Below, one piece after another: positions 1 through 64,000 of a stretch of DNA of 64,000 nt. The stretch is taken from NCBI GenBank assembly GCA_050485685.1, contig JBJHBW010000001.1, positions 146,118 to 210,117 on the forward strand. The letters are read 5' to 3'. Numbering within the stretch: the stretch's first letter is position 1; each line of letters starts with the position of its first letter. The notes under the pieces were generated by a model that worked only from the letters and a program-made list of their open reading frames with translations, searched no databases and was not told the origin of the DNA. Made by a program: the position numbers and the translations under genes. This stretch comes from Gammaproteobacteria bacterium. Its GTDB lineage: Bacteria; Pseudomonadota; Gammaproteobacteria; Steroidobacterales; Rariloculaceae.

Positions 1-888
1 GTGCTGTGGGGATTCTTCCCGCTCTACTTCCGTATGCTGGACACTGCCGGAGCCCTCGAAATCCTGGCCCACCGGATCATCTGGTCACTCGTGTTTCTTG
101 TGCTGGCCCTGTCTGCGGTGCGCCGTCTCGGCACGCTTCGGCGATTGCTGGATCGTCCAGGGGCCGCCGCCGGCATCACGTTCGCGGCGGTCATCATCGC
201 GGTGAACTGGGGCGCCTACATCGTCGGCGTCAACACCGGCAGGGTGGTCGAGACATCGCTGGGTTACTTCATCACACCGCTGGTGACGGTACTGCTTGGC
301 GTGGCCGTACTTGGCGAGCGGCTGCGGCCGCTGCAATGGACCGCCCTGGCCTTTGGTGCCGCGGGCGTGATACTGCTGACCTTCGACTACGGCCGCCCGC
401 CATACATCGCGCTGATCCTCGCCTTCAGTTTCGGCAGCTATGGTCTGGTCAAGAAACGACTGGCTCTGCCGCCGGCCGAGGGGCTGGCGATGGAGGCCGC
501 GGTACTGACGCTGCCGGCACTGGCGTTTGTCATCTGGCTGCACGCGAACACCGCCGCGACTTTCACGTCCGCGGGCCCGACTCATGCGTTGCTGCTGGTC
601 TGCTCCGGCGCCGTCACGGCAGTCCCTTTGCTGCTGTTCGCCGCTGCCGCCAACCGCATTCCCCTGACGACACTGGGCATACTGCAGTACATCGCACCAT
701 TGCTGCAGTTCCTGATCGGGGTGTTCGTATTCCTCGAACCCATGCCACCGGCGCGTCTGGCGGCATTCGTTCTGGTGTGGGCGGCACTGATACTGTTCAC
801 CGCCGGTCTGGTGCGAGATGCGCGCAACGCGCGTCTGGCCATGCTCAGCGCCGGGGCGGATGCAGTACCCCTGCGTCGCTCTGATTAG
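1..888 (+). CDS. rarD: RarD / EamA-family (DMT superfamily) permease, 5' end cut by window edge
   Basis: The frame is open from nt 1 and the protein is very hydrophobic with multiple TM segments. The N-terminal WGFFPLYFRML...EILAHRIIWS aligns about 15 aa into E. coli RarD as I recall it, so the true start lies upstream of the window. Confidence 0.8.
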   Translation: MLWGFFPLYFRMLDTAGALEILAHRIIWSLVFLVLALSAVRRLGTLRRLLDRPGAAAGITFAAVIIAVNWGAYIVGVNTGRVVETSLGYFITPLVTVLLGVAVLGERLRPLQWTALAFGAAGVILLTFDYGRPPYIALILAFSFGSYGLVKKRLALPPAEGLAMEAAVLTLPALAFVIWLHANTAATFTSAGPTHALLLVCSGAVTAVPLLLFAAAANRIPLTTLGILQYIAPLLQFLIGVFVFLEPMPPARLAAFVLVWAALILFTAGLVRDARNARLAMLSAGADAVPLRRSD

Positions 889-922
889 CCGCTTCTGTAT
901 TTAACGCGTTAATATTTGTGTC

Positions 923-2176
923 ATGAATGATTCCCCGCGCCACGGCGAGGTGCGCCGTGACGACACAGGCGACGTGCCGGGTTCCACGACACTGATTCTG
1001 ATGCTGGTCCTGGCAACGGCGCTGGGGCCGCTGGCCATGTCGTCGTTCATACCGGCCATTCCTGCAATACAGGCCGAATACGCGGTGCCGACGGCTGTCG
1101 CGCAGCTGACGCTGTCCGTGTCTCTGATCACAATGGCGTTGAGTTCTCTGTTCTATGGCAGCCTCTCGGACCGCTACGGCCGCAAACCGGTACTGCTGGC
1201 CGGCATCGTCCTCACGGTCGCGGGATCGGCGATCTCTGCACTCGCCCCCTCGGTCTGGGTCGTGATCGCCGGCCGCGGCCTGCAGGCCGCCGGCGCAACC
1301 GCAGGGCTGGTGCTCGCACGCGTCATCGTCCGTGATGTCTACGGCGATGAGCGCGCCAGCAGTCTGATCGGCTACATCACGGCAGCAATGGCACTGGCGC
1401 CGCTGATCGGGCCGGTGGTCGGAGGTCATCTCATCGATGCATTCGGCTGGCGCAGTGTGTTCATTGCCGTAGGCCTGATCGCATTGTGGCTGACAGCACT
1501 GCTCGCGCTGCGCCTGCCGGAAACCGCACCGTTCGATACTGATGCACCCCGCGGCAGTCTGATTCCGCTGGCCGAGTACGGGGCGCTGCTGACCAGCGGT
1601 CCCTACCTGCGCTATGCGCTTTTCGGCGCAATGATGTTCGGCGTATTCATGTCGTTCATCTCAGGCGCGCCGCATGTTGCCATGGATCACTTCGGTCTGT
1701 CCGCCAGCGCCTACGGCTGGTATTTCATGATCGTGCCCACCGGCTACCTGACAGGCAGCCTGATCGCCGGACGGTTCGCAGGCCGCTGGGACAGGGACCG
1801 GCTGATCACTGCCACCGCGACGATCTCCATCCTGTTGTGTGGCCATGCCCTGTGGATGGCACTGCAGGACGGATTCGCACCTTGGCAGTTCTTCGTGCCC
1901 ATGGCGATGATGTCGGTTGTCATAGGCACCGTACTGCCCAGTGCCCAGGTAGGCATGCTGATCAGCGCCGGTCCACTGTCCGGCACCGCCTCCGGCCTGT
2001 TCAGCTTTCTGCATCTGCTGGCGGGCGCAGCACTGGCACAGCTGGTGGGCGCGCTGGTGCCCGTGGGTCCGCACAGTGTCGCGCTGGTCATGCTGGCCGT
2101 CGCGGTGGTCGGCTTTCTGGCTGCCATTGCGCGCCGGCCGTCCCGCTTGTCCCGGCAGCGCCAGCAATCACACTGA
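923..2176 (+). CDS. MFS transporter, Bcr/CflA drug-efflux subfamily
   Basis: 417-aa ORF with about 12 hydrophobic segments. It carries MFS motif A (GSLSDRYGRKPVLL) after TM2. The ATG lies 35 nt after the rarD stop. Confidence 0.85.
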   Translation: MNDSPRHGEVRRDDTGDVPGSTTLILMLVLATALGPLAMSSFIPAIPAIQAEYAVPTAVAQLTLSVSLITMALSSLFYGSLSDRYGRKPVLLAGIVLTVAGSAISALAPSVWVVIAGRGLQAAGATAGLVLARVIVRDVYGDERASSLIGYITAAMALAPLIGPVVGGHLIDAFGWRSVFIAVGLIALWLTALLALRLPETAPFDTDAPRGSLIPLAEYGALLTSGPYLRYALFGAMMFGVFMSFISGAPHVAMDHFGLSASAYGWYFMIVPTGYLTGSLIAGRFAGRWDRDRLITATATISILLCGHALWMALQDGFAPWQFFVPMAMMSVVIGTVLPSAQVGMLISAGPLSGTASGLFSFLHLLAGAALAQLVGALVPVGPHSVALVMLAVAVVGFLAAIARRPSRLSRQRQQSH

Positions 2177-2185
2177 CAAAAAAGA

Positions 2186-2218
2186 AAGCGCCTGACCGGC
2201 CTCGCCGGTCAGGCGCTT
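2186..2218. terminator. Rho-independent terminator hairpin between convergent genes
   Basis: Perfect 14-bp stem aagcgcctgaccgg / ccggtcaggcgctt with the 5-nt loop cctcg. The A-run acaaaaaagaaa immediately 5' on the + strand becomes a U-run after the hairpin for the minus-strand esterase transcript. Confidence 0.65.
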
Positions 2219-2295
2219 CACATCAGGCGTCGCGACCCCTCGGTGTCCCGCACGCGCAAACATCCGCGCGAAGGACAGGCCGCGGGAAAAACCGC

Positions 2296-3801
2296 CTAGC
2301 GGTTCTGCGCGTTCTGCAGCTGCTGCTGAACCTGCGTATTGTGCCCCTGCATCTGCTCCATCGTCGGCAGGCGCTGAGAGCCCGGGTTCGCATCCAGAAT
2401 CGCGGCATTGACCGCATTCATTCCGGTGTGCGCCGGCCACTGCGGAAGGCCCTCACCATTCGGATTGCCGGTGCGGGCGAAATTCACCCAGTACGATGCC
2501 ATCATGTCGGCAACACGCTGGTTGTCCGGCGATGCCGCAACGCGGGCAGCGTCGCTGCTGTCGGGAAACAGCGGAACCTCGCCGAGATTGTCGAATACGT
2601 ACTTCACCTCCGCCGCATGCACCGGCAGGTAAGGCTCGTCCGCATTCGCCGCCGGCGAAGTCTGAGTGAACCAGTACACCCAGCCGTTCTGCCCGGCCGC
2701 GCGCTGATACTCGGCCAGCCGCCAGGAAATGTGGAAGATGCGATCGGAACCATCCGATGCACCCGGCTCAGGTCGTGCTCCGAACGACAGCTCGAACGCA
2801 TTCGCGCCGGTCAGGATGTCCACCGGATGCTGGCGTCCGGCGGCAAACACGAGCGCCGGATCCTCGGGGATCACGTAGTTGTCCACGATCATGGTCTGCG
2901 CACGGAAGGTCTGGGATACCTCCTCGGTACTCAGTGCGCGCAGATCCGCCGCGGTGTTGAGGCCGGCGGCCTCAGCCTGGGTCTGCCCCTGCCGCTCCTG
3001 CGCAGCCAGCGTCGCATTGGGCGCGCTCGGTGAAATGGCACCACCCATGATGCTCTGCGGAATTGCACGGTGGAACAGCCCCTCGGCCAATGGCGACGTC
3101 ATCAGCGAGGCGATCGCCATCGCGCCGGCGGACTGGCCGAACACGGTGACGTTGTCGGGGTCGCCGCCGAATGCAGCGATATTGCGCTGCACCCACTCCA
3201 GCGACGCAACCATGTCCATCAGGCCCCAGTTGCCGGAGCTGTTCACGCCCGAGTCAGCTGTCAGCGCCGGATGGGCAAGGAAACCGAAAGGTCCCAGACG
3301 GTAGTTCATCGTCACGACCACGGCGCCACGCTCGGACAGTGCGGTGCCGTCGTAAAGCGGTGCCGCGCCGCCGCCATCGGTGAACGCGCCGCCGTAGAAA
3401 TAGACCATGACAGGCAGTCCATCGCCGGCCGACGTGGCTGATGTCCACACATTCAGATAGAGGCAGTCTTCGCTCAGCGGCGGCGTGCCATCCATGTTGG
3501 CGATATTGATATAGCGCGGTTCGGTCGGCGGTTGCACGCAGGTATTGCCGAACTGACTGGCGTCACGAACACCGTCCCAGGGCGCCACCGGCTGCGGCGG
3601 CCGCCAGCGATTCTCACCCACCGGCGGCGCAGCGAAAGGCAGACCACGGAATACCCGCACGCCCGACGCAGTGGTTTCGCCACCGGATACCAGTCCGGTA
3701 TCCAACCTCACCGGATCTTCAATCGCGGCATGACAGGCTGTTGCCGCCACCGCAAGACCTGCGAGCCAGCCGACCCGCGTACTCAGTTTGAATCGCTTCA
3801 C
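2296..3801 (-). CDS. Secreted type-B carboxylesterase/lipase
   Basis: The ORF track gives 2296..3828. It contains the nucleophile elbow FGQSAGA, EDCLYLNVW and a GGAF oxyanion region. A GGAGGA Shine-Dalgarno sits 8 nt upstream of an in-frame GTG at 3801, which would give the signal peptide KRFKLSTRVGWLAGLAVAATACHA. I therefore prefer 3801 over the ATG at 3828. Confidence 0.85.
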   Translation of the reverse strand: MKRFKLSTRVGWLAGLAVAATACHAAIEDPVRLDTGLVSGGETTASGVRVFRGLPFAAPPVGENRWRPPQPVAPWDGVRDASQFGNTCVQPPTEPRYINIANMDGTPPLSEDCLYLNVWTSATSAGDGLPVMVYFYGGAFTDGGGAAPLYDGTALSERGAVVVTMNYRLGPFGFLAHPALTADSGVNSSGNWGLMDMVASLEWVQRNIAAFGGDPDNVTVFGQSAGAMAIASLMTSPLAEGLFHRAIPQSIMGGAISPSAPNATLAAQERQGQTQAEAAGLNTAADLRALSTEEVSQTFRAQTMIVDNYVIPEDPALVFAAGRQHPVDILTGANAFELSFGARPEPGASDGSDRIFHISWRLAEYQRAAGQNGWVYWFTQTSPAANADEPYLPVHAAEVKYVFDNLGEVPLFPDSSDAARVAASPDNQRVADMMASYWVNFARTGNPNGEGLPQWPAHTGMNAVNAAILDANPGSQRLPTMEQMQGHNTQVQQQLQNAQNR

Positions 3802-3896
3802 TTTTGTTTTCCTCCAGATCCTCTGCACGGCGACTCACCGCTCTCCCCTGCGGCGCCACATTCTCCGCTGTCCCTCGTCAGCGGCCTGTCGACAAC

Positions 3897-3917
3897 TCTC
3901 CTCCAAGTGGGAGGAGA
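3897..3917 (-). terminator. Candidate stem-loop downstream of the CoA-binding protein gene
   Basis: 8-bp stem tctcctcc / ggaggaga with a 5-nt loop, 53 nt after the stop at 3970. There is no U-tract, so termination function is uncertain. Confidence 0.3.
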
Positions 3918-3969
3918 TAGTACTTGCCAGCACCTCGCGATCACAACGCGCGGCAACGGCCTGCCCTGG

Positions 3970-4461
3970 TCACTGCAGGCCGCCGCGCACCGACGTAATG
4001 CGCTCGGTGTTGAAACCCAGCCAGTGCATACGGCCCGCATAGCGCGCATGCTCTACCTTGATGCAGCGATCCATGACCACGGTGAGCCCGCCATCCTCGG
4101 CGATTCGGGCGCCTTCTTCGTTGATCACGCCGAACTGACACCACAGACAGCCGGCACCGATCGCCACCGCATCCCGCGCAATCTCCGGCAGCACATCCGG
4201 GGCACGGAACACGTTCACGATGTCGATCTTATCGGGTATGTCGCGCAGGCTTTCATAACTTTTCTCGCCAAATACCTCGTGCTCGCGCGGATTGACCGGA
4301 ATCACGCGGTAACCATGGCGCTTCAGGTAAAAGCCCACAAAGTTGCTGGCACGCAACGGATTGCCTGAAAGCCCTACGATCGCGATCGTTCGTGCGCCCA
4401 GCAGCACGCGTTGTATGGCCAGCGGATCCTGGTATCGCGCCAGGTCGAACCCCGCCATCAT
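3970..4461 (-). CDS. CoA-binding domain protein (YccU-like)
   Basis: The conserved part starts at [10 protein letters not shown]...TIAIVGLSGNPLRASNFV...VIPVNP...VNVFR, a Rossmann-like CoA-binding fold signature. The start ATGATG at 4461/4458 overlaps the metY stop (ATGATGA). The upstream 88 codons of the track ORF are Arg/Gly-rich and overlap metY, so I trimmed them. Confidence 0.8.
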   Translation of the reverse strand: MMAGFDLARYQDPLAIQRVLLGARTIAIVGLSGNPLRASNFVGFYLKRHGYRVIPVNPREHEVFGEKSYESLRDIPDKIDIVNVFRAPDVLPEIARDAVAIGAGCLWCQFGVINEEGARIAEDGGLTVVMDRCIKVEHARYAGRMHWLGFNTERITSVRGGLQ

Positions 4462-5816
4462 GACCGAGCCCCCCCGGCGGGTTCGCCGGCAGGTTCTTTG
4501 CCCAAGCCATCGGCAGAGGCGCCGCTCCTTTGACCGGCTGCGGCAAAACCCTGTTTCAGATCCCAGATCAGGTCGTCCACATCCTCTATGCCGACCGACA
4601 GGCGTATCGTGCCGCCCCTGACGCCCGCCGCCTCGAGTTCCGCCTCCTCCAGCTGCCGGTGTGTGGTACTGGCCGGATGAATCACCAGGCTCTTTGCATC
4701 GCCGACATTGGCCAGATGCGACCACAGCGACAAGGCACGAATAAAGGCCTGGCCCGCCTCGCGGCCGCCCTCGATGTCGAACGAGAACACCGCGCCGGCC
4801 CCTCGCGGCAGATACCTGTTCGCCAGCGACTGATAACGGTTGCCGTCCAAACCCGCATAGCTGACCCGCGACACCTGGGGATGCGCCTCCAGGAAGCGTG
4901 CAATGGCCAGCGCATTGCTCACGTGCCGTTCCATGCGCAGCGACAGCGTCTCCAGCCCCTGCAGGAACAGGAACGCATTGAAAGGCGACAGGCAGGCGCC
5001 GAGATCACGCAGGGTCTCGGCACGCAGCTTCATCAGGTAGCCATAGATACCGAAGGTCTCGTGGAACTTCAGGCCGTGATAGGCAGGCGACGGTTCGGCC
5101 ATGATCGGGAAACGGCCGTTCGACCAGTTGAACGTGCCCGAATCGACGACCACGCCGCCGATGCTGGTGCCGTGTCCGCCCAGGAACTTGGTCGCCGAGT
5201 GCACGACGATGTCCGCGCCCCATTCCATGGGTCGGCACAGCCACGGCGTGGCAAAGGTGTTGTCGACGATGAACGGGACTCCGCGCTCATGCGCGATACC
5301 GGCGATCGCCTCTATATCGAGCACATTGCCGGCGGGATTCCCTATGGTCTCGGCAAAAAACACTTTCGTGTTGTCGCGCAGCGCATCGCGCCAGCGCGCC
5401 GGGTCATCGGGATCCACCCAGCTCAGGCTCACATTCATCTTGCGCAGCACATGCTTGAGCTGATTGACCGTGCCGCCATACAGCGCCGCGGACGACACCA
5501 TATGGTCACCGGGCTCCAGCAGTGTGAACAGTGCCGCCATCTGGGCAGCCAGCCCGCTGGCGAAAGCCACCGCACCGCATCCACCTTCCAGACTGGCCAT
5601 GCGTTCCTCGAACGCGGCGACGGTCGGATTCATGATGCGCGAGTACGTGTTGCCGTACTCCTGCAGATTGAAATACGCAGCGGCCGATTCCGGATCCTCG
5701 AACACGTAGCTCGTGGTCTGATAGATCGGCACCGCGCGCGCGCCGGTATTCGGGTCCGGGCGCTGGCCGGCATGTACCTGACGGGTGGCGAAGCCGAAGC
5801 GTCTTGATTCTTCCAT
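4458..5816 (-). CDS. metY: O-acetylhomoserine sulfhydrylase (PLP-dependent, Cys/Met metabolism family)
   Basis: The N-terminus reads [10 protein letters not shown]...[10 protein letters not shown]...[12 protein letters not shown]-lysine context is present ([11 protein letters not shown]). It lies directly downstream of metX. Confidence 0.9.
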
Positions 5817-5819
5817 CGG

Positions 5820-7031
5820 TTATGACCGCTCGGACATGGACAGGAAACGACGGATCATAGGGGTCTGGCGCGCCTCTTCCAACAGGAAGCAGTCATGGCC
5901 GTAGGGCGCATCGATCACATGCAGTTCCACGTCCCTGCCGCAGGCGCTGAGCGCGCCGACCAGTTGCTCGGAATCAGCCGGCGGATACAGCCAGTCGGAG
6001 CTGAACGCAATCAGCAGGGTTCTTGCCGACACGCCCCGCACCGCGGCCGCGAGATCGCCGTTGCCGTGGTCACGGGCAAGGTCGAAATAGGTCAGCGCGC
6101 GTGACAGGTAGAGATAGGTGTTCGCATCGAAACGCTTCACGAACGAATCGGCCTGGTGGCGCAGATAGCTTTCCACGGCAAATTCCGGTTCGTCGAGAAC
6201 GAAACGGATATCGTCGGCGAACTGCAGCTCGCGACCGAACTTGCGCCGCAGCGCCTCGGCGGACAGATAGGTGATGTGACCGATCATGCGTGCCACGCCC
6301 ATGCCGCGCCCCGGAGAGCGGCCCGTACCGTAGTAATGACCCAGCTGCCAGTCCGGATCCGACATGATCGCGTTGCGCGCGATCGCATTCCAGGCCAAGC
6401 CCTGCGGACCCAGCGCCGCCGTGCTCGCGATGGCGATGATCGCATCCACGGCATCCGGATAGCGCACCGCCCACTCAAGTGCCTGCATGCCGCCTAACGA
6501 CCCGCCGGCGACCGCGGCCAGTCGCTCTATACCCAGTGCATCCAGAAATGCGCGTTGCGCGCGCACCATGTCTGCAACGGTGATCACCGGAAAATCGCCG
6601 CCCCAGGGCCGGCCGGTGTCGGGGTCCACACATGAAGGGCCAGTGGAACCGCCGCAGCCGCCGATAAGATTCGTGCTGACGACGAAGTACCGGTCAGTAT
6701 CGAACGCCTTGCCGGGACCGATCATCCCGTCCCACCAGCCAAGTCCGCGATTGCGGCTGCCGTCACGCTCCTCGGCGCCGAATCCGTCCCGCGTGCCGGC
6801 GGCCGGCGTCTTGCGCGCCAGACCTGCCGCATGGGCATCGCCCGACAACGCGTGACAGACAAGAATGACGTTGTCACGGGCGGCAGCGAGCGTACCGTAA
6901 GTCTCATAGGCGATACGCACCTGCTTCAGCTGCTGGCCGCAATCCAGCGGCAGCGGGTGCTGAAGATCCAGATACTGCGTATCCACGGTGCCCACTGAGC
7001 CTGCGGCCGGGCTGATCGCTCGCGTCGCCAT
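5820..7031 (-). CDS. metX: Homoserine O-acetyltransferase
   Basis: Alpha/beta-hydrolase with the nucleophile motif GGSLGGMQALEW, IAYETYG near the N-terminus and HDCFL at the C-terminus. There is a 3-nt gap to metY. Confidence 0.9.
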   Translation of the reverse strand: MATRAISPAAGSVGTVDTQYLDLQHPLPLDCGQQLKQVRIAYETYGTLAAARDNVILVCHALSGDAHAAGLARKTPAAGTRDGFGAEERDGSRNRGLGWWDGMIGPGKAFDTDRYFVVSTNLIGGCGGSTGPSCVDPDTGRPWGGDFPVITVADMVRAQRAFLDALGIERLAAVAGGSLGGMQALEWAVRYPDAVDAIIAIASTAALGPQGLAWNAIARNAIMSDPDWQLGHYYGTGRSPGRGMGVARMIGHITYLSAEALRRKFGRELQFADDIRFVLDEPEFAVESYLRHQADSFVKRFDANTYLYLSRALTYFDLARDHGNGDLAAAVRGVSARTLLIAFSSDWLYPPADSEQLVGALSACGRDVELHVIDAPYGHDCFLLEEARQTPMIRRFLSMSERS

Positions 7032-7225
7032 GCGCGCGATTATACGTGAGGCGGCCGGCGCGACAGGGCGGTCCGGGTCATACCCCGGGCCGAACCCCGA
7101 ACGCCGCGTGATTTAGACAGCAGCGACCCGACAAAGGTATCATCCACCGCCCGCGGCCCGGCGCCTTTAAAGGCATGCGCCGCCAGGTACAACACCACGA
7201 ATCACAGCACACCAGGAGATTTTCC

Positions 7226-7786
7226 ATGGCTGCGACAATGACCAACAACGGCGTCAACGTCGAGGCTCTGCTCGCCGCACGTGAGGCGCTGAAAGAGACT
7301 CCGGAAGCAGGCCAGTTCACGTGGCGTGCCACGTGCAGGTGGGTGAACGGCACTCACAGCCGGTCCACGGTAGCGGGCTTCAAGGGCCTGGGGCAGGAGC
7401 ACCGCCACAAGACCGAATTTACGTTCGAAGCCGATCACCCGGAAATTTTCGCGGCCGAGGATCTGGGCGCCACGCCGGTGGAGTTCGTGCTCGTGGGCCT
7501 GGCCAGCTGCCTGACCGCCGGTGTGGCTTCGGTGGCGCAGAATCGCGGCATTCAGCTGCGCAGTGTCGAAGCCAGGCTGGAAGGCAGCATGGATATCCAG
7601 GGCATACTCGGGGCGGACAGCGAAGTGCGCAATGGCTATGAGGACATCAGTGTCGAGTTCACCATCGACGCCGATGCCTCGCAGCAGGACATAGAAGCGC
7701 TGGTTGCACAGTCACAGAAGCGTTCGGCCGTCTACGACATCATCACCAATCCGACCAACGTGTCCGTGTCGGTGCACAAGGTCTGA
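7226..7786 (+). CDS. OsmC/Ohr-family peroxiredoxin-like protein
   Basis: AGGAGA Shine-Dalgarno 6 nt before the ATG at 7226. The OsmC signature is present, including LVGLASCLTAG and a second conserved region near the C-terminus. The track ORF start at 7175 lacks a Shine-Dalgarno. Confidence 0.85.
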   Translation: MAATMTNNGVNVEALLAAREALKETPEAGQFTWRATCRWVNGTHSRSTVAGFKGLGQEHRHKTEFTFEADHPEIFAAEDLGATPVEFVLVGLASCLTAGVASVAQNRGIQLRSVEARLEGSMDIQGILGADSEVRNGYEDISVEFTIDADASQQDIEALVAQSQKRSAVYDIITNPTNVSVSVHKV

Positions 7787-7814
7787 CGGCAGAACGTCAG
7801 GGCAAAGGACATGA

Positions 7815-7837
7815 CGCCCGGGCCTCGAGCCCGGGCG
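7815..7837 (+). terminator. GC-rich hairpin after the OsmC gene
   Basis: 8-bp stem cgcccggg / cccgggcg with a 7-nt loop, 29 nt after the stop at 7786. No U-tract follows. Confidence 0.35.
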
Positions 7838-7865
7838 ACACTGCCGGACTGCTACGGAACCAGCC

Positions 7866-9104
7866 ATAGAACGCATCACCACAGTCGTCGTCGGCGCCGG
7901 TCACACCGGGCTCGCAACGAGCCGATTCCTGACCGAAAGCGCCATAGACCACGTCGTCCTGGAGCGCGGCGATATCGCGAACTCCTGGCGCCACGAGCGC
8001 TGGGACTCGCTGCGCCTGCTCACGCCCAACTTTCAGAGCCGCCTGCCGGGATACGCCTACAGCGGCAATAACCCGGACGGTTACATGTCCATGCCGGAGG
8101 TCGTCGATTTCATCGAAGGCTTCGCAAGCGAGTCAGCGGCACCGGTACGCACACACACTGCGGTCAGCTCCGTGACCCGCACCGACGAGGGTTATCGGGT
8201 GATCACCAGCCAGGGCGAGATCCACTGCCGCAGCCTCGTCATTGCCAGCGGCGCGTGCAACCGGCCCTCGGTACCTGCACTTCGCGAAGCCATACCCTCC
8301 ACGGTCGCCTGCGTGACCCCATTCGACTACCGCAACCCGGCCTCGCTGCCGGATGGCGGTGTGCTGATTGTCGGCGCATCGGCCACCGGCGTGCAGCTGG
8401 CCGACGAGATCAGCCGGTCCGGCCGGCGAGTATTGCTGGCCGTGGGCGAGCACGTGCGGCTGCCGCGCACCTACAGAGGTCGCGACATTCTGTGGTGGAT
8501 GGAAGCCACCGGGGTCTGGAACCAGCGCTACGACGAGATTGACGATCTGGAACGGGCGCGCAGGCTGCCATCACCGCAGCTGGTCGGCACACCGAAGCGC
8601 GCCATGCTGGACCTGAACACACTGACCGATGCCGGTGTGGAACTGGTCGGCCGCCTGGCCGCGATTCGCGACGGCAAGGCCCTGTTCTCGGGCGGACTCA
8701 AGCACCTTTTCTCGCTCGCCGACCTGAAGATGGCAAGACTGCTGGACACATTCGACGCGTGGGCCATCGCGACGGATCTGGACGTTGAGCCGCCGCAGCG
8801 TTATGAACCCACGCGAGCGCCCGACAGACCGCGTATCAGCCTGGACCTGAACAGCGGCGAAATCAGCACCGTGATCTTCGCGACCGGCTTTCGGCCCGAT
8901 TATCACTGGCTGCAGGTGCCGGTGCTGGACCGCAAGGGTTACCTGCAGCACGACGGTGGCGTCGTGGCCGGCGCGCCAGGGTTGTACGCGATAGGACTGC
9001 CCGTCCTGCGCAGGCGCAAATCCACGTTCATCGTGGGTGCGGAGGACGACGCGCGAGACATCGTCACGCACCTGACGCAGTCGCTGCACACGAACTGCGT
9101 GTAA
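7866..9104 (+). CDS. FAD/NAD(P)-binding oxidoreductase (flavin monooxygenase-like) with no canonical start codon; possible ATA start or start-codon mutation
   Basis: The track ORF starts at the ATG at 8085. The same frame is open back to a TGA at 7812 and encodes IERITTVVVGAGHTGLATSRFL...HVVLERG...WRHERWDSLRLLTPN, which is the GxGxxG dinucleotide-binding N-terminus. A second GxGxxG-like motif (VGASATGVQLA) lies downstream. No ATG, GTG or TTG occurs between 7815 and 8085, and ATA at 7866 sits where homologues have Met-Glu-Arg. Confidence 0.65.
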   Translation: MERITTVVVGAGHTGLATSRFLTESAIDHVVLERGDIANSWRHERWDSLRLLTPNFQSRLPGYAYSGNNPDGYMSMPEVVDFIEGFASESAAPVRTHTAVSSVTRTDEGYRVITSQGEIHCRSLVIASGACNRPSVPALREAIPSTVACVTPFDYRNPASLPDGGVLIVGASATGVQLADEISRSGRRVLLAVGEHVRLPRTYRGRDILWWMEATGVWNQRYDEIDDLERARRLPSPQLVGTPKRAMLDLNTLTDAGVELVGRLAAIRDGKALFSGGLKHLFSLADLKMARLLDTFDAWAIATDLDVEPPQRYEPTRAPDRPRISLDLNSGEISTVIFATGFRPDYHWLQVPVLDRKGYLQHDGGVVAGAPGLYAIGLPVLRRRKSTFIVGAEDDARDIVTHLTQSLHTNCV

Positions 9105-9201
9105 ACTCGGGATTCATCAGCCTGCGTCGACCCTTGGCGCGGCGAGAAAAACCGGTGGCGGCCAGTTGGCCGGCACTCGAGCAAAACCCCGGGGGACCAC
9201 C

Positions 9202-10512
9202 ATGAAGAAACCGCTACTGACCCGACGCTTCGCACGGCAGCTGCTTGTGCTTGCGTCCGTGACGGCGCTGATCGCGCTGCCATTACTTGCTGGCGCGCAG
9301 ACCACAGCCAGACCCGACCGGGTCGGGCTTTCCGCAGAACGCCTGAATCGCATCAGCGATTTCGCGAATCGCGCGCTTGAAGACGCGCAGTTCGCCGGCG
9401 CAGTGACACTGGTGGCCCGCAACGGGCAGATCGTTCATCTGGAAGCGCACGGCTACCAGGATCTGGAAGCCCGGACCCCGATGCGCACCGACTCCATTTT
9501 CCGCATCGCCTCGATGTCCAAACCGGTAGGCACGGTCGCAATCATGATGCTGGTCGAGGATGGCCTGATACGGCTGAACGATCCAGTATCGCGCTTCCTG
9601 CCGGAGTACGCCAACCTGCAGGTGGCCATGCGCCGCGAAGGCGGCGGCATGGGTCCGGGCGCCGCGGCTCCCCCGGGAAGCGGCGCGCCCGGTGCCGCGG
9701 CCGCACCTCCGTTCTATACGGTACCGGCCTCGCGACCCGTCCGGGTACAGGATCTGCTGATGCACACCTCGGGCATCATGAGCGGTCAGCTCAGCAACTC
9801 GCAGGGCAATGCGCATTCAGCGCGCCGCCATGATGATGGGCTTGCCTGGGTAGACAGCCTTGGCGAGGCACCGCTGGAATTTCACCCCGGAGATCGCTGG
9901 GCGTACAGCGCCCTGGCCGGCTTTGACGTAGCCAGTCGCATCGTCGAGGTCGTATCCGGAAAGACATTCGATGAATTCCTGCGCGAGCGCGTGTTTGGCC
10001 CGCTGCGCATGAACGACACATTCTTCTGGCCCAACGACGCACAGCGGGAACGACTGGCCAATTCCTATGTGCGCAGCGAAGGTCGCCTGAATCCGCGCCC
10101 GAACCCCGATTCCATGTCCAGTCCCGTGTATTACTCGGCCGCCGGCGGCTTGATGACCACGGCATCGGACTATGCGCGGTTTGCAATGATGCTGGCCAAC
10201 AACGGAGAACTGGGCGGCGCCAGAATCCTGAGCCCGCGCAGTGTGGAACTGATCGCCTCGGAATTCCTGCCCGATTCCTACCCCGGCCGCTCGGCCGGCG
10301 AGGGATTTGGTCTGGGCGTACGCGTCGTCAGCGATCCGGTCGCAGCCGGCAGCGCACTGACGGCTGGCAGTTACGGCTGGAGCGGGTTCTACGGCACCCA
10401 TTTCTGGGTGGACCCTGAGAAGAATCTGGTTGGCATACTTCTCGCGCAGACCTACTTTGCGAACTCGCGGGAAGATTTCGAAATGGCTGTCATGCAGGCC
10501 GTTATCGAGTGA
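9202..10512 (+). CDS. Secreted serine hydrolase of the beta-lactamase / class-C PBP fold
   Basis: Signal peptide MKKPLLTRRFARQLLVLASVTALIALPLLAGAQT. SxxK motif in FRIASMSKPV. A Gly/Ala/Pro low-complexity insert is present. I chose the ATG at 9202 over the track start at 9166. Confidence 0.85.
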   Translation: MKKPLLTRRFARQLLVLASVTALIALPLLAGAQTTARPDRVGLSAERLNRISDFANRALEDAQFAGAVTLVARNGQIVHLEAHGYQDLEARTPMRTDSIFRIASMSKPVGTVAIMMLVEDGLIRLNDPVSRFLPEYANLQVAMRREGGGMGPGAAAPPGSGAPGAAAAPPFYTVPASRPVRVQDLLMHTSGIMSGQLSNSQGNAHSARRHDDGLAWVDSLGEAPLEFHPGDRWAYSALAGFDVASRIVEVVSGKTFDEFLRERVFGPLRMNDTFFWPNDAQRERLANSYVRSEGRLNPRPNPDSMSSPVYYSAAGGLMTTASDYARFAMMLANNGELGGARILSPRSVELIASEFLPDSYPGRSAGEGFGLGVRVVSDPVAAGSALTAGSYGWSGFYGTHFWVDPEKNLVGILLAQTYFANSREDFEMAVMQAVIE

Positions 10513-10520
10513 CACGCAAC

Positions 10521-10552
10521 CCGCCGGCTGCACACACCGCTGCAGCCGGCGG
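10521..10552 (+). terminator. Hairpin after the serine hydrolase gene
   Basis: Perfect 12-bp stem ccgccggctgca / tgcagccggcgg with an 8-nt loop, 9 nt after the stop. No U-tract follows. Confidence 0.4.
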
Positions 10553-10645
10553 ATCCCTGACCTTGCTACCGCTCACCAGGGGCAGAAAGCGCAATCAGGA
10601 CAAGTGCAGAACAGGGCACAAGGCACAGGCCGTTTCAAGTGGAGA

Positions 10646-11143
10646 ATGACCATGACCGCCAGAATGCTTTCGATGATGCTGCTGCTTATCGTTGCAGCGC
10701 CCTCCCTGTCGCAGGCCCAGGATCAGAACCGTCAGGGGGCCGCCGGCGATGCCGGCGCGGTCATCGTGGACGGGCTGATGTGGGCGCCGGCCAGTAATGG
10801 CGAGGATGTGGTCTGGGAGGCGGCGAACAGCTACTGCCGCGCGCTGGAACTCGATGGTCACAGCGACTGGCGCCTGCCTACCCTGGCCGAGATCGAATCG
10901 CTGCATGATCCGGACAACGCCGCCAACGGCCATATCGTGAGTCCGCTTCAGCTGGAAGGCTGCTGCCTGTGGAGCAGCACCAGCCTGGCCGAACTCAGCG
11001 CGGAAGAACTCGGTCTGCCCGGAGGGCAGAGCAATCCGGCGTCGCGGTATTACTGGGGATTCCTGTTCGCCGGCGCGGTGCGCTATTACAGCGTGGAGAT
11101 ATTTCCGGACGGCCAGGCGCTCTGCGTGCGCGACTACCAGTAG
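10646..11143 (+). CDS. Secreted DUF1566 (Lcl C-terminal-like) domain protein
   Basis: GGAGA Shine-Dalgarno directly before ATGACCATG at 10646. Signal peptide MTMTARMLSMMLLLIVAAPSLSQA. DWRLPTLAEIESL is typical of DUF1566. Confidence 0.7.
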   Translation: MTMTARMLSMMLLLIVAAPSLSQAQDQNRQGAAGDAGAVIVDGLMWAPASNGEDVVWEAANSYCRALELDGHSDWRLPTLAEIESLHDPDNAANGHIVSPLQLEGCCLWSSTSLAELSAEELGLPGGQSNPASRYYWGFLFAGAVRYYSVEIFPDGQALCVRDYQ

Positions 11144-11619
11144 CCCATAATGCGCCCCATCGCGACGGCGCTGCCCCAGAACAGTAGTGACAGCATGCCA
11201 CCGAGCACCAGGACAGGTGTGGTGGCCACCAGCGACTGACGCGCAAGCGCGTCATGCCAGGCTCGTGATCGCGTGATCGCCAGCGCATTGAGCAGTCCGA
11301 GCACAATGACCGGCAGCTTGATGTAGAAGAACGGATTACCGTAGTACTCGCTGGCATTGAAGCTGATCATCATGATGCCACTGCCGATGGCAAGGATCGT
11401 ACCGGTCGCGGCAACAGGCACCGTACACCGCGCGATCACGGCCAGCGGCAGCGTGCGCCATATACCCATCAGGCGCAGATCCAGTATGAATACCGCCCCG
11501 AACAGCAGGCTGATGCCAAGGATGTGCCCGAGATTCAGCAGCGCATAGGTCCACACACCGGCGCCACGCAGTGTGTCGGCCAGGGCGCTGGATTCCAGCC
11601 AGGTCAGCAGATCCAGCAT
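11134..11619 (-). CDS. Hypothetical integral membrane protein (about 4-5 TM)
   Basis: 161-aa hydrophobic ORF on the same strand as, and 72 nt downstream of, the DUF6152-like gene. I do not recognise the family with confidence. Its 3' end overlaps the convergent DUF1566 gene by 10 nt. Confidence 0.55.
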   Translation of the reverse strand: MLDLLTWLESSALADTLRGAGVWTYALLNLGHILGISLLFGAVFILDLRLMGIWRTLPLAVIARCTVPVAATGTILAIGSGIMMISFNASEYYGNPFFYIKLPVIVLGLLNALAITRSRAWHDALARQSLVATTPVLVLGGMLSLLFWGSAVAMGRIMGYW

Positions 11620-11690
11620 TGCCCGCCTTCAGCCTGTACGCCGGGGAACTGGCACGTTGAAGCCGGTGCGCCGACGTGTTTGTGTGGTGG

Positions 11691-12065
11691 TCAGTTGACC
11701 GGATAGACGTCGTAGTTCGTGCCGTCGTGCGTCACGCGGCGCGTCTTCACCTCATGACGGTTCGCGTCACTGTTGCGCGCGCCCATGACCGTCACGGTGT
11801 CGCCTTCGGACAGCACGTTCTCATTGAGCCCGGCGCGACTGGTTCGCGGTGCCGGCGCCAGCGTGATGTCCCAGACCTGACCATCGGCGTCACGGATCTG
11901 CATGCTTGCATGGGGGCCGGCCAGACTGACGGGACGGACCACCGTGCCAGTCAGTTCTATCGCCGCGGTGTTGTCGCTCCAGCCATGGTGTGCACCGGCC
12001 GCAGACATCAGGCCGATGGCGGAAGCCGCCGTCGCTATCAGTACCAATCCACTGCGTGTGCGCAT
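11691..12065 (-). CDS. Small secreted protein, DUF6152-like
   Basis: GGAGG Shine-Dalgarno 6 nt before the ATG at 12065. Signal peptide MRTRSGLVLIATAASAIGLMSAAGA followed by HHGWS. The mature part of about 100 aa looks beta-rich. The upstream part of the track ORF (to 12431) was rejected. Confidence 0.6.
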   Translation of the reverse strand: MRTRSGLVLIATAASAIGLMSAAGAHHGWSDNTAAIELTGTVVRPVSLAGPHASMQIRDADGQVWDITLAPAPRTSRAGLNENVLSEGDTVTVMGARNSDANRHEVKTRRVTHDGTNYDVYPVN

Positions 12066-12285
12066 GGTTGACCTCCTTCGGGTCCTGCCGGTTGGTAGCA
12101 GACATTGGCGCGGATTTCTGCATCCGCGACACAGCCAGATTACTGGACACGCCGGCAAAAATCCAAACTCGCCGCAGCACGCACGCGCCGGAATTTTGCT
12201 GCCGGGCCCGTGCGTAGCCCACAATAGGCCGTCAGAGACCGGCCTGAACCGGTCCGCATTCGCTGCACCGACACGGGAGACCCCT

Positions 12286-13197
12286 ATGCCACGCCTGTTT
12301 CTGATCGCCGTTGCCGTCGCTGTCCTTGCGGCCTGTGCATCCCCGTCAGTCAAGGCCGAAACACGCGTGATTGCGCTGGGCACCGGCACACCGGTACCCG
12401 ATCCGGAGCGCGCCGGATCCTCGATTGCCATTGTGGTCGGCGGCGAAGCCTACCTGTTCGACGCTGGCGGCGGCACCGTGCAGCGCGCCATCGAGGCGTC
12501 GGCCCGCTACGACCTGCCGGAACTGATTCCGCAGAGCATCCGCCACCTGTTCATCACGCACATGCACAGCGACCACATCCATGACATCGCCGAGCTCGCC
12601 TCAGCGCGCTGGTGGTCCAGGGAACACCGCCTGAACGTCTACGGACCACGCGGCATCGCCGAGTACATTGAGCACATGAACGCGATGGGCGATGTGGAAG
12701 CTGCAATACGCGTACCGGGCACGCCGCCGGAACTGATCAACGACCGTTACGGCTACCGCGCAATCACAACGGAAATAGAAGACGGAGTCGTATTCGAGAA
12801 CGAACACATCTCGGTGCGCGCATTCACGGTCGACCACGGCGACATCCGACCGGCCTACGGCTATCGCATCGAAACCGCCGACCGCACCATCGTCATCTCC
12901 GGCGACACCGCATTCAGCGAACGCCTGATCGCACAGTCACAGAATGTCGACCTGCTGTTCCACGAAGTCGTGAGCGGCGATCGGCTGTCCGAGATGTCGG
13001 AATTCTGGCAGCACTACCACGGCACCTCGCACACCACCACCGACGAACTGGCCGAAGTCGCCAATCGAACCCAACCCGGCACGCTCGTGCTCTACCACGT
13101 CCTCTTCATAGGGGCCACCGGCGACGAAATCGTCGCCGAAATCACCCGCAGCTACGACGGTCGCGTCGTCCTGGCCAACGACCTCGACGAATTCTGA
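12286..13197 (+). CDS. MBL-fold metallo-hydrolase lipoprotein (RNase Z/ElaC-like beta-lactamase fold)
   Basis: Lipobox in MPRLFLIAVAVAVLAAC. Metal-binding motif HMHSDHIHD. The track ORF start at 11902 lies inside and antisense to the neighbouring gene, so it was trimmed to the ATG at 12286. Confidence 0.85.
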   Translation: MPRLFLIAVAVAVLAACASPSVKAETRVIALGTGTPVPDPERAGSSIAIVVGGEAYLFDAGGGTVQRAIEASARYDLPELIPQSIRHLFITHMHSDHIHDIAELASARWWSREHRLNVYGPRGIAEYIEHMNAMGDVEAAIRVPGTPPELINDRYGYRAITTEIEDGVVFENEHISVRAFTVDHGDIRPAYGYRIETADRTIVISGDTAFSERLIAQSQNVDLLFHEVVSGDRLSEMSEFWQHYHGTSHTTTDELAEVANRTQPGTLVLYHVLFIGATGDEIVAEITRSYDGRVVLANDLDEF

Positions 13198-13222
13198 CGC
13201 GGCTTCATCCTGCTGGACGAGT

Positions 13223-13446
13223 GCTGACGCGGCTTTTTCCTGAACGCCATGTCAACGTTTCCTGCACTCTCTGTCGTGACCTGACCCTCACGAGGGGGCG
13301 TCCGCGGCCAGGGATGGCCGCGGCCGAGGCCGCAGGACGCGACTTTCGCCGTCCCCCTCGTGAGGGTCAGGTCACGACAGAGAGCGCAAACCGCCCACGC
13401 CGATGGCGTTCAGGAAGAAGCCGCCCGATGCGGCGAGCGTGTCAGC
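13223..13446. repeat. Nested palindromic intergenic element (~224 nt) with a perfect 32-bp inverted repeat
   Basis: Inner arms 13267-13298 and 13353-13384 are perfect reverse complements (ctctctgtcgtgacctgaccctcacgaggggg). A central 9-bp hairpin pairs 13302-13310 with 13315-13323. Outer arms cctgaacgccat (13239-13250) / atggcgttcagg (13403-13414) and gctgac (13223-13228) / gtcagc (13441-13446) also pair. The 19-nt left end is repeated at 13194-13212 across the stop codon of the upstream gene. Confidence 0.85.
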
Positions 13447-13513
13447 CGCAGCCTGGCGTGGCCAGTCGTGCCAAGGCATGGCAGGGCATACCCTGCCGCA
13501 GCCAGGCTTGGTA

Positions 13514-14422
13514 TCAGCTGTCGTCGCGCTCGATGTAGCGGCGTGTGAGTCCGCTGTAGGCGTCGATGCGGCGGTCGCGGAAGAAGGGCCAGCCGACGCG
13601 GACCGTCTCAATCGCAGCGAAGTCCAGCTGTTCGATGATGATGGCGTCGCGGTCGGCAGGGGCGCGCGCGATGATGCGGCCGTCCGGGGCGGCGATGAAG
13701 CTTTGTCCCCAGAATTCTATGCCGCCGTCGCTGGCCGGGTCCGGTTCGAAGCCGTGGCGATTCACGGCGAGTACGTAGCAGCCGTTCGCGATGGCATGGG
13801 CGCGCTGCATGGTTTCCCAGGCGCTGTGCTGGCTGGGTCCGTGCGTGTCTTTTTCTTCGGGGTGCCAGCCGATCGCGGTTGGATACACGAGCACTTCGGC
13901 GCCGGACAGTGCCGTCAGGCGGGCTGCCTCCGGATACCACTGATCCCAGCACACCAGTACGCCGAGTTCGCAGGCTGACGTGCTGAACGTACCGAAGCCG
14001 AGGTCACCGGGTGTGAAGTAGAACTTCTCGTAATAGCGCGGATCGTCGGGGATGTGCATCTTGCGATACTTGCCGACATAGCCTTTCGCGCCATCCAGCA
14101 CGGCTGCGGTGTTGTGGAACAGGCCGGGCGCGCGGCGCTCGAACAGGCTGGCGACCACGGTCACGTCGAGTTCGGACGCGAGTTTCCCGACCGCATCCGT
14201 CGCAGGACCGGGTATGGATTCGGCCAGTGCGAAGTGGGCCGCGTCCTCGGTCTGGCAGAAGTAGCGGCTCGTGAACAGCTCGGGCAGCACGATCAGCTTC
14301 GCGCCCTGTGCCGCGGCATCGCGGATCTTTTCCAGGGCATGGGCCAGATTGCGCTGCGGCGCCTCATCCATGGCCATCTGCACCAGCCCGACCGTCAGTG
14401 GCGTGCGCGTGTCGCGTGTCAT
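13514..14422 (-). CDS. aguB: N-carbamoylputrescine amidase (nitrilase superfamily)
   Basis: Carbon-nitrogen hydrolase Glu-Lys-Cys context (VLPELF, YRKMHIP, VLVCWDQWYPE). Last gene of the agmatine pathway operon. Confidence 0.9.
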   Translation of the reverse strand: MTRDTRTPLTVGLVQMAMDEAPQRNLAHALEKIRDAAAQGAKLIVLPELFTSRYFCQTEDAAHFALAESIPGPATDAVGKLASELDVTVVASLFERRAPGLFHNTAAVLDGAKGYVGKYRKMHIPDDPRYYEKFYFTPGDLGFGTFSTSACELGVLVCWDQWYPEAARLTALSGAEVLVYPTAIGWHPEEKDTHGPSQHSAWETMQRAHAIANGCYVLAVNRHGFEPDPASDGGIEFWGQSFIAAPDGRIIARAPADRDAIIIEQLDFAAIETVRVGWPFFRDRRIDAYSGLTRRYIERDDS

Positions 14423-14441
14423 CCTCAGGCTCCGTCCGCCG

Positions 14442-16418
14442 TCAGGCGTCGCGTTCCATGCTGCCGGGATCGCAGTAGGTGTTCTTCGGGAAGCAGGCCA
14501 TGTACTGATCGAGGATCTCCATGCCCTGCGAAGGACGCACCACGCCGGCCTGAATCTTGCCGCGAATCAGTTCGTTCATGCGGCGGTGCAGGTCGTTGGG
14601 GAAGTACTGCACCTGGGCCAGCATGTCCTGCACCGCGGTGCCGGGAATCACTTTCTCGATCCAGAAGTTGCCGGGCTCCTCGGCGTCGGCATAGATATGC
14701 GCCTCGGACACGCGCCCGAACAGGTTGTGCGCATCGCCGACGATGTCCTCGTACGCGCCCATCAGGAAGAACCCGAGATAGTAAGGTTCACCCGGCACCA
14801 TGGTATGCACCGGCAGGAAGCGGCCATCGCCATGCGCTGACACATAGTGGGTGACCTTGCCGTCGGAGTCGCAGGTCAGGTCCACGAGGATCGCGCGCCG
14901 CGTCGGCTGCTCCTGCAGGCGCTCTATCGGCATGATCGGAAAAGGCTGGCCTATGGCCCAGTGATCGAGCATGGACTGGAACACGGAGAAATCGCACAGG
15001 TACTGATCTGTCAGCAGTACCTCCAGCTCATTGATCTCGGTCTCCGATGCTTCCGGGTTACGCCTCAGGGACTCCAGCAGCGTCGTGCACACGCGCCAGT
15101 AAAGACGTTCGGCCAGCGCGCGCTGTTCCAGCGACATGTAGCCCAGCGTGAACAGGTTGCGCACGTCCTCCAGGCGCTCGTTGGCATCGTGCAGCGCCTC
15201 GGTCAGTTCGCCCGGCTCCACGGTCCCGGGCAGATAGTCCACGATGCGCGCCAGCGCCTGAACCGGTTCGTCAGCGTCCTCATCGATCGTAAGCGGCTGC
15301 GTGACATCGTCCTTGGATTGCGCGCCTATGACCGGCACGATCAGCACCGAATGGTGGGCGGTCAGCGCGCGCCCGCTTTCGGTCACGATCACCGGCACCG
15401 GTACGTCGTTGGCCTCGCAGACCTCCTTGACAGTGAACACGACCGCGTTCGCGTATTCCTGCAGGCTGTAGTTGATGCCGGCATGTTCGCCCAGCTGTCC
15501 CTTGCAGTAGTTCACGCCCAGGCCGCCGCCCACGTCCAGATATTTCAGGCCCACGCCACGCTGGACCAGCGCGGAATAGATCTGAGCGACCTCCTTGATC
15601 GCCTGCTTGAGCACCTGGATATCAGCCACCTGACTGCCGATGTGGCAATGCAGCAGCACCAGTTTGTCCCGCCTGCCCGTGCGCTCAAGCTCACCGACCA
15701 TGCGCACGACTTCGGCCACGCGCAGACCGAACTTTGAATTGCTGCCGGACGACTCCGACCAGCGGCCCGAGCCGCGCGTCGCAAGGCGCACACGCACGCC
15801 CATCACAGGCGCGAAACCTTCCTGTTCGGCCAGCATGTTGATGTCCACGAACTCGGAGTACTTCTCGACCACCGGCACCACGTTCTGGCCAAGCCGCTGC
15901 GCCGACATCATCAGCGACAGCATGGTGCGATCCTTGACGCCATTGCAGACCAGCAGGGTTTCGCCGTTGACATGCGGCAGCGTCGCGATCAGCTCGGCCT
16001 TGGAGCCGCACTCAAGGCCCATGCCATAAGCGCGGCCGGCATCCAGCAGTTCGTCCACCACTTCGTGCAGCTGATTGACCTTGATCGGGTAGATGCCGCG
16101 GTAGACATTGTCATACCCGGCCTCGGCAATGGCTTCGCTGAAGGCTTCGTTGATGCGTCGCACCTGAGCCGACAGGATGTCCTGAAATCGCAGCAGCACC
16201 GGCATCTGTACGCCACGCCTGCGCAGTTCGGCGACAATCGCGGGAATCGCCATTGTCGTGTCCTGATTGTCCAGCGCACGCACCGCCACCTGGCCGTTCT
16301 CGTCTACAAAGAAATACGGTTCGCCCCAGCTGTCGACGCGATAAAGCGCGGATGCGTCATCCACGGACCAGTGTTCCCCGGCAGCGGCGGCCGGCACCTC
16401 GTATGCGCGTACCGACAT
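14442..16418 (-). CDS. speA: Biosynthetic arginine decarboxylase
   Basis: 658 aa with full-length similarity to SpeA as I recognise it (YGIYPIKVN-type region GIYPIKVNQ, PLP-binding fold, C-terminal CDSDGK). There is a 2-nt gap to the upstream gene. Confidence 0.95.
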   Translation of the reverse strand: MSVRAYEVPAAAAGEHWSVDDASALYRVDSWGEPYFFVDENGQVAVRALDNQDTTMAIPAIVAELRRRGVQMPVLLRFQDILSAQVRRINEAFSEAIAEAGYDNVYRGIYPIKVNQLHEVVDELLDAGRAYGMGLECGSKAELIATLPHVNGETLLVCNGVKDRTMLSLMMSAQRLGQNVVPVVEKYSEFVDINMLAEQEGFAPVMGVRVRLATRGSGRWSESSGSNSKFGLRVAEVVRMVGELERTGRRDKLVLLHCHIGSQVADIQVLKQAIKEVAQIYSALVQRGVGLKYLDVGGGLGVNYCKGQLGEHAGINYSLQEYANAVVFTVKEVCEANDVPVPVIVTESGRALTAHHSVLIVPVIGAQSKDDVTQPLTIDEDADEPVQALARIVDYLPGTVEPGELTEALHDANERLEDVRNLFTLGYMSLEQRALAERLYWRVCTTLLESLRRNPEASETEINELEVLLTDQYLCDFSVFQSMLDHWAIGQPFPIMPIERLQEQPTRRAILVDLTCDSDGKVTHYVSAHGDGRFLPVHTMVPGEPYYLGFFLMGAYEDIVGDAHNLFGRVSEAHIYADAEEPGNFWIEKVIPGTAVQDMLAQVQYFPNDLHRRMNELIRGKIQAGVVRPSQGMEILDQYMACFPKNTYCDPGSMERDA

Positions 16419-16420
16419 GG

Positions 16421-17392
16421 TTACTCTCCCAGCACGTAGGCAAAAATCAGGGGTGCGACGATGGTCGCGTCGGATTCGATCACGAATTTCGGCGTATCTG
16501 CGGAGAGCTTGCCCCAGGTGATCTTCTCGTTCGGCACTGCACCGGAATAGGATCCGTAGCTCGTCGTGGAATCACTGATCTGGCAGAAGTACCCCCAGCG
16601 CGGCACGTCCTCGTACTCAAGGTCCTGCTCCAGCATGGGCACCACACAGATAGGGAAGTCACCGGCGATGCCGCCTCCGATCTGAAAGAAGCCTATGGAC
16701 TGCCGTGCACTGGTCTCGCGATACCATTCCGCCAGCTCCATCATGTATTCGATACCGGACCGCACGGTGAGCGGATCCTCAATACGACCGGCGATGCAGT
16801 GCGCAGCAAAGAAGTTGCCCAGCGTCGAGTCTTCCCAACCGGGTACGAACATGGGCAGGCCGGCCTCGGCGGCCGCCAGCAGCCAGCTGTCTTCAGGATC
16901 GATCTGATAGGACGACTCGAGCTTGCCGCTGAGCAGCACGCGATACAGGAATTCGTGCGGGAACAGTCGCTCGCCATTGCGATCAGCCGCGCTCCACTCC
17001 TCGAACACGGCCTTCTCGATACGCCGCATGGCCTCATGCTCGGGGATGCAGGTGTCGGTAACGCGATTGAGGTGTTGCTCCAGCAGCGCCTCTTCCTGTT
17101 CGGGCGACAGGTGGCGGTAGTGCGGAATGCGCACGTAATGCTCGTGCGCAACCAGATTGAAGATGTCTTCTTCCAGATTCGCGCCGGTGCAGCTGATCGC
17201 GTGCACCTTGCCCCGGCGGATCATCTCGGCAAGCGACAGCCCCAGCTCGGCCGTGCTCATCGCACCGGCCAGCGTGATCAGCATCTGACCGCCGGCATCG
17301 AGATGGTGCACATAGCCGTCGGCCGCATCGCGCAACGCTGCGGCATTGAAGTGACGGTAGTTGTGGCGGATGAAGTCGGAAATGGCACCCAT
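16421..17392 (-). CDS. Deoxyhypusine synthase-like (DHS/homospermidine synthase-like) protein
   Basis: Motifs ISCTGANLEEDIF and GGGIAGDF are present, and the C-terminal SGAVPNEKITWGKL retains the WGK lysine that forms the enzyme-imine in eukaryotic DHS (as I recall). I chose the ATG at 17392 (MGAISDFI); the upstream 21 codons of the track ORF have no support. Confidence 0.85.
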   Translation of the reverse strand: MGAISDFIRHNYRHFNAAALRDAADGYVHHLDAGGQMLITLAGAMSTAELGLSLAEMIRRGKVHAISCTGANLEEDIFNLVAHEHYVRIPHYRHLSPEQEEALLEQHLNRVTDTCIPEHEAMRRIEKAVFEEWSAADRNGERLFPHEFLYRVLLSGKLESSYQIDPEDSWLLAAAEAGLPMFVPGWEDSTLGNFFAAHCIAGRIEDPLTVRSGIEYMMELAEWYRETSARQSIGFFQIGGGIAGDFPICVVPMLEQDLEYEDVPRWGYFCQISDSTTSYGSYSGAVPNEKITWGKLSADTPKFVIESDATIVAPLIFAYVLGE

Positions 17393-17492
17393 CAGAAACC
17401 CTCGTGCGGGGACGGTCGGCGGGAAAGGTGCACAGAGTAGGAAATCAGACACCACCCTACAATAGCCGCAGCGCCGAAATGCACCATGCCGG

Positions 17493-18578
17493 TCATGTCA
17501 ATGGCGCCGCGCCAGGCACTGCTGGCACCTGCTGCGTCAGGCAGTGAATCGCGCCCAGACCCGCCACCAGCACGCGGCAATCCACCGGGACGACGCGGCG
17601 GCCGGGGAAACACTCACGCAGCACACCGGCGGCTTTGTCGTCGGCGGTGCAGCCGAATGTGGGCAGCAGCACCGCCTCATTGGTAATGAGAAAGTTCGCG
17701 TAACTTGCCGGAAGGCGTTCATCACCGTGATACACCGGCTCGGGCATCGGCAGTTCCAGCACCTCAAGCCGCTGTCCGCTCGTCAGCCGCACCTGATCCA
17801 GGAACTCGCGATTTGCAGCCAGCGGTGCGTGATTGGGATCATCACGACGTGGCTCAACCACGGTGACCACGGTGTCCGGCGCGACGAAGCGCGTCAGGTC
17901 GTCGATATGGCCGTCAGTGTCATCGCCAACGATGCCGTCGCCCAGCCAGATCACCTGACGTACGCCCAGTGCATCCATCAGCAGCTGCTCGATTGCGCCA
18001 CGGTCCAGCGAAGGATTGCGATTCGGATTGAGCAGGCACTGCTCGGTGGTCAGCACCGCACCCTCGCCATTGACGTCTATGGAACCGCCCTCCAGCACCG
18101 CACTGTAGGCCACGCTGGGAACGCCGAGTATGTCGGCCATCGCGCGCGCAACCTTTCTATCAAGATCGAAAGGCGGATACTTCCCGCCCCAGGCGTTGTA
18201 GTCGAAATCCAGCGCCAGCAGCGGCTGCGTCTCATGATCGCGGGTGACGAATATGGCGCCGTGATCGCGCGCCCACGCGTCATTGGTCGGCACCACATGC
18301 AGAACCACGCGCTCAGGTGGCGCCACCGGATCGAGCAGCGCTGCCACGTGGCGGCGGTGTTCATCGCTGAGCACATTGACATACAGCGGCTCGCTGGCTG
18401 CGATCGCGGCGGCCAGCTGCACCATCGCCGGCTCCACCTGATCGAAAAGCCCGGGCCAGGTGTCACGGTTATGCGGCCAAGAGATCCAGGTTGCCGTGTG
18501 CGGCGCCCATTCGGCCGGCATGCGGTAACCGGCGGCCGCCGGTGACGGCGCAGATGGATTCGTTTCAGCAGGATTCAT
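17493..18578 (-). CDS. aguA: Agmatine deiminase
   Basis: MPAEWAPH...WISWPH near the N-terminus and C-terminal GLGAIHCLTQQVP with the catalytic Cys. The start at ATG 18578 gives 19 aa before MPAEW, as in the Pseudomonas AguA I recall. Confidence 0.9.
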   Translation of the reverse strand: MNPAETNPSAPSPAAAGYRMPAEWAPHTATWISWPHNRDTWPGLFDQVEPAMVQLAAAIAASEPLYVNVLSDEHRRHVAALLDPVAPPERVVLHVVPTNDAWARDHGAIFVTRDHETQPLLALDFDYNAWGGKYPPFDLDRKVARAMADILGVPSVAYSAVLEGGSIDVNGEGAVLTTEQCLLNPNRNPSLDRGAIEQLLMDALGVRQVIWLGDGIVGDDTDGHIDDLTRFVAPDTVVTVVEPRRDDPNHAPLAANREFLDQVRLTSGQRLEVLELPMPEPVYHGDERLPASYANFLITNEAVLLPTFGCTADDKAAGVLRECFPGRRVVPVDCRVLVAGLGAIHCLTQQVPAVPGAAPLT

Positions 18579-18724
18579 GGCTTGCGGCGTCTTGACTCGG
18601 GTTTCCAGAATGCGGTAACGCGATCGGGTGCGGACCTGGCCGCCCCGGCAGTCCGGATTGATCCGGAAAAGGGGCGCGATCATACCGTCAGACATCTCAA
18701 TAGCGAAGGCGTTATGATGCGGCC

Positions 18725-19351
18725 ATGCGAATTGTCACGCTATTTCTCCTGCTGACCTGCCTCTGGCCGGGTGCTTTCACAAGCGCATTTGCGCAGGCGC
18801 CGGCCGGTGGCCGGCTGCTGGTCGCAATGCCTGCGATGGACGATCCGAATTTCGCCGAATCCGTCGTGCTGCTGATCGAACACGGCGAACAGGGCAGTTT
18901 CGGCATCCTGATCAATCGTCCCACCTGGGTGTCTCCCGATGAAATCCTGCCGCAGATCGCTGACTACGCCGACTACACCGGCAGCCTGTTCCGCGGTGGC
19001 CCGATGCTGCCGACCACCCCGGTGATGCTGATCCGCAGCGAGGAACTCGCCGAGCGCGGCGCGCGGCCGCTGCTGGGAGATATCTTCGTGACCACGGAGG
19101 TGGAGATTCTCGCGGACCTCGAGCAGCCGCAGTGGAACCCCGGTGTGCTCCGGCTGTTTGCCGGCCATGCCGCCTGGGAGCCGGGAAATCTCGAGCGCGA
19201 AATCGCGAACGGCTACTGGACTGTAGTCAGCGCCAGTGAGGATCTCATCTTCACCGACGACACGGCCGGCTTATGGCAACGGCTGGTCCGGGGCGACGGA
19301 TCGGACGTCAACCGCGGGGCAGCTCAGCCAGCCGCCGACCGCACCTTGTAG
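18725..19351 (+). CDS. YqgE/AlgH-family protein with an N-terminal signal-peptide-like extension
   Basis: LLVAMPAMDDPNFAESVVLLIEHGEQGSFGILINRP is the AlgH/UPF0301 signature. It is preceded by MRIVTLFLLLTCLWPGAFTSAFA. Confidence 0.8.
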   Translation: MRIVTLFLLLTCLWPGAFTSAFAQAPAGGRLLVAMPAMDDPNFAESVVLLIEHGEQGSFGILINRPTWVSPDEILPQIADYADYTGSLFRGGPMLPTTPVMLIRSEELAERGARPLLGDIFVTTEVEILADLEQPQWNPGVLRLFAGHAAWEPGNLEREIANGYWTVVSASEDLIFTDDTAGLWQRLVRGDGSDVNRGAAQPAADRTL

Positions 19352-20094
19352 TTACCCCGCGTCTCGTCCAGTTCCAGGCGAATCACGCCCTGCTTCTGGG
19401 CGTCCTCCAGCAGTTCGGAAAAATTCCGGTAGCCGTAGTAGCTCTCGTTGAATCCGGGATACACACGCTTTACGGTCTGCTTCACCAGCGAACCCCAGAT
19501 CGGGTCGTAATCCGCCTCCAGTGACTCCACGGTTTGCGCCAGGCGTTCGAACACCTCCTGCTGCTTCGCGGACTGTCCCTTGGTTGTGCGTGTCTTCGGC
19601 CGCTCCGACGCGCGAATCAGGTCGTCGTAGAAAATGAACTCATCGCAGTTCGATGCCAGCAGGTCGGACGTGGAGCTGCGCACGCCGCAGCCCATGACAC
19701 GCTTGTCGTTCTCTTTCAGCTTCGACACCAGTGGCGAAAAATCGCTGTCGCCGGTGAGCAGCGCGAAGGTGTCGATATGGGTCTTGGAATAACAAAGGTC
19801 CAGCGCATCCACGACCATACGTATGTCGGCGCTGTTCTTGCCGCTGACATTGGAGCGCGGAATGTCAACCATTTCGAAGCCGTGCAGGTGAAACTCGCGC
19901 GTGAAATTCTGGAAGCGGCTCCAGTCGCAATAGGCGCGCTTGAACACGATTCGGCCGCGTTCCAGCAGTCGCTTCAGGACCAGCTCCATCTGGAACCGGC
20001 CCTTCTTGCTCTGTTCAGCGCCCAGCGCAAGGTTCTCGAAATCGACGAATACGGCGATTGTCAGCTCCGAACGCGTTGCCGGATCCATGCTCAT
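19324..20094 (-). CDS. NYN-domain (LabA-like) protein with C-terminal OST-HTH/LOTUS-like domain
   Basis: IAVFVDFENL...YCDW...SGKNSADIRMVVDALD...ALLTGDSDFSPLV matches the NYN/PIN-like nuclease core. The C-terminal YGYRNFSELLEDAQKQGVI resembles OST-HTH. The start ATG at 20094 (MSMDPATR) was chosen, and the upstream Arg/Pro-rich part of the track ORF was rejected. Confidence 0.8.
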   Translation of the reverse strand: MSMDPATRSELTIAVFVDFENLALGAEQSKKGRFQMELVLKRLLERGRIVFKRAYCDWSRFQNFTREFHLHGFEMVDIPRSNVSGKNSADIRMVVDALDLCYSKTHIDTFALLTGDSDFSPLVSKLKENDKRVMGCGVRSSTSDLLASNCDEFIFYDDLIRASERPKTRTTKGQSAKQQEVFERLAQTVESLEADYDPIWGSLVKQTVKRVYPGFNESYYGYRNFSELLEDAQKQGVIRLELDETRGNYKVRSAAG

Positions 20095-20341
20095 TCGCTC
20101 CCTGCTCCCGTCTGTGCCGTGGGGCGGGCATGATCGGGCATGGTGGCGCAAGTCGCAAGCCGCGCCCGGGCAACGACCACCTGTGCGCAGCCCATGCGCC
20201 ACCGCCCCCCCCGGGCGCTGGTGTCGTTCCATCCGCCTGTCACTGGTGGGGCGAGGTCCTGTAGGCTGACGGCAGCGAAGTGAATCGGGAGGGCGTGCCA
20301 TCAGCAGCGACCCCGGAACCCCAGGCCGCTGGCGCCTTGCC

Positions 20342-21229
20342 GTGCATGGCGGTGCCGGATCAGCGCAACGCGGTCGCACCGGGCTGGCCGAGGAGCATGC
20401 GGTGCTTGCCGAGGCGCTGGAGGCCGGTGCAGCCCTGCTGCGCACCGGCCAGCGCAGCACAGCCGCGGTCGAAGCCGCGGTGCGTGCACTGGAGGACTCC
20501 CCGTTGTTCAACGCCGGTCGCGGCGCCGTCTACAACGCCGCCGGCGAGCACGAGCTGGATGCATCCATCATGGATGGTGAATCCCTGCGCGCCGGGGCAG
20601 TCGCGGCCGTGCAGGGCATACGCAACCCGGTGTCGCTCGCCAGAGCCATCATGGACCGGGGCAAGGAAGTGTTGGTGGCCGGTAGCGGCGCCGCCATGCT
20701 CGCACGCGAACTCGGATTCGCACTGGCCGAGGCTGACTACTTTCACACCGAGCGACGCTGGCGCGCACTGCAGAGCGCACGCGCCGCCGGCACCGGACCG
20801 CCCGCACCCGAAAGGGACTTCAGCACCGTCGGCGCCGTGGCGCTCGATACCGATGGTCATGTCGCCGCCGCAACATCCACCGGCGGCCTGACGAACAAGC
20901 GCCCGGGTCGTGTCGGCGACTCCGCGATCATCGGCGCAGGCACCTGGGCCTGCGATGACAGCTGTGCGGTGTCGGCCACCGGCAGCGGGGAACACCTGAT
21001 GCGCGCGACCATGGCGCGCAGCATCGCGGCAGTCATCGAACACAGAGGATTTTCACTGACCGAAGCACTTACCGAGGCGATGCAGCGCCTGGAGACGATT
21101 CACGGTCTGGGTGGCGTCATTGCGATCAGCCCGAAAGGCGAGATGGAATTCGCGTTCAATACCGACATCATGTTTCGCGGCCTGATCGGCAACGACCTGC
21201 CGCGATGGACCGGTGTCGGCAAGCCCTGA
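20342..21229 (+). CDS. Isoaspartyl peptidase / L-asparaginase (Ntn-hydrolase)
   Basis: HGGAG at the N-terminus and the autoprocessing site GTVGAVALD-type motif (STVGAVALDTDGHVAAATSTGGLTNKRPGRVGDS). The first canonical start is the GTG at 20342. A GGGAGGG Shine-Dalgarno with an in-frame ATC at 20300 suggests a longer N-terminus (see findings). Confidence 0.85.
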   Translation: MHGGAGSAQRGRTGLAEEHAVLAEALEAGAALLRTGQRSTAAVEAAVRALEDSPLFNAGRGAVYNAAGEHELDASIMDGESLRAGAVAAVQGIRNPVSLARAIMDRGKEVLVAGSGAAMLARELGFALAEADYFHTERRWRALQSARAAGTGPPAPERDFSTVGAVALDTDGHVAAATSTGGLTNKRPGRVGDSAIIGAGTWACDDSCAVSATGSGEHLMRATMARSIAAVIEHRGFSLTEALTEAMQRLETIHGLGGVIAISPKGEMEFAFNTDIMFRGLIGNDLPRWTGVGKP

Positions 21230-21245
21230 TGTTTCGGCAACGCGT

Positions 21246-22226
21246 TCAGGCGTCCGGCGACAGATGCCCCCACAGCGACTGAAATGCGAGCCGCACGAAA
21301 TCATCTGCTGGCCCCAGCCGCGCAGTGAACTCGCTCGCCGGCTGCGCTTCCACAGCCTCAGCCGGACTGTAGCCGCGATTGAGCATCTGGCGCAGGCGCA
21401 CGGACAGCGTCTGGTACGCCTCGCGCTGGAACTCGAGGTCGGCCTGCGTCAGCAATGCGCCCTGCGCCGGCACGATCAGCGTATCGGCGTCGACGTGTGT
21501 CTGCAGCGTGCGCACCCCTTCGGCAAGCCCGCTGATCCAGCCGCCGGTCCACCAGTCCATGAACGGCCATCCGGCGCCGGAAGCGACATCACCGGTGAGC
21601 AGCACATTGGCATTGCGGAACAGGACACCGATGTCGCCATCGGTATGCGCCTGACGAAGATAGAAACACTCGACCGTCTCGTCACCAAGAATGAACGACT
21701 CGGTGCTGTAGAACGTGTCATTCGGTCGTGCCGCTTCGGGCAGCGGATCGTGGGTGACGGCTTCCCACGGGCGCGTGATGTCGGTGGTCAGCCACAGGCG
21801 GGTATTTTCGTGCGCAATGATGCGTGCGCCGGAACGGCCCAGTATGTCGTTCGCACCGGTCTGTTCCGGATGCCAGTGCGTATTGATCAGCGTGTGCACC
21901 GGCCCTGAGTCCGGCAGCGCGCGCACCGCCTGCAGCAGCGCATCGGCATGCGCCGCAAGGCCGCCATCGACCAGCAGCACACCGCCGTCCACACCCGTCA
22001 GCGCAACGCTGTTCACACCGGCGCCCTGCAGCAGCCAGAGATTGTCGCGCAGGCGGGTGGACTCGATCACGCCCGTGGCCGGGCTGTCCGCCCGCGGCAG
22101 CGCCGGATCACCGGACTCGGCGCCGATGGGCTGTTGCGCGAACACCGGCCGAAGTGCTGCCGGCAATGCGAGACCTCCCGCACTGCCCAGTGTCGCTTTC
22201 AGTATGGTTCTGCGATTCGCCCGCAT
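21246..22226 (-). CDS. Tat-exported MBL-fold metallo-hydrolase
   Basis: Twin-arginine signal MRANRRTILKATLGSAGGLALPAAL. MBL motif variant NTHWHPEQTG and a downstream AHTDGD. Confidence 0.8.
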   Translation of the reverse strand: MRANRRTILKATLGSAGGLALPAALRPVFAQQPIGAESGDPALPRADSPATGVIESTRLRDNLWLLQGAGVNSVALTGVDGGVLLVDGGLAAHADALLQAVRALPDSGPVHTLINTHWHPEQTGANDILGRSGARIIAHENTRLWLTTDITRPWEAVTHDPLPEAARPNDTFYSTESFILGDETVECFYLRQAHTDGDIGVLFRNANVLLTGDVASGAGWPFMDWWTGGWISGLAEGVRTLQTHVDADTLIVPAQGALLTQADLEFQREAYQTLSVRLRQMLNRGYSPAEAVEAQPASEFTARLGPADDFVRLAFQSLWGHLSPDA

Positions 22227-22572
22227 GTCTCATTTCCCCCACCCGGGACCCGCAAGTCTGTTCCCCTGCGGCAGGACCCGCTACCCGCTGCTCATGCCCG
22301 TAGTGTGCATCAGATCGACTTGCGGCCGCCATGGGCCCGCACAGACTCGAAAACCCGCCTCCGGCGCTGAAACTCCGGCAGGGCACGGGTACAATCAGGG
22401 ATCGTCTCCTGCCCTGGCATTGGAGAAGGGAAGGTCTGCGTCCAGTCTGCACCACACAACAACCACAGGGGGAGCAGCTATCAGTACCGCAGATTCACGC
22501 CCGCGCAGCCGGCTGCGCGGATGGGGTCGCACCGACCGCCACGCGGCAGCCTGCGCGCTGCTGCTCGCGGGC

Positions 22573-25008
22573 ATGGTGGCCGGTTGCGGCTCCGCGCCTT
22601 CGCCTGAAGTGCTCATTGCCGAGCATTCGGCCACACTGAACCGATATTGCCTTGACTGCCACAACCAGGCGGAACAGGCAGGCGACCTGTCGCTGGAGCG
22701 GGTGGAACTGGCCGAACTCGGCCGGCACGCTGACGTTCTCGAAGAAGTCGTGCGCAAACTGCGCGGCAGGCTTATGCCACCTCCTGGCAATCCGCAACTG
22801 TCTGACGAGACGCTGTGGTCGCTGGTCAGCTGGCTGGAACAGGGCCTTGATGCGCAGGCCATGGCCGACCCACAGCCCGGCAGGGTCGCACTGCACCGCC
22901 TGAACCGGCGCGAGTATTCGAACGCTGTCCGCGACCTGCTCGCACTTGAGGTCGATGCCGCGCAACTGCTGCCACAGGACGACACTGCCTCCGGCTTCGA
23001 CAACATCGCCTCGGCACTGCAGGTATCCCCTTCGTTTCTGGAACAGTACGTCGGCGCTGCGCGCCAGGTTGCCGTACGCGCGGTCGGCCAGAGCGCACCG
23101 CGACCCGGCAGCCGCACCTACAACGTACGCAGCGGCAATCAGCAGAACCACGTGCCGGGGCTTCCGCTGGGCACGCGCGGCGGCGCCATGGTCGAACACG
23201 ATTTTCCGGTCACCGGCGAATACATGCTGAACATCGCCGACCTCGCCCAGGCACTGTGGGTCTACAACATGGAGTTCGAAAACCACCTCGTGGTGACGCT
23301 CAACGGCGAGCGGGTGTTCGAGACGACCATAGGCGGCGACGACGACATGCGCGCCATAGACCAGGATCAGGACCCGGCCGTGGACGCCATCAACCGGCGT
23401 CTCAAGAACATCCGTTTTCACGCCCCGGCGGGTCCGCAACAGGTCGGCGTCACGTTCGTGCGGCGCACCCTCGCCGAATCGGATGACCGGCTGCGGCCTT
23501 TTGCGCCCGGGGGTGGCCAGGACCGCGTGCTGCGCATACAGTCTTTCGAGATCAGCGGGCCGTTCGTCAGCGAAGGCCTGGACAGCACCCCGAGTCGCGA
23601 CCGCATTTTCAGCTGCTATCCCGACAGTGAGGCCGACGCGCGCCCCTGCGCTGAAAGCATACTCAACCGGCTGGCCCGGCAGGCTTACCGGCGGCCGGTC
23701 AACGACGCCGACATTGCCGAGCTGATGGATTATTACGACGATGGCGCCAGTGGCGGCGGTTTCGAAGAAGGCGTACGCACAGCCCTCACCGGACTGCTGG
23801 CCAGTCCCTGGTTCCTCTACCGTGCCGAACAGATCCCGGAAACCCGGCATGCGGACGGCAGTTACCGCATCAGCGATCTCGAGTTTGCATCACGGCTGTC
23901 GTTCTTCCTGTGGAGTTCGCTGCCCGACGATGAACTGCTGGAGCTGGCCCTGAGCGGCGGGCTTTCCGATCCGGCGGTACGCGAGCAGCAGGTGCGGCGC
24001 ATGCTCGCCGATCGCCGCGCCGAGTCGCTGGCAACCAGCTTCGCGCACCAGTGGCTGCATCTGGATCACCTCAGTGAAGTCAATCCGGACAGCGTGATCT
24101 TCCCGTACGCATCCGGCACGGCGGACCCGCGACCGCACTATCTGCAGGAAATCACCCTGTTCGTGGACAGCATCTTTCGCAACGACCGCAACGTGGTCGA
24201 GCTGTTGTCGGCCAGTTACTCCTATCTCAACGAGCCGCTGGCGCTGCTGTATGGCGAGACGGGCGTGAAGGGCAATCACTTCCGTCGGGTGGAGCTGTCG
24301 CATTCGGCTCGCCGCGGCCTGCTCGGCAAGGGCGCGATACTGATGGCCTCGTCCTACCCGAATCGCACTGCGCCTGTGCTGCGTGGCGCCTACATACTCG
24401 AGAACATTCTCGGCACACCGCCCGCCCCTCCGCTGCCCGACGTGGAAGCACTGGCTGACAGCGGCACAACGGGCCGTGACATGCTGACAGTGCGCGAACT
24501 GATGGCCCGTCACAGCCAGGATCCATCCTGCTTCTCCTGCCACGGCGTCATGGATCCGCTCGGCTTCGCACTGGAGAACTTCAACGCGGTGGGCCTGTGG
24601 CGCGACCGTGACCGCTTTGCCGGCGTACCGGTGGATGCCAGCGGCGAACTGCCGGACGGCACGCTGATCAATGGCCCGGACGACCTTCGCGAGGCGCTGT
24701 TGCGCCGTCCCGACCAGTTCGTGCAGACACTGACCGAAAGACTGATGACCTATGCCCTGGGCCGGGAAATCACCCACCACGACATGCCCGTGGTGCGCTC
24801 AATCGTGCGTGAGGCGGCACGCAACGACTACCGGTTCTCATCTCTGATCATGGGTATCGTGGAAAGCACACCGTTCACGATGCGTCGCGTCAGTCCTGAC
24901 GAGGGCGGCACCGTGACCGCATCGGCGGGATCAACGACCACACCGGCATCGACATCTGCATCGCAATCACCAGATACACCGACACTGGCGCAGTTCACAG
25001 CGCGCTGA
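22573..25008 (+). CDS. Large periplasmic heme-binding protein of the DUF1587/DUF1592/DUF1595/DUF1585/DUF1588 (planctomycete PSCyt/PSD-type) family; start uncertain (22480-22573)
   Basis: Two CxxCH motifs are present: CLDCH at 22648-22662 and CFSCH at 24529-24543. The long alpha-rich body has motifs I associate with these DUFs (LMPPPGNPQ, FLWSSLPDDELL, MDPLGFALENF). The first ATG is at 22573, but the lipobox-like LAGMVAGC spans it. The track ORF start at 21715 is antisense to the MBL gene and was rejected. Confidence 0.85.
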   Translation: MVAGCGSAPSPEVLIAEHSATLNRYCLDCHNQAEQAGDLSLERVELAELGRHADVLEEVVRKLRGRLMPPPGNPQLSDETLWSLVSWLEQGLDAQAMADPQPGRVALHRLNRREYSNAVRDLLALEVDAAQLLPQDDTASGFDNIASALQVSPSFLEQYVGAARQVAVRAVGQSAPRPGSRTYNVRSGNQQNHVPGLPLGTRGGAMVEHDFPVTGEYMLNIADLAQALWVYNMEFENHLVVTLNGERVFETTIGGDDDMRAIDQDQDPAVDAINRRLKNIRFHAPAGPQQVGVTFVRRTLAESDDRLRPFAPGGGQDRVLRIQSFEISGPFVSEGLDSTPSRDRIFSCYPDSEADARPCAESILNRLARQAYRRPVNDADIAELMDYYDDGASGGGFEEGVRTALTGLLASPWFLYRAEQIPETRHADGSYRISDLEFASRLSFFLWSSLPDDELLELALSGGLSDPAVREQQVRRMLADRRAESLATSFAHQWLHLDHLSEVNPDSVIFPYASGTADPRPHYLQEITLFVDSIFRNDRNVVELLSASYSYLNEPLALLYGETGVKGNHFRRVELSHSARRGLLGKGAILMASSYPNRTAPVLRGAYILENILGTPPAPPLPDVEALADSGTTGRDMLTVRELMARHSQDPSCFSCHGVMDPLGFALENFNAVGLWRDRDRFAGVPVDASGELPDGTLINGPDDLREALLRRPDQFVQTLTERLMTYALGREITHHDMPVVRSIVREAARNDYRFSSLIMGIVESTPFTMRRVSPDEGGTVTASAGSTTTPASTSASQSPDTPTLAQFTAR

Positions 25009-25021
25009 GGAGAAACGGGCC

Positions 25022-26302
25022 ATGTTCATCACGAAGAAGCATCTTTCCCGTCGCACCCTGTTGCGTGGCGCCGGCGCCGCCATTGCGCTGCCGTTTCTCG
25101 ATGCCATGGTGCCTGCCGGCAGGGCGATGGCCGAAACCGCTGCGCAGCCCCCCCTGCGCATGGGATTCGTGTTCTTCCCGCATGGTGCAGTCATCGATCG
25201 CTGGTCACCTGCCAGCACCGGCACCGACTTTGAGATATCCGACATCCTGACGCCACTCGAGCGTCATCGCTCGCAGCTGACCATCGTATCCGGATTGCGC
25301 AACCGGCCCGCGGAGAGCCCCGATCCGCACGGCATCGTCGAACGTACCTGGCTGAGCTGCGTGAATCCTAACGATGCCGGCAGTCGCACCGATGCCGGTG
25401 TCACGGCTGACCAGATCGCCGCGCGATACATAGGCCAGGACACGCCTATGCCGTCGCTGGAAATCACGACCGAGGGCCGCGGCAGTTCGCTGGCATGGCG
25501 CACGCCAACGCAGCCCCTGCCGATGGAGAACAATCCACGCACGCTGTTCTACCGGCTGTTCGGCCAGGGCGATACCGATGAAGAGCGGCGCATGATCATC
25601 GCCGAACAGGGCAGCATTCTCGACCGCGTGCAGCAGCAGACACAGCGCTTTCGTCGCGAACTGGGCGCGCCGGACCGTGTGATGCTTGACGACTATCTCG
25701 ATTCGGTGCGTGAGGTGGAAAGGCGCGTGGAAAACATGATGGCGCAGGACTTCTCAGCGCTGGACATTCCCGATGCACCGATAGGCGTGCCGAACGATTT
25801 CGATCCGCACCTTCGGCTGATGTTCGATCTGATGGCGCTCGCCTTCCAGGCCGATCTCACCCGCGTTGCGACCTACCACATGGCCCGCGAAGTCAGCATG
25901 AGAACCTACAACAACCTCGGCATTTCCGAAGCGTTCCATCCGCTTTCGCATCATGGCCGCAACCCGGCGGATCTCGACAAGCTGGTTGCGATCCAGCGCT
26001 ATCACACGGACCTGTTCGCACGCTTCGTGGACAGGCTGGCAGCCACGCCGGACGGAGACGGGTCGGTGCTCGACCATTCCATGCTGCTGTTCGGCAGCAA
26101 CATGAGCGACAGCGACAGACACAACCAGGATCCGTTGCCGGCGCTGATCGTCGGGCGGGCGCACGGACGCATCAAGGGTGGCCAGCACCTGAGGTATCCA
26201 CAGAACACGCAGTTCTCCAACCTGCTGGTGACGATGTTCGACCGCGGCGGCATTCCGGTCGAAGCCATTGGCGACAGCACCGGTCCGTTCGCCGAAGTCT
26301 GA
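25022..26302 (+). CDS. DUF1552-family protein with Tat signal
   Basis: GAGGAG Shine-Dalgarno 9 nt upstream. The N-terminus is MFITKKHLSRRTLLRGAGAAIALPFLDAM (SRRxLL). It starts 14 nt after the DUF1592-type gene; this pairing is the usual one for these families. Confidence 0.85.
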   Translation: MFITKKHLSRRTLLRGAGAAIALPFLDAMVPAGRAMAETAAQPPLRMGFVFFPHGAVIDRWSPASTGTDFEISDILTPLERHRSQLTIVSGLRNRPAESPDPHGIVERTWLSCVNPNDAGSRTDAGVTADQIAARYIGQDTPMPSLEITTEGRGSSLAWRTPTQPLPMENNPRTLFYRLFGQGDTDEERRMIIAEQGSILDRVQQQTQRFRRELGAPDRVMLDDYLDSVREVERRVENMMAQDFSALDIPDAPIGVPNDFDPHLRLMFDLMALAFQADLTRVATYHMAREVSMRTYNNLGISEAFHPLSHHGRNPADLDKLVAIQRYHTDLFARFVDRLAATPDGDGSVLDHSMLLFGSNMSDSDRHNQDPLPALIVGRAHGRIKGGQHLRYPQNTQFSNLLVTMFDRGGIPVEAIGDSTGPFAEV

Positions 26303-27918
26303 TGCGTATCGCGTCACCCGTATTCGCACTCGCGGCCGTGGCCACGGCGGTGGCGGGCCTGCTTGCGAACCCCGCTGTCGCAGACGAAGCCGCCTCTGAA
26401 GGTTCATCAGGCGCGTCGCAGCAGTCCCTGCCGCAGCAGGCCCGAACACTGCCATCCGGTTCGCGAACCGTGGACCCGCGAGCAGCGGCCGCGCAGGCGC
26501 TGATCAACGCGGCGAAACACCGCGACAGCGCTCGCGCCCTTACCCTCATAAACGACGGCGCGGATGTGAACGCTACGGAAGTGGACGGCACCACCGCTCT
26601 GATGTGGGCTGCCTACTATGGCGATGCCGACGTGGTGGCGGCGCTGCTGGCTGCGGGCGCGGATGCGACACCGCACAACGACTACGGCGTCAGTGCGCTG
26701 TCGGAAGCTGCAATTGCCGCTGACACTGCGGTGATTCGTCTGCTGCTCGAAGCCGGTGCCGACCCCGACTCGCCCACGCCGGAAGGGCAGACTTCGCTGA
26801 TGGCCGTCGCACGCACAGGCAACGTGCAGGCGGCCGAACTGCTGATCCGGGCCGGCGCCGATGTGAATGCCCGCGAAGAATGGGGCGGCCAGTCCGCATT
26901 GATGTGGGCGGCGGCCCAGAGTCAGCCCGCGATGATCGCGCTGCTGATCGAGCACGGCGCCGAAGTCGATGCGCGCGGTGCGATACGCGACTGGCAGCGC
27001 AAGGTTACCGCGGAACCGCGGCCCAAGGACATGAATCGCGGCGGCTTCACGCCGCTGCTCTACGCGGCCCGCGAAGGCTGCATCGCCTGCGCACATGAAC
27101 TGCTGGCAGGCGGTGCGGACATCAATCTGTCCGATCCGGAACGCGTATCTCCATTGAACCTCGCGCTGATCAACCAGAACTTCGACTTTGCCGCTTTCAT
27201 CATCGAAGCCGGCGCCGACGTGGACCGCTGGGATTTCTTCGGTCGCTCACCGCTGTACAACGCGGTAGACATGAACACCCTGCCCGCGCTGGGCAATCGC
27301 GAAGGCGGCCGCAACGACATCCCTTCCGCCGACGCAACCACACCGCTGGAAATCGTCGCCATGCTGCTTGCCGCAGGCGCAAATCCCAACCTGCAGCTCA
27401 AGCTTCGCCCCCCTTATCGCAATGTGCCGTTCGACCGCGGTGCCGACCCGCTGCTCGGCACCGGCGCCACACCTCTGCTGCGCGCCGCGCAGGCCGCGGA
27501 CATAGAAGCGATCCGGCTGCTGCTCGCAGCCGAAGCACTGGTGGATCTTCCCAACGCCAACGGCTTTACCCCTCTGATGGCGGCAGCCGGCATGGGCATA
27601 GGCAACCGGCCTTCACGCGGCGTTTTCCGCACCGTAGATGACGGTGTCATCGCCGTCGACATGCTGGTGGCGGCCGGTGCGGACATCAATGCGACGGCGA
27701 ACAATGGCCGCACCGCAGCACACGGCCCGGCAATGATGGGGTGGAATCCGCTGATCAGGGCACTGCATCGCCATGGCGCGGACTTCACCGTCGCCGACAA
27801 TCAGGGCAGGACTCCTCTGGACCTTGCGCGCGGCGATTTTCAGGCGGGTTTTCTTGAATCCCCGCCGGAGCCCAGGGAAGCGACCATCGCACTGCTGGAA
27901 GAACTGCTCGCGGACTGA
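26302..27918 (+). CDS. Secreted ankyrin-repeat protein (more than 10 ANK repeats)
   Basis: The start ATG overlaps the DUF1552 stop (TGATG). Signal peptide MRIASPVFALAAVATAVAGLLANPAVA. ANK consensus recurs (G.TALMWAA..G....V..LL.AGAD). Confidence 0.85.
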   Translation: MRIASPVFALAAVATAVAGLLANPAVADEAASEGSSGASQQSLPQQARTLPSGSRTVDPRAAAAQALINAAKHRDSARALTLINDGADVNATEVDGTTALMWAAYYGDADVVAALLAAGADATPHNDYGVSALSEAAIAADTAVIRLLLEAGADPDSPTPEGQTSLMAVARTGNVQAAELLIRAGADVNAREEWGGQSALMWAAAQSQPAMIALLIEHGAEVDARGAIRDWQRKVTAEPRPKDMNRGGFTPLLYAAREGCIACAHELLAGGADINLSDPERVSPLNLALINQNFDFAAFIIEAGADVDRWDFFGRSPLYNAVDMNTLPALGNREGGRNDIPSADATTPLEIVAMLLAAGANPNLQLKLRPPYRNVPFDRGADPLLGTGATPLLRAAQAADIEAIRLLLAAEALVDLPNANGFTPLMAAAGMGIGNRPSRGVFRTVDDGVIAVDMLVAAGADINATANNGRTAAHGPAMMGWNPLIRALHRHGADFTVADNQGRTPLDLARGDFQAGFLESPPEPREATIALLEELLAD

Positions 27919-27929
27919 CGCACCGCGGG

Positions 27930-28664
27930 TCACCTGCCAACGGCCTGGCGACGAACCAGACCGGCCAGCGTTCGCATCAGCTGTGCCTGCAAGGTCGCCC
28001 AACCGGCGCCGGTCGCGCCCACCAGACGCTGATTCACCTCCAGCTCCAGACCCAGGTAATCCTGCGCGTCGTAGCGGCGACGCAGTGATGTGACAAACCC
28101 GTCCGCGATACCCCGATACGGATAGTTTCGGCGCACCGTCAGGGTCGGGCATGCCTCCAGCAGAGCCAGGCGCCAGGCCGCGGCGAAACTGCGTTCACGG
28201 GATCGGGCCGGGTCGTAGAGAAAAGCCAGATCCGCGTTGCGACGCTGGCCGTTCAGCACGGGCGTAAAACTGTGCACGGACAGGTGCAGGACCTGATGAC
28301 CTGCTGCGATTGCGTTGTCCACATGCGCTATCAGGCGATTGCGCCAGGGGTGGTAATGGCGGTCGAGAATGCCGGCCTTGTCCTGATCAGGCAGATCGCG
28401 CGTAAAGCGGGAAAACAGCGCACGATGGTGCACGGAACGATTCAGGTCCACCAGCAGTCGCGTCGTCGTCGCAATCAGTGCGGGCGACTCCGAAAGTTTC
28501 GCCAGTTGTCGCGCCAGATCCGCGGCGCCACTGTCGTAGCCATTGTGTGACTGCAGCACGCGCCCGGCACCCGCGAACAGCGGCGCGTAGCGCGCCGGAA
28601 CGCGATTGCCGCCGTGTTCACAGCTGACGATCAGCGAAAGCGGTCGCGGAGAATCCACTGCCAT
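27930..28664 (-). CDS. N-formylglutamate amidohydrolase (FGase/HutG-like) family protein
   Basis: LSLIVSCEHGGNRVP is the N-terminal FGase signature, and LSVHSF is also present. The ATG at 28664 (or GTG at 28658) overlaps the upstream GCS2 gene by about 47 nt. Confidence 0.8.
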   Translation of the reverse strand: MAVDSPRPLSLIVSCEHGGNRVPARYAPLFAGAGRVLQSHNGYDSGAADLARQLAKLSESPALIATTTRLLVDLNRSVHHRALFSRFTRDLPDQDKAGILDRHYHPWRNRLIAHVDNAIAAGHQVLHLSVHSFTPVLNGQRRNADLAFLYDPARSRERSFAAAWRLALLEACPTLTVRRNYPYRGIADGFVTSLRRRYDAQDYLGLELEVNQRLVGATGAGWATLQAQLMRTLAGLVRRQAVGR

Positions 28665-29913
28665 CGGCCAATGTATTGCAAAGTTCGCGGTACACACGGT
28701 TGAGCACAGTGCGATCGTCCTTCGCGCCCAGCGCCGCAAGAATGCGCGTGGCCAGAGTGCCTTCACGCAGATACAGCTCCGCCATACGTCCGGCCTCCTG
28801 ATCCAGCGCCCCGGCGGCCGCGGCATGCTCGATCAGTGCTTCCCACAGACCGTGCAGCGTGATGCCGGCGGACGACACGCCCAGCGCCGCAAGATAATCG
28901 CGACGGCCAAGCTCCGTGCGCTCAGCATCCCGCACCGCGCCCTGAAATAACGCTGCGAGTTCGGTGGTCGGGAACCGGTTCAATGCGCGCGGATCGCACC
29001 ATTGCGCTTCGCACAACGATTTCAACACGGCGCTGATGATGGCCGAACGGGCCAGATCGGCAGCCGGACACTCCTGCACGTCCAGCACGCGAATCTCGAT
29101 GGCCATGCGATCAAAGCGCGCAATCGCGCCACGCGCGTTTACCCACTCATGGCGCAGTACGCCGTCCGGATCGTGCGGTTCCAGATCGCGATATACCGGC
29201 GCGAGAATGCGCTCGTGGTACTCGTTCATATCGGACACCGGCTCCGGCACTACAGCCCCGGTCACCGACGGTATGCGGGCGCAGTTGTTGCGATAGACCG
29301 CCAGGCGGTTGTCCAGTGTTCCGCTTCGCCGGCCATCCATGACAGGCGAACTGGCACACAGCGCCGGCATGAAAGGTATGAGGAAACGAATGGCCGCATG
29401 CAATCGTGCGAACTCGTCATCGTCGGCGAACGGCAGATTCAGATGGGCACTTTGCAGATTGGCCCAGCCGTGACCACGGCAACTGAATATGCGGTCGAAA
29501 GTCTCATAGATGATGCGCGTGCCATGCGGCCAGAGTTTCAGATCTCGCGCCGGATCCATCCACGGATGCATGGCCGATGGCATGAGTCTGCGCCCGTGTT
29601 CCTCCAGCAGTTTGTTCGCATGCACGACGTTGCGCTGAAAATCGCCGGCAAGACCTGACAGGTGAGGCTGCGGCCCGTTGCACTTGAACTCGATGACGTG
29701 CAGTGCCAGCTCGTTGTTCCATGCGATCGTGCCGTTCTCGAACTCATCCGTCAGTTCACCGGCGGCAGCCGTCAGCAGTTCGTCGGCCACGGGCCTGACG
29801 GCCAGGGTCGCGGCATCGACGATCATGTACTCGAGTTCCACGCCGTAGAGCGTGAACAGCCCTGCCGCGGCGGTAGACGCGGAACGTTCGGTCACGTCCG
29901 GCTCAGCCTGCAT
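28618..29913 (-). CDS. GCS2-family carboxylate-amine (glutamate-cysteine-type) ligase
   Basis: YGVELEYMIVD and ELALHVIEFK are the YbdK/GCS2 signature. The start overlaps the ATP-grasp gene stop by 11 nt. Confidence 0.8.
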   Translation of the reverse strand: MQAEPDVTERSASTAAAGLFTLYGVELEYMIVDAATLAVRPVADELLTAAAGELTDEFENGTIAWNNELALHVIEFKCNGPQPHLSGLAGDFQRNVVHANKLLEEHGRRLMPSAMHPWMDPARDLKLWPHGTRIIYETFDRIFSCRGHGWANLQSAHLNLPFADDDEFARLHAAIRFLIPFMPALCASSPVMDGRRSGTLDNRLAVYRNNCARIPSVTGAVVPEPVSDMNEYHERILAPVYRDLEPHDPDGVLRHEWVNARGAIARFDRMAIEIRVLDVQECPAADLARSAIISAVLKSLCEAQWCDPRALNRFPTTELAALFQGAVRDAERTELGRRDYLAALGVSSAGITLHGLWEALIEHAAAAGALDQEAGRMAELYLREGTLATRILAALGAKDDRTVLNRVYRELCNTLADGSGFSATAFADRQL

Positions 29914-31378
29914 TGCGCGCCTGCCTGCCGCCTTCCACCCGCGCGCGGAACACCTTCATCACGCGCTCGTACAGTGCATCTCCGAGCACCTGATCCTCGA
30001 CGCCATGATCGATGTTCGGATTGTCGTTGACCTCGATCAGCACCGGCTGTCCGTTAACGGTCTTGATGTCCACTCCGTACAGTCCGTCGCCTATCGCATT
30101 GGCCGCACGCAGGGCCAGGTCCACGACGTCGCGCGGGGTGTCTTCGATCGCGATCGTTTCCCAGTCGCCTTCCTTGGCGCGCTTGCGTTCGCCACCGTGC
30201 TCGTAGATCTGCCAGTGGCCCTGTGCCATGAAGTACCGGCAGGCGAAAATTGCCTCCTGGTCGAGCACACCGATGCGCCAGTCGAACTCGGTGGGCAAGA
30301 AGGACTGCACCACGACCAGATCGCTGCGGGCCAGCAGACGCTGCAGGTGGGCGATCAGCGTGTCACGGGTATCGGCACGGAACACGCCTTCGGAGAAAGC
30401 GCTGTCGGGTTGCTTCAACACACAGGGCAGACCGAGGGTGGCGATGATCTCGTCCGGCTTTGCACTGCTGACGACCATGGTCGGCGGAATCGCAAGATTC
30501 AACCGCTTGGCCAGTTCCGCCAGATAGACCTTGTTACCGCAGCGAATGATGGACTCCGGATCGTCGATCACAACCAGACCTTCGTTACGCGCACGACTGG
30601 CGAAGCGGTAGGTATGGTGATTCACGCTGGTGGTCTCGCGTATGAACAGTGCGTCAAATTCCGCCAGACTGCCGTAGTCATCACGATCCAGATACTGCAC
30701 GTCGAAACCCTGCGCCCGCGCCGCACGCTCAAAGCGCTTCAGCGCCTCGCGATTGGACGGCGGAGAGCGCTCGTTGTCGCTGACCAGTACGGCAAGATCG
30801 TGTTCGTACTGCACCGTGCGCCCGGAACGCCCTGCGGGTCCGCGGCGCGCGAAATGGTCTTCGATGACCTGACGCAGGAAACTGCGATGACCGGATGGCA
30901 GCTCCCCGACCGGAATCGGCGCCAGACTCGCAAGGCGCCAGCGTGTGCCCTTGTGGAAGGTCGCACGCATCAGCGGCACCGGAAACAGATTGAACAGCGC
31001 CCGGCTCAGGCGCGCATGACGCTCGGCCAGGTTGCGGCCGAAATAGATGCTGAGTTCGAACCGTCGCGACACGATGTCCGCCAGGGATTTCTGTATCAGC
31101 TCGTCGAGATCGTCGGCCGGCCGGAACAGTGAGCGGGACTTCATGTCCTGCATCGTCGTCACCCCGGGCAGCGTGCGGTGCCCGCGGGCGGCGGCCAGCA
31201 GCGAGACGTAATAGCCCACGCTCTGATAGCGGTATGAGTCGCAGAGATTGTAGACCCGCATGCGGCGACGCTCGCTGAACCGCGGATGGCGCAGGTAGTC
31301 GTCAGCACTGACGACTTCAGCCAGACGCATCTTCAGCGGCCAGTGCTCGGGATGATCAACGACAATCAGCTGTGTCAT
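29903..31378 (-). CDS. RimK-type ATP-grasp ligase with N-terminal RLAN-like domain
   Basis: 491 aa. The C-terminal half has ATP-grasp motifs (LPCVLKQPDSAFSEGV, DWRIGVLD, LYGVDIKTVNGQPVLIEVNDNPNID). The N-terminal ~200 aa (YNLCDSYRYQSVGYYVSLLAAARGH) matches what I recall of the RimK-like ATP-grasp N-terminal domain. The start overlaps the upstream stop (ATGA). Confidence 0.85.
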   Translation of the reverse strand: MTQLIVVDHPEHWPLKMRLAEVVSADDYLRHPRFSERRRMRVYNLCDSYRYQSVGYYVSLLAAARGHRTLPGVTTMQDMKSRSLFRPADDLDELIQKSLADIVSRRFELSIYFGRNLAERHARLSRALFNLFPVPLMRATFHKGTRWRLASLAPIPVGELPSGHRSFLRQVIEDHFARRGPAGRSGRTVQYEHDLAVLVSDNERSPPSNREALKRFERAARAQGFDVQYLDRDDYGSLAEFDALFIRETTSVNHHTYRFASRARNEGLVVIDDPESIIRCGNKVYLAELAKRLNLAIPPTMVVSSAKPDEIIATLGLPCVLKQPDSAFSEGVFRADTRDTLIAHLQRLLARSDLVVVQSFLPTEFDWRIGVLDQEAIFACRYFMAQGHWQIYEHGGERKRAKEGDWETIAIEDTPRDVVDLALRAANAIGDGLYGVDIKTVNGQPVLIEVNDNPNIDHGVEDQVLGDALYERVMKVFRARVEGGRQARNAG

Positions 31379-32181
31379 CGCGCGTGCTTCGGTTCAATGA
31401 CCAGCAGGTTGGCATCATAGGTCGCGATGCCGAGCAGTATTGCGCCGATCAGTCTGTGCACGTTGACCGCGTAGTAACGCGACCCGGCCAGCGGATTGCC
31501 CTTGAACGGGTCGGCCACGGAAACCTCTCGTGACGCCCTGTCGTAACCGGTCAGCACAACGAAATGACCCACCGGCTCGCCACGTACATCGTCACTGAGA
31601 TTGGTGTCGGGCAGGTCGCGAACCGCCCGGTAAAGATAGGTGGCGCTCAATCCGGTGATGACCGGTCGCTTGCGATTCAGGAACCGCCTGATCAGTGCCG
31701 GCTCCAGATCCTCAAACAGCAGCCGGCCACCGAGTTCGAGAAACTCCTGATAACCGCGCGTCGCCAGACGCAGGCGGGTGTCCTGCTTGTGCTCGGCCTG
31801 TGCCGCCAGCCGCTGTGCGATCTCGCGGGGCGGGAGCACGAACCAGGTCGGGTCGAACAGTGTCAGGTTATAGGTATACAGCGTGGCGCGGTAACCGCGT
31901 CTCAGTGCATGGTTGGCGAGGAAGACGTCCAGGGTCCCGCCTTCGTCCAGCATGCTGATATCGGCAATCAGCTCCGGCAAAGGGACCTCGTCGCCGTAAT
32001 AGCGGTATACGCCGTGCAGACAGGCTGGCCCGCAGGTGACGTCATCGGGCTGTGGTTCGAGAACAAAGCCCAGGCCCACCTGATCGGCGATTGCCGACGC
32101 ATGCAGGTCGTCGAGTGAGGTCAAGTCCGCCGGATCGGTCACGGCATACCGTTCGTACACGTCATCGACCAACATTGTCAT
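31375..32181 (-). CDS. Papain-fold / C39-like cysteine peptidase (or BtrH-like transferase) homologue
   Basis: A candidate catalytic Cys lies in DDVTCGPACLHG and a candidate His in GHFVVLTGYD. The first ATG is at 32181; the track start at 32202 is a TTG. Confidence 0.65.
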   Translation of the reverse strand: MTMLVDDVYERYAVTDPADLTSLDDLHASAIADQVGLGFVLEPQPDDVTCGPACLHGVYRYYGDEVPLPELIADISMLDEGGTLDVFLANHALRRGYRATLYTYNLTLFDPTWFVLPPREIAQRLAAQAEHKQDTRLRLATRGYQEFLELGGRLLFEDLEPALIRRFLNRKRPVITGLSATYLYRAVRDLPDTNLSDDVRGEPVGHFVVLTGYDRASREVSVADPFKGNPLAGSRYYAVNVHRLIGAILLGIATYDANLLVIEPKHAR

Positions 32182-32241
32182 CCCGCGGCGAACCGATCTC
32201 AAGCTGCGGAGCCTGCCCGCTTCAGGCCGGCTCAGGCCGGT

Positions 32242-32517
32242 TCAGACACGGGGTTCAAAATCGTCCTGAGAAAGCGTGTCGTCCTCGCCATCGATACCGA
32301 AGTCGTCGAAGTCGTCCCAGTCAGACAGCTGCTGGCGCAGCCACTGTTCTTCCCTGCGCTGCTCCAGTCGCAGCCGTGCGGAACGATCGTCGACCCTGCG
32401 CACTCCACCGTTCTGGTGTTCCATATCAACGATGAATTCAGACGCCTGGAACTGATCGTCACTGAACAGTCCGGTGTCATCGAGATCCTGGCCTGCATCT
32501 TGCTTTGGCCTGCGCAT
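32242..32517 (-). CDS. Highly acidic 91-aa protein of unknown function
   Basis: GAGGAG Shine-Dalgarno 5-6 nt before the ATG at 32517. The sequence is Asp/Glu-rich with a central basic helix (RSARLRLEQRREEQWLRQQL) and a DWDDFDDFGIDGEDD tail. It resembles, from memory, small acidic gammaproteobacterial proteins of the PA3496 type. Confidence 0.65.
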   Translation of the reverse strand: MRRPKQDAGQDLDDTGLFSDDQFQASEFIVDMEHQNGGVRRVDDRSARLRLEQRREEQWLRQQLSDWDDFDDFGIDGEDDTLSQDDFEPRV

Positions 32518-32893
32518 GCTGTTTACTCCTCGACATGCCCACTGCCCGATGGCAGTTCATGCTGTTACCTGTCAGAGCGCCCGTCTGCCCGGAGCGTCAT
32601 GACCGCACAGTTAGAAAGCGGATTGTGCGACCGGTTCCCACCGCGTCGCTGCCGGCGGGCGAACCCCGACTGCCACGCGCAAACCTTCTCCTGAAGCCCG
32701 GCAACTATAGGCTGTACAGCGCCACAGTCAACAAGAAAAAAATAATACAAAACATGTACTTACGTTATCGTTCCCGAAACCGTCCAGCACGGTCGGCAGG
32801 CGATGCACCAATTACAGGCACGCGAGCGTGAAATGCCACTCAGCGAACGGTAACCGAAGCATCGTAGAATGCGCTGACGCTGCGGAGGACAAC

Positions 32894-34183
32894 ATGAAGA
32901 ATAGCGCGACACTGACCTGCGACGGGCAGACACTTGAGCTGCCCCTGGTGACCGGCACCGAGAACGAGACGGCCGTCGATATTTCCGAGCTGCGGGCACG
33001 CACCGGCATGATTACCCTGGACAAGGGTTACGCCAATACCGGCTCCTGCCGAAGTGCGATCACCTTCATCGATGGCGAAAAGGGAATTCTCAGATATCGC
33101 GGCTATCCGGTGGAAGAGCTCGCACGTCACTCAAGTTTCGTCGAAACGTCCTATCTGCTGATATTCGGCGAACTTCCCACGGCGGATCAGCTCGCGGAGT
33201 TCCGTCGGCTGCTCGTGAACCACGAGTTCATTCACGAGGACATGCTGCATCACTTCGACGGATTTCCCGCGAATGCGCCTCCGATGGCGATTCTGTCGGC
33301 GATGATCAACGCGGTCGGATGCTTCCAGCCGGTGTTCATGCAGCCCGAGGACAACGAACATTTCATGGAACCGGCGGCGCGACTGATGAGCAAGGTGCGA
33401 ACCATCGCTGCCGCAAGCTATCGCAAATCCACCGGCAAGCCGATGAACTATCCCCGTGCGGACCTGCGCTACACCGCCAACTTCCTGCACATGATGTTCT
33501 CGAACCCGCATCGTCTGTACGAACCCGACGAGGTCGTCGTCGAGGCGCTGGACAGACTGCTGATACTGCATGCCGACCATGAACAGAACTGCTCCACGTC
33601 GACGGTGCGTATGGTGGGTTCGGCGCAGGCCAATCTCTACGCGTCGGTGGCGGCCGGCGTCTGCGCGCTCTGGGGGCCTCTGCATGGCGGCGCCAATGTG
33701 GCCGTGATCGACATGCTGACACAGCTGCACCAGAGCGGCTCATCGATGCAGAAGTTCATCGAGAAGGTGAAGGACAGAAATTCCGGCATCAGGCTGATGG
33801 GATTCGGACACCGCGTCTACAAGAACCTCGATCCGCGCGCGCGCATCATCAAGGAAGCCTGCCATTCGCTGCTGGAGAAGAAAGGCATAGACGATCCGCT
33901 GCTGGACCTTGCCATGCAGCTGGAAGAAGTCGCGCTGCGCGACGACTATTTCGTCTCGCGCAAGCTGTACCCGAATGTCGACTACTACAGCGGCATCATC
34001 ATGCGGGCGATAGGCATACCCACCAACATGTTCACCGTGATGTTTGCGATCGGGCGGCTGCCGGGCTGGATAGCACACTGGCGCGAGGCGCGTATCAGTT
34101 CCGACGCCCGCATAGACAGGCCACGCCAGATCTACATCGGCCCCACAGAGCGTTCCTACACGCCTGTGGATGAGCGCGGCTGA
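32894..34183 (+). CDS. gltA: Citrate synthase (type II)
   Basis: GGAGGA Shine-Dalgarno before the ATG at 32894. ILRYRGYPVEELA, HADHEQNCSTSTVR and GFGHRVYKNLDPRA are present. Confidence 0.95.
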   Translation: MKNSATLTCDGQTLELPLVTGTENETAVDISELRARTGMITLDKGYANTGSCRSAITFIDGEKGILRYRGYPVEELARHSSFVETSYLLIFGELPTADQLAEFRRLLVNHEFIHEDMLHHFDGFPANAPPMAILSAMINAVGCFQPVFMQPEDNEHFMEPAARLMSKVRTIAAASYRKSTGKPMNYPRADLRYTANFLHMMFSNPHRLYEPDEVVVEALDRLLILHADHEQNCSTSTVRMVGSAQANLYASVAAGVCALWGPLHGGANVAVIDMLTQLHQSGSSMQKFIEKVKDRNSGIRLMGFGHRVYKNLDPRARIIKEACHSLLEKKGIDDPLLDLAMQLEEVALRDDYFVSRKLYPNVDYYSGIIMRAIGIPTNMFTVMFAIGRLPGWIAHWREARISSDARIDRPRQIYIGPTERSYTPVDERG

Positions 34184-34203
34184 GCCCTGCACCGCCAGGC
34201 CCG

Positions 34204-35658
34204 ATGCAGATATTGATGGTGACGGCGGAGTTCGCTCCGCTTGCAAAAACAGGTGGCCTCGCGGATGCCGTGGCGGGCTTAAGCCGGGCGCTGGTGTCGG
34301 CCGGCCATCAGGTACGCGTGCTGCTGCCGCGTTATGCCCACCTTCGTGAGCTGCCGGCTGCCGGACAGCCGTTCATGATCGGCAGCAGCCGGTACTTCGT
34401 GCTCCCCGGCACATCGACGGAACCCGAAGTGTGGCTGACGGACGCAGACACGGCATCCGTTCAAGGCGGACTTTTCGACGAGGCCGCGATCTACACCGGC
34501 GACGATCGCGATGCGGCGCGTTTTCTCGCGCTCAGCACGGCAGCCGCGGCAGTGGCCACCAGCGATGACTGGCGACCGGACGTGATTCACTGCCACGACT
34601 GGCACGCCGCCCTGGTTCCGGCACTGTTGAAAGCGGACGGGGCAGGTGCCACGCAACGGATGCCGGTGCTGCTGTCACTGCACAACGTCGGCTACCAGGG
34701 CATATTCGGCCTGCAGGTACTCGCGGAAGAGCGATTCTCTGCTCTCAGGAATCTCATCCGGCTCGACGATGATGGCGCGAATGGCACGAATGGCGGAGCC
34801 GACGACGGCAACCGTGCTGTCAACTTCCTGCGCACCGGCATACGTCACGCCCACCGGCTCAACACAGTCAGCCCCACCTATGCACGGGAAATCCAGGGCG
34901 CCGAGTACGGCATGGGACTGGAGGATCTGCTGAGCGCACGGGCCGCGGACCTCAGCGGCATTCTCAACGGCGTGGACTACAGTCACTGGAACCCCGCCAC
35001 CGACCTCCACCTGCCCGAACCCTATGACGCGGCAGATCCTTCGCCCAAGCATCTGGCGACCGAAGCCCTTTGCAGGCAGCTGGCGCTGCCTGTCGACAAC
35101 GCTGGCGTTGTGATCGGCGTGGTCAGCCGCATCACCTGGCAGAAAGGGATAGACGTTCTCGCCGATGCACTCCCGGTACTGCTGGAAAGAACCGATGCGC
35201 GGTTTGCGCTGCTGGGCACCGGCGACACCGATGTGGTGACAAGATTGCGCGACACCGCCGCCGCGAATCCGGCGCGTGTCGGCTTCGTGGAGGGCTATGA
35301 CGAGGCGCTGGCGCATCTGATCTTTGCCGGCTGCCATCTGCTGCTGGTGCCGTCGCGCTATGAACCCTGCGGGCTGACGCAGCTGTATGCGCTGAAATAT
35401 GGCACAACCCCGGTGGTCCGAAGCACCGGCGGCCTGGCCGACACCATACAGCCATTCGATCCGTCCAGCGGATCCGGTAACGGTGCCGTGTTCGGCCCGT
35501 GTATGCCGGCCGCACTCACCGATGCGGTCTGCACCGCGGTCGGGTGGTACCGCGATCCCGGACTGCGCCGGCAGCTGATACACAACGCGATGATGGCGGA
35601 CTACTCATGGACCCGGCAGGTGGCCGGGTACGAAGCCCTGTACCGCGAACTGGCCTGA
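34204..35658 (+). CDS. glgA: Glycogen synthase (ADP-glucose type)
   Basis: N-terminal MQILMVTAEFAPLAKTGGLADAV (KTGGL motif), with GT5/GT1 architecture. Confidence 0.95.
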   Translation: MQILMVTAEFAPLAKTGGLADAVAGLSRALVSAGHQVRVLLPRYAHLRELPAAGQPFMIGSSRYFVLPGTSTEPEVWLTDADTASVQGGLFDEAAIYTGDDRDAARFLALSTAAAAVATSDDWRPDVIHCHDWHAALVPALLKADGAGATQRMPVLLSLHNVGYQGIFGLQVLAEERFSALRNLIRLDDDGANGTNGGADDGNRAVNFLRTGIRHAHRLNTVSPTYAREIQGAEYGMGLEDLLSARAADLSGILNGVDYSHWNPATDLHLPEPYDAADPSPKHLATEALCRQLALPVDNAGVVIGVVSRITWQKGIDVLADALPVLLERTDARFALLGTGDTDVVTRLRDTAAANPARVGFVEGYDEALAHLIFAGCHLLLVPSRYEPCGLTQLYALKYGTTPVVRSTGGLADTIQPFDPSSGSGNGAVFGPCMPAALTDAVCTAVGWYRDPGLRRQLIHNAMMADYSWTRQVAGYEALYRELA

Positions 35659-37140
35659 TCACGTCAGAGCCAGGCGTCCGGTATTCTCAGCGCGCCGGCG
35701 ACAGCGGGATGCCAGCTCGGCGCTGACATCTTCCCAGGCGAACTGCCACTGCCAGTTACCACGCACGGTGCCGGGCGTATTCATTCGCGCCTCGGTACCC
35801 AGCCCGAGCAGATCCTGCATCGGAAATACCGCCAGTCTGGACGGCGACGCATAGGCCGCCTCTATCATCGCATCCGGCATCGCATCCGGCATCACGGGTT
35901 CGTCGCGCCCTGACGGCGCGAGTCTCTCGTGGACACGCGCCCGCGTCGCATCGTCCAGTGAGCGGTACCAGCCCAGCGTCGTATCGTTGTCGTGTGTGCC
36001 GGTATAGACCACCGCGTTCTCGACATGATTCTCAGGCGCATGCGGATTATCCGGCGAACCGTCAAACCCGAACTGCAATACCAGCATGCCCGGCAACCCG
36101 AACCGATCGCGCAGGGCGCGCACCTCATCGGTGATGATGCCAAGATCCTCCGCAACCAGTGGCATGGCGCCCAGCACGCCGCGCAACCGGGCCAGCAGGG
36201 CATCCGCCGGTCCCGGCAGCCATTCCCCGTCACGCGCAGTGCGTGCGTCGGCCGGCACCGCCCAGTACGAATCGAACGCGCGAAAATGATCGATACGCAG
36301 CAGGTCGAAGCGCTGCAGCTGACGCCGAAGGCGTGCTATCCACCATGCATACCCGTCGGCCGCCATGCGCTCCCAGTCATAAAGCGGATTTCCCCACAGC
36401 TGGCCGTCACGCGAAAAATAATCGGGAGGCACGCCCGCCACCCGTTCGGGGTTGCCATCCCTATCGACCCGGAACAGTGACCGGTCCCACCACACTTCGG
36501 CACTGTTGCGATCCAGATAGAACGGAAGGTCACCGAACAGACGCACGCCACGACGATGCGCATACTCGCGCAGCGCGTTCCACTGCAGCGTGAACAGATA
36601 CTGCTGGAACGCGATTGCCCGGCATGCTTCCCTTTCGCGCAGCCATTCGGCGCGCAGGCTGGCCGGCAGCGCGTGGCGCAGTTCGTCCGGCCAGTGCCAC
36701 CAGGGCGCCTGATCGAAACGCCGCGACAACACGGTATGCAATGCGAACGGCAGCAGCCAGCGCCGCTCGCGTCTCATGAAGCCGGCAAAAGCCGCGGCCT
36801 GCCCCCGCCCCGCTGTCGCGCAGAACGAGTGCCAGACGCCTTCGGGCGCAACCGATGCGGCAGCAAAGTCCATACCCTCAGGCAACTGCGGGTGCGCACC
36901 CAGGGCATTGCCATCGATCAGCGCCGGATTGCCGGCATCCGCGGAACGGGCGCAATACGGTGAGCCCACCTCATCGGGCGGCACCAATGGCAGCGTCTGC
37001 CATACGCCGAAACCGCCGGCGGCCAGAAAGTCGACGAAGCGGTACGCGTGGTCGCCGAGACGCCCCTGCCCCGGTTCCCCCGGCAGCGATGTCAGATGCA
37101 GCAGCACACCGGCCCGGCGGCCGGGCAGCCAGTCACTCAT
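35659..37140 (-). CDS. malQ: 4-alpha-glucanotransferase (amylomaltase)
   Basis: GH77 motifs are present: LRIDHFRAF, PLVAEDLG and YTGTHDNDT. Confidence 0.9.
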   Translation of the reverse strand: MSDWLPGRRAGVLLHLTSLPGEPGQGRLGDHAYRFVDFLAAGGFGVWQTLPLVPPDEVGSPYCARSADAGNPALIDGNALGAHPQLPEGMDFAAASVAPEGVWHSFCATAGRGQAAAFAGFMRRERRWLLPFALHTVLSRRFDQAPWWHWPDELRHALPASLRAEWLREREACRAIAFQQYLFTLQWNALREYAHRRGVRLFGDLPFYLDRNSAEVWWDRSLFRVDRDGNPERVAGVPPDYFSRDGQLWGNPLYDWERMAADGYAWWIARLRRQLQRFDLLRIDHFRAFDSYWAVPADARTARDGEWLPGPADALLARLRGVLGAMPLVAEDLGIITDEVRALRDRFGLPGMLVLQFGFDGSPDNPHAPENHVENAVVYTGTHDNDTTLGWYRSLDDATRARVHERLAPSGRDEPVMPDAMPDAMIEAAYASPSRLAVFPMQDLLGLGTEARMNTPGTVRGNWQWQFAWEDVSAELASRCRRRAENTGRLALT

Positions 37141-38438
37141 CGCTGCAGCATGTCACGCGTGACAAGCACTATGCCGCTATCGGTGACCAGAAAGCGCTCG
37201 CGATCGGCCGCCTTGTCGTAACCGATGACCGTACCGTGCGGAATCCGGCAACCTTCGTCGATGATCGCGTCGCGAATCCGGCAACTGCGACCGATCATCA
37301 CATTGGGCAGCACGACGGAACGGAATACGGACGTAGCCTCGTCCACGGTGACACCGAAGAACAGCACCGACTCGCGCACCTCGGCGCCGGATACGATACA
37401 CCCGCCTGCGACCATGGAATTGATCGCAATACCGCGACGACCCACTTCGTCGAGTACGAACTTGGCGCTGGGGACGTGTTCCTGGTAGGTCCAGATAGGC
37501 CAGGCGTCGTCATAGAGGTTCAGTTCCGGCGTGACGTGAATGAGCTCCATGTTGGCGCTGTAATAGGCATCCACTGTGCCCACGTCGCGCCAGTAGGCCT
37601 GCGCCTTGGTTTCCACGTCCTCGAACGGATAGGCGAACACGCGTCGATTCTTCAACGCCCGCGGAATGATGCTCTTGCCGAAGTCGTGTGCCGAGTCCGG
37701 ATCGCTGGCGTCGCGCTCCAGTTCGGCCATCAGCAGCTCGACCTCGAAGACATAGATGCCCATGGACACCAGTGCAATGCCCTCGCGGCCCGGCATGGAC
37801 TTCGGCTCGGCGGGTTTCTCGTCGAAAGCGGTCACAGCGCCGTTCCCGTTCACGCTCATAACGCCGAATTCGTGGGCCTGCGATACCGGGACCTGCACAC
37901 CGCCGATGGTCACGTCCGCGTTGTTATCCTTGTGAAAGGCGATCATGGGACCGTAGTCCATCTTGTAGACATGATCCCCGGCGAGCACCAGCACCGTTTC
38001 CGGGTTGTGCTGGGCGATGATGGAGAGATTCTGGTAGATCGCATCGGCTGTACCGCGATACCACATTTCACCGAGCTGCTGCTGCGCCGGTACGATGTCG
38101 ATGAACTCGCCGAACTCGCCGCGCAGGTAACCCCAGCCACGCTGTACATGCTGAATCAGCGAGTGGGCCTTATACTGGGTCAGTATCAGTATCTGCCGGA
38201 TACCGGAATTGACGCAGTTGGAAAGGGAGAAATCGATGATCCTGTACTTCCCGCCGAAAGGAATCGCGGGTTTCGCACGGTGGTCGGTCAGTTGCTGAAG
38301 ACGTTGTCCACGCCCTCCTGCCATGATTACGGCCATGGAATCGCGCGTCAGCTGGCTCACGACGCGGCCGGAAGTCTTCCTTCGCACAGTGTCACTATCC
38401 GCTATGCCTGAGTTGATTCGAGTATACGTCACACGCAT
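37137..38438 (-). CDS. glgC: Glucose-1-phosphate adenylyltransferase
   Basis: [40 protein letters not shown] is present. The stop overlaps the malQ start (ATGA). The ATG at 38438 is the preferred start. Confidence 0.95.
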
Positions 38439-38477
38439 GACACTTGCCGCGCATGCAGAATCCGTGTTCGGGCGAAC

Positions 38478-40688
38478 ATGAACCGGCGCTCCAGGGACCC
38501 CGGCACTGCGACAACGCCGCTGTCCGATGCGGACGTGCAGCGGCTGCTGGAAGCCAGACTGCATGACCCGCGCCGCGTACTCGGCCTGCATCGTTTCGGT
38601 GCGGGACGCCTGTTGCTGCGAGTCCTGCTGCCCTACGCAGCCCGTGCGCAGCTGGCAGCCACGGGCGTCGAACTGACCCGTGTCGGCAATACCGCGTTAT
38701 TCGAATGGACGGGCCCGGAAGACGCCATTGCCGCACCTGTCGCGCTTCGCTGGCACGATGACGCCGGCACGTTGTCCGAACTGATCGACCCCTACTCGCT
38801 GCCGCTGCAACTCGACGATGACTCGCTGCATGCATTCGGGCGTGGCGAGCACACCCGAACCTGGCAGCTGCTGGGTGCAAGGCAGACAGAGGTGGCCGGC
38901 ACAACCGGAACGCTGTTCGCGGTCTGGGCGCCCAATGCGGAACGCGTCAGCGTGGTCGGCGACTTCAATCGCTGGGATGGTCGCTGCCATCCGATGACGG
39001 TGCGTGGCGGATCCGGCGTCTGGGAACTGTTCATTCCCGGCATCGGGCCAGACCATCTGTACAAGTTCGAGCTGCGTAATCGCGAATACGGTACGGTCAT
39101 CGTCAAGAGCGATCCATATGCCCGACGCAGCGAGCTGCGCCCGGCCACCGCTTCCATCACCACGCCGGCAACCGACTGGCAGTGGCAGGATGGCGAATGG
39201 ATGGACCAGCGTGCACGCACTGACTGGCTGCGCGCACCGATCTCGATCTATGAGCTGCACCTGGGCTCCTGGCAACGGACCGCTGATGGCGCGTTCGTGA
39301 ATTACCGCGAGCTGGCCGCGCCGCTGATCAGCCATGTGCGCGAGCACGGCTTCACGCATGTGGAACTGCTGCCGATTACCGAACATCCGTTTGATGACTC
39401 CTGGGGTTACCAGAGCACCGGCTACTTCGCCCCTACCAGCCGCTTCGGCACACCGGACGATCTGCGTGCCCTGATTGACGAACTGCACCGCGCCGGCATA
39501 GGCGTGATTCTTGACTGGGTGCCGGGACACTTTCCTCGTGACGATTTTGCACTGGCGCGCTTTGACGGCACTGCACTTTACGAGTACGCGGATCCGCTGA
39601 AGGGCGAGCATCCGGACTGGGACACGCTGGTATTCGACTACGGTCGCAACGAGGTGCGCAGCTTCCTGCTGTCCAGCGCGCTCTTCTGGCTGGAGGAGTT
39701 TCACTTCGACGGATTGCGTGTGGACGCGGTGGCTTCCATGCTCTATCTTGACTATTCGCGCCGCCACGGACAGTGGGCGCCGAACGTGTTCGGCGGCAAT
39801 GAGAACCTCGAGGCCATAGCGTTCCTGAAGGAACTGAACCGCGTCACCCATGCCGCAGCTCCGGGCACGATGATACTCGCCGAAGAGTCGACCGCCTGGC
39901 CCAAGGTTTCACGACCCACCTACGACGGCGGCCTGGGTTTCACATTCAAGTGGAACATGGGCTGGATGCACGACACGCTGCTGTACATGCACAAGGAACC
40001 GGTGCACCGGCGCTTTCATCACGAACTGATGACTTTCGGTCCTATCTACGCATTCACCGAAAACTTCGTGCTGCCGCTGTCACACGATGAGGTCGTGCAT
40101 GGCAAAGGGTCCCTGCTTGGCAAGATGCCGGGCGATGAATGGCAGAGATTTGCGAACCTGCGTCTGCTTTACTGTTTCCAGTGGACCTTCCCGGGCAAGA
40201 AGCTGCTGTTCATGGGTCAGGAGTTCGGCCAGCCCTGGGAATGGAACCATCGTCAGGCACTGCCCATGGACCTTCTGGCCCAGCCCCGGCACGCCGGAAT
40301 CAGTCACCTGATTCGCGACCTGAACCGGTTGTATCGCGAGCAGCCGGCACTGCACCGGCGCGACACCGAAGGCGAAGGATTCTCGTGGCTGTCCTGGGAC
40401 GACCGCGAAAACTCCGTACTGAGTTACCTGCGCCGCGATGACGACCATCATGTTGCGGTGCTGCTGAATGCGACACCGGTACCCAGACAGCACTATCGCG
40501 TCGGCGTACCGGCCGGTGCTTCCGTTTACATGGAGATTTTCAATTCCGATTCCCGCTATTACGGGGGCAGCGATCTCGGCAATCCGGCACCGATACCGGT
40601 ACAGCCGGTGGCGTGCATGGGCTATCCGTGTTCGATCGAGGTCACGCTGCCGCCACTGGCCGGCATCGTGCTGATGCCAGGGACCTGA
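38478..40688 (+). CDS. glgB: 1,4-alpha-glucan branching enzyme
   Basis: 736 aa with GH13 catalytic regions ([37 protein letters not shown]). Confidence 0.95.
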
Positions 40689-40751
40689 CCCGACGGACAC
40701 TGCGCCGGCGACATCCCGCAGCCCGCGCGGAACCGGTAACCTCCTGCCGTT

Positions 40752-42833
40752 TCAACCGGCCTCGAACACGGCGATCGCGTGGGGCGGCAATTCGTGGTCC
40801 GGTGCTTCGTTCGCCGTCAGTGCATCGGGCGCCGTCAGATCTTCAGGGGGCGTCCGCGAAGTATCGACAACGAGCCGCCAGGTGTATCGCCGTGCCTGTG
40901 CCGGCGCAGGCAATGCAGGCAGTGGCAGGACGAGAGTATCGTCCGACAGATTGATCATCACATGCAGCGGCGGCTCGTCCGGTCGCAGGCCGTTCACGGT
41001 GAAGCACAGCACGCGATTCTCAGGATCGTCCCAGTCCGGCGCCTCCAGCGTCGCGCCATACCACACGATGCCGGGCGGATCACCGTTCGGCGGGTCGGCA
41101 GCCACGAATCTGGCCCGTCGCAGGGAAGGATGCCTGTGACGCAGTGCAATCAGTCCGCGCGTAAAGCGCAGCATGTCGGCATTGCGTTCCACCAGCGACC
41201 AGTCGAACCATGAAGTCTCGTTGTCCTGGCAGTAGGCATTGTTGTTGCCGCGCTGGGTGCGCAGCACTTCGTCGCCGGCCAGCAGCATGGGCACACCCTG
41301 GCTGAGCATGAGCACCGTGATGAAGTTTCTTGCCCGCTGTTCACGCAAACGGCTGATGCGGGTATCACCCGTTTCGCCTTCAGCGCCGGAATTCCAGCTC
41401 CAGTTGTCGCTGGTTCCGTCGCGATTTTCCTCGCCATTGGACCGATTGTGCTTGTCGTTGTAGCTGACCAGATCCCGCAGCGTGAATCCATCGTGACAGG
41501 TGATGAAATTGATGCCGTTGGCCGGTGTACGCCCGGCGTCGGCATAAAAATCGCTGCTGCCGGCGATGCGCGTCGCAAGCTCCGCTGTCATGCCTGAATC
41601 GCCACGCAGGAACCGCCGCACCACATCGCGATAGCGGCCGTTCCATTCGGCCCAGCGAAAACCCGGGAAGTCGCCGACCTGATAAAGGCCCGCAGCGTCC
41701 CACGCCTCGGCGATCAGGGTCGTCCATTGCAGCACATCGGAGAACTCTATGCTCCACAGTGCCGGCGCGTGATACATGGGCTCGCCGTCCTCACCGCGCG
41801 ACAGCACGCTGGCCAGATCCAGCCGGAAACCGTCCACGTGCATCTCGCGCACCCAGAACTCCAGACATTGCAGCAGGTAACGCGCCACCAGCGGGTGATT
41901 GCAGTTGATCGTGTTGCCGCAGCCGCTGAAGTCCCGATAGCGGCTGCGATCCTCGGGATCCAGGTGGTAGAAGAATTCGTTGCCGATGCCCTTGAAGTTG
42001 ATGACCGGGCCGTGCTCGTTACCTTCCGCGGTATGATTCAGCACCACATCCAGAATCACCCCTATGCCGGCCCGGTGCAGCGCTTTCACCAGGTCGCGAA
42101 ATTCGTTGCGCGCATCGCTTCCGGCGGCAAAGGCCGGATGCGGTGCGAAGAACGCATACGGACTGTAGCCCCAGTAGTTCTTCAGGCCGCGCTCGGCGAC
42201 CGCCTCGGGAACGTCCTGTTCGTCGAAAGCCATCACCGGCAGCAACTCGACGTCGGTGACACCCAGCGATTTCAGGTAGGGAATCTTCTCGATCAATCCG
42301 CGAAACGTGCCCGGCGCATCGACGTCGGCGGAAGCGTGGCGGGTGAACCCGCCCACATGCAGTTCGTAGATGACCGCGTCGCGCAGAGATCGGTTCAGCG
42401 GGCGATCCCCTTCCCAGTCGTAGTCGTCACGCGGCACGATCCGTGCGCGTATGGACGAACCGGCATCGCCTGCCGCGGCCGCACGCCGGTCCCAGAGTCC
42501 GGTGCTGACTTCCCGTGCCCACGGGTCCAGCAGTTCACGGCTGCCATCGAATCGCAGGCCGTGAGCCTCATCGTGCGGACCATGCACACGCCAGCTGTAG
42601 TAAAGACCTGGCTGCGCACCAGCAACGAATATGTGCCAGAAAAAGAACGTACGGTTCTCGTCGGGATCCAGCTCAAACGTCTGAAACGGCTGACCGTCAT
42701 CTGCCTTATGAAACAGCAGCAGCTCCACACGTGTGGCGTTGCGGCTGAATATCGAGAAATTGACGCCGCGGCCGGTGTCCGTGGCGCCAGGCGGAAAACG
42801 TTGCCCGCGCCTGCGCTTCAGTCGCGTGCTCAT
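40752..42833 (-). CDS. glgX: Glycogen debranching enzyme
   Basis: GH13 isoamylase-type regions are present: VILDVVLNHT, GFRLDLASVL and LIAEAWD. Confidence 0.9.
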   Translation of the reverse strand: MSTRLKRRRGQRFPPGATDTGRGVNFSIFSRNATRVELLLFHKADDGQPFQTFELDPDENRTFFFWHIFVAGAQPGLYYSWRVHGPHDEAHGLRFDGSRELLDPWAREVSTGLWDRRAAAAGDAGSSIRARIVPRDDYDWEGDRPLNRSLRDAVIYELHVGGFTRHASADVDAPGTFRGLIEKIPYLKSLGVTDVELLPVMAFDEQDVPEAVAERGLKNYWGYSPYAFFAPHPAFAAGSDARNEFRDLVKALHRAGIGVILDVVLNHTAEGNEHGPVINFKGIGNEFFYHLDPEDRSRYRDFSGCGNTINCNHPLVARYLLQCLEFWVREMHVDGFRLDLASVLSRGEDGEPMYHAPALWSIEFSDVLQWTTLIAEAWDAAGLYQVGDFPGFRWAEWNGRYRDVVRRFLRGDSGMTAELATRIAGSSDFYADAGRTPANGINFITCHDGFTLRDLVSYNDKHNRSNGEENRDGTSDNWSWNSGAEGETGDTRISRLREQRARNFITVLMLSQGVPMLLAGDEVLRTQRGNNNAYCQDNETSWFDWSLVERNADMLRFTRGLIALRHRHPSLRRARFVAADPPNGDPPGIVWYGATLEAPDWDDPENRVLCFTVNGLRPDEPPLHVMINLSDDTLVLPLPALPAPAQARRYTWRLVVDTSRTPPEDLTAPDALTANEAPDHELPPHAIAVFEAG

Positions 42834-42837
42834 GCGG

Positions 42838-45459
42838 TCACAACCAGCGCATCAGTCCCAGCTCGTGTGGATGTGACAGCTGAGGATGAAGCGGCACGGC
42901 GCGAATCTCGAAACGAAGGCGCCCCGCCCAGGGCGGATCCAGTTCAAGACGATAACGAAACACGTCATCGTCGACCGCATGAAGTGCTTCGAACGGCGCC
43001 AGCATGACGGTTTCGTCACCGACATACGCCACGCCGTTGCGACTGCGCCGACTGTCGGCGTAACCCTTGATCGGCACTGTCAGGTCGGAGCTGAGTTCCT
43101 TGCGCAGCACGCACTCCACGCGCACATCTTCCGGCGCCAGCCCGTTCAGCGTGACGTCGACTTCAAGCACAGGACGCTCGTCGAACTCCACGCGGCGCGG
43201 CGCTGCCTGCACGCTCTTCAGTTGCACGCCGGGCCAGCGCCCGCGCACCTTGTGTTTCCACTCCGCCAGATCGCGTGCGGCGCGAAAATCACCCTCCGCC
43301 AGAACCCGGCCGTGTTTGGCCGCCGGGGCATAGAACAACCGTGCATAGTCGTGTATCACACGTTCGCTGTTGAAGTGCGGCAACACCGACGCCATGGAAT
43401 GCTTGCACACCGAAACCCATGCAGGCGAGTAGCCGAGCTTCTCATCACGGCCGTAATACAGAGGAACGACATCGTCCTGCAGTATCTCGTACAAGGTCAT
43501 CGCATCCTGGCGGTCGCGCTCGACGGCACCCTGATCATCCACCGACGGCGGTATGCCCCAGCCGTTGGTGCCGTCATACGCCTCGGCCCACCAGCCGTCC
43601 AGCACGCTCAGGTTCACCGTGCCGTTGATGGCCGCCTTCATGCCGGATGTGCCACTGGCCTCAAACGGATGCACTGGCGTGTTCAGCCAGACATCCACCC
43701 CGGATGTCAGCAGCCTGGAGATTCCCAGGTCATATCCTTCGAGCATCAGAATGCGGCCGAGAAACGGCGGTTGGCTGGAGATCCGGTGCAGCTCACGCAT
43801 CATGTGCTGCCCCGGCTCATCGGCCGGATGCGCCTTGCCGGCGAACACGAACACCACGGGTCGATCTTCATTCGCGACCAGCGACTCCAGCCACTGCAGA
43901 TCATTGAACAACAGCGTGGACCGTTTGTAGGTCGCGAAACGGCGGGCAAAACCGACTGTCAGCACATTCGGGTTATCAGGGTCTATGTAGCGGAGCACGC
44001 GCTGAATGTGTGCCTCGCTGAGCCGGTTACGGGCATGCTGACGTGCAAACAGCGTGCGCAACACTTCCAGCATCTGCGTCTTCACACGCTGGTTCGTATA
44101 CCAGAACCACTCATCCGGAATCTCCAGGATGCGTTCCACCAGTGTGCGATCCATCAACTGCTGCCGCCAGGACGGCCCGAGATATCGCGACAGCAGTTCC
44201 ACCCATGCCTGGCGCATGAAAGTGGGTACGTGAACGCCGTTGGTGACGTAACCCACCGGATTCTCCAGCGGCGGCACCTCCGGCCAGCTGTCAGCGCACA
44301 GCTCCGACGACACACGGCCGTGAATACGGCTCACGCCGTTCACCGCAGCGGCGCCGCGAATCGCGAGCCGGGTCATATTGAATTCTTCGCCGTTGCCGGC
44401 TACGCGGCCGAGATCCAGCAGTTCCGATTCACTGAGTCCGAGTTCCGACAGATACAGCGGAAACTGCCGGATGATCTCGTCAGCCGGAAAAACATCGTGG
44501 CCGGCCGATACGGGAGTGTGAGTCGTGAACACCGTGTTGGCGCGGCATGCTTCCAGTGCCGCACCGACAGGCAGGCCCGACAGCATCATCTCGCGCAGCC
44601 GCTCAAACACGATGAACGCGGCATGCCCCTCATTGATATGCCATACAGCCGGATCAAGTCCGGTTGCACGCAGGGCGCGAACACCACCAATACCGAGGAC
44701 TGCCTCCTGCAGCAGGCGGTGTGCACGGTCACCGCCATACAGTTGCGCGGTAATGGTTCTGTCCGGCTCGCTGTTCTCAGCCACATCGGTGTCCAGCAGC
44801 AGAATCGGCACCCGCCCTACATCCGCCCGCCAGATTCTCACCTGTACTGTGCGCTCGGCGATCGGAACCTCGACACGTATCTCCTTGCCGGACGCATCGT
44901 GCGCGATCACCAGCGGGGTGTACTCAGCCTCCACTTCCGGGTAAGTGGATATCTGGTTACCGTGCCTGTCGATCTGCTGCTTGAAGTAACCCTGGCCGTA
45001 CAGCAGGCCGACCGCAACGAACGGCAGCCGCATATCGCTCGCGGCCTTGCAATGGTCTCCGGCGAGCACACCAAGACCACCTGAATAGATCGGGAAACAC
45101 TCGTGGAAACCGTACTCGGCGCAGAAATAGGCGATCAGTTCATCGCTCTCCAGCCCCGCCGGTCTGTAACCCGCCGGCCGCTGCTCCAGGTAAGCATCGA
45201 ACTCGGTGAGCGCCTTGCGGTACGCGCTGATGAAACCTTCGTCCTCGGCGGCGCGTTCGAGTATGCCCTGATCCACGCAACGCAGAAACAGCGCGGGATT
45301 TCCGCCGATCCGGCGCCACAGGACCGGATCCAGCCGGTTCATCAGCTGCTGGATCTCAGGTTGCCAGCTGAACAGGAAGTTGGAGGTCAGATCGACAAGA
45401 CGATCCAGCGCTGCAGGCACACGCGGGCAGACCTGCAGCGAGTAAGTGGTTCTAGACAT
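42838..45459 (-). CDS. glgP: Alpha-glucan (maltodextrin/glycogen) phosphorylase, DUF3417-type
   Basis: PLP-lysine motif EASGTSGMKAAINGT, with an N-terminal domain typical of the long bacterial alpha-glucan phosphorylases. The ATG at 45459 is preceded by AAGGA; an alternative ATG lies at 45465. Confidence 0.9.
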   Translation of the reverse strand: MSRTTYSLQVCPRVPAALDRLVDLTSNFLFSWQPEIQQLMNRLDPVLWRRIGGNPALFLRCVDQGILERAAEDEGFISAYRKALTEFDAYLEQRPAGYRPAGLESDELIAYFCAEYGFHECFPIYSGGLGVLAGDHCKAASDMRLPFVAVGLLYGQGYFKQQIDRHGNQISTYPEVEAEYTPLVIAHDASGKEIRVEVPIAERTVQVRIWRADVGRVPILLLDTDVAENSEPDRTITAQLYGGDRAHRLLQEAVLGIGGVRALRATGLDPAVWHINEGHAAFIVFERLREMMLSGLPVGAALEACRANTVFTTHTPVSAGHDVFPADEIIRQFPLYLSELGLSESELLDLGRVAGNGEEFNMTRLAIRGAAAVNGVSRIHGRVSSELCADSWPEVPPLENPVGYVTNGVHVPTFMRQAWVELLSRYLGPSWRQQLMDRTLVERILEIPDEWFWYTNQRVKTQMLEVLRTLFARQHARNRLSEAHIQRVLRYIDPDNPNVLTVGFARRFATYKRSTLLFNDLQWLESLVANEDRPVVFVFAGKAHPADEPGQHMMRELHRISSQPPFLGRILMLEGYDLGISRLLTSGVDVWLNTPVHPFEASGTSGMKAAINGTVNLSVLDGWWAEAYDGTNGWGIPPSVDDQGAVERDRQDAMTLYEILQDDVVPLYYGRDEKLGYSPAWVSVCKHSMASVLPHFNSERVIHDYARLFYAPAAKHGRVLAEGDFRAARDLAEWKHKVRGRWPGVQLKSVQAAPRRVEFDERPVLEVDVTLNGLAPEDVRVECVLRKELSSDLTVPIKGYADSRRSRNGVAYVGDETVMLAPFEALHAVDDDVFRYRLELDPPWAGRLRFEIRAVPLHPQLSHPHELGLMRWL

Positions 45460-45614
45460 GGGCATCCTTACCCTCAAACATCGGCTGATTATCCCCCCCC
45501 CGCCGTGACAGGGGCAACGGCACAGCACACATTAGCCGTAAGCTGCTCCGATTCACGCCGCAGAGGCGCCGGCGGGACAGAAGCCACATTCCGGGCTACT
45601 GCCCTGCACACCTG

Positions 45615-48600
45615 TCAGTCGCGTTCCACGGTGTAGAGCAGGTCCATGGATTTGTGCTCAGCCGAGCGGGTCTCCAGACTCAGCCGGTCACTCAACCGGA
45701 ATCTCAGCAACAGACCACCTATGCCGTTGAAGAGACCGTAGGTGTAGCGCAGATAGACGTTCGAGCTCAGGTACTTGCCAGCCATCAGGGCGCCGGCATC
45801 CATATCGGTGGCCTGCACCGAGAATTCATCGAATCCGATCGCCTCACCGATACGCTGAAATACTGGCAGAGCCTGCTGCAGGCCCATCGCCAGCGCAGCA
45901 CTTTGCAGGGTTGCCGTTTCCTCGCCCCTGGCCCCGGTCATGGGACGGCCGAACAGCATGTAGGCAAGCGCATCAGCCTCGCTCATCGCCGGGCTGGATA
46001 TGATTCGCGTATCCGGCGACTGCAGCCGGCCGGTCAGCTGAACGCCGACCATGGTTTCGTTGATCTGGCGCACTGCTCGCACATCGAGTGCGGGATCGTT
46101 CAGGGGACCGGAGAAAATGAGCTCGCCACGCTCGAGATCGAGAAACTGTCCATAGGCGTTGTAAGTGCCATCCATGGTCAAAGCGCCGGACGCGTTGAGC
46201 GGACGACCGGACTGATAAAGCAGGCGCAGGTCGCCGGTCACCTGAGTATCGAGGTTCATGCCCGTGTAACGCACATCCTCGCCCAGCGTCACACGAAGAT
46301 CGCCGCGCATCTGCAGCGGGCGCACCGCCTCCATCGGCTGCTCACCATGCACGACCGTATCGGCAGACGGCGCCACGGCCTGAGGCGGCAGTTCCTGCAA
46401 CGTGACGCGCGCCCGCGGCACATGCACCGTGCCGCTGACATCAATCTCCGGGAGCCGCACATTCGCTGTCAGTTCAGGCGATACGTAAACCTGCACTTCC
46501 GGCAGCTGCACGGCCGGAACGCTTTCTCCGCGCAAAGTGAGGCGGGTCGGGAAACTGGCCCGGTAGTCCAGTTCCGTGGTGCCGTTGACGCTGACCTCCC
46601 TGTCACCAATCAGGCCGGTGGCATCGAAACTCAGCGTACTTCCGTCGGCACTGAGTGCCGACGCCGTGATGTCGCTGACCATCAGACCCAGCGCCGGCAC
46701 CCCCAGCGCGCCACCGCTGAGCTCCGCCCGACCGGTCACGTCGGGTGAGTCCGCGCGTCCGCTGGCGGCCAATTGCACGGACAGCGTGCCTGCCACATCG
46801 GTCACATCGGGACTGAGCAGCGCGAGGAACGACAGATCCGGCCACAGCACATCGATCTGCATATCAACAAGTGGATCGGGTGCACGCACGTCATCCGCGT
46901 CCAGCCTGATATTCACGACACCGGTATCGGACCCGATGAAACCGGCGCGAAGCCGCAATGCGTTCTCGCTCAGTACCGCGTCCACGTTCACGCCTTCTAT
47001 GCTGGATGCAAACACCGGCTGACCGGACAAGGTGATGTCGAACGAGGTGACATCGGAGAGTACCGAGAGCTCGCCCTGCAGCGTGTCACCACGTCCGGTC
47101 AGGTTCAGTGACGCGTTGTAGATGCCTTCGACGACAAAGCCCTGCGGCAGAAACGGAGACAGCAGGCGCGCGTCAACCGACGCGGCCGACAGCTGAAGGC
47201 GATCGCCATCGTCGCCTTCCAGCAGTACATTGGCACACAGCGAGGCCGAGGCCTGGCTCAGACACACCGGCTCCAGTCGAAACCGATCCCGCCCCAGAAC
47301 CAGTGCGGCCGGCTGCTGCTGACGCCATTGGCCCAGTTGCGCCTGATCGATGACCAGCGAATCGACCCGCCCGTCCCAGACCGCATCAGCCAGCGCGCCG
47401 GAGGCAACCGCTTCGGCCGACCAGTCGTCGGCATGCGCGCTCAGCACCAGCTGGTGTGCATTGCCGGTGCCACTGACGCGCAGCGTGGCTTCCGCGAGGT
47501 CCGCAGTCCGGTAGCTGAGCCCCTGCCCGTTCAGCGACAGCTCGACGGAAGGCACGGCACCTCCGTCAACGGAACTCACCGCAACCAGGCGTTCGGCACT
47601 GAACTCCCGGTAACGCAATGCTTCCGCCACCAGCGTGCCCTGCGCCTGAAGGTCATTACGCGGGCCAAAAATCTGCAGTTCACCGCTGACCGCGCCGCGC
47701 AGTTCAGGCCACAGTGTTGAGAACTCCTCAACCTCCGCGACAAGTTCCAGCGTCACCTGATCCGCATACACTCCGTTGAGCATCAGCGTATTGTCATCTG
47801 ATTGCACGCGCAGGGAATCCAGCTCCCAGACATCGGGGCGATGCCGTATGCCGCCCTGCACCGTGAACGGATAGCCGCGCAGCTGCCCGTCGAGGTCCAC
47901 ATCTTCCAGGGACCATTCAGGCTCGGGAACCAGCTGACCGCTGCTGCGGCCCGCAGCCTGTAATCTGCCCGGCCATTCCGGGAACCGGAAAGACGGATCA
48001 AGCGCTTCGACGGCGAATGTCACATCCCAGCCGAGTGACGCGACCGTCACTTCTCCCGCCAGCGACACATTGCCCGACGAGCCGGAAGCGGCCAGTTCGT
48101 CCAGCGTGATGACATCCGGTGTACCTGTCCCGCTGAGCCTGACGCTCACGGGCTCTCCATCCAGCACCAGATCCGCTGCGCCGTCGAACCGCAGCGAAGG
48201 CCAGGCGCCTGAGATCGTCAATCCTCCCGCCGGACTGCTCACCCACTCATAGCCGTCAATGGCAATATCGGTCCAGTTGACTTCCACCGTGCCGGCGGGA
48301 CCTTCATCCAGTGACAGCTCGCCTTCCAGCAGAATATCGAATGGCTGTGCGAGACTGTGCCAGACATGAAGATCCGGCCAGGTTCCGGTCACCAGCCCCT
48401 GACCGGCCCACTCCAGGCCGTCGAACTCTCCGGACCAGGCAAGCTCGGCCGCGAGAATGAGCGTATCAGTCAGGCTCAGTTCACCGGCCCCGCTCACCTG
48501 CAGCCCTTCGGCTTCGGTCGCGAACCCGGTGATGGTCAGGGTATCGCCGACGAGGTCGGCGCCGAAGCGCGTGTCGGCTGCGGCCCAGGATTGCTCGTCC

Positions 48601-49067
48601 ACGGTCACACTGACGACCTCTACCCGGGCCTCGCTGACATGTATGCTGACCGGAAGCCGCCTGGACATTGTCCTGCCGACGGCATCGGCGGATGGCGATG
48701 CATCCGCTACAGCCTGATCGGCCACCGTTGCACCGCCGGACCTGTAACTGAATTCAGCCGCACTCAGTGACTGAACTTCCAGGCGGCGCTCCCGCAGCGC
48801 TCGCAAGGTGATCACCACGCCAAGTTCGCGCGCGCGGACCTCGTGTCCGGGAAGATCCACGACCAGCGTCTGAATCGTGAATCCATGCCAGAGGGTGCCC
48901 TGCACCCCGTTGATCGACAGCGCGGCGCCGGCCCGCTCATCGACCTGAGATGCCAGCCAGACCGCACCTCTCTCGGTGCCCACCAGCCAGACCAGAGCCG
49001 CCACGACCGCCGATGCCGCCATCAGCAGCGTCGCCAACGACACCAGCAGCCACTTCCACCCGTTCAC
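45615..49067 (-). CDS. tamB: Translocation and assembly module subunit TamB
   Basis: 1150 aa with an N-terminal signal-anchor (WKWLLVSLATLLMAASAVVAALVWLV), a long beta-rich body and a DUF490-like C-terminus (GKYLSSNVYLRYTYGLF...LSLETRS). The start overlaps the tamA stop. Confidence 0.85.
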   Translation of the reverse strand: MNGWKWLLVSLATLLMAASAVVAALVWLVGTERGAVWLASQVDERAGAALSINGVQGTLWHGFTIQTLVVDLPGHEVRARELGVVITLRALRERRLEVQSLSAAEFSYRSGGATVADQAVADASPSADAVGRTMSRRLPVSIHVSEARVEVVSVTVDEQSWAAADTRFGADLVGDTLTITGFATEAEGLQVSGAGELSLTDTLILAAELAWSGEFDGLEWAGQGLVTGTWPDLHVWHSLAQPFDILLEGELSLDEGPAGTVEVNWTDIAIDGYEWVSSPAGGLTISGAWPSLRFDGAADLVLDGEPVSVRLSGTGTPDVITLDELAASGSSGNVSLAGEVTVASLGWDVTFAVEALDPSFRFPEWPGRLQAAGRSSGQLVPEPEWSLEDVDLDGQLRGYPFTVQGGIRHRPDVWELDSLRVQSDDNTLMLNGVYADQVTLELVAEVEEFSTLWPELRGAVSGELQIFGPRNDLQAQGTLVAEALRYREFSAERLVAVSSVDGGAVPSVELSLNGQGLSYRTADLAEATLRVSGTGNAHQLVLSAHADDWSAEAVASGALADAVWDGRVDSLVIDQAQLGQWRQQQPAALVLGRDRFRLEPVCLSQASASLCANVLLEGDDGDRLQLSAASVDARLLSPFLPQGFVVEGIYNASLNLTGRGDTLQGELSVLSDVTSFDITLSGQPVFASSIEGVNVDAVLSENALRLRAGFIGSDTGVVNIRLDADDVRAPDPLVDMQIDVLWPDLSFLALLSPDVTDVAGTLSVQLAASGRADSPDVTGRAELSGGALGVPALGLMVSDITASALSADGSTLSFDATGLIGDREVSVNGTTELDYRASFPTRLTLRGESVPAVQLPEVQVYVSPELTANVRLPEIDVSGTVHVPRARVTLQELPPQAVAPSADTVVHGEQPMEAVRPLQMRGDLRVTLGEDVRYTGMNLDTQVTGDLRLLYQSGRPLNASGALTMDGTYNAYGQFLDLERGELIFSGPLNDPALDVRAVRQINETMVGVQLTGRLQSPDTRIISSPAMSEADALAYMLFGRPMTGARGEETATLQSAALAMGLQQALPVFQRIGEAIGFDEFSVQATDMDAGALMAGKYLSSNVYLRYTYGLFNGIGGLLLRFRLSDRLSLETRSAEHKSMDLLYTVERD

Positions 49068-50818
49068 AGGTCCGGCCCCAATGTAATGTGCCAGCGGTAA
49101 CGCGTGTCACGATCATCCAGGGGACTGGCAACGTCGATCCTCACCGGGCCTATCGGGGACTGCCAGCGCAGACCCAGTCCCGCGCCTGTCCTCGGTCGGA
49201 AATCAGCGCCGCGGAATGCGTTGCCCGAATCCACGAATGTCGCAAAAGACCACCGCCCGCGAAGCGGGTGCTCATACTCCATGCTGCCGACCAGCAGACC
49301 GCTGCCGCCGACAATTTCACCGTGTTCGTTAGATGGTCCCAGTGAGTCGTAACGGTATCCGCGTACACTGGTGTCACCGCCGGTGAAGAAGCGCACCGAC
49401 GGCGGCAGGTCATCGAGGGCATCCTTCCATGTCAGTCCAAGGCTGCCTCGTATCAGCACCCTCGCACCGGACGGCAGGGAACGCACCCACTTTCCCCGCA
49501 GTATGCCCTGAAGAAAGCTGGTGTCCGACCCGAAGGAATCAGCCGCGCCCCGCACCTCGAAGTCCAGGCGGGAACCGTTTGTGGGCCTCAGCGTGTCATC
49601 ACCACGCAGTCGGAACCACTCCATCGCCGGCATCAGCAACCGCGAACTGCCGGACTGTTCGCCCACCTCGAAATCTTCAAACAACAGACTCACGCGCTGG
49701 GTCCGTGTCCAGCTGCGGCGCACTTCCACAACCCGGCGCGCTCCGAACTGCAGGCTGTCGGCTACGGATGTATCGGTACGCTCATGGCGCACGCCACCGT
49801 CGAAACTGACCCACTCGGTGCGCGGATCACCGAAAGGAAATCGGTAATTGACGATGACATCCGTCGTTACCGGAGAAAGCTGCGAGGTCAGGCCAAACTG
49901 GTGACCACGATCGTTGTAGCGGCGATTGTCGCGACCGAAACGCAGGCGCGGTCCTGTATCGGTGGAATAGCCGAGTCCGTACGAAATGAGACGCGGCCGC
50001 GACGGCGTCAATGTGATGACGATGGGGATGCTGGTCGTGTCAGGATCAGGTGACTGGGGGCGAACATCAACGGTATCGAAATAGCCTGACTCCAGCAGCT
50101 CTATGTATAAAGCGGCAATCTGACGCTGGTCGAAGAAGTCGCCTTCCACGAAACCCATGTAGGAAATCACCAGGCTGTCCCGCAGCACGTCCTGGTCCAG
50201 CGTGATGTGCCCGAACGTATAGCGCGGTCCGGAATCGAAATGCAGCGTGATGTCAGCGGCCAGCTGCTCAGGATGCACATCGATGCGTTGCACCGTAAAG
50301 CGTGCGTTCACGTAACCGCGCTCATCTGCGATCGAAAGCAGGCGGTTCTTGAGCTGCTCGTAATGTCCATGATGCAGCGGCAAACCCGGCTGCAACGGCG
50401 AGGTGCGCACGGCATTCACGAACAGCAGTTCCTGTTCGGCTTCCTCCGTGAGCTGTATGTCCAGCTCGCGTACTGTCACCGGAGCACCAGGATCGATGAC
50501 GAACTCCGCACGCCAGCAGGGTTCGTCGAACTCAAGCGAAGACTCTATGTGCACACGGTAGTGACCCAGCGCCTCCAGCGCCGAGCGGATCTGCCGGGGG
50601 GCCACCTGATAGCGCTGCGTCACCCGCCAAGGTGCAGCGCTGCAGGTTTCCCGACCCAGATCCAGGTACAGGCGAACGTTCTCCAGAAGTTCGCCATCGA
50701 GACCGCTGATGGTGACCTGCGCCCGCACCGGGGCAGCCGCAAACAGCAGGCAGCAGAGCGCCACAGCTGCCATCCATGGCAGGCCGGTGCGGCGCAGAAT
50801 CTGACTGAACTGGTGCAT
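49064..50818 (-). CDS. tamA: Outer-membrane assembly factor TamA (Omp85 family)
   Basis: Signal peptide MHQFSQILRRTGLPWMAAVALCCLLFAAAPVRAQ, then POTRA-like repeats and an Omp85 beta-barrel ending in ...WHITLGPDL. Confidence 0.85.
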   Translation of the reverse strand: MHQFSQILRRTGLPWMAAVALCCLLFAAAPVRAQVTISGLDGELLENVRLYLDLGRETCSAAPWRVTQRYQVAPRQIRSALEALGHYRVHIESSLEFDEPCWRAEFVIDPGAPVTVRELDIQLTEEAEQELLFVNAVRTSPLQPGLPLHHGHYEQLKNRLLSIADERGYVNARFTVQRIDVHPEQLAADITLHFDSGPRYTFGHITLDQDVLRDSLVISYMGFVEGDFFDQRQIAALYIELLESGYFDTVDVRPQSPDPDTTSIPIVITLTPSRPRLISYGLGYSTDTGPRLRFGRDNRRYNDRGHQFGLTSQLSPVTTDVIVNYRFPFGDPRTEWVSFDGGVRHERTDTSVADSLQFGARRVVEVRRSWTRTQRVSLLFEDFEVGEQSGSSRLLMPAMEWFRLRGDDTLRPTNGSRLDFEVRGAADSFGSDTSFLQGILRGKWVRSLPSGARVLIRGSLGLTWKDALDDLPPSVRFFTGGDTSVRGYRYDSLGPSNEHGEIVGGSGLLVGSMEYEHPLRGRWSFATFVDSGNAFRGADFRPRTGAGLGLRWQSPIGPVRIDVASPLDDRDTRYRWHITLGPDL

Positions 50819-50950
50819 CCCTGACGGTGTTCCTGAGCGCTGTGGCGCATCCGGGACCCCCGTCGCGCCGTCACTCGATCGTAGCAGCCTGTTCGATAAG
50901 ACCGTCAACCGGTGTATCCGTTGCAGGGACGACGCCGAGCGCTGAGGCAG

Positions 50951-51808
50951 CTAGGCGGACTCCCCGTCCGTTCCTGCGTCGCTACGGTCCACGACAGTGA
51001 CCGGAAACGGCGTGTCGGAAGACCCCGCAAACAGTGTGCGGTGCGGGAACGGAATTTCGATGCCGGCTTCGTCGAAGGCGGCCTTGATACGCTCCGGCAG
51101 ACGATTGCGAAGCTCGAGGAAGTTCGCGCGGGTGGACCAGGCCGAAAGCTGCAGATTCACGGACGAATCACCGAAACTCTGGAAAATGACAATGGGCTTC
51201 GGCTGGTTCAGGCACAACTCGTACTGATCGGCAACGTCCAGCAGCAGCTTGTGCACCCTGCCTATGTTTTCCTTGTATGCCACGCCCACCTGCAGATCAA
51301 CGCGCCGGATCGGGAAGCGGGTCATGTTCGTGATCTCGCTCTTGATCAGCATCTCGTTCGGTATGCGCACGAAAAGATTTTCGAACGTGCGCAATTTCAC
51401 CGACAGCAGGTCGATGGACAGGACCTCGCCGGTGGTCTGCCCGACCCGTATGACATCACCGAGCACGAACGGTTTCTCGGCGACCAGAAACAGCCCGCTG
51501 ACGAGATTGGAGGCGGATGTCTGGGAAGCGAATCCCAGCGCGATCGTCAGCACACCGGCTGCACCAAGCAGCACCCCGAGGCCGAAGCCGAGTTCACGCA
51601 GCGCAGCCATGATCACGACCGCGCTCAGGACATAGAGTGCGAAGCGGCGCACAGTAGTGGCGGTGTGCGGCCCCATGGGACCGATCACGATGTGCGAGAG
51701 ACCTCGCGCGAGCAGCCGGGCGACCACCAGACCCACAACCAGAATGACCACGGCCCGCACCCAGGCAGCGATATCGACGGTGGCCAGCAATTCCATGAAC
51801 TGTTCCAT
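50951..51808 (-). CDS. MscS-family mechanosensitive channel
   Basis: Three N-terminal TM segments followed by the MscS beta-domain motif FVLGDVIRVGQTTGEVLSIDLLSVKLRTFEN. Confidence 0.85.
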   Translation of the reverse strand: MEQFMELLATVDIAAWVRAVVILVVGLVVARLLARGLSHIVIGPMGPHTATTVRRFALYVLSAVVIMAALRELGFGLGVLLGAAGVLTIALGFASQTSASNLVSGLFLVAEKPFVLGDVIRVGQTTGEVLSIDLLSVKLRTFENLFVRIPNEMLIKSEITNMTRFPIRRVDLQVGVAYKENIGRVHKLLLDVADQYELCLNQPKPIVIFQSFGDSSVNLQLSAWSTRANFLELRNRLPERIKAAFDEAGIEIPFPHRTLFAGSSDTPFPVTVVDRSDAGTDGESA

Positions 51809-52587
51809 CAGCGCAGCAACCGGCTGAAAGCCTGGACTATGGTACCCGGCTCAATGGGCGCCCGCGGCGGTGCCAGCTGCGTGCGCGAATCCGGCAGATG
51901 CGCGCTGGCCTTCGGAATGGTCAGTGCCGCCTGGCTGTCATGGTGTTCGCGAACGAACAGCACCGGGTCGGTAAAGAGGAGATTGCGCTCATCATGGTGC
52001 AAAGCAAGCGCCGGCAGAGGCACTCGCAGCTGCTCAACCTGCAGCGTGTCCGAACCATGATTGCGGATCTCGATCGGGGTAGCCACGCGATGCGGCATGA
52101 ACGACAACGCGGAACGGTCGGTTCTCGCGCTGGTGCGGCTTGCGTAGCACAGCTCGCCCTCCAGCGTGTTCGGCCCGAACCAGGTATCAGACGGCCGCTG
52201 CGCCGGCACCTCGATCAGCGTGATACCGTCGTCAGTGATGGCCGCAACCCGGATCACCGTCGTCACGAACAGCACCACCTGCTGGCCGGCCAGCACAAAC
52301 AGCGGCCGCTCCGGCTGCACGACCATCGCCCGATCGGGCAGGCGCGGCGAAAGCTTTATTCGGCCTGAATCATTGCCGGTCACATAGCGTGAGGCGGTGT
52401 AGATCTCCGGGTCGGGCTCATAGTCCACGCAGGTCTCGATTTCCAGCGTCGCTTCCAGCGCATCGCCGACCGTCTTGGACGCGAACAGCCATTCGCGGCC
52501 ACGCGGCTGGGCATAGAATTCCAGCGGCCCTATGCGCCATCGTGCCCAGCGCCGCTGCGTCAGCTGATAGTCGTCCCACCACTTCAT
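51808..52587 (-). CDS. Hypothetical soluble protein, translationally coupled to the MscS gene
   Basis: The ATG at 52587 (MKWWDDYQLTQRRW) was chosen because the upstream part of the track ORF is low-complexity. The stop overlaps the MscS ATG by 1 nt (shared base 51808). I do not recognise the family confidently. Confidence 0.55.
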   Translation of the reverse strand: MKWWDDYQLTQRRWARWRIGPLEFYAQPRGREWLFASKTVGDALEATLEIETCVDYEPDPEIYTASRYVTGNDSGRIKLSPRLPDRAMVVQPERPLFVLAGQQVVLFVTTVIRVAAITDDGITLIEVPAQRPSDTWFGPNTLEGELCYASRTSARTDRSALSFMPHRVATPIEIRNHGSDTLQVEQLRVPLPALALHHDERNLLFTDPVLFVREHHDSQAALTIPKASAHLPDSRTQLAPPRAPIEPGTIVQAFSRLLR

Positions 52588-52656
52588 CACGGCGACAATG
52601 CTAACCCAAGGAAGCCATGTTCGTGCATGGTCCGTGACTGACCCGCCGCACCTGTC

Positions 52657-52685
52657 CTTGAAATGGCTGCCGACAGGCCCCACAA
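52657..52685 (+). promoter_or_regulatory. Sigma-32 (RpoH) heat-shock promoter candidate for the Hsp20 pair
   Basis: CCTTGAAA at 52655-52663, a 14-nt spacer, then CCCCACAA at 52678-52685. This compares with the E. coli sigma-32 consensus CTTGAAA-N13-15-CCCCATNT. It lies 45 nt upstream of the hsp20 ATG. Confidence 0.55.
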
Positions 52686-52729
52686 ATCGTGCAGGCAAAT
52701 TCGCATGAACGACGATGGAGGTAGCCACC

Positions 52730-53167
52730 ATGGCCAGCGTGACCAGCCGATCCGGTGCCTGGTTCGACCCGTTCGAACAGCTGCGCCGGGAAATGGACAG
52801 CCTGTTCGAATCATCTTTCGGCCCGGCCAGCATCCGGTCCCCGGCACGGGGGGCATTTCCGGCGGTCAACGTCGGTATAAGCCCTGAGTCGGTAGACGTT
52901 TATCTTTTCCTGCCCGGCCTGGATCCTGAGAAACTGGACGTTTCTCTTGAAGATCACGTGCTGACCGTAAGCGGTGAGCGCCCGCCGACCGAAGGCGACG
53001 GACGCGTCTACCTGCGCGAGCGCTTCTCGGGCGCATTCACGCGCGCAATCAATCTTCCCGACGAGGTAGACCCCGAAAACAGCCGCGCCGAATACCGCAA
53101 TGGCGTACTTCGGGTGAGCTTCGGCCGCAGGCAGGAAGCCCGAGTCCGACGCATAGAAGTGAAGTGA
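52730..53167 (+). CDS. Hsp20/alpha-crystallin small heat-shock protein
   Basis: GGAGG Shine-Dalgarno 8 nt before the ATG at 52730. The alpha-crystallin domain is present (PAVNVGISPESVDVYLFLPGLDPEKLDVSLEDHVLTVSGER...AEYRNGVLRVSF). Confidence 0.9.
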   Translation: MASVTSRSGAWFDPFEQLRREMDSLFESSFGPASIRSPARGAFPAVNVGISPESVDVYLFLPGLDPEKLDVSLEDHVLTVSGERPPTEGDGRVYLRERFSGAFTRAINLPDEVDPENSRAEYRNGVLRVSFGRRQEARVRRIEVK

Positions 53168-53192
53168 CCGGAAACAGTTTCAGGAGGCAGAC

Positions 53193-53570
53193 ATGAACAC
53201 AACCAGGGATTCTCAGGTGACCGCGAACAACGAGCGCGTACAGACTCTGCGTCCGCCGGTAGATGTGATGGAAGATGAGCACGGCATTGTGCTGCATGCG
53301 GACATGCCGGGCGTTGCGTCGGAGGACCTGAACATTTCCGTGGAAGACAAGGTCCTGCGGATTGAAGCTGACGCCAGGCTGGACACGCCGGATGAGATGA
53401 AGGCCGTATACGCCGAGTTCAGAACGCCGCGCTATGTACGCGAATTCTCGTTGAGTGGCGAACTGGACGCGCAGAAGATCGATGCGACTCTGCGAAATGG
53501 CCTGCTGGTGCTGAAGATTCCGAAGCACGAGCATGCGAAGCCGCGCAAGATCTCGGTGAATGTGCGCTGA
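53193..53570 (+). CDS. Hsp20/alpha-crystallin small heat-shock protein (second copy)
   Basis: AGGAGG Shine-Dalgarno. The alpha-crystallin domain is present (PPVDVMEDEHGIVLHADMPGVASEDLNISVEDKVLRIEA...ATLRNGLLVLKIPK). Confidence 0.9.
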   Translation: MNTTRDSQVTANNERVQTLRPPVDVMEDEHGIVLHADMPGVASEDLNISVEDKVLRIEADARLDTPDEMKAVYAEFRTPRYVREFSLSGELDAQKIDATLRNGLLVLKIPKHEHAKPRKISVNVR

Positions 53571-53599
53571 TCATACCGTGGTGAACTGCGCGCGCCGGA

Positions 53600-54769
53600 T
53601 CACTCCCGCAGCCCAAACCACCAGATGCCGGCGGCCCCTGCGCCGGCTATGGCCATCGTGGTCGCCAGTGGCAGCGCACTCGGCGTCTGCACGGTACTGA
53701 GCAGCGCGGCCACCGCCGCACCAACGACGAACTGATTCACGCTGAACACCGCCGATGCGGCACCGAAGCGGCCCGGGAACCGGCTCAGCGTGCGAGCCAT
53801 CGCGTTCGAGAGTACGAAGCCCAGACCGCAGATGTAGACAAAGCACGTGACCATCACGGCGACCACTCCGCCACCCAGCAGCGACACGACCAGGAACCCC
53901 GCCCCGCCTGCCGCGAGCAGCGACGTGCCCAGCGACAACAGGCGGGAGATCCCGACACGTTCGACCAGACGACCGTTCACATAAGCACTCGCGGACGCAC
54001 CGAGCATGACCACGGCGAAGCAGTAGCCGAACTGGTGAGGCGCAAGCCCGAAGAAATCCACCAGCACGAACGAGGAGTTCGACACGAAGGCGATGACCCC
54101 GGCGAAGCACAGACCCGTGCACGCCATGAAGCCCAGGGCTTTGCGATCCCGCAATACCGGGCCGTAGCCTGCAAGCGCCTGCAACACGCTGATCTGGCGC
54201 ATACGTCGCACGCGTGGCAGCAATGTCAGTGTCACAACAAAACACAACAGGCCGGCGACGGCATGAACCCAGAACACCAGTGGCCAGTACCCCAGCGTTG
54301 CAAGATGACCGCCCACGGCTGGCGCTATCACCGGCGTGAGGAACGCGAACATCTGCACCCAGGACATGGCACGCGAGGCGTCATGGCCTGTCCAGCGATC
54401 AAGAATGAGTGCGCGCGCCAGCACCATGCCGGATGAAGCGCCCAGGCCCTGCACCACACGCAGCGCCACCAGCCACGACAGCGACAGCGCAAACGCGGCA
54501 CCGATGCTTGCGACGATATATATTGCCAGTCCAACCAGCAGCACCGGCTTGCGACCGTACTTGTCCGACAGCGGACCATAGATCGCAGCACCCAGGGAGA
54601 ACCCGATCAGCACCGCACTCATGGTCAGCTGTACCGAGCCGCTGCTGACACCAAGCCCGCTGGCAACCAGCGACAGGGAGGGCACGAACAGGTCGCTGGC
54701 AAGCGGGCCCAGCGCCGCCAGGGCGCCGAGAAATGGAATCAGCAGCAGTTGCCGGAACGACAATGACAT
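53600..54769 (-). CDS. MFS transporter, Bcr/CflA subfamily
   Basis: 12 TM segments and motif GPLSDKYGRKPVLL. It lies downstream of the MarR gene on the same strand. Confidence 0.85.
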   Translation of the reverse strand: MSLSFRQLLLIPFLGALAALGPLASDLFVPSLSLVASGLGVSSGSVQLTMSAVLIGFSLGAAIYGPLSDKYGRKPVLLVGLAIYIVASIGAAFALSLSWLVALRVVQGLGASSGMVLARALILDRWTGHDASRAMSWVQMFAFLTPVIAPAVGGHLATLGYWPLVFWVHAVAGLLCFVVTLTLLPRVRRMRQISVLQALAGYGPVLRDRKALGFMACTGLCFAGVIAFVSNSSFVLVDFFGLAPHQFGYCFAVVMLGASASAYVNGRLVERVGISRLLSLGTSLLAAGGAGFLVVSLLGGGVVAVMVTCFVYICGLGFVLSNAMARTLSRFPGRFGAASAVFSVNQFVVGAAVAALLSTVQTPSALPLATTMAIAGAGAAGIWWFGLRE

Positions 54770-54879
54770 AGCGTTGGAGGCCGTAACCTGATCATTCCTG
54801 AAATTCGTGGCGGTGATGCGGCGGGCACAGGGCGCGGATGTTGCACACCCTGCCCCGCACTACCGGTCCCGAATGCCGG

Positions 54880-55341
54880 TCAGCGCTTGCCCAGCGCGAT
54901 CAGTTCGCGCAGGCCCAGGTGGAGAGCATCCAGCTGCTCCTTTCCAAGCTGCTCGCAGATCTGTGCGTACTCGTGCTCCATGCGCGGACCTATGCGCCTG
55001 ACCAGGCGACGCCCGCGTGGCGAGATGCGCACCTTGAGTTCGCGCTGGTCGCGCTTGGAACGGTCAACGCGCACCAGGCCGTCATCCGCCAGTCTGCGCA
55101 GGATGCGTGTCATGCTGGGCGCGAGCACCGCGGCTTCACGCGCAACCGCAGCTCCGGTCATCTCACTGACTTCATCCAGCGCGCGCAATGTCCGCCATTG
55201 CTGTTCAGTGAGGCCGAATTCGTACAGAATAGGTCGAAATCTGGCTACCGTGACTTCGCGCGCGCGCAGCAGCAGTATCGGCAATGATTCGCTGAAACGA
55301 CGTATCGGAGATCGGTTCGTTGGCATAGGAATATTTCTCAC
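54880..55341 (-). CDS. MarR-family transcriptional regulator
   Basis: Winged-helix core: FGLTEQQWRTLRALDEVSEMTGAAVAREAAVLAPSMTRILRRLADDGLVRVDRSKRDQRE. Confidence 0.85.
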   Translation of the reverse strand: MRNIPMPTNRSPIRRFSESLPILLLRAREVTVARFRPILYEFGLTEQQWRTLRALDEVSEMTGAAVAREAAVLAPSMTRILRRLADDGLVRVDRSKRDQRELKVRISPRGRRLVRRIGPRMEHEYAQICEQLGKEQLDALHLGLRELIALGKR

Positions 55342-55461
55342 CGGCGGTGACGCTCATGTCCAGCCAGTGCGCCGGACTACCAGCGCCGCACATCGATAGC
55401 ATAACACGTTAACTATATTCGTGCGCCCCGTGTCGCATCGCATGACGGTATCCTTGCATCC

Positions 55462-56145
55462 ATGCACATCCTGATCCTGATCATTGCGGTACTTGCGCTG
55501 GTGATAGGACCGGGATTGTGGGTGCGCGCGGTGATGAAGCGCTACAGCATTCCCGCCGACCGTTACCCCAGAACCGGCGGCCAGCTGGCGCGCGAACTGC
55601 TGGACAGCCTTTCGCTGCATCACGTCAGCACGGAAGCCACCGATCAGGGGGATCACTACGATCCGCTGCAGAAGGCGGTGAGGCTTTCGCGCGAGAATTA
55701 CGATGGCCGCTCGCTGACTGCGATAACCATCGCCGCGCACGAGGTAGGGCATGCGATACAGGACGCCGGCGGATTCACACCGCTGCGCTGGCGCACCAGA
55801 CTGGTACGCTGGGTGGGTCCTATTGAGAAAGTCGGCGCCGGCATGCTGATGGCCGCACCGTTCACCGGCGCACTGACACGGTCGCCGGCAATCGGCATGC
55901 TGACCTTTCTTGGCGGCCTCGCGACACTGGGCTCAGGCATTGCCGTACATGCGCTGACGCTGCCCACCGAATTCGACGCCAGCTTCCGCCGCGCCCTGCC
56001 GCTGATGAAACAGCGATCCATCCTGCGCCCGGAAGATCGTCCGCGCGCCCGACGCCTGCTGACCGCCGCCGCACTGACCTACGTGGCCGGTGCCCTGCAA
56101 AGTCTGCTCAACATCGCCCGCTGGTGGGCCATCCTGCGCCGCTGA
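55462..56145 (+). CDS. Membrane zinc metallopeptidase (putative neutral Zn-peptidase family)
   Basis: HEVGHAIQ zincin motif, an N-terminal TM segment and two C-terminal TM segments. Confidence 0.85.
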   Translation: MHILILIIAVLALVIGPGLWVRAVMKRYSIPADRYPRTGGQLARELLDSLSLHHVSTEATDQGDHYDPLQKAVRLSRENYDGRSLTAITIAAHEVGHAIQDAGGFTPLRWRTRLVRWVGPIEKVGAGMLMAAPFTGALTRSPAIGMLTFLGGLATLGSGIAVHALTLPTEFDASFRRALPLMKQRSILRPEDRPRARRLLTAAALTYVAGALQSLLNIARWWAILRR

Positions 56146-56161
56146 CCCCGAACCCCGCCGC

Positions 56162-59100
56162 CTATCGCGCGACAGTCTGCGTCTTCATCGACTCAAGCCG
56201 ATTCGCAACCTCATTCGGCGAACCGGTCCCGAGCGCCAGCAACTGATAGAAAGCCGGAACGACGAACAGCGTCAGAATGGTTGCCAGACTCACACCGAAG
56301 AAAATCACAATACCCAGCGTGGTACGGCTGACCGCTCCAGGGCCAGTGGCCATGATCAGTGGCAACGCACCCATCAGCGTGCACATCGCGGTCATGATCA
56401 CGGGACGGAAGCGAATGCGCGAGGCCTCCAGAATGGCTTCCTGAAAGGCCATGCCGCGATCGCGCATCTGGTTGACGAACTCAACAATCAGCACACCGTT
56501 CTTGGCGGCGATACCGACCAGCATGATGATGCCGATCTGACTGTAAATGTTCAGCGTATTGCCGGTCAGATGCAGTCCGAGCAGACCGCCGGCGACAGCC
56601 AGCGGCACGGTCATCATGATCACGAGCGGATGCACAAAACTCTCGAACTGTGCGGCCAGCACCAGATACACGACGCACAGGGCGATCAGAAACGTGAACA
56701 GCAGCGCGCCTGAGGCTTCCTTGTATTCCAGCGACTCACCGCGATAGTCGATCTGTGCGGTAACCGGCAGCTCGCTGCGCACCAGGCCTTCCAGATAATC
56801 GAGTGCGTCACCGAGGGCGTAACCGGGTGCGAGGTTCGCGCTGATGGTCACTGCACGGGTGCGATTGTGACGGATCAGCTGGCTGGGACCGGCCTGTTCC
56901 TCGAGTCGCACGAGGTTGGACAGCGGTATCAGCTGGCCGGTGCGATCGGATCGCACGAAGATGTTGCGAAGGTCCGAGTGCGTCGCGCGCTGATCGGGCC
57001 TGGCCTGCAGAATGACATCGTACTCCTCACCGTCGACGACATAGGTCGTCACCTGGCGCTGGGTCATCATGGTCTGCAGCGCCTGCCCTATGCTGCGCGC
57101 CGAAACACCCAGGCTGGCCGCGCGATCGGTATCCACGCGCACCAGCACCTGCGGCTGCGTCTCGCGAAGATCGGAATCCATTCGCAGAAGACCAGGATTC
57201 TCGGCAGCGCGTGCCATGATGATGTCGCGCCAGCGTGCCAGCTCCTGGTAATTGGGTCCGCCTATGACCAGCTGCACCGGTGCGCCTCCACCGCTGCCGG
57301 CAATACCCGAGCGCTGGAATGTCATCACGCGGATGTCCGGAATCTCTTCCCACATCTGGCTTAGGCGCTGCATCAGTTCTTCGGTGCCGGTCTCGCGCTC
57401 GTTCCAGGGTCGCAACGTGACGTTGACAATACCGGCGCCACCACCACCCCAGCCCGGGACACCCACCACGCTGCGCTGAATCAGACCAGACTCCACATAC
57501 GGCACCAGTGCATCCTCTACCAGCATGGCCTGCTGCAGCATGTGTTCGAAAGCAACGCCTTCCGGCGCCTGCATCATGCCGTTGAAGCTGCCCTGATCTT
57601 CCACCGGCGCATATTCCTGCGGAATTACGTTCAGAAGGCCCCAGGCACCGCCGGCCAACCCCAGACTGACCAGCACCGCAAGCCACGGCGCGCGCAACGT
57701 GAATGCGAGTACGCGCTGATACTTCCCGGACATCCAGACAAAGAACCTGTCCAGCGCATGTGCCGTACGGCTCTCGCGTTCACTGGGCCGCAGCAGCTTG
57801 GAACACATCATCGGCGCCAGCGAAAGCGCCAGTACACTGGAAAAGATCACGGCGGCCGCAATGGTCACACCCAGCTCGGCGAAAATCCGGCCAATGCTGT
57901 CGCGCAAAAACGCGATGGGCGTAAATACCGACACCAGCACCACCGTAGTCGCAATCACCGCAAATGCCACCTGGCGCGTGCCGTTATAGGCAGCCAGCAG
58001 CGGCGGTTCGCCCTCCTCTATGCGCCTGTGCGCGTTCTCCAGCACTACGATGGAGTCGTCGACGACCAGGCCTATGCACAGCACAAGCGCCAGCAGCGTG
58101 ACCAGGTTGATCGAGAAGCCGAAGGCTGCCAACGCAATGAACGCCGAGATCAGACACACCGGTATCGTCACCAGCGGAATCAGCATTGCGCGGAAGCTGC
58201 CAAGGAACAGCAGGATTACGAGCGCAACCAGCGTGGTCGTAATGCCTATCGTCCAGTACACCGCACTGATGGCCGCGCGTATGAATGCCGAGTCATCACC
58301 GCTGGTGAGCAGGGCCATGCCAGGTGGCAGATCCTGATTCACGCGCTCGACTTCGCGCACGACACCGTCCAGCACTTCCACAGTGTTCGCGGTCGACTGT
58401 TTGATCACGCCGAACCCGGTTGTGGTCGCAGCGTTTGTGCGGAACACCTGATTGAGCTGGCGCGGAGCGACTTCCACATCCGCGATCTCGCCCAACCGTA
58501 TCAGGTGCCCGTCCTCGCCCTGAGCGATGACCAGCCGACGGAACTGCTCAGCGGTCTGATAATTGCGCGCGACCCGTACCTGAAAATCACGCGCAGAGGA
58601 TTCGACCCGCCCGGCCGGCAGTTCGATATTCTCTGCACGCAGCGCGGCTTCGACGTCGTTGACAGTGAGATTACGTGCCGCCAGCGCAAGGCGGTCCAGC
58701 CAGATGCGCATTGACGGGCCGCCGGCGCCGAAACTCTGGATCTGCGACACGCCGGGCAGCACCGCGAAACGATCGATGATGTACCGATTCATGTAGTCGG
58801 TGAGCTCCATCATGTCCATGGTTTCGCTGGACAGCGTCAGGTACATGATGGGCGAGGTATCGGAATCGGATTTCGACACCGTGGGCGGATCGGCGTCATC
58901 GGGAAGACGCCGCGCAACGCGCGATACTCGATCGCGTACGTCGTTCGTCGCCTCGTCAAGGTCACGGTCCAGGTCGAACTCCACGGTTACCTGCGATTGC
59001 GAATCGCGGCTGGTGGATCGAATGATTCGCACGCCTTCTATGCCGCTGAGCTCGCCCTCGATCATCTGGGTGATGCGGCTTTCCACGATATCGGCGGATG

Positions 59101-59260
59101 CACCCGGATAGTTGATCTGCACCTGCACGACCGGCGGCACGACATCGGGGTACTCACGTACGGTCAGATCTCGGAATGACAGGATGCCCAGCGCGACCAG
59201 CATCAGACTGAGCACGGTAGCGAAAACGGGGCGTTTGACGGATATGTCGGATAACCACAT
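56162..59260 (-). CDS. RND efflux transporter permease (AcrB/HAE1-like)
   Basis: 1032 aa with 12 TM segments and two large periplasmic loops. N-terminal MWLSDISVKRPVFATVLSL is typical of AcrB-family proteins. Confidence 0.95.
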   Translation of the reverse strand: MWLSDISVKRPVFATVLSLMLVALGILSFRDLTVREYPDVVPPVVQVQINYPGASADIVESRITQMIEGELSGIEGVRIIRSTSRDSQSQVTVEFDLDRDLDEATNDVRDRVSRVARRLPDDADPPTVSKSDSDTSPIMYLTLSSETMDMMELTDYMNRYIIDRFAVLPGVSQIQSFGAGGPSMRIWLDRLALAARNLTVNDVEAALRAENIELPAGRVESSARDFQVRVARNYQTAEQFRRLVIAQGEDGHLIRLGEIADVEVAPRQLNQVFRTNAATTTGFGVIKQSTANTVEVLDGVVREVERVNQDLPPGMALLTSGDDSAFIRAAISAVYWTIGITTTLVALVILLFLGSFRAMLIPLVTIPVCLISAFIALAAFGFSINLVTLLALVLCIGLVVDDSIVVLENAHRRIEEGEPPLLAAYNGTRQVAFAVIATTVVLVSVFTPIAFLRDSIGRIFAELGVTIAAAVIFSSVLALSLAPMMCSKLLRPSERESRTAHALDRFFVWMSGKYQRVLAFTLRAPWLAVLVSLGLAGGAWGLLNVIPQEYAPVEDQGSFNGMMQAPEGVAFEHMLQQAMLVEDALVPYVESGLIQRSVVGVPGWGGGGAGIVNVTLRPWNERETGTEELMQRLSQMWEEIPDIRVMTFQRSGIAGSGGGAPVQLVIGGPNYQELARWRDIIMARAAENPGLLRMDSDLRETQPQVLVRVDTDRAASLGVSARSIGQALQTMMTQRQVTTYVVDGEEYDVILQARPDQRATHSDLRNIFVRSDRTGQLIPLSNLVRLEEQAGPSQLIRHNRTRAVTISANLAPGYALGDALDYLEGLVRSELPVTAQIDYRGESLEYKEASGALLFTFLIALCVVYLVLAAQFESFVHPLVIMMTVPLAVAGGLLGLHLTGNTLNIYSQIGIIMLVGIAAKNGVLIVEFVNQMRDRGMAFQEAILEASRIRFRPVIMTAMCTLMGALPLIMATGPGAVSRTTLGIVIFFGVSLATILTLFVVPAFYQLLALGTGSPNEVANRLESMKTQTVAR

Positions 59261-59272
59261 GGCGGCAGACCG

Positions 59273-60370
59273 TCAGTGCGAACCCTGCAGGGCAAGTCCG
59301 GTGTCGTCGAAACGGACGCGTATGCCGTCGCGCAACTTCACTATACCTTCGGAGACGACCAGTTCTCCCTCGCTCAATCCGTCCAGCACCTCCACCTGAC
59401 CCGGCACACGTGCCCCGACTCTTATCTGGCGCTGACGCGCGACGCGATCGTCATCGACCTGATAGACATAGGCGCGGTTCTGCACCTGAAACACCGAGTT
59501 CTCCGGCACCATCAGCGCATCACGCTCGGCCATCGTCACGATTACGGTGAGCAGCATGCCGGGGCGCAGCAGCGAGTCGTCATTGGGAAGGTGCGCACGA
59601 ACCTGCAGTGCGCGTGTCACGGGATCGACGCGCGACCCGACGGTACGCACGGTACCGGTGAATTCGCGGTCCGGATAGCTCGCACTGCGCGCCACCACCT
59701 CGGCTCCCGGCTGCAGCGCACCGAGGAAGGTCTCCGGCACGGTGAAATCCAGCTTGATGATGGAAATATCGTCCAGCGTCGTGATCGGGGTGCTGGGTGT
59801 GACCAGCGTACCCGGACTGACCTCACGGAAACCCAGGACACCGCTGAAAGGTGCCTGTATGAGCCTATCGGTAAGCCGCGCGACCACGGTATTCATGCGA
59901 GCCTCGGAGGCCGCCGCGCGATTTCTTGCGACATCGAGGTCCGACACCGGCGCGAGGCCGCGGGAGGTCAGGTCCTCGAGACGTCGCAGCTGGCTCAGCG
60001 CATCATCGAGATTGGCCTGCGCCTCGGCCAGCAACGCTTCTTCTTCCTGATTTGTCAGCTGGATCAGGATCGCACCCTGCTCCACAAAGTCGCCGTCCTC
60101 GAAATCGACCCGCCTTACGGTATCGGTCACTTTCGCGAACAGCGTGACCGACTCGTTGGCCTGGGCGGTACCCAGCGCTTCAACGGTGTCCGAAAAATGC
60201 GCGTACTCCACAGGCCGCACGGAGACCAGCGGCGTCGAGGCTGCAGCGAATCCACCACCGGCCGGGCTGCTGCCGGCAGGCACGCTCTCCTGCCCGGGAC
60301 CTGCAACGTATATCCATGTCGCTGCAGCGGCAACTGCCACGATCACGACCAAAGCCCAAAAGTACTTCAC
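59273..60370 (-). CDS. RND efflux periplasmic adaptor (membrane fusion protein)
   Basis: N-terminal anchor, a coiled-coil hairpin (EALLAEAQANLDDALSQLRRLEDL) and a beta-barrel domain. It ends 13 nt upstream of the RND permease start. Confidence 0.9.
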   Translation of the reverse strand: MKYFWALVVIVAVAAAATWIYVAGPGQESVPAGSSPAGGGFAAASTPLVSVRPVEYAHFSDTVEALGTAQANESVTLFAKVTDTVRRVDFEDGDFVEQGAILIQLTNQEEEALLAEAQANLDDALSQLRRLEDLTSRGLAPVSDLDVARNRAAASEARMNTVVARLTDRLIQAPFSGVLGFREVSPGTLVTPSTPITTLDDISIIKLDFTVPETFLGALQPGAEVVARSASYPDREFTGTVRTVGSRVDPVTRALQVRAHLPNDDSLLRPGMLLTVIVTMAERDALMVPENSVFQVQNRAYVYQVDDDRVARQRQIRVGARVPGQVEVLDGLSEGELVVSEGIVKLRDGIRVRFDDTGLALQGSH

Positions 60371-60538
60371 TGCTGTAACGGCTCGCCCTGGTTGAGGAGA
60401 TCTGCGCTGCGGGGCCGGGATCTGCGGCTCAGATGCCCAATGGGGAACGGCAAATCACGGCACTGCACATCAGCCCATTATGACATGCAGCGGGGTCCAC
60501 TGGTTCCGGACCTGTACAGCCCTGCTACCATCTCCGTC

Positions 60539-61462
60539 ATGAGCACACGTGAATCCCGCGACGCGGACACCATCCGCGCGATAGTCGCCGTCAAGGCACA
60601 GATACCTCGCGATGCAATGAGCGCGGGCCTTCTCGGCACCGAAAGAAGCGGTCATGGCGTACGTATCCGTGAGGACGGCCTGATCGCAACGATAGGCTAT
60701 ATCGTGCACGAGGCCGAATCCGTCTGGCTGGGCGTCGATGACCGCAGCGTGCCCGGCGTGGTGGTCGGGTACGACTTTGACAGCGGGTTCGCGCTGGTGC
60801 GGCCGATACTGCCGCTGGATGGCCCTGTGGCGGCGATTGGCAGCGGCAAGGTACTGAGGGTCGGTGACCCGGTCCAGGTCGCGGCCAGCGGCACCGACCC
60901 GGCACTGAACGCCGAGGTCGTCGCCAGGCAGGAGTTCGCCGGTCGGTGGGAATACCTGCTTGAAGACGCCGTGTTCACCCGCCCGCCCCATGAAAGCTGG
61001 TCGGGCGCGGCCCTGATCGACAGCGACGGACGTCTGTGCGGCCTGGGTTCCCTGGTGATACAGGGGTTTGAACTGAACGGCCAGCCGACCAACGTCAATC
61101 TGTTCGTGCCCATCGATCTCCTGATGCCGCATATCGACGACATCTGCGCACACGGCCGCAGGTCCGGCCCGCCCAGGCCATGGCTGGGCATGCTGGTGCA
61201 CGATGACCGTCAGGAACTGATGATCGTCGGCGTATACAAGAACTGCCCGGCGGATCTCGCAGGCCTCAAACCCGGCGATGTGATCCTCAGCGTCAGCGGG
61301 GAACCGGTACGGGGCCTGGCGAACATGTACCGCAGAATCTGGCGCATGGGCAGCGCCGGCATCAAGGTCGCTTTCACAGTCCTGCGCGACAGCCAGCGCG
61401 TGGAGGCGCTGGTCGAATCAGCGGACAGGGCCGCCTATCAGCACAAGGGCACGGTGCAGTAG
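60539..61462 (+). CDS. S1C-family trypsin-like serine protease with C-terminal PDZ domain, no signal peptide
   Basis: His (TIGYIVHEA), Asp (DFDSGFALVR) and Ser (ESWSGAALID) contexts are present, plus a PDZ domain (WLGMLVHD...GLKPGDVILSVSGEPV). The start is the ATG at 60539 or 60485. The upstream part of the 728-aa track ORF is antisense to the MFP gene and was rejected. Confidence 0.75.
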   Translation: MSTRESRDADTIRAIVAVKAQIPRDAMSAGLLGTERSGHGVRIREDGLIATIGYIVHEAESVWLGVDDRSVPGVVVGYDFDSGFALVRPILPLDGPVAAIGSGKVLRVGDPVQVAASGTDPALNAEVVARQEFAGRWEYLLEDAVFTRPPHESWSGAALIDSDGRLCGLGSLVIQGFELNGQPTNVNLFVPIDLLMPHIDDICAHGRRSGPPRPWLGMLVHDDRQELMIVGVYKNCPADLAGLKPGDVILSVSGEPVRGLANMYRRIWRMGSAGIKVAFTVLRDSQRVEALVESADRAAYQHKGTVQ

Positions 61463-61488
61463 CGCAATCGCCCCGCGGCGGCGAAGCG

Positions 61489-62337
61489 CTACAGCCGCAA
61501 CCAGCTTCGCATCAGGTCGAGCACGTCGGCCGGCACATTGAGATTGCCGACCGTGGTGTCCAGCGGCGTATTGGCATCTATCCACCAGCGAATGATCTCG
61601 ACCTCGCTGTCTGTCAGCGGCGTATTGCCCTCGGCCGGCATGAATGCGTCATGATTGGGCGGCAGCGAGATGCGGTAATACAGCTCGCTGCGTTCCGCAT
61701 TGCCCGGCAGCACAGCCCGGCCGGTATCGCCGCCACGCATCATCGCTTCATAGGTCCAGAGATTGAGGTCGCCGTCCTGTCGCTCGTTACCATGACAGGT
61801 CGCGCAACGGCTTCTCAGCATGGGACGCACCAGATCCAGATAAGGATCCGCAAGGGCCACGTCAGTGACTCGGGGCCTGCGCGGTTCCAGTCCCGCCAGC
61901 GCACGTATCGGCTGCGGAGCATACTCGACCAGGTAGGTCGATCCATGGGTCAGGTTGCCGCCGTAATGTCCGGCAACGAACAGCAGCACAACCACCACCG
62001 CTGCCAGTGGCGTGCCCAGGCGCTGGTAGCTGGCAGGTTTGCGTGTACTGAAATACCAGATCACCACAGCCAGCAATGCAACCAGCGTGCCGGTGACCAT
62101 ATGAATGCCGACCGTCGGCTGGGTGAACCCGCCTTCCAGAAAATGCAGGTATCCAAGCACCACCGTGATCACGGCAGTCAACGCACCGGCCGCCCAAATG
62201 AACGGCAGCGCGCCGGCCATGCGCACATTGTCCTGCCTGCGGGACAGCCAGTGCACAACCGCTGCCAGCAGCAGTATGCCTATGGGCAGATGCAGGACCA
62301 GGACATGGAATCGACCGAGAAAGAAAAGAAAATCCAT
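61489..62337 (-). CDS. Membrane protein with C-terminal planctomycete-type c-cytochrome domain
   Basis: Four N-terminal TM helices (DUF2231-like, with HLPIG). The C-terminal domain carries CATCHG and ...MPAEGNTPLTDSEVEIIRWWI, typical of the PSCyt1-type domain. Confidence 0.75.
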   Translation of the reverse strand: MDFLFFLGRFHVLVLHLPIGILLLAAVVHWLSRRQDNVRMAGALPFIWAAGALTAVITVVLGYLHFLEGGFTQPTVGIHMVTGTLVALLAVVIWYFSTRKPASYQRLGTPLAAVVVVLLFVAGHYGGNLTHGSTYLVEYAPQPIRALAGLEPRRPRVTDVALADPYLDLVRPMLRSRCATCHGNERQDGDLNLWTYEAMMRGGDTGRAVLPGNAERSELYYRISLPPNHDAFMPAEGNTPLTDSEVEIIRWWIDANTPLDTTVGNLNVPADVLDLMRSWLRL

Positions 62338-62422
62338 CAGGGCGGCTCCATAAAGCAGTAAACGGTGGCTTGCGCGCAGGTCAGATCCTGCGCAGGCCTC
62401 AGTCAGTCAGGCGCGGGCTTGA

Positions 62423-62905
62423 TCAGGGTGCGCGATACGTGCGATGACAGTTGCCGCAGGTCTGCGCGAAGTTGCGCAGCGCGGCATCGGAACCCGCAAT
62501 CCCGCCGCTGCTGGCTGCATCGGCCAGGGCATTCGCAGAGGCATGGAATGCATCGGCCTGCCGTGTGAAATCGTTCCAGTTCTGCCAGATCGCGGGCAAT
62601 GCCCGGCTTCCCGGCACGATGCTGTCGGGAATGAAGCCGTCGGCGGCCATACTGGTGAGCGCGGCCAGGTCGCGGGCGTCCTTCAGGAAAGTCTCGTCAC
62701 TCGCCGGAATGTCGCCGTCCGCCATCATGCGCATGCGCGTCAGCTTCCATGCAATCACATCCATCAGCCCGTCACGCATCTGATACGCAGCGGCCTCCGG
62801 AGAATCGTCGAGCTGCGGCTGAGAGTCGCCGGATGAGCATCCTGCTGCCAAGGCCAGAGCGACCATCGCACCAACCCAGACCAGCCTGCCGCACAGTACG
62901 CGCAT
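62423..62905 (-). CDS. Cytochrome c' / class II c-type cytochrome lipoprotein
   Basis: Lipobox LALAAGC, a four-helix-bundle-sized protein (160 aa) and the heme motif CGNCH six residues from the C-terminus (TCGNCHRTYRAP). Confidence 0.8.
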   Translation of the reverse strand: MRVLCGRLVWVGAMVALALAAGCSSGDSQPQLDDSPEAAAYQMRDGLMDVIAWKLTRMRMMADGDIPASDETFLKDARDLAALTSMAADGFIPDSIVPGSRALPAIWQNWNDFTRQADAFHASANALADAASSGGIAGSDAALRNFAQTCGNCHRTYRAP

Positions 62906-63030
62906 ATCGTATCCCCCCGACTCTGATTATTGTGTTTGGATGCGCAGCAGCATATACAAAGCGATCGCATGGCCGCAAGTCACGCCAGGCCCGCCATGAA
63001 TGGCCAGTGCCGCAGAGCCTGTCGGCGCAT

Positions 63031-63465
63031 TCAGTCGGCAGTCTTTGCCTGCACCTTGATTGCCTCATCGAGCACGAACAGATCCGTCAGCAGTGCGCGC
63101 AGATGAATGGATGCATTGAGGTTATCGATGAGCCGCGAACTGATGTCCTGCTGTGCGGTCGCCAGTCTTACCACTGCACGCGCCCGCTCCGCATCCTCGG
63201 CAACCGCAAGCAGAAACGGCTCGACTTCGTCCGCAAGCACCGGGTCGCGCCCGCGCACACACGAGGCGGCCACGTCGCCCAGTCCGTCCAGCGCATCGAG
63301 CATCGCCGTCAGGTGATCGCGTATGGAACTGCGCCCGCCACCGCCACCGCCACTGCGATCAGTTGCCCGACCCTGGGCGGCATAGGCCAGCATGAATTCA
63401 TAGCCGGATTCAATTGCGTCCATTCGGCTGTCCAGGTCTGCTCTGGCGCCGGCCAGTGTCGTCAT
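63031..63465 (-). CDS. Hypothetical soluble protein coupled to the cytochrome b gene
   Basis: The ATG at 63465 overlaps the upstream stop (ATGA). The protein looks alpha-helical and contains a Gly6 run. No family recognised. Confidence 0.5.
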   Translation of the reverse strand: MTTLAGARADLDSRMDAIESGYEFMLAYAAQGRATDRSGGGGGGRSSIRDHLTAMLDALDGLGDVAASCVRGRDPVLADEVEPFLLAVAEDAERARAVVRLATAQQDISSRLIDNLNASIHLRALLTDLFVLDEAIKVQAKTAD

Positions 63466-64000
63466 TTTTCCTGCTCCACCCGCCATCGCTGCGGATCATG
63501 ATGTTTGCGGTATTCGTTGCCGGTAATCCAGCCGCGAATCATTGCGCGCGTGAAATGAAGTTTCTCCGGGCGCAACGCGAAATAGATGTGTGCGATCACC
63601 ATGGTCACCAGGCAAAGCGCGGCCAGCCCGTGCAGCACATAGATCACACCCCAGGTACTTTCCTCGAACCAGTACGGATTGCGTCGCCACCAGGGCGTAT
63701 CGATACGCATCAGCATCAGCGTGCCCGTGACCAGCGTCGTCAGCACCGTCAGCGCGAACAGGTGATGGATGAGCTTCTGCGCGAGGGAGTATTTTCCCGG
63801 CCTGGCCGGCGGGGTATCACCGAGTCTCAGACTGTAACGCGCCATCGCACTGCAATCGCGCAGATCCTGCAGTCCTATCCACATGGATTTCAGATTGCGG
63901 CGCACCAGCACCCGCACGATATGCACCAGCACGACAAGCCCAAGCACGATACCGGTGATCCAGTGAATCGTGACCCACGCGAAGTTGATACCGAGAATCG
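63462..64000 (-). CDS. Cytochrome b561 / Ni-Fe-hydrogenase-type b-cytochrome family membrane protein, 5' end beyond window
   Basis: The frame is open to nt 64000 (…ILGINFAWVTIHWITGIVLGLVVLVHIV…). TM helices carry conserved His residues (HWITG, LIHHLF, VLHGLAA, IAHIYF). The C-terminal MIRGWITGNEYRKHH resembles FdnI/CybB-type proteins. Confidence 0.75.
   Translation of the reverse strand, partial: ILGINFAWVTIHWITGIVLGLVVLVHIVRVLVRRNLKSMWIGLQDLRDCSAMARYSLRLGDTPPARPGKYSLAQKLIHHLFALTVLTTLVTGTLMLMRIDTPWWRRNPYWFEESTWGVIYVLHGLAALCLVTMVIAHIYFALRPEKLHFTRAMIRGWITGNEYRKHHDPQRWRVEQEK

Follow-up and report, generated by a model that had tools for sequence, protein, structure and literature searches.

The long palindrome between two convergent genes in the 64-kb window (the whole stretch of DNA analysed here) belongs, as judged by sequence comparison, to a family of intergenic repeats of ~190-230 bp that had not been described before. 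As far as our searches reach, this family appears confined to a small uncultured clade of Gammaproteobacteria. We consider it probable that window positions 13229-13424 hold a variant B copy of the family and that this copy is non-autonomous mobile DNA of the MITE or REPIN type. The pattern of conservation is the reverse of that of classic MITEs and REPINs, in that the tip of the hairpin is invariant whereas the arms change fast but remain mirrored. The family thereby provides a natural system for the upkeep of long perfect palindromes, whether by template switching or by selection, with orthologous copies that catch the mirroring of the arms under way, and it gives a way to seek a factor that may read the apex.

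The element between the hydrolase and aguB genes

The innermost layer of the element is a 32-nt inverted repeat, 13267-13298 being the exact reverse complement of 13353-13384; no match of a 32-mer with three or fewer mismatches was found in any of 100 shuffles of the window. This pairing widens to 13263-13298 and 13353-13388 (36 nt, 97%, with a 54-nt spacer), and these two plus-strand segments form the left and right inner arms, whose sequence is specific to this copy. The spacer holds hairpins of its own, one of 9 bp (ccgcggcca-ggga-tggccgcgg, 13302-13323) and a second, small one at about 13334-13354, both within the near-invariant apex GGGGACGGCGAAAGTCGCGTCCTGCGGCCTCGGCCGCGGCCATCCCTGGCCGCGGACGCCCC (13294-13357, minus strand in the family orientation), which is of the subfamily B variant. 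The inner repeat is enclosed by an outer inverted repeat of 22 nt with 95% complementarity, composed of the left terminal repeat GCGGCTTTTTCCTGAACGCCAT (13229-13250, plus strand), which is homologous to the family terminus GGATTnTTCATGAACGG, and the right terminal repeat ATGGCGTTCAGGAAGAAGCCGC (13403-13424, plus strand). From one terminal repeat to the other the copy measures 196 nt. Between the two layers lies a polar, non-palindromic module, represented on one side by GTCAACGTTTCC (13251-13262, plus strand), the minus strand of which is the TTGAC-containing side conserved in the family, and on the other side by AAACCGCCCACGCC (13389-13402, plus strand), the minus strand of which, GGCGTGGGCGGTTT, is the G-rich side of the family. 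The initial annotation had taken this stretch for a variable filler of 13-15 nt; it is in fact conserved across the family. The coordinates and sequences of that annotation all held when checked, including the perfect 32-nt repeat, the central hairpin, the renewed pairing of the outer arms, the hexamers GCTGAC and GTCAGC at 13223 and 13441, and a further hairpin at 13480-13497.

No other long inverted repeat was found in the window. Folding had been proposed as a check, and the 196-nt element indeed folds far beyond chance, both as minus-strand RNA (-157 kcal/mol, z = -15.7) and as plus-strand DNA (-88.8 kcal/mol, z = -13.1). That a single copy is present there had also been noted before, and a pattern search, an nhmmer profile and the family covariance model run with filters off now agree on it, the last of these scoring the window copy at 130 bits and the next best hit in the 64 kb at 15.7 bits. 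The motif GCGGCTTnnTCCTG occurs three times, at 13199 and 13229 on the plus strand and at 13411 on the minus strand. The sole open reading frame that crosses the element (13221-13538) has no Pfam match and is not kept in other copies.

Both neighbouring genes converge on the element. On the left, a secreted hydrolase of the metallo-beta-lactamase fold (12283-13197, plus strand; Pfam Lactamase_B_2 and Lactamase_B) has its presumed start codon at a signal-peptide-like start, codon 128 of the open reading frame 11902-13197. A tandem duplication of 30 nt (13183-13212 and 13213-13242, plus strand, 83% identical) spans its TGA stop at 13195-13197, and takes in the final 16 nt of that gene, stop codon included, as well as 14 nt from the outer part of the left terminal repeat. 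On the right, an N-carbamoylputrescine amidase gene (aguB-like, CN_hydrolase) occupies 13514-14422 on the minus strand. A distinct stem-loop region (13446-13512, not assigned to a strand) separates the element from the aguB stop, with an outer stem of 13450-13457 and 13501-13508 around the inner hairpin at 13480-13497. This region is outside the repeat family and weakly conserved in a relative with 97% aguB identity; it may be aguB's own 3' structure.

A dispersed family in related genomes

Two related MAGs of uncultured Gammaproteobacteria gave 31 matches to a 22-nt apex pattern, at 29 loci; nine further matches were unrelated coding sequences, and a profile search together with BLAST added three diverged copies. 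The apex occurs at least 22 times in these two MAGs, chiefly at contig ends, and the halves found there re-pair one to one through the complementarity of their arms. Contig ends fall inside the element because an apex repeat longer than 55 nt collapses during assembly; the family thus accounts for short-read assembly breaks in these MAGs, and arm complementarity can be used to join the contig ends. Our lower bounds are about 15 copies for JBJHBP and about 7 for JBJHBT. In the genome of the window, assembly ran through the element and gave a 345-kb contig; the copy number there may accordingly be low.

The window copy aligns with the rest of the family over its full length, that is, in the termini, the polar module, the base of the stem and the apex. 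Its apex is 98% identical to that of a minus-strand copy at locus L029, and the same right arm is found in an independent JGI contig, from a relative whose aguB is 97% identical. Without exception the copies are intergenic. They occur between convergent, tandem and divergent genes and in both orientations relative to their neighbours, which are unrelated housekeeping genes and include those for LptF/G, SerRS, MnmG, DapD, CdsA and RseP; many lie directly after gene ends.

An exact 21-mer of the window inner arm had no match in the genome and metagenome collections, indicating that this arm is specific to its copy, and a 26-base apex pattern had none in the metagenome collection. Viral contigs, phage records and plasmid records gave no relevant match to the family, two Rhodococcus plasmid matches being dismissed as short chance similarities in G+C-rich sequence. 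Literature searched by sequence strings contained no relevant mention of the family.

Mirrored arms around a constant apex

Each copy consists of a terminal repeat, a polar module, an inner arm of ~35 nt and an apex of ~62 nt with two hairpins, followed by the mirror of these parts, except that the polar module differs between its two sides. Between copies the apex is ~96% identical, a value raised in part by ascertainment since the search pattern itself prescribed 22 of its 62 columns, whereas the arms are only ~63-66% identical. Within a copy, in contrast, the inner arms are 92-100% self-complementary. Double changes occur in 27 of the 35 arm pairs, and in 28 of 52 pairs in the structure test. 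Pairing was found in 94.5% of cells, as opposed to 82% in shuffles and ~45% in slid controls, and 100 cells carried a double change compared with 23 in shuffles. The apex is invariant among copies in three genomes, with a compensatory change from C-G to U-A at columns 80/107 in three diverged copies. The termini are less regular: the consensus GGMTTnTTCMTGAAC could be recognised at one or both ends in about 10 of the 16 reconstructed copies, and in 5 of the 16 the terminal repeats are unrecognisable.

Orthologous copies, which are flanked by proteins 92-97% identical, capture how the arms change. In three comparisons, mirrored differences outnumber one-sided ones by 8 to 2, 4 to 2 and 15 to 2, and most of the arm differences are mirrored Watson-Crick changes, with few G-U intermediates. 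In the L010_L027 copy, both arms contain a (GGGTC)n expansion. Four copies have had their polar module turned into the right-hand type on both arms and two into the left-hand type, and the L030/L011 copy carries an extra perfect mirror of 43 nt beyond its termini. A strand test gave 40 G-U against 26 A-C mismatches, flank noise included. Mirrored indels, together with palindromisation of the polar module in one or the other direction, point to copying from arm to arm at the DNA level over selection at the RNA level. The idea that the arms derive from the target, the apex having entered pre-existing hairpins, was rejected as a general cause, as the arms are homologous between copies.

A rival reading is selection on RNA. 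The family would then be a structured RNA with a function for the host, for instance as a small RNA, a terminator or a stabiliser in the 3'-UTR, in which the stem is kept by base pairing in the transcript and the apex is an RNA motif to which a protein or a second RNA binds. The strong covariation of the arms would fit this, as would the compensatory change in the apex and the many copies directly past gene ends. When the RNA folds of the two strands are compared, the minus strand is slightly better (-216.9 versus -210.6 kcal/mol), with ~7 extra pairs gained through G-U in the polar module, a further point for this reading. However, the stems are perfect Watson-Crick helices with nearly no G-U, and selection on RNA needs neither mirrored insertions and expansions nor a polar module palindromised in both directions. 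In addition, the copies lie in both orientations, even between divergent genes, and one orthologous site lacks its copy. The conserved TTGAC was rejected as part of a sigma-70 promoter, there being no properly spaced -10 box and a negative scan, and the locus has no T-tract terminator. A search of Rfam, also suggested earlier, returned no family for the window at the gathering threshold, and permissive searches gave only eukaryotic miRNA-precursor models, generic hairpin matches far below threshold (e.g. 45 bits versus 197). Taken together, a structured RNA family seems unlikely.

If the element were a site on the chromosome that a host protein binds, akin to BIME/RIP elements, the apex would be the bound part and the arms would let a cruciform extrude, the protein being nucleoid-associated, gyrase, IHF-like or involved in replication or segregation. 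Such a role is consistent with the invariance of the apex over copies and three genomes, with the predicted ability of perfect DNA palindromes to form cruciforms, and with the scatter of copies over the core genome. Yet the searches brought up no binding protein or motif, the copy number is low (~7-15 per MAG), and one orthologous site is empty. Moreover, at the aguB loci of relatives with 75-77% aguB identity, no family member was found in the regions examined, which argues against an essential role. We regard this explanation as quite improbable for the element as a whole, although the invariant apex taken by itself may be a structured RNA or a site for protein binding.

That the element is simply a bidirectional intrinsic terminator, present once and serving the hydrolase and aguB genes, is highly improbable. 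The position between convergent stop codons and the very stable hairpin would suit one, but the 70-bp stem with its conserved internal modules is far beyond what a terminator needs, and a scan of the locus found no T-run after the main stem on either strand, its sole terminator-like matches being a hairpin of 5-6 bp at 13439-13420 on the minus strand. A single-copy plain terminator would have counted against the initial annotation; comparison with relatives revealed a multi-copy family that includes contexts other than those of a terminator. Finally, an artefact of assembly or amplification such as a fold-back chimera is scarcely credible: fold-back can create palindromes and the contigs of relatives do stop inside the element, but different genes lie on its two sides, the arms carry a non-palindromic module, the same right arm appears in the independent JGI assembly, and several full copies sit inside long contigs of other MAGs.

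Mobility and comparison with known systems

We return to non-autonomous mobile DNA as the reading we favour. The initial annotation had proposed a MITE or REP/BIME-like mobile palindrome in place of an ordinary terminator, and the dispersed family, the terminal repeats and the presence or absence of one copy at orthologous sites lend support to that proposal. A B-type copy lies between two tandem genes at L029 4838-5080, and at the orthologous site of a sister MAG (L027) the element is absent, with ~8 nt between stop and ATG. This single pair of occupied and empty sites is what mobility could be read from, with deletion formally possible. The duplicated flank noticed before is real at the window locus, where it is one-sided, but it does not serve as a target-site duplication throughout the family, for which no consistent flanking direct repeat could be defined across copies. 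Neither the 64-kb window nor the surroundings of 20 copies yielded a transposase, integrase or Y1/HUH gene; there was no Y1_Tnp-type (RAYT) match among the proteins of the window and of the copy neighbourhoods, and no multi-copy protein among the family loci compared.

In the mechanism that we propose, an enzyme encoded elsewhere would move the element, recognising the folded apex, the termini or both. The arms would drift at about the neutral rate, and a change in one arm would soon be passed on to its partner, or undone, through intrastrand template switching or gene conversion inside the palindrome. Such copying would account both for arms that differ among copies while matching perfectly in each single copy and for the occasional outward spread of the palindrome over the polar module. 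Selection would keep the apex constant as the recognition site. At the window locus, the element lies in the 3' region common to both convergent genes and, if transcribed, would end either mRNA with the hairpin of -157 kcal/mol; it would then probably block read-through and 3' exonucleases incidentally. A bolder version, which we think unlikely and put forward tentatively, is that the apex is the site of a hairpin-specific enzyme that moves or copies the element as a folded single strand, with one arm synthesised from the other. If this were true, the arms would be born complementary, would diversify fast and might extend the palindrome into the flanks; elements would then be propagated or maintained in a way that no description of MITEs or REPINs in bacteria covers. 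The 43-nt outer mirror of the L030/L011 copy would exemplify such an extension.

Several known systems share parts of this design. In integron attC sites, the R''/R' core sites are conserved at the base of the stem, the apex is variable, and the sites form arrays of one orientation near an integrase. Here, in contrast, the apex is invariant and the stem variable, the copies are scattered in both orientations beside housekeeping genes, and the 64-kb window contains no integrase. BIME/RIP (RIB) elements of enterobacteria consist of two inverted palindromic units around a conserved central motif, the arms being conserved REP units. The arrangement of inverted palindromic units around a conserved centre, which in BIMEs carries an IHF site (PMC3184786), is common to both, but the arms are copy-specific here, no IHF-like motif was noticed and there is no sequence similarity.

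Quasipalindromes of E. coli are reported to mutate by template switching (PMC7202029). Such copying of DNA from one arm of an imperfect inverted repeat onto the other resembles the mirrored substitutions, the mirrored indels and the outward palindromisation seen here; it is, however, a mutational mechanism rather than an element family, and its action in our case is suggested by sequence patterns.

Like bacterial MITEs (Correia/CREE, ERIC, bcr1, Nezha; PMC3184786), which fold into long hairpins and in the case of bcr1 have compensatory changes (PMC3184786), the present elements are of 100-250 bp, have no ORF but terminal inverted repeats, are intergenic and multi-copy, vary in occupancy among related genomes and are predicted to form a long hairpin. 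The 196 nt of the window copy are below the limit of ~400 bp that goes with MITEs. The present elements differ in that the searches identified neither a target-site duplication nor a parent insertion sequence, that conservation is weaker in the terminal repeats, which some copies lack, than in the centre, and that the arms are perfect and copy-specific. An ORF reading of the termini TTCATGAA was discarded, as the frame crosses the L029 copy and not the window copy.

REPINs are REP doublets that form hairpins and are mobilised by RAYT transposases, and compensatory changes across the hairpin are common in them (Bertels and Rainey 2011, PMC3116915). They and the present family have in common that the repeats are short, intergenic and non-coding and fold as a single long hairpin, in parts of which the sequence varies with complementarity kept by frequent two-sided changes, and both form populations that persist vertically in a lineage with some copies clustered. 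However, the present copies number in the tens and REPINs in the hundreds, and the family ends are linear repeats around TTCATGAA (also GGATTnTTCATGAAC) with no stem-loop, not small REP hairpins, and without a visible GTAG-type motif. Above all, the ends of REPINs (REP 16-mers) are invariant and the middle is variable, whereas here it is the apex that stays invariant and the arms that vary.

The palindrome between the hydrolase and aguB genes

The element at 13229-13424 separates two convergent genes, a secreted metallo-beta-lactamase-fold hydrolase on the plus strand and N-carbamoylputrescine amidase (aguB) on the minus strand. At its core is a perfect inverted repeat, 13267-13298 being the exact reverse complement of 13353-13384. 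Inner arm pairing extends to 36 nt at 97% (13263-13298 / 13353-13388) around a 54-nt spacer, which contains a 9-bp hairpin at 13302-13323 and a second small hairpin, and an outer layer adds 22 nt at 95% (13229-13250 / 13403-13424). Re-checking the window reproduced exactly the coordinates and sequences assigned to the palindrome in the initial annotation. The duplicated left flank it described is likewise present, as a 30-nt tandem repeat (13183-13212 / 13213-13242, 83% identity) spanning the final 16 nt of the hydrolase gene with its stop and the outer half of the left terminal repeat. This duplication of the junction (13183-13242) yields a second in-frame-looking '...LDEC*' end, and nothing like it was seen at other family copies. 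The arm patterns had zero occurrences in shuffled sequence. The predicted folding energy of the 196-nt element is -157 kcal/mol for minus-strand RNA (z = -15.7) and -88.8 kcal/mol for DNA (z = -13.1). It is the sole long inverted repeat of the 64-kb window. That the window holds a single copy, as previously noted, was borne out by pattern search, by an nhmmer profile and by a covariance model, which with filters off scored the element at 130 bits and its next best hit at 15.7 bits (E = 0.12). The element is real and not an artefact.

Between the element and the stop codon of aguB is a further stem-loop region, separate and poorly conserved (13446-13512, with the hairpin at 13480-13497), which may be the 3' structure of aguB itself. 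Unless terminated earlier, the convergent hydrolase and aguB transcripts would meet a ~70-bp stem; entirely by inference, a barrier to read-through and exonucleases is a plausible role for the element at this locus. After the amidase gene come arginine decarboxylase, a deoxyhypusine-synthase-like gene and agmatine deiminase. The polyamine cluster formed by these four genes (window 14442-18734; L041-L045 in relatives) is syntenic among relatives at 75-100% identity, and the gene downstream of aguB varies by lineage: the hydrolase in the window, a phage-type integrase in L041 and DUF4159 in L042. Elsewhere in the window, 21712-26302 holds a gene pair with planctomycete-type domains in gammaproteobacterial DNA (first PSD/PSCyt DUF1592/1588/1585/1587/1595 with cytochrome c, then DUF1552), and 32711-45531 holds citrate synthase with, after it, a complete cluster for glycogen metabolism (glgA-like synthase, 4-alpha-glucanotransferase, ADP-glucose pyrophosphorylase, branching enzyme, isoamylase-type debranching enzyme and glucan phosphorylase).

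A dispersed family in related genomes

Neither the JGI metagenome collection nor a set of 185,579 species-representative genomes contains an exact match to a 21-mer of the inner arm. Two relatives were reached via the aguB protein. In a JGI contig (L001; protein 97% identical) the right arm is essentially that of the window and the contig ends inside the central hairpin; in a MAG contig of GCA_050485645.1 (L002; 84% identical) the arm sequence is unrelated and the centre is the same, the contig again ending inside the hairpin. A 22-nt pattern from the centre common to the window and L002 served as the seed for the family search and matched at 38 loci. Two sister MAGs, 'Gammaproteobacteria bacterium SF2967_J5348' (JBJHBP, JBJHBT), account for 29 of these loci (31 matches). 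The majority of matches in these MAGs fall less than 60 nt from the end of a contig, and left and right halves could be re-paired one to one by arm complementarity (e.g. L009 + L033, 45/45). BLAST and profile searches added three further copies with diverged centres. One sister MAG has ~15 elements and the other ~7, both lower bounds, as the counts cover DNA around exact seed matches. The other nine seed loci were rejected as coding-sequence coincidences with unrelated flanks. At L007, L023, L024, L025, L031 and L037, from Desulfobacterota / Syntrophobacter MAGs, the seed sits within a conserved protein-coding stretch; the match there is a G+C-rich coincidence unrelated to the repeat, with flanks alignable among them. 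The family is missing from ~82 kb of aguB-flanking DNA in relatives at 75-77% identity, and from plasmid, phage and viral collections.

The family orientation is the minus strand of the window. Outermost are terminal inverted repeats around the palindrome TTCATGAA (consensus GGATTnTTCATGAACGG; GGCTTnTTCCTGAACGCC in the window). Inside them is a polar module whose sides differ, G-rich GGYGTGGTGGCCGG on the left and CCGGCTTTGACGnTGTCG on the right (GGCGTGGGCGGTTT and AACGTTGACA on the left- and right-type sides of the window copy); the 'variable 13-15 nt' initially described between the layers corresponds to this module. Then follow inner arms of ~35 nt each and, innermost, the ~62-nt apex GGGGACGGCGGAAGAGCGTCCATGCGCCTCGGCCGCGGCCATCCATGGCCGCGGACGCCCC; where the stem begins, a single bulged base is conserved. 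Subfamily B is defined by another form of the apex (GAAAGTCGCGTCCTGCGG ... CCATCCCTGG) together with the stem base CCCTCACGAGGGGG, and comprises the window copy, the JGI ortholog of that copy and one L029 copy of JBJHBP. A copy rebuilt from two JBJHBP contig ends, L030 (~2396-2440) and L011 (~4975-5020), between cdsA and the rseP region, is enclosed by an extra perfect 43-nt inverted repeat, TCATTCCTCACCGCAGCGCCCTGCCCGCAAGGATCATGTGTGG, outside the polar module; either outward growth of the palindrome over its flanks or nesting of the element in another palindrome would account for this.

L029 carries three copies in 2.7 kb (3756-3932, 4890-5031 and 6249-6426), of mixed orientation and two subfamilies, bracketing two consecutive genes. 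The middle copy, with its full extent given as 4838-5080, is B-type and lies between a DapD-like gene and the following gene, where the sister MAG has instead ~8 nt from stop to start; this is the sole clear insertion/absence polymorphism of the family. No target-site duplication was readable at this occupied/empty pair or at the ends of other copies. In JBJHBT, the position orthologous to that of the third L029 copy (L027 ~1400-1560, minus strand) is taken by a short tandem array of GTGCTGA/GTGCTGC units, with no recognisable family copy. Copies occupy convergent, tandem and divergent intergenic spaces in both orientations, beside unrelated housekeeping genes, among them those for LptF/G, seryl-tRNA synthetase, MnmG, CdsA and RseP. 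No transposase, integrase or Y1/HUH protein was found among the 40 window ORFs scanned or adjoining the 20 copies with scanned neighbours, and no protein was repeated among the loci examined.

Mirrored change in the arms

In an 18-copy alignment with a consensus structure of 52 pairs, 94.5% of paired cells are complementary, against 82% with shuffled partners and ~45% with slid partners. Two-sided changes affect 28 of the 52 pairs; 27 of these are among the 35 in the arms. In all, 100 cells with such a change were observed where 23 were expected. Between subfamily-A copies, identity is 63-66% in the arms and 96% in the apex, the latter inflated by the search seed, which fixed 22 of 62 columns; the other 40 vary hardly at all among the copies found with the seed, and the three that came from the profile instead show few apex differences. 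The flanking proteins of the sister MAGs are 92-97% identical. Arm differences between orthologous copies are mainly mirrored, from one Watson-Crick pair to another: 8 mirrored versus 2 one-sided and 4 versus 2 in two pairs, and 15 versus 2 between the window copy and its JBJHBT ortholog. The arms thus appear to change at roughly the pace of unconstrained DNA, but with both sides moving together.

Stem pairing is perfect Watson-Crick, and G-U pairs are very few. Length changes are mirrored too: copy L010_L027 has a (GGGTC)n expansion, and copy L003_L004 a ~20-nt insertion, that affects both arms alike. Moreover, the polar module has become palindromic in several copies, in both directions: L015_L035, L036_L022, L034_L013 and L009_L033 carry its right-hand type on each side, L021_L040 and L028 its left-hand type. 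Selection on RNA pairing could maintain mirrored arms, but would require neither the near-absence of G-U pairs, nor the mirrored length changes, nor the palindromised polar module. Because of these three features, the sequences favour arm-to-arm copying of DNA over RNA-level compensation. At E. coli quasipalindromes, intrastrand template switching is an established source of mutation (PMC7202029), and we infer that it, or a related gene conversion, probably operates on the family arms.

Relation to known repeat classes

The reading preferred at the outset, a MITE or REP/BIME-like mobile palindrome, is supported by the dispersed family in related genomes. The element resembles a MITE in its size and lack of an ORF, and in having terminal repeats, many copies and an occupancy that differs between genomes, but is without a demonstrable target-site duplication or parent insertion sequence. 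REPINs fold into one long hairpin in which both sides often change (PMC3116915). The element shares both traits; however, its conservation pattern is reversed and its ends are not REP hairpins. An integron attC site is a misfit, with the opposite conservation pattern, no array and no integrase, and so is an intrinsic terminator, as the T-run is absent. Rfam gave no match at gathering thresholds; permissive searches brought up eukaryotic miRNA-precursor models alone, with scores far below threshold, the kind of generic signal that long hairpins give. The element is one member of a small, dispersed family whose conservation pattern is unusual and open to further study. While membership of either class falls short of proof, we file it as a MITE/REPIN-like repeat, a new family of variant architecture.
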